The notes under the pieces are model-generated. The model had not been told where the DNA came from and made no database searches. It saw only the letters and a list, made by a program, of their open reading frames with translations. Positions 1-45,789 of a stretch of DNA of 45,789 nucleotides are shown piece by piece. Location: the NCBI GenBank assembly GCA_001642005.1, contig LWCA01000156.1, positions 1 through 45,789 of the forward strand, written 5' to 3'. This stretch comes from Intoshia linei (taxonomy: Eukaryota > Animalia > Orthonectida). Positions within the stretch are counted from its first letter, which is position 1. Each line of letters opens with the position of its first letter. Position numbers and translations under genes: made by a program.

Positions 1-534
1 CACGCGTCTAAAATGACTAAAGAATGGTTAAATCGTAAAAATATTACTGTTCTTTCGTGGCCACCATGCTCACCGGATCTAAACCCAATAGAAAATATAT
101 GAGGAATGATGACTGGGATTGTATATAAAGATGGAAAACAATATAAATGTTTAAAAGATCTGAGATCAGCCATAGAGAGATCTTGGAATTCCATTGACCA
201 ACCCAAGGTTAACACCTTAATTGCAAGTATGCCTTCTAGAATTTTTGAAGTTATTACAAATAAAGGTGGAAGAACTCATTATTAAAGTTATAAAATTATG
301 TTTTAACTAAATTATTGTACCTATTTTGCTGTAAATTAGAAAGTTAGAGCACTTTTGTCGCATATTTTTCATTTTCAAATTATAAAAAAAGTATACATAA
401 TTACACAATTTAAAATTCGGGGCAATAACTGATATACCATATTGTTTTAGTATTCAAAAAATTAGATTATAATTTATTTTAGTTTTCCTTATATTTCAAT
501 ATAATACAGGTGCTCTAAGGTTTTGTCGGGGGTA
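1..534 (+). mobile_element. Tc1-family transposon relic, 3' part (transposase C-terminus and right terminal repeat)
   Basis: Frame 1 reads [36 protein letters not shown]...GGRTHY* (stop at 285). It has the [12 protein letters not shown] motif and a TGA where Trp is expected (100-102). TTTTGTCG is repeated near 353 and 521, ending ...GGGGTATA (IR/DR-type end). Confidence 0.85.
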
Positions 535-1023
535 TATATATATAGAAAACTTTAAATGGTCAGGCTAACTTCACCGTTAAGAGTTGACCGAAAATATTTT
601 ACAATAATTATTTTAGTAATACCATAATTTTAAGCCCTAATGATATTTTTACTAAATACCCATGAGACACCTTACTGTACATTGTAAAATGTACACATTA
701 TTCTACTTGTTTATCTATATGTTTAACATTTATATTTGTATATATTAATTTATATTATGTATTAATTAATAAAAATGTAATAAGGTCCTATAAAATTTAA
801 TAGCAAATAATAATTAAAGTTGAAATGGTTAAAATGTACAGACTGTCATATTTTCAGCACTTAACGATCAGCTATAATGTTATAAAAAGTTAATTTCCAC
901 AAAAAATATGAATACTACATTATTACATTACTGTATTTAAAATGTAGATATATGTATGAATGTATGTATAAATGTATGATAGGGAATTACTTAACAAAAT
1001 TCACACTTATTTTAGGTTATCAT

Positions 1024-2286
1024 TAGGGCGATTATTTTTTAACTAGGGCAAATTTTGATATGTTCATACGCATATAATTACAATCACAATGATAATAATG
1101 TTACGTGTATTAATTGACTAATTAAAATTTGATTAAGTTAATAGCGTTAATAAAGTTAAAATAATATTTTCAAAAGTTAAATTTTATTTTTAAAAGTTTA
1201 ATTATATTTTCAAACATTAATTTTGTTTTATGCATGATTGTAGTAAATAAACTTATTAATTTTTATATCACTCACTAAAAGCAGTTTTTATTTATTCTTA
1301 ACTTATTTCTATTCACAATATAGGTAATTTAGCAATACTTTTATATCATTAATGTTTTTTTAAGCATGCCAAAATATGCGAAATCTAAATATGAAAAAAT
1401 TTACAATATTACAAAACTTTATCCTAGTGAATGTACTAAGAATGACGACAATTTATTTTGTATGAAATGCTGTTGCAATGTTACTTTTACAAAATTAAAT
1501 TTTGTTTAATTACACCACAAATTAGCAAAATACAAGAGTTTTATGCATATTATCAGTATTGGAAGTTCAATTAAAACATCGAATGACTTTGCAACAGAAA
1601 TGGCGGAAGAAATTGTATCTGCGGACATACCTCTAAAAAGTTAAATAACATCAAGTTAAGAACAACATTTAAAAAAAAAGGGAATAATTTTGCCATCTGA
1701 AAGCAATTGAAGAAATAAAATTGATGCTTTGTATTGAAAAGAAATAGATAGAATAAAAAATGAGTGTATTAATAAATTAATCTTTATCATTATGGACGAA
1801 ACAGATTTACAAAACAAAACAAAGAAACTTTTTAAAAGAAAATATTAAAAAATATTTGATTTTGTACGACCCAAATAATACACTTTTTATTCATCTTTAT
1901 TAAGACTTAAATTAGGGATCGGAAACCTTTTGCATCTAGTGGACCCCTTTATTATTTTTTAAAGGTGTATCAGAAATAGTGGATATGATTAACGAGTACT
2001 AAACTTAAAAAAGGTTATGAAACCCTGAATCAGATATTTACGGACATAAGACAACGCTGATTGTTCTACAACAACTATCTAATAATGGCAATACAATTAT
2101 GTTTTAAAATTTATATAACGGTGCTACTGCCGACAAGGCCCCAGAAATATTATTATGGCAAATAAGAGATTTCATCACTGTTTAACAACACTACGTGAAT
2201 TTTTTTTCCAAAAGTTAATAAAGTTAAATAAATTTGATTTGTAAGTTAAATTTTTTTGTTTTTATAGGTTAAAAAAAATCGCCCTA
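1024..2286 (+). mobile_element. hAT-type element with decayed CGGBP1-like transposase
   Basis: TIRs TAGGGCGATT..TTTTTAAC / GTTAAAAAAAATCGCCCTA and a perfect 8-bp TSD GTTATCAT (1016-1023, 2287-2294). Internal broken ORF from about 1367: LFCMKCCCNV...IVSADIPLK..LPSESN*R...IFIIMDETD, with stops and frameshifts. Confidence 0.85.
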
Positions 2287-3199
2287 GTTATCATCCTTTT
2301 TTTTGTCGATTATAATCCTATACGTATATGATTACTAATTAATTAAAGTTATGTTTTTTAGATGAGTAACACTCGACTACTCGATTCGGGTTGTTAACTA
2401 TTAATATAAATTAAAGATAATTTTTATAGTGGTGTTACTAAATGCTCAAAACATTTTCCCTGTCTGTATAAATAAAATATGTATATTGTACATGATAATA
2501 AAAATAAATACCGATTCCATTTTATTTTTTATTTAATTTTCAAATTATATTTGTTATTAAAATGTCAAGGTATTGAAAATTATAATATTTATAAGTTTCT
2601 TAGCGATTTTGCATGTGATAAATGTTATATTAGATATTATGATTATGTAGTGTAATAATAAATTTTGTACAATTTAACTTGTTACCAAAAGTATGAGTCT
2701 AACGTTGACTCAAAACTTGATATAAAAAAAACAAATTCAGGATTTGTTTATAACTATACACCAGTAAAAAGGAAAATAGCTAAATATACTATTGTCTTAG
2801 ACATGAAGTTATGAAGTTTCGCTTTGTTGAATTATATTATTACAGTAACCCCGAAATCAAACGTTTTGACTAGAGTCAGATAATAAGCAACACATTTTAT
2901 ACAATAAAAAATGTTGGTTTGTCCAACAGTGTTTTTCTAACTTTTTGGCTTACGATACACTAACAAGGCATTATCAATAAACCACGATAAAAATAAGCAT
3001 TTACATCAATATTTACCAAAACCTTAAAGGGCTTCTAATGATAATTAGCAACGAAGCATGCGTATGCCAGAGTTGATAGAAAGTTTTAATAGTTGCGAAC
3101 GCACTTTGTAAAAATATTAACATGTAAATATAACTCTTTATCACTCTATAAATATAATTAAAATCAAAAGTTTTGTGAAGAGTGTCAGGTTTTTTCTTT

Positions 3200-3307
3200 T
3201 TTGTGTCTCTTTCTGTATGTCTTTTTTCAAAAAAATTTTCAAAATCCTTTTAATCCTGACTAATCAGCGCCCGAATTGACACAAACTTTAACTTTATTAT
3301 ATATAGA
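3200..3307 (-). mobile_element. Probable Helitron 5' end
   Basis: The minus strand reads A|TCTATATATAATAAAGTTAAAGTTTGTGTC, resembling the TC-start AT-rich 5' end of animal non-autonomous Helitrons. The 3' end was not located. Confidence 0.4.
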
Positions 3308-3520
3308 TTTATTTCACATTAAAATTTTATAATTAAATAGATTCACACAATAGAATCACACTATAACGTTGAACCCTATTAATAATCATGAATTACGTTT
3401 ATGAATTACGTATCATACCGTAATACGGTAACCATATGAACGTTTTTTATATTGAAATTAAACTTATTTTTATACGATAATTAATTTTTTTAATTTTAAT
3501 ATTTTAATTTATTTCATATT

Positions 3521-6500
3521 ATGTCAAAACATCTTAAAATGTAAAATTTATGTAAAAGTATTTAAATCTTATAAAATTAGATTAGCTATTGGTGAAGTGG
3601 ATGGTAATATACTCAAAGCCGTGAAAAAAATAAATAAAATTAATGAAAAAACTGGACCATTTCAAGTACACTTTTGTTGTATAAAGGAATTCTGAAAGTT
3701 TTTAGTTAGTACCCGCAATTGTCGCAAACCATCCAATTCTTATACTATTATTTATACATTAAAATTTTTTCATTAACTTGGTGACCCCGTAATATACATT
3801 TAATTTAATTTTTGGATATTTTTCTAGGGGCATATTAGTATGTTACTACAGTCTAAGACTTAGACTAAGTCCTTATTAACGGAATTTTTGGTTTATACAA
3901 ATTCGTAAGAAAAAATAAATAATTTAAAATTCCGTTAATAAGGACTATTTATTTGAATAAAATTTAGATGGCTTTGTGTGTTGGTTCTTTTTTTAGTGAA
4001 AATTGTGATTTTGATGAATATGTAAAATCTACCACCGAAGGTAAATAAAGTTAAAATTACATTTTAAACAAAAATATATATTATAGCATGCATTCCAATT
4101 TACATCTTGGGACCTAATAAACCAGAGGAAATAAATTATTATGGAGAAAAATTAAACTATTCTGGTGAAATTACCACAAATATTTTTTTTCTTGGAAAAT
4201 CCGGAATTTATGCTACACCTGGAGGAATAAATATAGCCTATGTTAGCGGACACAATACATTTTCTAATAATAAAACGTTAATGGTGAATTATATGGACAT
4301 TGACAATATTTTGAATACTATTAATCCCGAAAGTTTTATCGACGTGTTGATTACTTCGTGTTGGCCAAAATGTATTACTAAAAAATGTAATATTGATGAG
4401 GTATACAATCTAATATTACAATAAGGTATTTTATGTTACCTTCATAACTTCAATTTAAAAAAATCTAATTGACCACAATCAGAAGGAATTGATAATTTTA
4501 TTAACATTTTATAAATTATTTTATCCAAACAACACGTTTTTGGTATTTTTTATGGATTTCTTGTATAGGACTGTTATAAAAAAATTAATTGATAAATTTA
4601 AATGCCATAATATGAGCAATTAGAATGCTGTTCTATTTCAACTTGTAGTAAAGGATACTATACTATAGACATTTATTAAATTTGATTTTAATTTAGTCTC
4701 AAATTCAACCATCAATCGAAAAATGTTCTTTGGTTTTGAAGGAAATTTTAAAGAATATTCAACCTTCTTATGTGTTTACCTCTTATGATAATATATATTT
4801 TAAAAGAACACCATATAGGTAATTTCAATTTTATACATTTTTTATATTCATAATTTTATATTACAATTTGACTTGGGGATGGTAAATTCAGTATTTAGTC
4901 TCTTTAAACAACAAAAAGTATATAATGGCTGATATTGGTGGTTCCCAATATTTCACGATATTCATGTTAATTTTATACATAAAATTCATTTAATTATAGA
5001 AATTACAAAAATGAAAAGCTTTCGTCTATTACTAAATTTATTTCTCTCGCAAAGTTTTTTAACGATGAAAAATTTAAAGTATTTTTTAATTACGGTTCAT
5101 AAAATTATTTAATTTTTAGAGTACTTTTGCAATTGCAATTATACCTATGAAACATAGAAATGCTATTAACCCAGATTCAATAACCGACAGTGGACCAAAT
5201 CCTTTTGATGAAACAATTTCATTCCAAGTTAAAGTAAATGAAACTAACCAGTTGAATGACGTTAAAATAAATATGGAAAACTATTCTGAAAAAAGATTAC
5301 ATGTTCGAAAAGATTCAACGGTAAGTTTTATATTTTTATATTTTTAAAAATATTTAGCGAGGATATACATAGCCCTTTTTAATGTCGTTCCCCTTTAGCA
5401 ATGTTAATTATTATTCAGTATCTTATCAAAACATTGTAAATATGAGATTAATATATATTTTATTGACTAGATTTCAAAAAAAAAGAAAATGGATGGTATA
5501 TTATTGTAAATATCAGTGATGACAATGAATCAAATGTGGTGTGTTAATTTTAGATTATATTCGAAAAATATTTTTTGTTATGTTTTCTAATAAAAAAATT
5601 GTTACTCATCCCGCCAATTGAAGCCAATGATAAATTTTTTACCCATACGAGAGAAAATCAATATAATTTTTCAGCAAGTTTTTCAATGCAATGAACAATG
5701 TTTATTGAACAAAGCTTGAAATTTATATGAAACGCAAGTGAACCTTGTTTACTCATGGAATATATTTATTTTATGATTTAATTCTCAAGGTGTACATTTT
5801 TTGAAGTGTAAAATACGTCAAGTGTATATTTAACACGAAAACGCACCTTTTGGCATCACTGATATGTGTTATAATATAAATACAATTAGATAACGCGCTA
5901 AAATTTTGTTGGTTTTGCATTGATAATGCGGATACTAGTTTAATAGTGCACAAAGGAAATTTTGTAGTATCAATTTAGAGTATTTTAATTTTAATTGTAG
6001 TGTTACATTGCATTACCGAAAGGTGAATATATACGTGAAAACTTGATGATTATTCCATATACTCATATACATTCAATTGAATATCTTAATTTTATATCAA
6101 TGAATGAAATCAGTTATTATTGCAAGATTATCCGAGGAATTTATAATGATGAATTTGATTGTAACGTGCTTTTTTATCAGAATAATATTTTATCTCATCA
6201 TGTGTATGTTATTATTAGTACTTTTTAATATTTTTTGTAGATTTGTAAATGCGTTACCTATTAAAAAATCAATTTCCGTTGATTTGATTAAGGATGCATT
6301 CATTTCTGAATTAACGAAAAAAAATATTACATACATTACTAGAACCATTGAGATGGATATTTTTGATGGGGAAGTCTATAAAAAGAAAAATTATGTTCAT
6401 ATTCGATTTCCAGATAATAGTGAAATGTGTTTTGAAAGTAAATCACTTCCCATTCAATTTGTCAAGTATATCTATATTTATATATTTAATGTATTGTTAG

Positions 6501-6738
6501 AATCATTCTTTCCAGTGTAAATTTGTTAAATAACGCTGATAAAATAAAGTGGCAAGATCACATTATACCTCTTGATAAAAGAAAGCTTTTAATTGAAGAA
6601 TTTATGGAATATATTATGAGATATGATATTATTAATTTTGAAATTGAAAAACATCTGGTATTTTTAAAATATTTTATTATTAATATTTCTTTACTATATT
6701 TAGAGAAATTTTATACACTACAAACGAATAATTTATAA
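3521..6738 (+). CDS. CWF19L1: CWF19-like protein 1 (Drn1/CwfJ family; metallophosphoesterase-like N-terminus plus CwfJ C-terminal domains), multi-exon
   Basis: Spliced translation MSKHLKI|LAIGEVDG...KTGPFQ|MALCVGSFF...|IPIYILGPN..., then DVLITSCWPK, IQPSYVFTS, FCWFCIDN..|CYIALPKG..LMIIPYTH, LPIQFVK|IILSS..LLNNADKIKWQD..RYDI. These match known CWF19L1 motifs. The ORF may splice on at 6657 into the downstream domain. Confidence 0.9.
3850..3946. repeat. Intronic mini inverted-repeat element (collapsed MITE)
   Basis: Perfect 21-bp IR AGTCCTTATTAACGGAATTTT (3868-3888 / 3926-3946), preceded by the hairpin AGTCTAAG-A-CTTAGACT. The arm resembles the TIR of the element at 24486-25191. Confidence 0.7.
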
Positions 6739-8262
6739 TCCAGAAATGTCAAAGCACATATATTTAAAAAATAAGTCTATGCATGATTTTAGAGGTTATA
6801 TATTCATTTGATTGTATACTTGGTTATTAATGTTTTTGTGGGCCGTATTTCAAAAAATTTTTCTGAATTTGGAACGATTTTACCAACACTTGTTTATATA
6901 AACATAAGTATTCATTTTATATTTACTACCACTACGATAGTATGTGCTTATTATAAAAATATCAATTATTAACGAATATGATTGTGTATGGGCTCATGAG
7001 TCATGACAGCCATTGAAACTAGCATTTGCTAAAATGTGCAAACTATTTTCATAAACTGTCTCTGAAGAGTGAGTGTCTGGATTCCATTTCCAGAATTATA
7101 AATTTAAGGGTGGGGTTATGAGATTTAGACATATTTTGTACTATATACTATTAAAGTTTAATTAAATATAGTTTAGATGAGTGCCTATATTGTCTAAAAA
7201 ACAAAAAATATAAAGCTGTGGATATTATTTACATCGACGATGAGGTATATTTCCGGTTTTACCATCTTTTTAATATTTTAATGTAGATATATGCTAAAAT
7301 CAATAGCAATTCTTCACAGTCCTTCAATTTTGATATAATTATGATTGATCATTATAAAACTTTTTTCGACATTGAAATATACACTAAAATTGTGCATAAG
7401 GCTGAAAAAATATTAAACATAGTATTAGACAACATTTCGTCTTTATTTTGTAGTAATTCAACAGAAATAACTACATTAAAAAAAGAAAATTTTGTATGCA
7501 TTTTTTCAAATGTAGATAAATTGATGGATTATACTAGAGCTTTTCATAGTATCATTTCAGTTTTCCCAATTTTTTCTGATAGTGTTGTCAATTTTTTTGA
7601 AAAATTCCCAAGAATAAATGAATATCTAACCCTTTCCGAAATCAGTACAAAGAATACATTATCTTTATCCAAACTGAGCCTTATGTTGGGTTACCCTAAC
7701 TTGAAAAAGTGTAAAGAAACTATCATTTTTAATTGTAACTCTGATAACTTGTGGAGTTTTGTCTACAATTACCAAAATCATATAAAATCTGATTGTCATA
7801 CCAAGAATGTTCATCCGATTAAAAAGTATGACAACATACTTACAATTTTAAGGTATACTATTATAATATTTTTTAAATATACCGGAATAAGAGTTTCTTT
7901 AATGTTAGTACATGTCAAAAAGTTAATAAAACATAACTTCATAACAGTGATATAGTTTACATTTCAAAATAAGGTTTTCCGTCAGATAAATTAAATATTT
8001 ATCAAGTTTACAAATGAGTATATTTTTCAGTATCATTTAATTAAATGTGTATTTATCACTCAATTTAGAGAATACATTCATAATAACAATTCATGTGGTA
8101 ATACATTAAAATTTAATGTGGAATTGGCCCGAAAATTATTAGAAAATTTGTAAATAAATCCTTTTGTGTATAATATTGATTTTTATTGATATCGTATTTA
8201 GTAACGTGATTTATGGTCTATCCATTATTTATAGGGATATAGTCAAACCTGAAGATGTTTAG
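6704..8262 (+). CDS. Second, divergent CwfJ C-terminal (HIT-like) domain; C-terminal extension of CWF19L1 or a tandem paralog
   Basis: Exons 6704-6794, 7177-7244, about 7288-7851, 8070-8149 and 8235-8262 read DECLYCLKNKKYKAVDIIYIDDE|IYAKINS..FDIIMIDHYKTFFDI..VCIFSN..FHSIISVFPI..KKYD. This parallels CWFC..|CYIALPKG..IIPYTH and has the same intron position. The last exons are tentative. Confidence 0.6.
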
Positions 8263-10549
8263 AGTTATGTTTTTTTTCCTGCAGAGTATTATTCAAAAGG
8301 TTTACAAGTAACACGTGTAAACATGCATTTGGGTAAATGCAGAGCCGAAGATACCCAAAAATAGAAAATTTTAATCAAACGATGCATAGTGTCATAGTGC
8401 TACCCTTTCCAAGGGTTTTGACTTAAAATTTTACATAAAATAGTTGATATTGAAGAATACCATGTAGTTAATGCTCAATTTAGAAAAATAAGACGTTATT
8501 TTACAAAAATTTCGCCCCCTCCCCAAAGATCGTGGGTACGGTAGTTTACCTTACCATTAGTAATTTCAGAAGTGGGTTCATGAAATTTAAATATAAATGT
8601 TTTCATGCTAATCCAATGTTTATTATCCAAGAAAATTTAATTATTGAAACCAACGTTACATTTACCGAACCAGTATTATTAGAAACAAGATAGTCTACAT
8701 TTATTAATTGCATTATTACATTTACCATATTTCAATACAGGATTAAATTATTGTATCTCCAATGAAGGAAGGAATTTCATGGATATTCTAAAAATTATAT
8801 TACAAGATATTCTAAAATTTTGTGTTAACGACTCTAATTAGTTAACTGAATATTCTGATTTTATTTTGATAAAATTAAATAACTGAAAAATCTAATTATT
8901 TAAATCAAAATGACATTAGCGATATTTATAATTAATATTATCAACTTAAAAAAATACTTTTTTTTGACGTGGACCACAAAAAAATAATTTCCGTGTGCAT
9001 TAAATTTTATATTTAATTTAGTTTTACATTCTAAAGAAAAATAGAAATTTTTGTGATCCCATAAACCCTCAAAAATTACAATCTAATTTTTTTTATTATC
9101 AAATGTCATGTTACGAGTTAATCAATCATACTAATATTTATATATATATATAGTATGTACTACATATAAAAATTACTCTGGATAATGGAAAATATCTGAC
9201 AATATTTAAATTATATATAAGTTTATTTGTTGTTTGGTTAGATGTGACATAATTTGACAATATATATTTTGCAATTTTGATATTAACCGATAAAAGATAA
9301 GAATATGCATTGAGAGGTTGATTATTCCATAATTTAATAAGATTCGTTAAATTTGTATTTATAGCATTCGTAAGTTGTCTCATATTCTCTTCAGAATATG
9401 CAACATTAGGCATAACGATTAAAAATATTTTTGTCTGTCTAATTTTCAATTTGATATCAACGTTCATAAAATCATCATTAATTTCAATTGCTTTTTCCAA
9501 CTGAACAACCATACTTTGATCTTGATGGAAATATCTTTTATTAACCCAAAACTTGAATAATGTTTGGATAATTTCAAAGGCAGAATCTGATAAATGGCAT
9601 AAATTTCCGATATTTAATTGCATAGATTGAGATATTGATTTTTCTCTAAAAATTTTAGTATCAAAAGCTCTGAATAAAATTATGAAAACTGAAAATGAGC
9701 TAATAAAAAATACATTAATGTATTCGCCAAATTGTACAGATAAAATTTCATAATTTTTCCAAATATTTTCATTAATTGTAGAAAATAAAATTAAGAAATT
9801 TTTAAATAAATCGCTATTTAAAGTCGAAACAAATTCGTTTGAATATAAAAGGTTGTATTTTAATATAGACATTAAAAAATTGATTGTAGATTTCATATAC
9901 ATAACGCTGTCTTCATTGTCCAGTGATACATTTAAAGAAGGAAGAAAATCAGACAAATGATTTACGTTGCTATTTAAATCTTTTAATTCAAAATTAAATG
10001 TTCTCCCCATCTGGTTGAAAATATCCATCATCATATTTAAAGCAGAATTTGAGATGTGCTTTATTTTGTCATTTTCGTTGAAGAAATACCAAATAGCCAC
10101 TATACTTCCAGCTATATTACATAAATGCACATTTTGGAAATTTATTACTTCTTTTATGTAGAACCAAATTTGATTTTTATACAATACCAAGTTGTTTGGA
10201 AAGAGTAATATCAACAATTTAATTGTAATTAAAGTATGTTCACAATTGGGCTTAAAAAATTTAAATAAATAGGGCAAAAAGTTTAGCTCAAATTTTGATT
10301 TATCTATATCCTTATCAATCCATAAGCTGTTTAAAATTTTGGAAACGTTATTTAAATTTAATACTCGTAAATCTTCGTTGAGCCATGTATTCGAAATCTA
10401 AAAATCACATTATGGTAACACAAATGAAACAATAAGTTTAGAGGAATTTGAATTTTATAAATGAATAATTATAATTATTTTAGCCATACAACAACTGCAA
10501 TTAAGGTATAGAAATATGAAAATTGTACCCAAAACTTTCTTTCTGCCAT
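8250..10549 (-). CDS. Helical-repeat protein, possibly a divergent PELP1/Rix1 homolog; multi-exon, ends uncertain
   Basis: Long exon about 10398-9195, plus small GT-AG exons at about 8550-8790. LPYLFKFFKPNCEHTLITIKLLILLFPNNLVLYKNQI..NVHLCNIA resembles, from memory, PELP1 LPGLLTSLLGLRPECEQSALEGMKACMTYFPRAC..SPQLQQLA. Confidence 0.45.
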
Positions 10550-10891
10550 TTTTAAACGCTGATGCAGGTCATAAAAATGATAATAAATTAGATCTTAGAA
10601 AACTGAAATATATTCCTTAAAATTTAAAGATATAGAAAATCAGCGTTAAATTTTACTTTAAATGCTAAAATGCGGGTTATTAATAATGGTACATTTGTCG
10701 ATAAGCAAATTCAAAATTAGTACAACATAAAACTCTGATAAAATCAAAATTACTTTTAATGAATTTGTCATTTTTTTCAATTCTCCATTATATTGTGTAC
10801 TTGTATATTTATCAACATTTTTTCTGTCACACATTTCAAACCTACACTTAATTATATAAGTATCTTTTATAATCTAAACTTACATTTTAAT

Positions 10892-13800
10892 ATGAAATTT
10901 GTTGATGAGAACGATAATAAATATTTTCAAACTGAAATGTTTAGCGTATTTTATGAAACTGGAAATGTGTCAACGAATTGGTCGTGTATAGAAAATTTAC
11001 TAGCTTGTAATTATTGCAATTGTATCAAATCTAAGGATGATGTCATTCATGAACCCCAAATATTGTACTGCCCTAAATGCTTTGATAATTATACTTTTTC
11101 TGATGCACTGAATAATGACTTTAGGTATGTTATTACTTATTTGTTTAGATTTCATCCTTGACTTGTATAAAATTAAATATTTCTGTGTCTCAGTGTTGGC
11201 CGATACCGTTTATTTAAAGAAACCCCAGTTTCTAATACAGTTTTTCAGTGATGTTTATGTAAAAGTTTCATTTTCAGAAATTGAGTCCTTCAGGGTCAAC
11301 CATGGACCCGTAATTTCATATTACCTTTTAATTTAAAGTTAATTATTTCACTTAATATATTTTGTTAACATTTCAGTAAAGGATTTTAAAAACCAATTTT
11401 TTGATCCCATTTTTTTAATTTTTAGAGAGAAATAATGTATGGTCCATGGTGAAATAATTTGTAAACGACTCTTTTAAAGTATTGACAATAGTGAAAAGTA
11501 GCATTTTTAAGTAAGCTTTGATTTTATTTATTTTTTTGGTAGAATTACAAAAGTTCACCTGGAGTACAATGTACTTAGTACATAACAGTCAATCTAGTAA
11601 ACTGTAAATATAAAATATTATTAAACAATGGGGTCAGATTTTTTATTATTTGGACTAAAAGAAGAGTGGTTAACTGTATATTAAAATAATTTAAACTCTT
11701 TAATGTAACGGTCATTTTTTACATTTCATATATTATTCTATTTAGATGCAAAAATTGCAAATTTTGTTCAATTTGCAGATCCATATTAAACTTTTCAACG
11801 CAATCTAAAAATTCTGAACAAAAATATCAAAATGTTGGTTGTTTTATTTGTAGAGAAACTACTTTAAATCAGAAAGTTGATAAACATATTGATACCAAAA
11901 GTTTGTTAAATAACCATATTGTTCCTCTTTATATACCACCTGAAAGCTCTGAAACTGAGAAATATGACGAATTGTTGGATTATTGGAAAAGAATATGTAC
12001 CACCAGAATTGAAAATAATTCGTCGTTGAGGTATAATGTAGTTAAATTGGTCTTAGTTCTTGTTCAATGGTCATCTACTCATAACATTCAAATTTTGAAA
12101 TGAGACCGTTTAATGAAACACTGACTTGTTGTACAACCTAATAATTGATTAATATACATGTACTTATTTAGAGAAAATAAACCTGGATTTTCTTTGAGAA
12201 GTATACTCATTAACCGAGAACGTTGTCCAATTAAATTTCTTTTTACACAAGAACCTATTTCGTCGATAATTCCTTTAAATTCTAGTGGTAAATATATTTA
12301 AATATTATCCCTAAATGTTAACATGAATTGTCATAATTAATGGAAACTTGTTTGTTTAACGTAATTTAGTGTTTCTCATTATTTTTTATGTTAGGTCCCA
12401 CTTTCACTCTTAAAAAAATCCCAGGCCCCACTGAAAAATTTATTTCCATCATATGGTAGTTTACGACTAGATGTTATTCTGGAGAAATTGTTAGCTCAAT
12501 TTATGACTAATAATTAAGTACATTTTAGTTCAATGGAAAACTGATATGAACGATTTGGATTATTTTAAAAGCTTTACAGATAATTTATATTCCACTTCGA
12601 AAATTAGTGAAGAATTTGTGAACTTTATTCCTTTGTTGTTATTTGTGCGTTATTCTTTGCGATGTAAAGGTATATATTCCTTTCGTTGAATTTTATTTCT
12701 CATTCAATTAAACTTACAATTTGAGTTTCGTTATTTGAAAATAGCTTTTTTTAATTACAATATATTTTAGACAAGCCGGCAATCAGTGGCCCATGGGCCA
12801 AACTTGACCAGCAAAATAATTTTGGTGACCCTTTGAGTTTCATGGTTTCGAGTTTGAGGTGAAACATGTAGATTATTTATTTTTAAATTGTTTCATCTTT
12901 TTAACACCGTTTTAAACATTTTCTACTATAATTGGCTCATTATAATCATTTTAATATTGACTTTTCAGATCGCTCTGAATTTTATTTTGTTGAATGTAAT
13001 AGAACTAGAAATAGTGTTTCATTTCAGTTAATTTTGAAATGTATCATGTGTAAATTTTCAAAAAAGGGTCCATAGAATTTTTTGTTATAAAAAAAGTTGC
13101 TGACCCCTGATTTAAGACGTCTTGTAGTTAAAATATTTAAACTAAACAACACCGTTCCTTTTAGAAAGCGGTGTGATTTACATTTAAGAGTACACTTAAT
13201 GTACTTTAAATTTTAAATTTAAATTCTGTTTTCTGAGTGCTTACTTATTATGATTAATTTATTTTAAATGTTTATTATTAGAATGTAATCATTGCGTTAG
13301 ACGTCCAGACTCTAACTCATCTAGTGCGAAACTGGTGATCAACGTAAATCCTTTAAATTTTATGCCATCAATAAGCCTTGATGTCACAAAATCCGCTTTG
13401 GCACATTTTATTTTTAAACTAGATGAAATGAGAAAAACCAATATCTATCAAGATGCTTATGTTGATGCTATATTGACGATACGTAATATGGGATTATATA
13501 AAATGTATATTAATTTAAAAAACATTGACATTTCTGCATTGTCACACCAAGATTGTTCATCTTGTGATGGCAACGAAGAATGTAGCCAGTTTGTAAACTT
13601 TTCAAAAAGTATATTCAACAGTACATATTCAAATATTACCTTTTCTCCTGTCGTCAAAAACATTCCAAAAACTGAAAAAATTAGTACCTGTTATTTAAAT
13701 GAATTTCCAGATGCAACTATTTATATGGAACCCAGCATATCTGAAAAATTTTCACGTATTTCTAATGATAATAGTATTAATAATGGCATCAACAATTGTT

Positions 13801-13997
13801 TTAAAAATATATTTTCAATGAAAGTAAATATTTGTTTTCCAAAGGAGTCGCTTTTTGGAAAAACTACATTTCTATTTCTTGCAATGAAATGCCAAGTTTT
13901 TACAAAAGACGAAAATGATTGTGCATCTAATAAACCTGATAAAAAAGATAATACTCATCATGTTAATATTGTTATTAAAATAAATATACCTGAATAA
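10892..13997 (+). CDS. DCTN4: Dynactin subunit 4 (p62), multi-exon
   Basis: Cys pattern LLACNYCNCIKSKDDVIHEPQILYCPKCFDN...FR|CKNCKFCSICRSIL...GCFICRET...LLDYWKR, and later VRYSLRCK|ECNHCVRRPDSNSSSAKL..FMPSI. Both match dynactin p62 zinc-binding motifs. Confidence 0.9.
12772..13109. mobile_element. hAT (Buster/Charlie-like) MITE in a DCTN4 intron; same family as 26777-27098
   Basis: Ends CAAGCCGGCAATC... / ...GTTGCTGACCCCTG, TSD ATTTTAGA/ATTTAAGA. The internal sequence is clearly homologous to 26777-27098. Confidence 0.8.
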
Positions 13998-14598
13998 AAT
14001 GTTAATTTAATATTGTCTTATGAAAATTGTATCGGTTCCTAAAATAGAAAATTAATTTTTTTTAGAGATTTCTCTTGGGGTTTCATTTTTCAACATTGAA
14101 TATTAAAAAATTATATTTTTGAATGTAATTTCTATTTGTGTTAATTTAATATATCAAGTGAAGAGTCTTGTGTATCTACTAAGGTTGCTATGGATATATG
14201 ACATTACGCCACGTAGACGAAAAAAATTTTTAAGCCTATTTTTCATTTTCGGATGCTTGATGTTTGGCTTTGCAACAATCATTTCATCAAGTTTTTACTA
14301 ACAAATTATCAACTAAAAAGGTTTTTGAACTTTATAAACATCAATACTATTTTTCTTTGCCATGCCATGAATTATGGCCATGATATAGCACAATTTGATG
14401 TTAAAAAATTTTAAAACCGTCATTTTTATTATTTATTCAATTCAAAAACCAGAAAATTTGAGCCTACTTTTTGTTACCTCATTTATCGTTAATTATTATT
14501 TTATTTCCAGAAAGTTTTTTCAAATTTATGTCACAGTAAATTGTAGTTGTAAAAATTAGTTAAAATAACCCTGCCCTAATGCATTATATTAAAAATTA

Positions 14599-16863
14599 TT
14601 ATATAAAATACAATCTGTAAATACAAATATATTTTATTAAAACAATGTATTGGGACATTTTTTCTAGTATTATATATAAATTGGATCGTTGAATATTTTC
14701 GTTAAACATTATTTCTTCCATTTTGTTATCACCACTTAGATATTTGCTAATTCTGAAATATATTAATATGCATTTCAAATACGATTGAATACCGTGTAAA
14801 TATTTTGAATTCTTCCTTGGTATAAAAGCTTTCAGTGTATTCTGTGAAACTTTTCGTTGTTTCTAATATAAAATTTGAAATAATTAATAATTGTAAAGGT
14901 ATATAATCTAAATATGTTAAAAGAAAAAACCTTTTAAATTTGTGTCAAAACGGGTTAATACTGGATATGTAAAAATTTGTTTAATATATTCATTTTTAAG
15001 GTAAAATTCTGTAATTTCAATATTTTTTTTCTAAAATTTTAAACATTCATTCATGTATTACATATTTTAATTGTTATGTTATTATTATACACATCACGAT
15101 TATAAATTATATAATCATACTGTATCATTATTTTCATTATAGACGAATAAATTTGAATTGATTTGAAAGTTTTTAATAATATCACATGCGTTCCAGCTTG
15201 TACACATTTTTGTAGTTTGTTCTTTAATAAATCTAGAAATGTTTATGGATACTATTTGTACATGGAAGTACCGAAAATTGTCATAATAAACAATATATTC
15301 GTTCAGTGCGCAAATGGGGTAAATAATAGCTGCTTTATTAAGATCTACCAAGCGTTTCATCAACCTTAAAGTCTAAAGTGACTTTATTTATTTATTTACC
15401 AAAGTAAAAATAAAAAAATACATGTAAATACAATAACAATTGTTTAATATTACAATGTATTACGTATGCAATCGGCAGGTTATTATTTGCAGCAAGGGTG
15501 TACGCGCTCATTGTTGAAGTAACTGAATTTAGCAACTTTAGATACATGTTTTTGCAAACAAAAGGTACTCGTTCTAGTATGTACCCAAGGGGTTCAAACA
15601 ATAACAACGTTTCGTAATATCTAATATATGAGTTTATCCAAAATAAAATTACTTGATAGTTTTTTTTAAATGTTTTTTTTGGTAAATATATGTAAAAGTT
15701 GCGTAACCATTCAATCGAATAGTCACATCCCCATGTAAAATGGTCCTAATAAAATATAACTATTAATGAAAATAGATAGTGTATAAACTCGTAAAAAATT
15801 TGTTTGGTCCATTCAGCTAGTTTGCACAAAATAATACTCTTTCTAAAGAAATCAATTTCTCCGTTATTTCGGTAGATATCATTAGAAATACATTTCTGTC
15901 GAGATAAAAAGAGACATCTATTTTCCTCCAATTCTATCGAGACAACCATGTGTTCAGCAAGATTAATATACTCACGAATATTAACATTATCTATTTTAAA
16001 CTAATTTCATTGTAATATATCAAATTAGTAAAAACATCTTTACCTTCATGGCAAAAACCACAGAAATAATGTTTATTGGGTTTATAATTTTTTTTGCTCC
16101 CTTTTTGTAAGGTGTTTCAAAAATTCTTTGAAATCCAAAATAGTAGACATTATTAATTTTACAATTTATCACTCGTCGTTTTTCGCTATTTGTCCGTAAC
16201 AATTTAGTCAGTTTTACATCACTCACACTGAAATTTGAAATAAAAAACATAAAAATAACGAACCATCTATCTGTAGGAATACAAACAAAACCTTCAGAGA
16301 AAACTTTAGATTTTTGAAAAAGTTTATATGGTTGATTAACTAAATATAATATTTGTTTATTCAAATTTCAATACAGGTATGGCTCATGTCAAATTAATTT
16401 CACAGTATCTTAATTGCTCTATTTTTATTTCGATATAATCCAGGTCTCAAATTAATTAACAATAAATGTAAATAAAAAATTAGGTAAAGTTTCTCAACGA
16501 AATTGTTTTAGCATCGATTTGAATGTCTTAGGTCAAAATCCTACATTGGTCTTTGTCTCAGTTTTTTATTAAAAAATATAAAATATTTATAGCTAGTCAA
16601 CCTAGCTAGCTTTCGTATAAAATACATTGAAAAAGACAAATGGCGCCATGACTATAAAGTGTTAAGAACGACTGGTGTCATTTTCTCCTAATTATATAAT
16701 GTTAGAGGTTAAATATACAAATTCTGATGGGAAGTTAAATGTTTATCTCTTCATGCATATTTTTTGAAATAAAACCGTTATCCTTGTATGGATATTTGAA
16801 AAAGACGTCTGAATCCCGATCACAATTACAAGTAAGATATATTGTATGTGGTACATGTTCCAT
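14599..16863 (-). CDS. NPRL3: GATOR1 subunit NPRL3, multi-exon
   Basis: MEHVPHTIYLTCNCDRDSDVFFKYPY; INCKINNVYYFG..SVVFAMK; IELEENRCLFLSRQ; ILCKLAEWTK; LNKAAIIYPICALNEY; FKIFTRISKYLSGDNKMEEIMFNENIQRSNL. All match NPRL3 motifs in the expected order. Confidence 0.88.
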
Positions 16864-17410
16864 AAATTTCTTCATTACTTAAATGTTAAGAATAAACATA
16901 AGTTTATTAACAATGGAGTAGAAGAATATTTATTTACAAGAATTGTTAAATTCTCTTTCAGCAATGAAATTTACGTTTTACTTAATTACCGGCCCTAAAC
17001 AGAGATTTGTAAAATAGATATGAAAATAATAATTTTTTACTACATATTTACATGTTAGTTGATAAATGCTTATCAAACATGGATCCACTATATTTTATAA
17101 TTATACAAATTTATTGACTTAATTAATGATTTAATGGTTCTTTTGGAAATATTGACATTAAATTCAGAATACAGTTTATTTCTTTATTAGTAATAAATTA
17201 TTACCTTTGAAGTTTCATAAAACTGTACAGATAAAGTTTTGTTTAAAGTATATTTTTGCTGTGGTGACAAATATAGCACAAAAATTTCAAGTCGTCGTTT
17301 GTTTCCAAAATTCACGCAATTTATTTAGTAAATCTATTGTACGCAACTTCTAACAATTACTCATGGCGGAACGACGCTTACATTTTTAAATAGAAACTTA
17401 ATTTATAAAT

Positions 17411-18743
17411 ATGAATATTCTACCAAAAAAAAAGTAATGATATGTATTGCATTTTTCATCAAAATATAGTTGGCATGTACGCCGTAAAGAAAATGTAGCT
17501 AAAGTAAGAAAAGACGAAAGAGAAGCAGCGGCTTTAGAAGTAGTAGATAATGAAAGAAAAACTAATTATGTAATTTTTTATTTTTATATTTAGTCTGTGT
17601 TTCACACCTGTGCAACATGGCTAACGCTATCTATAGATTAATTAACGATATACCATCAGATTTTTTTAATGGCATAATAATTAAAGTAATTTTAAAACTG
17701 TACAGTTAATGAAAGCTATATAGGAAAAACTAATTGATACTAACTCTAAGAGATTTTTATTTATATTAAATTTTATCATAATAATAAATATTCTCAAACT
17801 GTAAAATCGAACGGTATTATTAATGTTTTACAATTTTGTCATATTTAAATAATTTTTATTAGAAAAAAGAAAGTAAAATGCAGGAATTACGCAAAAAATC
17901 TAAAACGAATGAAAAATCAGAGCCCAATTCTAGTTATGATGTTGATGAAAATATAAAAAGACATTTCAATTTTTTTGATAATTGCGACAACACTGTAATT
18001 TTACATTGTACCTCCAATGGCAGTTTAATTTATCTCATTTATAATTTAAAAATTTTAATAATTTTGTTTATTTTGCCATGATTCTATATAATCTTTTTTG
18101 AGAAAATATAAAATTTTAGATTAACACCAAAGGAAACAAGGAATTTGAGAAAGATGCCAAAAAGGATTTAGAAGCTGTAGATAGAAAAATTGGAGTTTTG
18201 ACATATCTTGGTCAAAGTGTAATAGAATCACAAAGTAATTGTCTAGTTTTGTATTGTAAAAAATTTAGAATCAAAGAGATGGTTTGAAAATATTCCTACC
18301 GATAGAAAAGATTTAAGCATCAGAGAACTGTAATTAAAGTTTTAATACTTAATATGCAATAATATTATAGTGATGAAATTAAAGATGCTTCACATAAATC
18401 AAGGCGTGATCCCTTAAATTCAATCAAAGCGTATGAAAAATTTTTGGAAGCTGATAAATTAAAAAATAACAATTTTTTAAAACCTCGTTTAGAAAATGAA
18501 TATATTCCAAATGATTCAATCGTTACTACACATAGTAAACGCAAACATAGATGTTGCAAGAAAAAACGTAAAGATAAAACAACTAAACCGACCATACAAG
18601 AATTACGACAGAATAGAATTGATAGAGAAAAACAAGAACACTTTCGGGAAGCGGAATTAATCAAATATAATCGGGTTACTAAAAGAAGATACTATTCAGA
18701 TGACAGAAAACGACCCTACCATAGTGCTTATTTCAAAAAGTAA
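17411..18743 (+). CDS. LENG1: Leukocyte receptor cluster member 1 homolog (Cir_N domain), multi-exon
   Basis: MNILPKK(N)|WHVRRKENVAKVRKDERE; HFNFF; IGVLTYLGQS; RRDPL; TIQELRQNRIDREKQEHFREAEL; YHSAYF. Confidence 0.92.
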
Positions 18744-18792
18744 AATATTTCTGTGTATATTAAAATACTTTTTATTTTGATATTATATAATA

Positions 18793-18890
18793 CTAGCTTG
18801 ACTGTTTTGTGTTATGTACAAACAGCACCTAGCTCTGCTGAGGGCACATTCTTATTATACCAAAAAAATAAATTTACGTTGAAAATCAAA
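18793..18890 (-). mobile_element. Helitron 3' terminus (family shared with 26370-26464, 34635 and 11575-11597)
   Basis: A|CTAGCTTGACTGTTTTGTGTTATGTACAAACAGCACCTAGCTCTGCTGAGGGCAC is the reverse complement of a CTAG|T end and is homologous to the other copies. Confidence 0.7.
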
Positions 18891-19304
18891 GTATTATTTT
18901 GGTGATTCAGATTTGTTACAAAGGTAAAAAATCACGTTTTGTTTCATGTTTACAACATGAAATTTTCGATAAAAATTCTATAGTGTATATTTGATTCACC
19001 TTTTAGTAAATATTTGAGAAAAAAAAAAATAAATATACAGATATTTAAAATATTGACAAAGTGACAAAGTGGCTACCATAATATTACTATGTAATTCAGA
19101 TTTTAATTTAATGGTTAACGAAATTTTTATATTATTCTTGAAATTAAATTTATAGATTAGCTAAAAGCAATAAGTGTTAAACAAAAATGGATTATTAACC
19201 TAAATATAACTATTAACTATGTTATAGCAACTATCTCTAAAAGTGTAAACATTATTCTTGTTTATTATGTTCTATTCCAGAAAAAGTGAAATTTAACTCA
19301 GACT

Positions 19305-22300
19305 ATGGATATAAACCGAGAAAATGAAAATTCAGAACTTTACGAAGTCCCAGAAAACATTGTACATGTAGATATTGAATCTACTCAAGGTATTGTTAGC
19401 TATATGTCATCGTTTGATACCCATTAGGTGTGTATCGTATGATACCCATACTCTGTTCAATAATATAACGTAGTTAATTTAAGAGTTAACACCTAAAGTT
19501 TAACTAGTGAAGCATCTGCAAAGGTTTGAGAGTGGTTGTTTAGAAAATTCACCAATTTGAATCATAAAACATTGATATATGAATGGATTAGCTAGTTTAC
19601 AATTGAATTTAAAGTTCAGCAATGCATATTGTACATTTTGACGTATTCAACATAATCGACTTTCGGTTTGATTCGGCTCCTTACACTATAATCGTCGTTA
19701 CATTTATATGGTCACTTTTACTTACTCTCTTCTTCAAACTCATTTTGGGCTCGTCGTTGCCGGTGTTTTTAATATTTTCTTTTTCATGTTATTTAAATTA
19801 TTAATTATCTGTATACAGTATTAAATAAATTTCCAATTTCGTGAATTAGATATTTATGTCAATGTTGATAATACATTTTTAGTCTGATAAGGAAATTCCC
19901 TGGTAATATGGTAAAAAAGTGAATATTTGTGAAAAATGAGCTGTTACGAAGAAATGTGAAAAAGAGAAAGTAAATAAGTAATAAAATGAATAAAAATGAC
20001 ATAAAAATTTAACATTACATTATAATAATTATAATTATTGTGGAGACGATTATTTTGATCTTATCAAATTTATACTAAAAATTTAAAATAAACTTGTAAC
20101 AGGTAACATTCCCAGACGAAAAGAGATTTTTACTCGACGGTCCGGATGGATGTCGAAAATATTGGGCAAAACACAATGAGATTTGAGAATTTTTCGGAAA
20201 AAAACTATTCTCGAAAAGCATTGTGGTATGGGCAGGAATAGGATTAAACGGTAACACATCTATTTTACCAACCAAAATGTAAATTCAGATGTATATATAG
20301 ACATATTGACCAAATCCTATCTTTCTTTTCATCAAAATGATTTTATATTGATGCAGGATAACGCCAGACCTCATGTTTCAAAAAAAGTATGGGGTTTATA
20401 TGTGAAAATAACATACAAGTTCTTGATTGGCCACCATACAGTCCTGATTGCAATCCCATTGAGAACCTTTGGGCTATAATGGTTCGTCGACTATACCCTG
20501 GAACTAAAGTGTATCATAATAATATCGAATTAAAGGCAGAAATTAAATGTATATGGGATGCCTTTGACATACAGGAAATAAAAAAATTGGTAGAATCATT
20601 TCCCTCAAGATTAGTCGAAGTGTTAGAAGCAACAGAAAGAAATATAACCAAGTATTAAAATTGTTGTTATATATAAATAAATTACCTTTTTTATATCTTT
20701 TATGCGTTTTTCACATAGTTTTGAGACACATATTTCAAAGTTTAAATTTAATTGTTAGTTATTTAGTTAATTTATTGATGGAATTTCTCGAAATTTTTAA
20801 TACAAGTTAATAATCAGTATTATATTAAGATATAAATCAAAATATATAATTATAAGTTTAATAAATATATTTAATTGTAAAAACTGGATTTTTTACATAG
20901 TTTTGCGGTGTAGTTTATTAAAAATTCATCGGGAATGCGCAAATTTCGCGGGTTGAAAGTTTGTATTTATATTAACTGGAATAAGCTCTATCAGAATAAT
21001 CTTTTTTTTAATATCGGACCGTTAAATTAGTTCACATTTTTTGTTTTAATAAAATATTTCGGAAAAAATATATATGAATACTAAAATGCTTTTTTGACCG
21101 TGATGTCGTCACTTATTCGGATTGAAATTTTTTGTGTGTGTTAACAGGATACAACTGTACCACCTGTAAATTTTTTAAACTTTAGGGCTGTTTTCATTAA
21201 AAAAAGAAGAGTAATTTAGGGTTTTGGCCCTGAAGATATTATTTTTTTAAATTTAAATTTATGATAATGTTTATGATTTTAAAATCCGTATCAGCGTATA
21301 TATTTTTTTAAATTCTCGAACTCGTTTGATTTTCAAAAAAAAGACAATTGGGATATATATTTTTTTAAATTCTCCAACTCGTTTGATTTTCAAAAAGAGG
21401 GACAATAATATTTTTTTAAATTTTCCAATTCGTTTGATTTTAAAAAAACAAGTAACAAGTTGATTAAAAAAAAGGACAATTGGGGTTTTTGACTCGTAAG
21501 ATGTGAGTTTGGAAGGTTGAAATTTTGTTTTGCGAACACCCCCGGAAAAAACTGTAATTGAAATATAAACTTTATAAAATTTTAAGACGGGTAGTTATTT
21601 AAATAAAGCTGACACATACACACAAAAATCGCGTAGCATATTATATAAGTTAGGAGTCATAACTTATTAGAACTACATATTAGCATGAATATTTAGATCG
21701 CTGGAAATACGGCCGTATTTCAAATTTGGACGACTTCTTTAGACGAGTATATCATTTTCACCAAAAAAATGGATTATATTGCATCATATTGGAAGAATTT
21801 CTTCAAATTGTGTAATTTATATTTAATTAGTGTTGTTTATTGTTTATATTAAAATTTATCTAAAAATTTAGACAAATCATGTTTATCGCATTTATCGTTG
21901 TATTCTTTACTAATTGTATCAATTATGATATTTTGTTTGGAAATACGACAGAAATGTTTCACCACAACGCTACAATATCTTTTGTAATTTACAATTCAAG
22001 TCAATGCCATGCTAGGTAGTGAATAATATAATATAATGATGTATTTATAGAATGGGCGGATGGTCAAAATTGTTCATAACATTAATTACATTCATTTGTT
22101 TATATCGTATTCTCACTTTTTTTTTTGATATTTACAAATTTCTGGACATTCGTGATTTCTATAGAAGCATGTTAAACATCAGTGACGTTGAAAATAAAAC
22201 ATGGTATGAAATATTGAGAAAAATTCTACATTTACAGAGTGAAATGGAATTTGCTGTTCACGGACACGGGATAAATGAATTGGATGTATATATGCGAATT

Positions 22301-24121
22301 TTAAGATACAAGAATTATTTAGTGGGTTTAGCAAACAAAAAAGTACTACCTGATACTCTGAATATACCTATATTGGGAACGACAAGTATTTGGACACCAA
22401 ATTTAAAATACAACATGGAAATGTTACTATTTTGGGGTCCTAAATCAATTTTTTCCAACGGTTGGCAAATGCGCAACGAAATTAAATCACCAAATTTGAG
22501 GTTTCAGAATGCGGCTGAATTGGAAAGACAAATTTTGTTATTAGCTCTAATCAATATTCTTTTAATGCCATTTGTCTTTGTTTGGCAATGTCTTTACTCG
22601 TTCTTACGTTATGCAGAAACTATCAAGCGAGAACCTACATTTATTGCCGGCCGCAATTGGTCTATTTATTCCAGATTACATCTAAGACACTTTAATGAAC
22701 TCGACCATGAATTTAATGCCAGATTAAATCGTGCATACCATCTGAGTGTGCGATACATGTCAATGTTTAAAACTCTCATGTTTGTTGTTTTGTTTAAATA
22801 TATTGCATTTTTCTCTGGATCACTTTTATCCATTTTATTATTACTAACAATGTATGATAGTGATGTGCTCAACGTTGAAAATATTATTGGTGTCATGTCA
22901 TTGTTGGCCATAATAGCTTCCGTTAGCCGTGGAGCAATACCCAATGAATTTCAAATTTTCTGCCCAGAACTAACTATGCGAAGTATATTATCTCATGTTT
23001 CATATATCCCACAAAGATGGCGTGGACGAGCACATGATCTCAGAGTTAAATCTGAATTTTCATTATTATTTCAATTGAAAATTTTTAATTTGTTGGCACA
23101 GTTAGTAAGTCCACTTACTACACCTTTTATTCTTTTATTTTTGATTAGACCCCGTTCTCTAAAAATTATAGATTTTTTTAGAAATTATACAGATAACATT
23201 ATGGGTGTCGGCGATGTTTGCACTTTTTCAAAAATGTGTTTAAAATCAAACGGAGATAACGATTTCCATTCTAAAGAAGTAAATACGCAAAATACATTTA
23301 AAGCAAATGATGGTAAATTGGAACATTCTCTAGTACATTTCTCTTTGTCTAATCCTTTGTGGAAATCAAAACAATTGGAACATAGTTTCATTGTAAAGAC
23401 TAGAAACAATATGAAATCCATGATTTATGATTTACAAGTTGATCCAATGGATCAATCTGTGCTTAATATGATGAAAAAACCTCATGACTTTGATAAAAAT
23501 ATAGCATTTAATTACAGTCAAAATATGGCAAGTATGAGAAAGTCAAATACTAAATTTATTGGCGACTTGAAAGCATTGGATATTGATTATAATGATATTG
23601 ATTTAAATGAAGAATATGACGTAGATTTAAAAGTGGACCAAGATTTAATGTCAGCTTCTCTAAATTCTGATCTTTCCATTTTTAAACCAAACTCTGCTTT
23701 ATCGAAAAAGATGCCGTCTATAGGGTTTAAAAAAATTGAGCAGGATAAATTGATGCAAGAAAAATTAAAACAAGATAAAATTAAACTCGAAAAAATTGAA
23801 AAAGCAAAAGAGTTAAATTTTAATGTAACAAATATTGATGAATTGTCACCCGGTATGTTGGATATTGAAGAATTAAAATCTATCGGTTCTTCTAAAACAG
23901 CTTCAAAAAATTATGTTACAGCTTGTGAATCTGGTGATGAATCAATGGATAGTCAAATACACTTTAGTGTTTACAATAACTATGCAATTGATTTAATGTC
24001 CAATGATATGTGTCTCTCGTCCCTTTATTTGCATAATACAAGAGAAAAAAATAATTTTAAAACTAAAAACAAGAAAAAACCCAAAGATAAACCAACTGAG
24101 CATTTGGATGATGAAATTTAA
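19305..24121 (+). CDS. ATG9: Autophagy-related protein 9
   Basis: Exons 19305-19389, 21697-21811, 21872-22015 and 22051-24121. Motifs: IVHV..|ISNLDDFFRRVYHFHQKNGL, NCINYDILF, ELDVYMRILRYKNYLV, HFNELDHEFNARLNRAY, IIDFFRNYT..GVGDVCTFS, DGKLEHSLVHF. Confidence 0.97.
20095..20914 (+). mobile_element. Tc1/Tc3-like transposon relic (DD34E catalytic region and right end) in ATG9 intron 1
   Basis: Frameshifted FPDEKRFLLDGPDG..VVWAGIG..MQDNARPH..WPPYSPDCNPIENLW. The terminal direct repeats TTTT(C/T)ACATAGTTTTG lie near 20708 and 20891. Confidence 0.88.
21035..21655 (-). mobile_element. Non-autonomous Helitron, 5' portion with internal minisatellite
   Basis: The minus strand starts TCCTAACTTATATAATATGCTACGCG..TGTGTGTATGTGTC and is homologous to 34834-35217. 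It carries about three copies of a ~55-bp unit TTTTTAAATTCTC.AACTCGTTTGATTTTCAAAAA. Confidence 0.7.
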
Positions 24122-24485
24122 ATTTATTTCTCATTGTATCATTTGTAATAAAATAATATTAAAATTTTGACACATTTTTTGTTTTTGGAATTGTTCAAAT
24201 ATATTTTTATATATATTTAATTCTTAAAAGAAAAGTTGCTAAAAATGTGCCTCTGTGCAAATATTTATTTAGAAATCTCATCTCAAAAATTTAAAAAACA
24301 CAATTCCAACTAACTTTTTTCCAAATCAGAAATTTAGATTATTTAAACTCACAATTTCCATCTTTATGTTCAAAACATCAATTATCTTTTTTTAAAAATG
24401 AGATAATATGAAAAAAAATAAAGATTATGTAACTTACACTGAAATTTACAAATTAAATAGTTTAATAGCCATATTACAGTATATA

Positions 24486-25191
24486 CAAACTAATTCCTCG
24501 TTAACGGAATTTTTTATATATAATATAAGCATTAAAACAGTGGTTTCCGATTGGGGACCAAAATTATATGCCTGGGGACCCGTGAGATTCAAATAAAATA
24601 TAGAAAAATTGACTTTTAGCTATACTTTTTGAAAAATCCGATTTAACGACACATTATAAAAAAATTCGCTTAAACCACAAAATAAAAATCCAATTTTACC
24701 AACCCTCAATCCACTTTTTCCAATAATGTTTTGAAAAACACGATTTTACTAAAATCTATGATGAAAACTTTTTAATTTTTTCATCAATGTTTTATATATC
24801 ATGTTTCCCTTGGGGTCCAAAAAATAAATATTTTGAAATGGGGTCCGTACTACGAACTTAGGACTCTATTTAAACCGAGAACCACATGCATTAAAACAAT
24901 GAAAAAATTTTGATTTTCATTGCACTTAACCTATATTTGCAGGTCATTTCATTTCATATAATTAATAAACAACCATTATTATCATCATTAATCAAGAAGA
25001 AAATGAATTATTTTACGTACCTTAAGCTTTTAATTTTAATCGAAAAGCTAACTTTAGTATAATTATGATGATAGTCATTTTAATTTAAAATTTAACGAAA
25101 TTTTTGTAGTTTAGAAAAATTAACAATCCTTTATTAATAATCAGGAATTTTTTCCGTTAACGCGGAAATCCGTTAAATAGCAATTAGCCTG
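24486..25191. mobile_element. pogo/Tc-like MITE (TA TSD) carrying a nested hAT MITE
   Basis: TA|CAAACTAATTCCTCGTTAACGGA ... TCCGTTAAATAGCAATTAGCCTG|TA (18/23 match between the arms). Confidence 0.65.
24538..24888. mobile_element. hAT (Buster/Charlie-like) MITE
   Basis: CAGTGGTTTCCG... / ...CGAGAACCACATG, with a perfect TSD CATTAAAA (24530-24537, 24889-24896). Confidence 0.85.
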
Positions 25192-25334
25192 TATTAAGTA
25201 AATATTAATAACTTGCTTTTAACTAATTCTAATACATATGCCCATTTATAAAATTTTAAAATAAAAAAATAAATATTATTATTTATTAATAGTTTATGAT
25301 CTTAAATCACTTAAATTCTTCATGTTGAAATTAT

Positions 25335-28300
25335 TCATGGCTCTGGTATGGCTGTAAATAATTTACTAAAAAGAAATTCCATAAATCTTTTTGAATAATT
25401 ATTTGATTCATTGGTTGAATTAATTTTCTTATATATAAAATTTTAAAATGTATAAATTATCTACCTTCATGCAAAATAATTTTTTAATATTATTCCTGAA
25501 ATTTTTAACATTGGAGCATTGTTGTAATATATCGACAATTCCTGCATAAATATAAATTGGCCTATTTTCAATTAGTCCATAAATAGCTCCTTCCCTAGTG
25601 AAATGTGTTAATGTGATACAAAAATATTTTTTAACATAAATATGTAAATAACATCTAAGAAAATTTTTGTAAACGTTAAAAACCAAAAGTTGATTCAAAT
25701 TTCAAATTCGAATTGTAAAATTAATTTCAATTTTCTTAAAAATAATAGTATTAATGTAAATATAAATAATAATTTTAAGCAATAATAAATTTACTTACGG
25801 TATAATGAAATTTTTTGCATAATGTTTTTGTTGGATTTGGACGGCGCTCGCATAATAGTTATTTCTAGGAATTAGTGTATCTTGAGTTTGTAAAGATAAT
25901 GCTATGATTAGTACATGTAAAAAATTTAAATAATTGAATCACATTTTTTTACAATAATGGAATGTTTTTTTAATCGACTGAATTTAAAATGTATTGCGCT
26001 TTCAGATTGAATTGTATTATCTAAGAATATATATTAAACTAATTCTTTCATCAAATTACCTTGCTAAATAAATAATTGTATTGATAATCATTTTATATTC
26101 GTTTCGTAGTGTCCAAATAAAAATTAATGATGTAATTAATTAATTTATTTTAATATTTATTCATTTATTAAAATATAATTATATATTATTAAAAAATGGG
26201 ATAACAATTGTTTTTAAAATTCTTTACGCAAATGTTAAAAAACAAAAAATTAAGATGGAATAATTCACTTTAAAGTAAAAATAATGTGATATAATGGTTC
26301 CACCTGACACAAATTTGGGAACCACTCCTTTAAAGAATTGATAATAGTGAATAGTAGGATTCTTAAGTTAGATTTTCAACATGAATTATTTATTTGGTAT
26401 TATAAAAATGTGCCCTTTGCAGAGCTAGGTGCTGTTTGTACGTAATACATAACAGTCAACCTAGTATTAATATAATAAAAATATTACAATATTATCTTGT
26501 TTCAAAAAATAGATCGCAATTAAAAAACTATATTTTGTTATTTTCATGCTGTTCAATACCTATAAATATTAATGTGAATCAGAAAAATTTTTCATCAAGT
26601 GTAGTAATTATGATACTCGACAATCACGATAAATTCTATCCCTAATAGCATTCAAAATTTCCAATTCCAATTTTATATGATGCTTTATGATACGGATAAA
26701 ATCGTTGTCTTTGAATTCATAAATGTATGCTTCATCTGTTGGTACAATTCTATAATTTATATTATACATTTTATAACAGGGTCGGCAACCAGTCGCCCGT
26801 GGCCAAAAGTTGCTCACAGAATAATTTTGGTGGTCCTTTGAGTAAATATGAAAATTATTTATTTATTTTTTTTTTAAATTTTTCAACTTTTAAACACTTT
26901 TCTACAATAATTGGCTCATTATAATCATTTTAGCTTTGAATTTTCAGATTGTTTTGGATATTATTTTGTTAAATATACTAAAACCGTTTCTCTTCAGTTA
27001 AAATTGAAATCTATTATGTGTAAATTTTCAAAAACAGGGCTGTAGAATTTTCTGATAAAAAAAGTGACCTAAGAGACGCAAAAGGTTACCAACCCCTGTT
27101 TTATAATATTATGATTATATATTGTTTATTATTATATACTTATGATTATCAAGATACTATTAGAATAGTATTATTATTAGATTTACCTTCTTTCAATGCC
27201 ATTAAATTTAAATTGCATGTATTCCTCCTCTAATATGGGAGACACGCTATTACATACTAATATTCGTATTTTCTGATTATTGTACTAATCATATAAAAGT
27301 ATTAATATGTTTTGTTTTTTATTTATTTTAATCGTTAATGAATGACATAATATAAATATATTATAATATACTCATAATATTAATGTATTATTATAACAAT
27401 TATTGATGATAACCTTTAATGTATAGCATCCGTATAACTTTGGTAGAAAAGATCGAGGATGTTGTGCTTGATTCTATGATTATATTTTTACTTTATTTTA
27501 TATTTTATTATAATATTTTGATCGTGAAATGCACTTTTTTGAGACTACTATTGATGATGTTGCTTATGATTTTAAAAACTATCTCAGATTTTATGTTTTA
27601 TAAAATTCTAATAAAACTTTTTTTATTTAAAAAATGCAATTTTCGTAGGCTCAGATTTAAGGCAATATTAATGATTTTCAAACACTGTGCAGAAGTTGAT
27701 TTTTGAAATTCTAGGGCTGATTTTATTTTTTAAAAAAAGAGGTATTGTGTTTATAACTTTGAAAGACTCAATTTCTGTAAATCAAACTTGCATTATAACA
27801 TCACTCTCAAAAAGACCTCTTAGAAATTTGATTTTTGGTTAATTCTAGGACAGTTAATGTTAACTGTGTATAAACGGTAACACCCACAGTCATTAAATTT
27901 TATACATATCAACAATTAATTATATTTATAATTTAATAATATGATTTGAATTACCAAAAAGTATGATTTTAATAAGCATCGAAGAGTAGTTTTTTCGCGT
28001 TTAGACAATTCAACTATCATCATATGACGATCTTTAGTTTTCCACATGTAATTTTTAGTGTTTTTTTTTGGCAAATGAATACATTTGTGACAAACTGACT
28101 TCTAAATTTAAATACAGAAAGCTCTGATAGTGGCCAAATTTAAAATCCCAGTTCATTTTGTTAACATGTATCAAAAAAAGGTTAATACAATAAAATGAAA
28201 AACAATTACCATATATGTTTCATTAGATATGCCATACACTTTTCTAAAGAATTTAAAAACATTTGGTGAATGAACTTTAAATCGAAAATTTCTGATTTCT

Positions 28301-28589
28301 AAATCCATTTTATCAAAATGTAGTTTTGGTATGTTGATATATTTTACTAAATCAAAATCTCGATCTAATAAATCTTCATTGTCCATATATCTTTCGTTCA
28401 TAAAATAGTATTTTATTGACCCTTGAAGAAGTTGAATATTTGTTTCCGTCTTGTTTAAAATAGAATAAATTATAATATAAAATAAAATTTGATAATTAAT
28501 AATTTTAAAAATTATTAATCCATATAATTTTTTAATCACCGTGCATAGTACAAATTAGTAACTATTTTAAATATTACCTTATACGCCAT
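25335..28589 (-). CDS. PIP5K-family (phosphatidylinositol phosphate kinase fold) predicted pseudokinase, 12 exons, about 389 aa
   Basis: Exons 28589-28578, 28449-28210, 28101-27955, 27473-27414, 27284-27187, 26749-26617, 26559-26488, 26063-26060, 26020-25943, 25901-25799, 25594-25465 and 25427-25335 sum to 1170 nt, open. Retains FRFKVHSPNVFKFFR, SFLPKLYG, FKDNDF, RDCR, GIVDILQ and YSKRF. Lacks IIKT, DLKGS and MDYSL. Exon 1 and the microexon are inferred. Confidence 0.85.
26370..26464 (+). mobile_element. Helitron 3' terminus in an intron
   Basis: ...TGCCCTTTGCAGAGCTAGGTGCTGTTTGTACGTAATACATAACAGTCAACCTAG|T, homologous to the copies at 18793 and 34635. Confidence 0.7.
26777..27098. mobile_element. 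hAT (Buster/Charlie-like) MITE in an intron
   Basis: CAGGGTCGGCAACC... / ...GGTTACCAACCCCTG, with a perfect TSD TTTTATAA. Confidence 0.9.
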
Positions 28590-29199
28590 ATTTTCTACCT
28601 TTATTATCGACATTATAAATTAAAAATGATCTATTACATAAATGCAAATATTTTAACTGATAATGAAATTTTTCAAAGTTTAATCTAATATAATCTTATG
28701 CATGCAATGATCATATATTACATCTCTATCTTTCATCATACGACACTAACATTAAATAAGAAAAATAATGGAAAACAATGAATTGAATTAACGTTTGACA
28801 TGTCACGACTAGAAAAAAATAAATATAAATAAAAAAGTGTTAATTGAAAATATACAATTTAGAGTAGAATTAAATGTTATTCTATTGAAATATAAAATCT
28901 GTTTGATTTTGAAAAAAATTTATGATATAAATACAGGTTTAAAATCTGAATTATTTTTTAAATACGACACGTAATATATTATAATGAAAAATAAATATAC
29001 TGCATCATTTCCAGGTTTTTGACAAGTAAACAATGCTAATTAAACATTTATTGGACTTTTAATTTAAATTTAAGTAATTTTTATTTTTAATTAAATTTGA
29101 TAACATATTAATTAATAAAAATATTTGGTAACCCTTGTATTATTAACGTTATAACATTTTTAAACATTTTTGCGTTAAAATTAGAAATAATTCTTCTTT
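28590..29199. promoter_or_regulatory. Putative bidirectional promoter between the two PIP5K paralogs
   Basis: About 610 bp between the inferred divergent start codons (28589 and 29200). Position is the only evidence; no motif was identified. Confidence 0.45.
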
Positions 29200-32100
29200 A
29201 TGGAACATAAGCAAGTAATTTTATTTATAATATTTTCTTGTTCATTTTAAATTTTTTAATATATATTTCAGTGATACTTCTTATATACTGTTGACTCGTT
29301 TGCGTCGTACATCCTTATATTGAGATTAAAAATATATCTGAATCTCAGTTTCGTGTTTATTTCATACTAAGCTTCAATAGACGCATGCTATTGAACTAAT
29401 ATACTTAGTTCTCTATAAATTATCTACGATTTAATCATTGATAGTTTTTATCTACCTTTTCGACTTTGTAGACCTGAAATTATAGCTTTTATATTTTATT
29501 ATAACATGTTTTTTGATATTGTTATTTATAATATGTATATAATAATTATTATATACTGTTAAAAATCGTTTTTCATTTTTTTCGCGAAGTTGTGCTGCAT
29601 TTTTCCCCAACAGATAATTAATTTTTGTTTAAAAATATTAATTTATATTAATATTCCAGTTCATATACATTATAATTTACATAATTGGTATTATAATTTT
29701 AGTGATACATATATCACTATTGTAGTAATGTGAGATTCCAATATATATTATTAATATAACGTACTTGGTATGCTTACATATACTTTGACACTTATAATTC
29801 ACATCTTCAGATATATTATTATTATCATTGTTTGTATTTTAATCCTTTTTTAGGAAACGTTAAATAATCAAGTAGAATTGTTTCAATTATGCTTAAAAAA
29901 TTATTTAACGGCAGAATTAATGATTGAATTCAAACAAGATTTATTGGATGAAGATTTTAATTATAATAAATCCATAATAGAGCCGGTTTATCAAACAATG
30001 AACCCATTCAAACTCAAAATATTTCGTTTACAATTTAAAATATATACACCAAAAGTGTTTCAATATTTTCGAAAAATATTTAACATTTCAATTGAACAAT
30101 TTACCGTAATTATAACGTTTACTCTGGAATATTTTTTGATGTAACAAAATTTTGATTAGTTTTATGAAATTTAAATTAACTAGTTAAACCAGTGTTTCCT
30201 AAGCTTTTTATACTATTTCCCACTTTTGTGGTCTCACTCAAGCTGGCTACTGTTTGTATTATGTACAATTTAGACTAAATTTTAGTTAAAAATTTATTGT
30301 GCATAAAAGTTAAGCTAACGATTGTTGACATTAAAATTTTGAATTTTTTATAAATCCAATAAATTCGTTAAATTTCTCAAACAGCACCAAATTATCGTTA
30401 CGCCATCAAAAATTTCGTCAGGTCCCACTGTTAGGAAACACTGATTTAAATAAAATGTTTTGATCCTCTCATCCAATATTATGACCAATTTCTAAAACTA
30501 CTAAGTTCATATTCTGATTTTTAAGGCAGCATCATATTTTTAAAAATTGAAAAATGTATCCAATAAATGTTCATATAAATTTTTAGTCATTTTTGATAGA
30601 AGATTTTATTAATACCCTTTTTTAAACATTGATTATCCCACCATTGCAATACATCGTCATCATATAATGATCTTCAATTAGAAATCCATGTGTACTATGA
30701 ATTTTGACTTAATATACGGAAATAACAATAGTGGAGCTAGCTTATGGAAAAGTAAGGACTGTAATTATATTCTAAAAACTGTAACTCACAAAGAATATAA
30801 ATTTCTATGCCGTATACTCCGATCATATTTTTTGGTAACGTTATTAATAAAAATTTCGAATTTAAATTACGTATTAAGTTTTTAACGTTTTAAAATGAAA
30901 AATATGATATTAATGGAGGGGTTCCCACACTTTCTTACTCGCGGATTGGTAATTTACTCTAAAATTAAATTAAGAGACAAAATTTAAAAAAATACGATTA
31001 TATAAATTGGGCGTCTATTTAAATCTAATAATTTTTAAATGTTTTGAGTGGTTCTCCTCGCTTTGTAGGTATTTTCAATGACAAATCAAACACATCAAAT
31101 ATTTTTTTCTTATAAAACATTTTGCAGTTGCACATAATCGACTTATAATCAATACAGTCAAACCTCAATTGAACGAACAGCAACTTACATGAAAATTTAT
31201 TGTTCGATAAAAAAAAGTTAACGAAAAAACAAATTTACTTTTAATTAAAATATTTTTTTATAAAAAACACATATTGTTTTGGGTCTTTTTTTTAATATAC
31301 ATATTTATATATTAATGTCTCATCGCAATTATAAATGTCCATATGACTATATTTCTCTTCTTTACTTCTAAAAAAATGTGAAAAAGCTTCAAATTCACTT
31401 GTATTAACAAGACCTGCTTCATCACTAATAATAGGGGAACGACTATTACGACGTTTTTGAAAACAGGAAAATCAACCTTTCAATCTCTGAAATTAGGTTT
31501 TTTAGCGGTTTCCCGATTTTAAGAGCCATTGTTTGAATCATATTTTCTAAAATAATAAAATTTTTCGATCTCTTTCGAACAAACCACTCATATACTAATT
31601 TGTCGATTTTAGTGGTTGCAAAATTAACAAACATGTGTTTTTCCTCAATCCCATCTATTTTCATCTGTTTAAAAGAGTTTTTATTCTTTAAAATTTTATT
31701 AATCACACCAAGAGGCATGTCAAATTTAATTGAAAGTTCTCTTTGAGAATATTTTGCACTATTCATTTCAGAAAAATTTATAACCTCTATATTTTCTTCT
31801 AATGTATGAATTTTTTCATTTTCTCTTTGATTGTTTCTCTTTAGCATCGTATTAGATTTTTTATTGATTCTTAAAAAGAGATGTAATCGTAAAATATTAT
31901 TTACCTACAGTACTATTTATCTTGAAAAGTTTAGTTTAAGTTTTAATTTAATTTCAATATGAATTTTCATCAATTATTTTGGATTATTTGGAATATTCGC
32001 TAGACATCAGTCGATAAAAAGATACAATAATAGTATACCGTATGATTTTTTAAATCGTTCTAAAATAAAATAATCTTTTTTTAATTTTTGAAAAAGTTTG

Positions 32101-35100
32101 TTTATTAAAAAATAATTGCTGTTTGTTCGTTAATAAATTTAATTATTTATAGTACCAGTATAGTATACTGAGTATATCCATAAATTATTAATATTTTGTT
32201 TGTTCGTTAAATTGAGGTTTGACTGTATTTGGAATAAAAATTGTTGCAAATGCATACTTTTTCAGAAATTTTTTTAAATCAGAAATTATTTAGTTTTTAA
32301 ATACAGCACAATATAGTATTTCCTCTTGATCAGTCCCTTAAAGGTTGGTAAAAGTAAAATTATTCATTAAGCGTTTCTAAATTTGATTATTAGTAAAAAT
32401 GGTTGGATTTAAGAATTTTTTATATTAATCTAATAATTATAATTCTTATTGTATTTTTGATTGATCTACATAAAATATTTTCAAAAAAATTAAATTTTTC
32501 ACGTACCGTAAAATTATTTCACAGACGGCATGCGTAACTAAGGCTTAAAAAAACAAGATATCAATCATAAATTTTTCTAAAATGTAGATAAAATTTGGCC
32601 AAACCAAAAATTATTTTGTATTTAAACGGTAAACTTTTTAGGTTTAATCTAATCTTTAGAGGTTTATTATTAAAGTATGCTGAAGTTTTAAGTATATTAC
32701 TAAATAACTATTTTGTACTTTATTATTGTTTTCATTCCGATGGCTATTTTATAGCCAAACGAAACATCAATGCTGTTTCCATCCACAACCTTATGTAGTT
32801 TATTTAGAATCAAACCCAACACACACATACATTTTTACCAAGATTTTATGGATGTTACGCGTTAAAGGTTTAGATATTATATATTATATCAGGGTGATCG
32901 AAACACTTGGCGAGGGGGAACCAAAAAATTTACACAATTATTTCATCATTCCTTCCCTCTTAGTTTTTTACTTTTACTCCAATTTAAAATGCATTTTTTC
33001 CCCTTATATATATATTTTATATTCATATCACAAAGATTTATTAAGGTTTTATTAAAATTTTTTATTATTTACCTGTTAAAAAATATATTACTAAACAATT
33101 TCGCGGGCCACGCTTTGGACCGCCCTGTATTATATACATCAAACAGAAAGGCTCAGTAATACTAGGCATAGGTACAAAAAAAATAAAAACCATAACCCTA
33201 CAATGTATGTAGGGCCTACATACATTAAAATTTTAGCATTACTAATTTTGAAAGATTAAAAAATTGATATTACATAATTTGATATAATAAAATATAAAAT
33301 AAATCTTGAAATCAATCAAGAAAGAGGGAATTTACATTTTATTTTTATTTTTCAGTTCATTAATTAACTTTTGTATCTATAATTCATATATTGGTTCTGT
33401 TTGCAATACATTCAGATGTTTCAATTGAAACAAGACATAACTATAAAAGAAATATGTCGTATAGAATGTGTTAAACTGTGAAATGTACTGGTTCATTAAA
33501 TGTATTCATTCTACGGCTTGCCGTGGAATGTGTATATTTCACAGTTGTATACATTATATGCCACATACACATTACCAGGACCGTAGAGAGGGGAGCGAAG
33601 TATGAGCGGTAATTTTTTTTAAAATATAGGACTTTTTTTATTTTTAAACCAAAGGATAATGTGTGTTTTGATCGTATTGATATAAGTTTTTGAAACTGAA
33701 ATTTAAAATAATGATGATTATAAAATCTTTATTAGATTGTATATTTTTTATAATTCTAAGGCTCGTTTGATTTTTAAAGAAAAGGGTATAGGTTTTTTTT
33801 AACCTAGAAGTACTAAATTTTTGAAAACGACATTTACAATAAAATCTAATTAAAAATTATTATTATAAAGTGGTATTTTTAAAATTCTACACCTGTTACT
33901 TACTTTAATTAATTGGAATAGGCAAATAAACTAATATAATAATGTAAATAAACAAACATACATTCTAAACTAAATTATTTTAATATATTTAAAATAGGTT
34001 AATATATATGCTTTTATTATTAAATTTTAAAAGTCATCAGGAGTAACAGCAAATAGTAATAATAATAGTAATATCAGTAAATAGAATAAAATACAGACAA
34101 TTTTTTGTAAACTTAATATACGGATTCCCATTTTTTAAATAAATGTATTATCCATCTGCCTTATTAATAAACTATTAAAAATTTAAGTTTTCAGTAGTTA
34201 TTTAGAAGGATTTTAAATTTCATCTTTATTTAAAACCTATGTACATAAAATCGTAACTAATTTTGAAAAATGGTTATAAAATTTTTAGTTTTATATTTTA
34301 AATTAATGGCGAGTCATAGAATAAAATGTTAATATATCTATATAACAGTAATAATCATATGCCGAAATACAGAATTGGCTAATTATATAGTTGGCGAGTT
34401 GTGCAGAGAATATTGTACAAATAAACTAGAAAAATGAAAGATTTTTGAATTGAATAATCAATAAAAAATTGCTCTACTTATACAACGTAGTATTAAAGTG
34501 AAAAATATTTTAGTTCAACCACAACAGAAAACTTCGTTTAGTGTTGATGAACTGCATTATGCCTATTGAATCAAAGGCTAACTACACCTTTGATTTCAAA
34601 GGAAGCAACAGAGTGTAATATTATATAGTAATAACTAGCTTTAACCACTACAGTGTATTATGTACATTAACAAACAGCAGCTAGTTCTACCGAGGGCGGA
34701 AGTTTTAATTTTAAGACCGAGTTTTTAATTTATTATAGACCATGAATGTATGGTCTTAAAAAAATTTAAATTATAGTTAGAACCCTAAAAAATCTTCATT
34801 AGTAATGATTTTACAATCTGTATCATAGTGTTTATTTTTTTAAATTTAAATTTATGATAATGTTTATGATTTTAAAATCCGTATCAGCGTATATATTTTT
34901 TTAAATTCTCGAACTCGTTTGATTTTCAAAAAAAAGACAATTGGGATATATATTTTTTTAAATTCTCCAACTCGTTTGATTTTCAAAAAGAGGGACAATT
35001 TTTTAAATTCTCCAACTCAATTGATTTTCAAAAAAAGGCAATTGGGGTTTTTGACTGATAAGATGTGAGTTTGGGAGGTTGAAATTTATTTTGCGAACAC

Positions 35101-38100
35101 CCTCAGAAAAAACAGTACTTGAAATGTGGACTTTATAAAATTCTAAGACGGGTAGTTATTTAAAAAAAGTGGAACACACACAAACAAATATTGCGTAGCA
35201 TATTATATTAGTAAGGATATATTAAATTTTTTGTTTTAATAAAATAGTTACCAAATAAAAAAAAATTAATTCCAAAGTGCTTTTTTGACTGTGAATTGAT
35301 TAGTTAGTGAAATTAAAATTTGTGTGTGCTTTAATTTTTTTTAAATTCTAGTACTATTAACATTTTTTAAAAAAGAGTAATATGCTGTTTTGAAAATATC
35401 AAAATTAAAATTAATTAGTATTAATTTAGTATTAATAAAATTAAATAGATTATTATGAATATATATCCATAAAAATAATTTTTGAGCATTTGACCACTAT
35501 TCCCAAAAATTGTAGAAATTACCCAAAAAAGAAATTTTTTTATTTTGGTGGCTCAAGACTTATTTTCCGACATTCTATGTAAAAAAATAGATGAATCTGT
35601 ACAAAATTGAATAAAGAATAGTTAATTATTTACAAATAATAATTTTAAGCGATTTCGGGGTCGTAGTTTGCCAACCGCTGCCCAAATCACTGGGGCTAAT
35701 ATATATGATGAAAAATAGTGTTATCGAGGAAGATGCAGATAAAAATTTTTTAATTCTACTTTAATAATTTAATAAAAAATGATTAATATTAATTTAATTT
35801 ATATCATAGATCGGAAAGTACAATTCATGATGATACTCATGTTTATAAAGACAACGATTTTACAAATAAAATAAATAAAAAGATAAAATTTAATTCAAAC
35901 GTTTATGATGCCATAAAAGATAAAATTCGAAGAGATTGCAGGGTTTGATTTACAAATGTTGACAAAATTATTTAGGTACTTGAAAGTCTAAATATCATGG
36001 ATTATAGTCTATTAATTGGTTTATACTTTTTGGATAATAGATTTGAAATAAATAAATCCGTAAGTCTATTAATCTAGTCAGACTATAATATACACTCTAT
36101 GTGGATGAAACTCAATAATAAAATAGCTAAACTTTCTTTTTGGTTATTAACTGGGCAAGCAAAAAGTTGCTAAAAAACAACATTTAAACTCACAAAAACA
36201 ATCACGTACAGTCATGTAGTTTCAAAAAAATGGAAGTGGTGTATCAATGTTGAATTAATCTCCAGAAATCCAGAAAAGTGTTTATTATGCACAATAAATT
36301 TCGATAATATTTCATTTTATTTTATAGAAGTTATGAGACCGATTTGTAAATATAAAACTTGACTTTAAAAGATAATAAATCGCTAGAAATGAAATTGATA
36401 CGAAATTATATAAAATTTACAAAGTAATGTCGAAACACACTCTGGGCCGCTCTCAAATTATGATATAGTGAATATTATATTGATGAGAATTTTCACTTTT
36501 TTTGCATAAATTTAAAAATGCTGGAAATCGCCTTTCAGATACGTTATGAATTGAGTGAAATAAATATTTTTTGACGAATTTTTAGCATTTGCTTTAAATA
36601 AGTGGTTTTTAAACTTTTTTGTATAGCGCATCGCAAGTTTTTTATTACTTATTTCCAAATTCCAAAGGAAAACCTATCGAAAACTCTTTTCGCAGGCCTC
36701 GTTGAAAATTTTGAAAATGTTGCCATTCTTTTTTTAAATTTAGCATTAAAAAATATATTTTGAGTATCATAACTGTTTAAACTTTAAAAATAAAATTTAA
36801 ATCATCAAATTCAGATTCACATAGAGGCGGCTAGTGACTACATTTTTATATTTAATTTTTTAATTATACTAATTTAGGAAACTGGTATCTACTTCTATGA
36901 ATTATAATCTGACATAATTATATAGACAAACTGAAAATTTCATACTACAAATTGTCACATTATAAACAGTCATTTAAATTTTCTAAAAGTAATAAAATTA
37001 AAAATAATAGAATACATCGGGTGCACAAAGTGCGGAACTTTTTGTGAAACTGTTTTGTGAACCTTATAAAATACAAAAAAATGAAGAATTCTTAATTTTT
37101 GTAATCAAAAAGTCTGATAGAACAGTTGAATATATCAAATTACATATACACTGTATATATTTATATTTTAAAATTAATTAAAATTTAAAAACTTTCACAC
37201 CGTAACGCAATCTGTGCATCGCTGTATTTGATATGTAGAATAAAGTATTTTTTATTTTTATCATACACATATTTTATACGTATTATATGTATTATCAGGG
37301 CGTGGACAGAGTGGGCAAGGAGGGCCATATGGCAGGAGCCTACAATCATGAGCGCCTAATATTTTAATTTATTAATAGGTAAGGTTGGGATATTTCTTAA
37401 GTATGTCAAAATTATGATGACGAATGCGATTAAATACACTTATATTTTTAATTTTTAGGCCACAAACGCTTGATTAAACAATGTATAGACGTCTCAATTT
37501 AAAAAAATTATAGGGGCCCCACACTTTCTATATAGTCCGGGCCTACTGCTGGCTATCCACGGCCCTGTGTATTATATAAACTTTATACAATAATCTTTAT
37601 AATAAATATATAATTTTGAATATAGATGTAAATCCTCAGAATAATGAATATAGGCTTAGAAAGGATATACTGCCTTTCTGTATTAATCCAATAGAAAATA
37701 GTTTTAATGATGAAAAAATACCGTAAAATTATATGTTACCGTTCATACATATAAATATCCGTACATATATATAAATTATATGTCGGGCCGCATTTTTTTA
37801 AAAAATTTTTAGTCGAGATGCATCATTAAATTTTTTATAGCATAACATTCAAAAACCATTATACTATGAATCGAGATCATTTTATAATACACAGTGTGTA
37901 TTGAAAGTGATGTCAAATCAGATAATCGAAATTGAATATTTTTTTAGTTCGAGCGGCCATGGTTTTTTTAAATTTTTGAAAAATGTGAAAAATTGGTTCG
38001 GTCAGTTGTGATAATATTATTCAAAGGATAATCCAGATTATCATCGTCAATTACGGAGTAAACTTGGAGGGTCCTTTTTTCTTCATTATTTTGTGATAAT

Positions 38101-41100
38101 TTTATCTTAGAAATTAGAAGTGAAATATTTTTTTGTGTGTGGTTTTGTATCCATTGTGTAAGCTTGATTTTTTTAATTTACGTTATAATGATAAAACTAG
38201 AATTTTAATTTGATATGACTCGCAAGTATTTTTAAAAATTTAGACTTAATTGTTAATAATGATTTTAATGATATCATTAAATATGATCTTCTCGCAGTTT
38301 AGGTGTGCAAATGATGATAAACAATTCATTTTGGAATAATTAATAATATCTATATTATATATACAATATATTATACATATACTAAGTCGCGGCGGGCCGC
38401 AAGTTTGACACGGCTGATGTAAATGGTTTGCATACAATCACACAAAAAAATCAATTTTAAAAAATGAATGCTAATTGGTTACTAAAAACGAATTGGTAGT
38501 AACAATTTTTTATCATTCGATTTGTTACTGATGAGAGGTTAAGTTTTATTTTGAGGTTTTCCGGAGATTTAGGTAAAAATATTTTTTTTATTGTGGTTCA
38601 TCATAAGTATTTTTGATATCATTTTGATGGATTATGAATTGGTTTTAATAGTTTTTAAAAATGAATTATGGTCCATTATTAATTTACAAAAACTTCAAAT
38701 AGCGGTATCATATAAAATTTATATATATTTAAATATTGTATTGTATTATGTATTGTATACATGATAAAAACTAACATGATTATAATAATCGGTGCACCGT
38801 TTTTATCACGATTAATTTAATAAACTACGTTTTTATCACGATTTTCATTAAAATAAATAATATCGTATTAAATCTTTCATCAACTCATATAATGATTTAA
38901 ATGTACATTTAATAATTGATATTTTTAGTATTCTAGCTATGCTCGACTACTTTCCATTTATTTATATGTTTTAACAAAATTAATGAATTGCTCAAGCCAA
39001 GAATTTAAGCTGGGGATTAATCACGAAACTTGAGATGGAATATTAAATGGATTAGAGCAGCCATTCTCAACGGGGCCATATGGACCCCTTGGGGTCAACA
39101 TCACTTTGTTGGGGGTCCATGAAAATTATATACATTTATTACATATTATAGACATTTTCAGTTACATAAAGTCGTTTTTAAAACAAAGCCTCAGAAATAC
39201 TAATATAAAACGTGCAAATCATGTAAAAGTAAATTCATTGGTATTAAATTAAATTACTTACATGTGTAAAAATTAATTGGGAAACCTCCATTGTTCTATT
39301 TTAGGAGCAGCGGTTTTATTTAATTATTTTATTAAAATTTATGACTGAGCCAAGTTTCTAGTCATAAAAAAGCTTAAAATTTCAAATTGAAAATGGGACA
39401 AAAAATTAGTCAATATTCATGACTCTATGAAAAATCAACCAAGGGATATAAAATATTAATTTTTCACAGATAATATAGATACTATAGACTTTTATTTTTA
39501 TTTTTATTGATCTGATAAAATATGTAGTAAACAATTAATAATGTACTGTAAATAATATTTAAAAAACAAAATATAATAAAAATCTCAAATTAAAGTTATG
39601 AATATTTTTTTAATTATATACTTAATTATTAGAATTATAGTTACTTTCTAATCTAGAATAGTAATTAATAATTATTAATATTAATAAATATAATTAATGA
39701 ATTATGATAAATACATATGATTATGTATGTAAATATTTAAATAAATATAATTTTAATGTCATGACTAGGAATTATACTTTCCAACATCAACATTTTTCCC
39801 CCAAAATTGGGGTTAATTTCACATATATTGCTATGCCATCGATATAAATACTATAAAATTAACACAATTCTGAAAAAGTGCCCCAAAACACGAGTATGCC
39901 CCACACGGAGGTTTACCCCAAAGCGGGGTCGGACTGTATTATTAATTTTTTTGTGTCCACAGCGAAAAAGGGTTGAGAATGCCTGGATTAGAGGATGATC
40001 TTTTATGAGTCTATGGTTTTGTTGATTTGAAGATTTATTTTAATTGATTAATTATTCATCTTACTGTCTGGAAGCTCAATGGAAAATTCAAGGAAGAACA
40101 TGAGTTCCAACGTGGTATATACATTAAAGCAATAGCTGGTAAATCGCCTTACAAAAGATTGCATTATGAAATTAAAAAATTTCATATGAAAAGAATAATG
40201 TTGAATCACACAGAAATAATGAGGACCATACATGCTTTATCTTTAAATGTTCACTATTTTGCTATTTAATTTATTATTAAAATGTAATATCACAAAATTA
40301 TCCATTTAATTCTGTTATTTCTATTAATTTTTATTTTCAGTTTAATTAAAATCGTAATAAAAACGAACAGTGATAAAAAAGATCATGATAAAAACGAAAT
40401 TTATTAAATTAATCGTGATAAAATTGATTGACATGGAGGTTTTTTTGAAAATAAAGGAGTTGACGTTTTTGATTCGCCAGGAAATTCTCCAGACATGAAT
40501 GCAATTGAAAATATATGGGCGATATTGAAAGATGAAGTCTATACAATTCAAATTATTTTAAAATTTTTTATAATTCCAAGACTCGTTGAATTTTAAAAAA
40601 AGGATAATTGGGGTTTATGACCTTGGTGGACTCAATTTGTGAAAATAAAATTTGCGATAAAATCTAATCGACGACAAATTAGTATTATAAAGGATATGTT
40701 AAAACTATAAACCTATTACTTTCTTAAATACATATTATCAAATAAATAAAAGGATATTCATTTTTAACTAAATTACTTTATACAATGTATAAATATGTAA
40801 ATTATATATACGTATATGAATTTACATTCATGTTTATAAAGTTATAGAAACTGAATTATAATAAAGAGTAGAAAATATATTTCATGATTCACTATACGTT
40901 AACCTAGTTTAAAATAATTGCAGCGAGATTATAATTTTAACCTTTTTTTTTTTAAATGTCTTTTATAAATAATAATAATAGTACAACATTTATATTCCTA
41001 ATAAACTTTTAATAATATTAAATATATTATATCTAGGGAAGGTGCTATATGCGGTAAAATTAATGATAATCCCGTTTATATATACGCTGGTATTATCGAT

Positions 41101-41303
41101 ATTTTACAAGAATATGGAATTTTAAAAGAATTGGAACATATTCTGAAATCCTGTTGCACAAAGAAAGTAAATTATTTTAGAAATTACATAATTTAAACTA
41201 GGAAAACATTTCTGTATGCGATCCAGGTGTTTATTCCAAAAGATTTCAAGAATTTATTTTTACTAAAATATTTAGTTCAGATACATTTGCTAAAACACTC
41301 TAG
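29200..41303 (+). CDS. PIP5K-family kinase (type I-like PI4P 5-kinase), 12 exons, about 398 aa
   Basis: Exons 29200-29214, 29854-30105, 30682-30834, 32808-32867, 34514-34614, 35810-35942, 35976-36059, 36878-36884, 36926-36988, 37626-37722, 41037-41166 and 41202-41303 sum to 1197 nt, open. Motifs: FKIYTPKVFQYFR, SGAS..YILKTVTHKE, TFLPRFYG, LMN, DFKGS, KDNDF, IMDYSLLIG, GIIDILQEY..KELEH, ISVCDPGVYSKRF. Confidence 0.9.
30190..30443. mobile_element. hAT MITE
   Basis: 13-bp perfect TIR CAGTGTTTCCTAA/TTAGGAAACACTG and a degenerate TSD AGTTAAAC/ATTTAAAT. Confidence 0.8.
31155..32225 (-). mobile_element. pogo/Tigger element, internally deleted
   Basis: TIR CAGTCAAACCTCAATT(G/T)AACGAACA (24/25 match) flanked by TA. 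ORF 31847-31446 encodes psq/CENP-B HTH domains (SQRELSIKF, IDKLVYEWF) and frameshifts into ..DIYNCDET before truncation. Confidence 0.92.
32890..33127. mobile_element. hAT MITE
   Basis: CAGGGTGATCGAAAC... / ...CTTTGGACCGCCCTG, with a perfect TSD TATTATAT. Confidence 0.85.
33202..33226. repeat. Perfect 12-bp hairpin
   Basis: AATGTATGTAGG-G-CCTACATACATT. Confidence 0.6.
34635..35217 (-). mobile_element. Complete short non-autonomous Helitron (Lep1-like organisation)
   Basis: The minus strand reads A|TCCTTACTAATATAATATGCTACGCAATATTTGTTTGTGTGTG ... CTAG|T: TC start, CTAG end, AT target site, no TSD, internal minisatellite. Confidence 0.8.
37015..37224. mobile_element. Tc1/mariner-like MITE
   Basis: TA|CATCGGGTGCACAAAGTGCG ... 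CGCAATCTGTGCATCGCTG|TA, an imperfect TIR. Confidence 0.55.
37296..37567. mobile_element. hAT MITE (distinct TIR family)
   Basis: CAGGGCGTGGACAG... / ...CTATCCACGGCCCTG, with a perfect TSD TGTATTAT. Confidence 0.88.
38790..40425. mobile_element. Element with ~45-bp inverted subterminal repeats, hosting nested insertions
   Basis: TTTTATCACGATTAATTTAATAAACTACGTTTTTATCACGAT (~38801) is the inverted counterpart of ATCATGATAAAAACGAAATTTATTAAATTAATCGTGATAAAA (~40382). No TSD was found. Confidence 0.6.
39058..39985. mobile_element. hAT (Buster/Charlie-like) non-autonomous element
   Basis: CAGCCATTCTCAAC... / ...GTTGAGAATGCCTG, with a perfect TSD GATTAGAG. Contains a pogo-like right end (...CGGGGTCGGACTG|TA near 39936). 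Confidence 0.88.
40430..40545 (+). mobile_element. Tc1 transposase fragment
   Basis: FFENKGVDVFDSPGNSPDMNAIENIWAILK. Confidence 0.8.
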
Positions 41304-42247
41304 ATTGTATTAAAATATTAATAAAATAAATTAAATTTATCACTACATAATGTATATATTATTAATAATTACCTTGAATATAATTTAATAACATTATACA
41401 TTTATAACACGGGCGATAGACAAAATTAGTTTGGTACACTTGTTGTATTATGGAAGTATAATTCTAGTATAAAAAGTGTTGATAAATAATTATGTATCTA
41501 CATTTAACGATTTAATTTCTCGAATTCTGGCTAAATAGCCAATTAACATTGTTTAAATTTTATTCAATTGCATAATATGAATTCCATAAAATTCAAAACA
41601 ATTGAGCTAGAAACAAATTTAAAAAAATAAACTGTATAACTAAACATGGAAACAATATTATAAAGACGGTACCACGTTTAAAAGCTTAAACGCCAATTTC
41701 CGTTAAAATAAAGTTCAGTTTTAATTTCTATATAATATTTATAGTGATATTTAAAATGACAAATGCAACTTGAATAGATATCGTTAAATGTTTTTGATTG
41801 CGAATTAGTTTTTCTATGTTAAAAATACACACTTTTAGTGCTAATTGCCCATCGAATTCTAAAATTTTCCAATAATTGTGACACCCTATTCTACATAGCC
41901 ACTTTAATTTTAAATAAGATACGGTAACCATTTTAGACTAATGTGGGTGTCCTTGATCTTAAATGAAAATCTTAACTATATTTTCTGAAAATACGAAATC
42001 TAAATACATTTATCTACATTTTTTGTATTTTCAAACAAACATTATTATTTCACAACATTTTGAATCACTTCCAAAATTAAATTATTTTAATTCAGTGTAA
42101 ATATACATCCTTCTAATACATGTATAAAGGAGTGAATATAATTAGTTATAATTCAAAATAAAGGTAACTTACAAAAATTTAGTTTCATGTATGTAAATAT
42201 TTAATATTGGTCACAATATTTTGAAAATTCATTTTTATTAATATAAA

Positions 42248-45200
42248 ATGATAGTTTTTCCTTCATATACTAAAATAAGATCAAGTAAAAAACTTCTTTT
42301 ATTTTACAAAATTGGAATATGTATCATGTCAGCCATCGCCAATGGTGTAATATGTGGATTTGTCAACTCTTATTCTTTATTATATATGGAATTAGGTAAA
42401 ATATTCCACGAAAACGCAAACGTTTCCACAATATCATGTAATTTCTTATTATTTAAGAGGTAAGACAAATGTAAATGTATTCAAATATAATAATTTATTG
42501 ATTGTAATGTTGCGACAACTGTGGTCTATAACAGTGGTTCCCAAATAGGGGCTTGGCCCCAACAGGAGGCCTACAGAGTCTGAGGGGGCCGCAGATTTAA
42601 GAAAAATTTTAAAATAGAATTAGAATCATTAACATTAATTTGATTTAGTATTTAATATTTAATTAATATATTCTTGAAATTCGGATTAATTTTGGATTAT
42701 AATAAATTTATGTTATGTTATTAACCCTGACGAGACAATAACACGTATATAAACAAAAACAAAAGTAACAATCATAATTTTACAATTGTTTGTATACTAG
42801 ACCCTAGTAACTAGGGTATCAACTATATTAAAGTATGATTTATAACGAAAATAAAACCAGTAATATTAATATTAAAAGATAACATTTTTTAAACGCTGTT
42901 ATAATAATATAATAAACATATTCACTATTTTGTACTAATTGATCTTCTCTAAAATTATTTTTATACTGTTAGGGGGGTCGACAATATATTTTTTTGGGAA
43001 CCACTGGTCTATAATACTTATTAATGATATTTATATATACAACTTTATACCTATAATATATTCATTAATAAGTATTAATTGAATTTGGGATCGTAAATAT
43101 GTGTCCTAAAAATGGTCAACGAGATGCAAAAGCTTACCGACCCCTGATCTATATCTAAAGTTGCTCATGAATCTCTTCATATCTGATAATAAATAATAAT
43201 AACAATTTGATTTATATTTTTTATACAAAAAATTTTTATAAAAAAAAATTAACATTTAATAAATTTTTTAATAACATTGATCTAAAGTTTTGAATCATGA
43301 TGGCATTGCATAATGGTAAATGTATTCCGTGCATTGTAAAATTGGAAATGAAATTCAAATGAATTATATTAAAGTCAATTCTACATATGTACAATGTACA
43401 TATAGATACTACAATATATAGATATCTGGAAGAATTTGCAATTACACTTTGAATTGAATTGAAAAATTTAATTAAAAAGTCAAGAGTTGTATAATTTAAA
43501 AAACCAAATCTAATAATTTTTCAAGTATAATGCAGTATCGCAAATTTCATTATCAGAAGATGAGCGTTTCAGGGTCAAATAATATAAACTTTAAATGAAG
43601 TCATAATGTAAACATGTTTATTATAATATTTAGCTTTAATTGGATCAATACAACTTGGAACATTATTTATCATGTCAGCTGTATCCAGTATGCTAATCAG
43701 TAAAATTGGTTTAAGGAAAACAGCAGGACTGGGAACTACAATCTGCATATGTGGTTGCATTATCAGTTATTTTTCATTAGGGAATATTTACGCCTTGATA
43801 TTTACATATGGAATAACAATAGGATTTGGTTCATCTCTCGTATATACAGCGTCTCTTTCAATATTATTTCAATATTTTGAAGAAAATGTTGGTCTAGCAA
43901 GTGGGATAGCCAATTTTGGTGGATCTGTTGCAACTGTACTGTTTCCATACTTTTTGGATAAATTTATAAAAATATATGGAATGTCAAAATTTATGTTGTT
44001 GGAAGCATTTTTATATTGCTTTTTATACATTGGACTATTCTTTTGGGTTGCAAAAGAATCAAGTAGTGAAATAGACGAAGTGAAAGGTGAAATAAAAATG
44101 GAGGATGATAAAATATCACAATCTAAATCAAAATCAAAGTTCAATAAAGCATACATTAAAAAAACTTTTGATATATTTTATAATTTTAATTACAGAGCAT
44201 GGAGCATTACTCTATCAATATTATTCATATCATATGCAGCTCCATTTTTATACTTGGTATATAATTTATAATTTATTTCCCAAGCACAGTCACTTGTCTA
44301 CTCATTACTAATTAAAGTAATAGTGGAATTTTAAGCACATGCATTTAAATTTCATAGACTATACTTTAGTGTTGTGTTCTTAGAAATAAAATTCCAACGA
44401 ATAAAAAAATTTTATGACCGTAAGGGGTCAGCGAAAATTTCCATTACATGGGGTTTGTATAATTGTGTTTAAACTTTGAGATAACATTACACTAACATTA
44501 TTAATACCATAAATGTTTCTGTAAAAAAATAGACATCAAAATACCCAATAAAATCATACTAGAAATTGAGAATTGTTACTGAAAACTATATTTACATAAT
44601 AATTACTATATAGTACTACAAATAATATTTTGAAAAATATAAAAAAAAGAAAAAAATTTTTAATTTAAAATTTTGTGGCCCACTTAAAAATGGACGTGGA
44701 CTACCAATCCAATGGTTTTTAATTTAAAACGCCATATAACCATTACTTTTATTTTAATATACTTTTACTTTTATTAGACAAAATATGCTGCTCAAAACGG
44801 TATGGAAAATAGTAGTATTATTATATCATTCCTTGGAGGAGGTTCAGCAGTCGGAAGATTGGTAATTGGAAAAATATCAGATCATAAATTAGTAGACAGA
44901 ATTGTATTGCATCAATTGTGTGCATTATTATACGGTCTTTGTATGTTTGTTATACCAATTATGATTAGTAATAGTATCATGCTATATGTAATGGCTATAT
45001 TTCTTGGAGTAGCTGATGGTTTACTGTTCAGCTTGATTGGACCAATATCAAAAGATATTTTGGGAAGTGAAAAGGCATCAAAAGGAATGGGATGCGCAAT
45101 GTCGTTATTAGCAGTTAATATAATATTTGGGCCCATACTCATGGGAATGCTTAAAGATTGTTTGAATAGATATGATATAATTTTTTATATTGCAGCAATA

Positions 45201-45248
45201 CCTCCCCTTATATCTGCATTTTCAATGTTAATAGCCCATAAAAAATAA
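42248..45248 (+). CDS. SLC16 (monocarboxylate transporter family) MFS protein, MCT10/MCT8-like; 3 exons
   Basis: Exons about 42248-42437, 43634-44256 and 44778-45248. Motifs: ANGVICGFVNS, KIGLRKTA, FTYGITIGFGSSLVYTASLSILFQYF..GLASGI, VGRLVIGKISD, GPILMGMLKD..YDIIFYIAAIPP. Confidence 0.9.
42532..43006. mobile_element. hAT (Buster/Charlie-like) MITE in intron 1 of the transporter gene
   Basis: 14-bp perfect TIR CAGTGGTTCCCAAA/TTTGGGAACCACTG and a perfect TSD GTCTATAA. Confidence 0.92.
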
Positions 45249-45488
45249 TTGTACTGATAATAATATATAAATATAATAAATATTATATTTCACTGTAAGT
45301 AACAGTCTTTAATCTAATTAGTTTATAATGTAATTGGTACTGTGTCGTTGCAAGATTATCCAGAATTGACGAGATACAGGGATTTAAAAAAATTATGAGA
45401 TAATTCATCACCAGGCTAGGTGTAGTAGGCCAGGTTAGGTTTTACAGTAAATTGGGTCAAAATTATACAAAAAATTTAGATTCTAGAA

Positions 45489-45789
45489 CAGTGGTTCTCA
45501 ACCTTTTTTATAATTCCTTCCGTTTTTCGAATTTTTTTTAAATTCCTCCCCCAATCATTACTTCATTTATGACCAAATTTTAACTTATCCTATATGTTGT
45601 AATTTTGTGCATATCTGTAAATTATCCATATTACAGTCACTAATCGTATTTTAAAGTTAAATATTTTACTTTTTACTAATTTATGAATATTTATTATCAA
45701 TATTTCGATAATAATGGACATCACACTATACAATAAACTATTAGGTCGTTTCATAAGTAATGTCGTTTTTTTAACAAAATTAAAAAGTT
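45489..45789. mobile_element. hAT MITE left end (right end not seen in the window)
   Basis: TTCTAGAA|CAGTGGTTCTCAACCTTTTT, the same TIR type as the other Buster-like MITEs. Confidence 0.65.

What the first reader, a model, noticed from the sequence alone, without database searches (positions are those of the whole stretch)
25335..41303. Head-to-head PIP5K kinase and intact pseudokinase paralog: candidate lipid kinase/pseudokinase module
Seen in the sequence: two divergently oriented 12-exon genes with matching intron positions and phases. Several exon lengths are identical (60, 133, 130 nt) and both spliced ORFs are open. Motif comparison, + copy vs - copy: G-loop GNNNSGASLW vs PKKNTKNYMW; ATP-binding Lys YILKTV vs MMIVEL; LMN vs VCN; DFKGS vs KFNGI; catalytic IMDYSL vs ITKYSF; activation loop QEYGILKELEH vs QQCSNVKNFRN. 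Structural motifs (FLPK/R.YGCY.LK, KDNDF, RDCR, YAGI.DILQ, YSKRF) are conserved in both. Established knowledge: the IIK Lys, DLKGS and the MDYS Asp are required for PIPK catalysis, PIPKs dimerise, and PIP5KL1 and PIP4Ks have non-catalytic regulatory roles. Inference: the - copy is a maintained catalytically dead protein, not a pseudogene. Both lost Asp residues became Lys, which could favour anionic-lipid binding, so it may act as a heterodimer regulator or phosphoinositide sensor for its neighbour. I cannot verify novelty without a literature search.
Basis: partly seen in the sequence, partly recalled or inferred. Interest (0 to 1): 0.88.

Follow-up and report, generated by a model that had tools for sequence, protein, structure and literature searches.

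The report
Dead PIP5K paralog beside live sister
In the parasite Intoshia linei two head-to-head copies of a lipid kinase gene (type I PIP5K) sit 0.6 kb apart; one keeps every catalytic residue, while the other has lost four of five yet stays an intact, still-constrained gene. This is a lineage-specific analogue of the vertebrate pseudokinase PIP5KL1, and its expression and function are untested.

Summary
Window 25335-28613 (-) and 29200-41303 (+) carry two 12-exon genes. All splice sites are GT-AG, the intron phases are identical, three exon lengths match (60, 133, 130 nt), and the frames are open (397 and 398 aa, 37% identical).

The genome is Intoshia linei. The - copy is annotated as A3Q56_01914, but that model skips the end of exon 6, exon 7 and a 4-nt micro-exon. 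I found no annotated protein for the + copy.

Both copies are type I PIP5K-like and group together (98/97), apart from the canonical I. linei PIP5K1 on other contigs. The + copy keeps the IIK Lys, DLKGS, MDYS Asp, IID Asp and the activation-loop Glu. The - copy has V, K.N.I, K and R there and keeps only the IID Asp.

The - copy is not decaying:
- Synonymous sites between the copies are saturated, yet it has no stop and no broken splice site.
- Its losses concentrate in catalytic motifs (Fisher p = 5e-4).
- It keeps 72% of conserved residues elsewhere, including dimer-interface residues.

The heterodimer or lipid-sensor role is inference only. I rate it a new member of a known kind (PIP5KL1/PIPKH-like), of moderate interest.

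The parts
28578..28613 (-). - copy exon 1 (MSIIKVENMAYK), the start as in annotated protein P0001
   Evidence: donor gtaatatt
28210..28449 (-). - copy exon 2 (240 nt); N-terminal region holding the Asp equivalent to zebrafish PIP5K1A dimer-interface Asp-84
27955..28101 (-). - copy exon 3 (147 nt): degenerate G-loop PKKNTKNYMW; IIK Lys replaced (MMIVEL, V122); dimer helix KSYFL
27414..27473 (-). - copy exon 4 (60 nt), FLPKLYGCYTLK
27187..27284 (-). - copy exon 5 (98 nt): LVCNS and KFNGI in place of VIMNN and DLKGS (D->K187, K->N189, S->I191)
26617..26749 (-). - copy exon 6 (133 nt): KDNDF ... RDCR, holding the Arg equivalent to dimer-interface Arg-287
   Evidence: PMC4570271
26488..26559 (-). 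- copy exon 7 (72 nt): ITKYSF in place of IMDYSL (catalytic Asp -> K247); skipped in the deposited annotation
26060..26063 (-). - copy exon 8: inferred 4-nt micro-exon CAAG (ttatttatttag|CAAG|gtaattt), needed for the frame
25943..26020 (-). - copy exon 9 (78 nt), variable insert
25799..25901 (-). - copy exon 10 (103 nt), variable insert
25465..25594 (-). - copy exon 11 (130 nt): YAGIVDILQ (IID Asp kept, D345) and a degenerate activation loop QQCSNVKNFRN
25335..25427 (-). - copy exon 12 (93 nt with the stop), YSKRFMEF
28614..29199 (.). 586-bp region between the two start codons (18% GC); a possible shared bidirectional promoter (inference)
29200..29214 (+). + copy exon 1 (MEHKQ, 15 nt), tentative
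29854..30105 (+). + copy exon 2 (252 nt)
30682..30834 (+). + copy exon 3 (153 nt, same length as in the canonical I. linei PIP5K1): G-loop NNSGASLW and ILKTV Lys (K121)
32808..32867 (+). + copy exon 4 (60 nt), FLPRFYGCYALK
34514..34614 (+). + copy exon 5 (101 nt): VLMNC and FDFKGS
35810..35942 (+). + copy exon 6 (133 nt): KDNDF ... RRDCR
35976..36059 (+). + copy exon 7 (84 nt): IMDYSLL (D247)
36878..36884 (+). + copy exon 8: inferred 7-nt micro-exon GAAACTG
36926..36988 (+). + copy exon 9 (63 nt), variable insert
37626..37722 (+). + copy exon 10 (97 nt), variable insert
41037..41166 (+). + copy exon 11 (130 nt): YAGIIDILQEYGILKELEH, a type I activation loop with the Glu kept
41202..41303 (+). 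+ copy exon 12 (102 nt with the stop), ISVCDPGVYSKRFQEF
26181..26487 (.). High-copy ~300-bp dispersed repeat inside intron 7 of the - copy, ending within about 10 nt of the exon 7 donor; used as a neutral yardstick

Best explanation
An old inverted tandem duplication of an already divergent type I PIP5K gene in the orthonectid lineage produced two genes of kinase-core size that share a 0.6-kb 5' region. The + copy keeps all residues needed for ATP binding, catalysis and PI4P specificity, so it is predicted to be an active PI4P 5-kinase. The - copy (A3Q56_01914) has lost the G-loop, the IIK Lys, the DLKGS Asp and Lys, the MDYS catalytic Asp and the activation-loop Glu. It keeps the PIPK fold, the IID Asp, the side-by-side dimer-interface residues and an intact 12-exon frame under purifying selection. 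It is therefore a lipid-kinase pseudokinase, not a pseudogene.

Shown: the gene structures, the residue losses, the sister relationship and the signs of constraint.

Inferred: that it is expressed, and that it acts without catalysis, most likely like vertebrate PIPKH/PIP5KL1, by pairing with an active PIP5K (its neighbour or the canonical PIP5K1) and changing that kinase's membrane targeting or activity. Its higher positive charge would favour acidic membranes.

My confidence that it is a maintained dead-kinase gene is about 0.7. My confidence in the heterodimer-regulator mechanism specifically is about 0.35.
For: Family and type:
- P0001 (the annotated - copy) scores 67.8 bits against Pfam PF01504, cut-off 27.
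- It aligns end to end with zebrafish PIP5K1A at E = 2e-26, against 1.6e-8 for the best type II hit, PIP4K2B.
- + copy exons hit PF01504, and PIP5K is the only kinase family they hit in the PDB (type I).

Gene structure:
- Both genes have 12 exons, GT-AG introns, identical phases and open frames.
- Exon boundaries are shared with the canonical I. linei PIP5K1 on C1310/C1561, including a 153-nt and a 60-nt exon and the DCR|VL junction.

Residues (numbering from PMC4570271):
- K171->V (AAA->GTT), D236->K, K238->N, D299->K and the activation-loop E->R in the - copy; D378 is kept.
- All of these residues are kept in the + copy.

Constraint on the - copy:
- dS between the copies is saturated (NG86 1.49, ML about 13) with dN about 0.6.
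- In a neutral simulation the frame plus splice sites survive 5% divergence with P about 5e-4.
- A repeat in intron 7 is at most 92% identical to its roughly 2800 relatives.
- At sites where the + copy and the canonical gene agree, the - copy differs at 20 of 31 motif sites but only 23 of 83 elsewhere (Fisher p = 4.7e-4).
- The relative-rate excess is modest (43 vs 27, p = 0.07).
- Exons are richer in GC than introns (0.27 vs 0.21).

Sister relationship: the clade (+,-) has 98/97 support, and one search finds only the + copy as a relative.

Capacity to dimerise and bind membranes:
- The equivalents of Asp-84, Phe-189 and Arg-287 are kept in both copies (PMC4570271).
- Net charge is +26 for the - copy, +13 for the + copy, and +3 for the incomplete (313-aa) canonical core; over the 302 columns shared by all three it is +20, +12 and +3.

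Precedent: PIPKH/PIP5KL1 binds PIP5K alpha and beta and relocates them (PMC6794296).
Against:
- No ortholog of the - copy was found in any other data set, so there is no lineage-specific dN/dS.
- The deposited annotation splices out RDCR, exon 7 and exon 8. My model needs unverified 4-nt and 7-nt micro-exons.
- A repeat sits within about 10 nt of the exon 7 donor.
- The tree has only six rows with long branches, so long-branch attraction could inflate the sister grouping.
- Dimer-interface Pro-186 is Arg or Lys in both copies.
- Head-to-head neighbours are common in compact genomes and do not show an interaction.
Confidence: 0.6

Rival explanations
1. The - copy is a recently inactivated unprocessed pseudogene that has not yet collected stops. 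The catalytic losses are simply the first damage.
For: No RNA evidence exists. The - branch is 2.3 times longer than the + branch. A repeat sits next to the exon 7 donor. No orthologs were found.
Against: At least ten motif residues are replaced, several through 2-3 nucleotide changes per codon, which takes a long time. Over that time a neutral gene would not keep 397 codons and 22 splice sites open: P about 5e-4 at 5% divergence. Losses concentrate in catalytic motifs while 72% of conserved residues elsewhere are kept. The relative-rate excess is small.
Confidence: 0.12
2. The real product of the - copy is the annotated isoform (P0001). It skips RDCR, exon 7 and the micro-exon, giving a protein without the catalytic-loop segment.
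For: The deposited model A3Q56_01914 is in frame using GTGATT donors. It needs no 4-nt exon.
Against: The skipped exon 7 is open and aligns with the + copy (VLNSMKITKYSFLIAIYFL vs VLESLNIMDYSLLIGLYFL). The DCR|VL junction is shared with the + copy and with the canonical gene. Both copies independently need a 3n+1 exon about 40 nt upstream of exon 9, and each has a well-signalled candidate there. Gene predictors cannot place 4-nt exons.
Confidence: 0.15
3. The - copy is non-catalytic but does not work with its neighbour. It acts alone as a phosphoinositide or acidic-membrane binding protein or scaffold, or it partners only the canonical PIP5K1.
For: It is strongly basic (net +26, pI 9.6). Both lost Asp residues are now Lys. 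The activation loop, which acts as a membrane sensor in PIP5Ks, is remodelled.
Against: No data favour this over pairing with the + copy. The dimer-interface residues are kept, and the (R/K)SYFL helix variant is shared specifically with the + copy.
Confidence: 0.2
4. The - copy is still a kinase that uses a non-canonical active site, for example a Lys relocated into the Lys-rich G-loop KKNTK, as in WNK kinases.
For: The IID (DFG-like) Asp is retained, and the G-loop gained three Lys.
Against: The catalytic-base Asp (MDYS), the DLKGS Asp and Lys, and the glycine and serine of the G-loop are all gone at once. No PIPK is known to me to work without them (my own knowledge).
Confidence: 0.04

Closest known systems
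PIP5KL1 / PIPKH (vertebrate PIP5K-like pseudokinase)
   Same: It is a protein of kinase-core size related to type I PIP5K, regarded as a pseudokinase. It binds active PIP5K alpha and beta and relocates them and PI(4,5)P2 (PMC6794296, PMC10916875). This is the same functional idea proposed here.
   Different: Orthology was not tested because no PIP5KL1 sequence was reachable. Here the dead copy is the sister of a motif-intact neighbour in a head-to-head pair, apparently a separate duplication within the orthonectid lineage.
Canonical type I PIP5K (zebrafish PIP5K1A, PDB 4TZ7; I. linei PIP5K1 on C1310/C1561)
   Same: Same fold and family. Exon boundaries are shared. The dimer-interface Asp-84, Phe-189 and Arg-287 equivalents are kept. 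The + copy keeps Lys-171, Asp-236, Lys-238, Asp-299, Asp-378 and the activation-loop Glu.
   Different: Both copies are only the kinase core (about 398 aa) and share just 33-37% identity with the canonical gene. The - copy lacks four of the five catalytic positions.
Type II PIP4Ks acting without catalysis (PIP4K2C and others)
   Same: These are PIPK-family proteins with little or no activity that regulate PIP5Ks through binding.
   Different: The pair is type I by sequence. The I. linei type II gene is a separate locus, C2299. Type II kinases dimerise head to head through different residues (PMC4570271).
Protein kinase / pseudokinase pairs in general (JAK JH2-JH1, STRAD-LKB1, HER3-HER2)
   Same: A dead paralog regulates a live one through dimer contacts (my own knowledge).
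   Different: Those are protein kinases. Here it is a lipid kinase pair encoded by two adjacent genes.

Membership tests
Pfam PIP5K (PF01504) phosphatidylinositol phosphate kinase family | Score above the curated cut-off (27 bits) | tested here: met
   The - copy as P0001 scores 67.8 bits. Single exons of the + copy score 34.7, 30.6 and 29.5 bits in six-frame search. Single exons of the - copy do not reach the cut-off on their own.
Type I PIP5K subfamily | Closer to type I than to type II in sequence | tested here: met
   P0001 scores 96 bits against PIP5K1A and 37 bits against PIP4K2B. + copy exons 3 and 11 hit PIP5K1A and no type II PIP4K.
Type I PIP5K subfamily | Activation loop KK(L/I)EH with the specificity Glu | tested here: inconclusive
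   The + copy has LKELEH (met). The - copy has VKNFRN, with Glu replaced by Arg (not met).
Type I PIP5K subfamily | Side-by-side dimer interface (Asp-84 / Arg-287 ion pair; Pro-186, Phe-189, Met-190 on helix alpha4b; PMC4570271) | tested here: met
   The Asp, Arg and Phe are kept in both copies. Met is replaced by Leu and Pro by Arg or Lys in both. This is a sequence-level check only.
Catalytically competent PIPK | IIK Lys-171, MDYS Asp-299, IID Asp-378, DLKGS Asp-236 and Lys-238 (PMC4570271) | tested here: not met
   The - copy has V122, K247, D345 (kept), K187 and N189. The + copy has all five. The - copy therefore fails and the + copy passes.
PIP5KL1 / PIPKH orthogroup | Groups with PIP5KL1 in a PIPK phylogeny | not testable with these tools
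   No PIP5KL1 sequence could be fetched. The word-indexed search found only the query itself. The tree has no PIP5KL1 row.
Unprocessed pseudogene | Stop codons, frameshifts or broken splice sites; uniform loss of conservation | tested here: not met
   There are no stops, all 22 splice sites are intact, and conservation is non-uniform.
Expressed gene | Spliced transcripts | not testable with these tools
Only one run of unknown kind holds 22% of the words.

The most novel reading that the evidence does not exclude
Orthonectids evolved their own PIP5K pseudokinase, independently of vertebrate PIP5KL1. It is co-expressed from a shared bidirectional promoter with its active sister and works as an obligate kinase/pseudokinase heterodimer that sets where PI(4,5)P2 is made in this extremely reduced animal. 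That would be a case of convergent evolution of lipid-kinase regulation by a dead paralog.
Probability: 0.22. Interest if true: 0.55.

Novelty: new member of a known kind. Interest (0 to 1): 0.38.

Why it matters
Pseudokinase partners are well studied for protein kinases but barely for lipid kinases. PIP5KL1/PIPKH is the one described case I found in the PIP5K family, and its mechanism is still unclear. A second, probably independent, natural dead-PIP5K next to its live sister gives a clean comparison pair: same size, same exon structure, and differences concentrated in the active site. That would help in asking what a PIPK fold does when it cannot phosphorylate.

It also corrects the annotation of the I. 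linei genome. The model for A3Q56_01914 is mis-spliced, I found no annotated protein for the sister gene, and frame-essential 4-nt and 7-nt micro-exons are needed in both. The finding concerns one gene pair in one obscure parasite and has no expression data, so its reach is limited.

Tried and rejected
- Ortholog searches. The profile of exon 2 against 1.84 billion representatives gave only P0001 plus five canonical type I fragments. The word-indexed searches with P0001 and with exon 2 found nothing else. No dN/dS on the - lineage was therefore possible.
- An alignment of P0001 with the + copy exons as separate rows (A2) was badly misaligned and was not used as a query.
- The candidate exon EWFPNLCQ in intron 7 of the - copy is rejected because it lies in a high-copy repeat.
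- Literature searches for the phylogenetic range of PIP5KL1 found nothing usable.
- Joined (spliced) protein models were built and compared only in local scripts. No database search, structure prediction or complex prediction was run on a joined model. A homodimer test of P0001 was not run because that model lacks the Arg-287 segment.
- Pairwise dN/dS is of little use because dS is saturated: omega is 0.39 by NG86 and 0.05 by ML.


Full report
**What the window is.** The window is contig C1194 of a 41.6-Mb, 25% GC assembly. The annotated protein recovered from it is "hypothetical protein A3Q56_01914 [Intoshia linei]", so the genome is the orthonectid Intoshia linei, as earlier notes of the scan also say. 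Neighbouring genes are ATG9 (22052-24121, +) and an MFS transporter (from about 43.6 kb, +).

**The observation.** I rebuilt both genes from the sequence, using reading frames, splice signals and the similarity between the two copies. The - copy runs from 28613 to 25335 and the + copy from 29200 to 41303.
- Each has 12 exons, and all 22 introns are GT-AG.
- The phase series is identical (0,0,0,0,2,0,0,1,1,2,0).
- Exons 4, 6 and 11 are 60, 133 and 130 nt in both.
- Both CDS are open (397 and 398 aa) and 37% identical.

Exon 8 is a micro-exon (CAAG at 26063-26060; GAAACTG at 36878-36884). In both genes exon 7 ends in phase 0 and exon 9 starts in phase 1, so a 3n+1 exon is required. Each gene has a well-signalled candidate 39-41 nt upstream of exon 9. 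Exon 1 of the + copy (MEHKQ) is tentative.

**Annotation.**
- A profile of the exon 2 pair, searched against 1.84 billion representatives, returned P0001 (368 aa). This is the deposited model of the - copy.
- P0001 matches my model except that it leaves exon 6 early at a GTGATT donor and joins exon 9 directly. It therefore omits RDCR, exon 7 and exon 8. I consider this a predictor's way around a 4-nt exon.
- The reasons are that the skipped exon 7 is open and similar to that of the + copy, and that the DCR|VL junction is shared with the + copy and with the canonical gene.
- No annotated protein containing + copy exon 2 exists in the library.

**Family.**
- P0001 passes Pfam PIP5K with 67.8 bits.
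- It aligns over the whole kinase core of zebrafish PIP5K1A (E = 2e-26), far better than with type II kinases (best E = 1.6e-8, PIP4K2B).
- Exons of the + copy hit PF01504 in six-frame search, and the only kinase family they hit in the PDB is type I PIP5K.
- The Atlas model of P0001 superposes on PIP5K clusters with TM 0.85.

**The other PIPK genes of the genome.**
- The canonical PIP5K1 is split over C1310 and C1561. It has perfect motifs: NPGASGSVFF, FVIKTV, FDLKGS, IMDYSLLLGIH, GLIDILQNYRASKKLEH.
- A type II PIP4K lies on C2299 and a PIKfyve on C1773.
- The canonical gene shares exon boundaries with the pair: a 153-nt G-loop exon, a 60-nt exon, a phase-2 junction after DLKGS, and DCR|VL. 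The pair therefore arose by DNA-level duplication of a type I gene.

**Relationship of the two copies.**
- In the genome, P0001 finds only the + copy as a relative.
- In a three-way alignment the copies share 54 states not found in the canonical gene, against 43 and 27 for the other two pairings.
- In a six-row ML tree they form a clade with 98/97 support on a long stem. Terminal branches are 1.49 (-) and 0.64 (+).
- The sample is small and the branches are long, so this fits, but does not prove, a lineage-specific tandem inversion-duplication. PIP5KL1 could not be included.

**Catalytic residues.** Numbering is that of zebrafish PIP5K1A (PMC4570271), checked against the alignment index.

| Position | + copy | - copy |
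|---|---|---|
| Lys-171 (IIK) | K121 | V122 (AAA->GTT) |
| Asp-236 / Lys-238 / Ser (DLKGS) | D, K, S | K187, N189, I191 |
| Asp-299 (MDYS) | D247 | K247 |
| Asp-378 (IID) | D343 | D345 (kept) |
| Activation-loop Glu | E355 | R357 |
| G-loop (canonical GASGS) | NNSGA | KNTKN |

The + copy is predicted active and the - copy predicted dead.

**Is the - copy a decaying pseudogene?** Several in-genome tests say no.
- Synonymous sites between the copies are saturated (NG86 dS 1.49, ML about 13) with dN about 0.6. The duplication is therefore old.
- In a neutral, AT-biased simulation the frame stays open in 0.6% of trials at 5% divergence. Adding the splice dinucleotides and the ATG brings this to about 5e-4.
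- A ~300-bp repeat inside intron 7 is at most 92% identical to any of its roughly 2800 relatives. This gives a rough neutral yardstick of several percent since its insertion.
- At sites where the + copy and the canonical gene agree, the - copy differs at 20 of 31 sites inside the ATP, catalytic and activation-loop motifs, but at only 23 of 83 outside them (Fisher p = 4.7e-4).
- The overall relative-rate excess of the - copy is modest (43 vs 27, p = 0.07).
- Exons are richer in GC than introns (0.27 vs 0.21).

A very recent death, within less than about 2% neutral divergence, cannot be excluded.

**Hints about function.**
- The ion pair Asp-84 / Arg-287 and Phe-189 of the side-by-side PIP5K1A dimer (PMC4570271) are kept in both copies. 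Both share the helix variant (R/K)SYFL in place of PGYFM.
- The - copy is the most basic of the three proteins. Over the 302 columns shared by all three the net charge is +20 for the - copy, +12 for the + copy and +3 for the canonical core; over the full models it is +26 (397 aa) and +13 (398 aa).
- The start codons are 586 bp apart.
- The closest precedent is PIPKH/PIP5KL1, viewed as a pseudokinase that binds PIP5K alpha and beta and relocates them and PI(4,5)P2 (PMC6794296; also PMC10916875).

From this I infer a non-catalytic partner or regulator role. That inference is not tested.

**Limits.**
- No ortholog was found elsewhere.
- The joined spliced proteins were used only in local scripts. 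Database searches were done exon by exon or with P0001, and the joined steps (structure, complex and library searches of the full models) were left out.

**Verdict.** The reading "maintained dead kinase, not a pseudogene" is well supported within the limits of a single genome. The heterodimer or sensor role remains a reasonable hypothesis. This is a new member of a known kind (a PIP5K-family pseudokinase) and of moderate interest.

Noticed in passing
window 26060-26063 and 36878-36884: Frame-essential micro-exons of 4 nt and 7 nt sit at the same place in both paralogs, each followed by a 39-41 nt intron. The deposited annotation of the - copy works around the 4-nt exon and so loses 29 residues.
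   Followed up: partly
window 26181-26487: A ~300-bp dispersed repeat with about 2800 first-look candidates in the genome (89-92% identical among the 39 other copies scored) lies in intron 7 of the - copy and ends within about 10 nt of the exon 7 donor.
   Followed up: yes
window 27021-27106, 27516-27812, 33609-33912, 34835-35393, 40563-40663: Further short dispersed repeats in introns of both genes are shared with contigs C1310, C1561, C2299 and C1773. They account for part of the large size of the + copy's introns (12 kb gene against 3.3 kb).
   Followed up: partly
window 31446-31847 (-) and 40432-40593 (+): Transposase remnants lie inside + copy introns: a Tc5/pogo-type HTH ORF (E = 0.0017) and a DDE_3 fragment (E = 4e-4). 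Both score below Pfam's cut-offs.
   Followed up: partly
window 22052-24121 (+): A 689-aa single-ORF ATG9 gene (Pfam ATG9, E = 2.7e-118) lies about 1.2 kb beyond the 3' end of the - copy. MFS transporter pieces lie at 43672-44271 and 44802-45248.
   Followed up: no
G000:C1310:1-3930 (-) and G000:C1561:4760-6292 (-): The canonical I. linei PIP5K1 gene is split between two contigs (N-terminal part to MDYSLL on C1310, activation loop and C-terminus on C1561). It may therefore be incomplete in the annotation.
   Followed up: partly
window 25200-31100: The only public run found (X1, kind unknown, 2024) holds 22% of the 31-mers. By my count, exons alone would give about 20.5%, but DNA about 5% diverged would give a similar share.
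   Followed up: no
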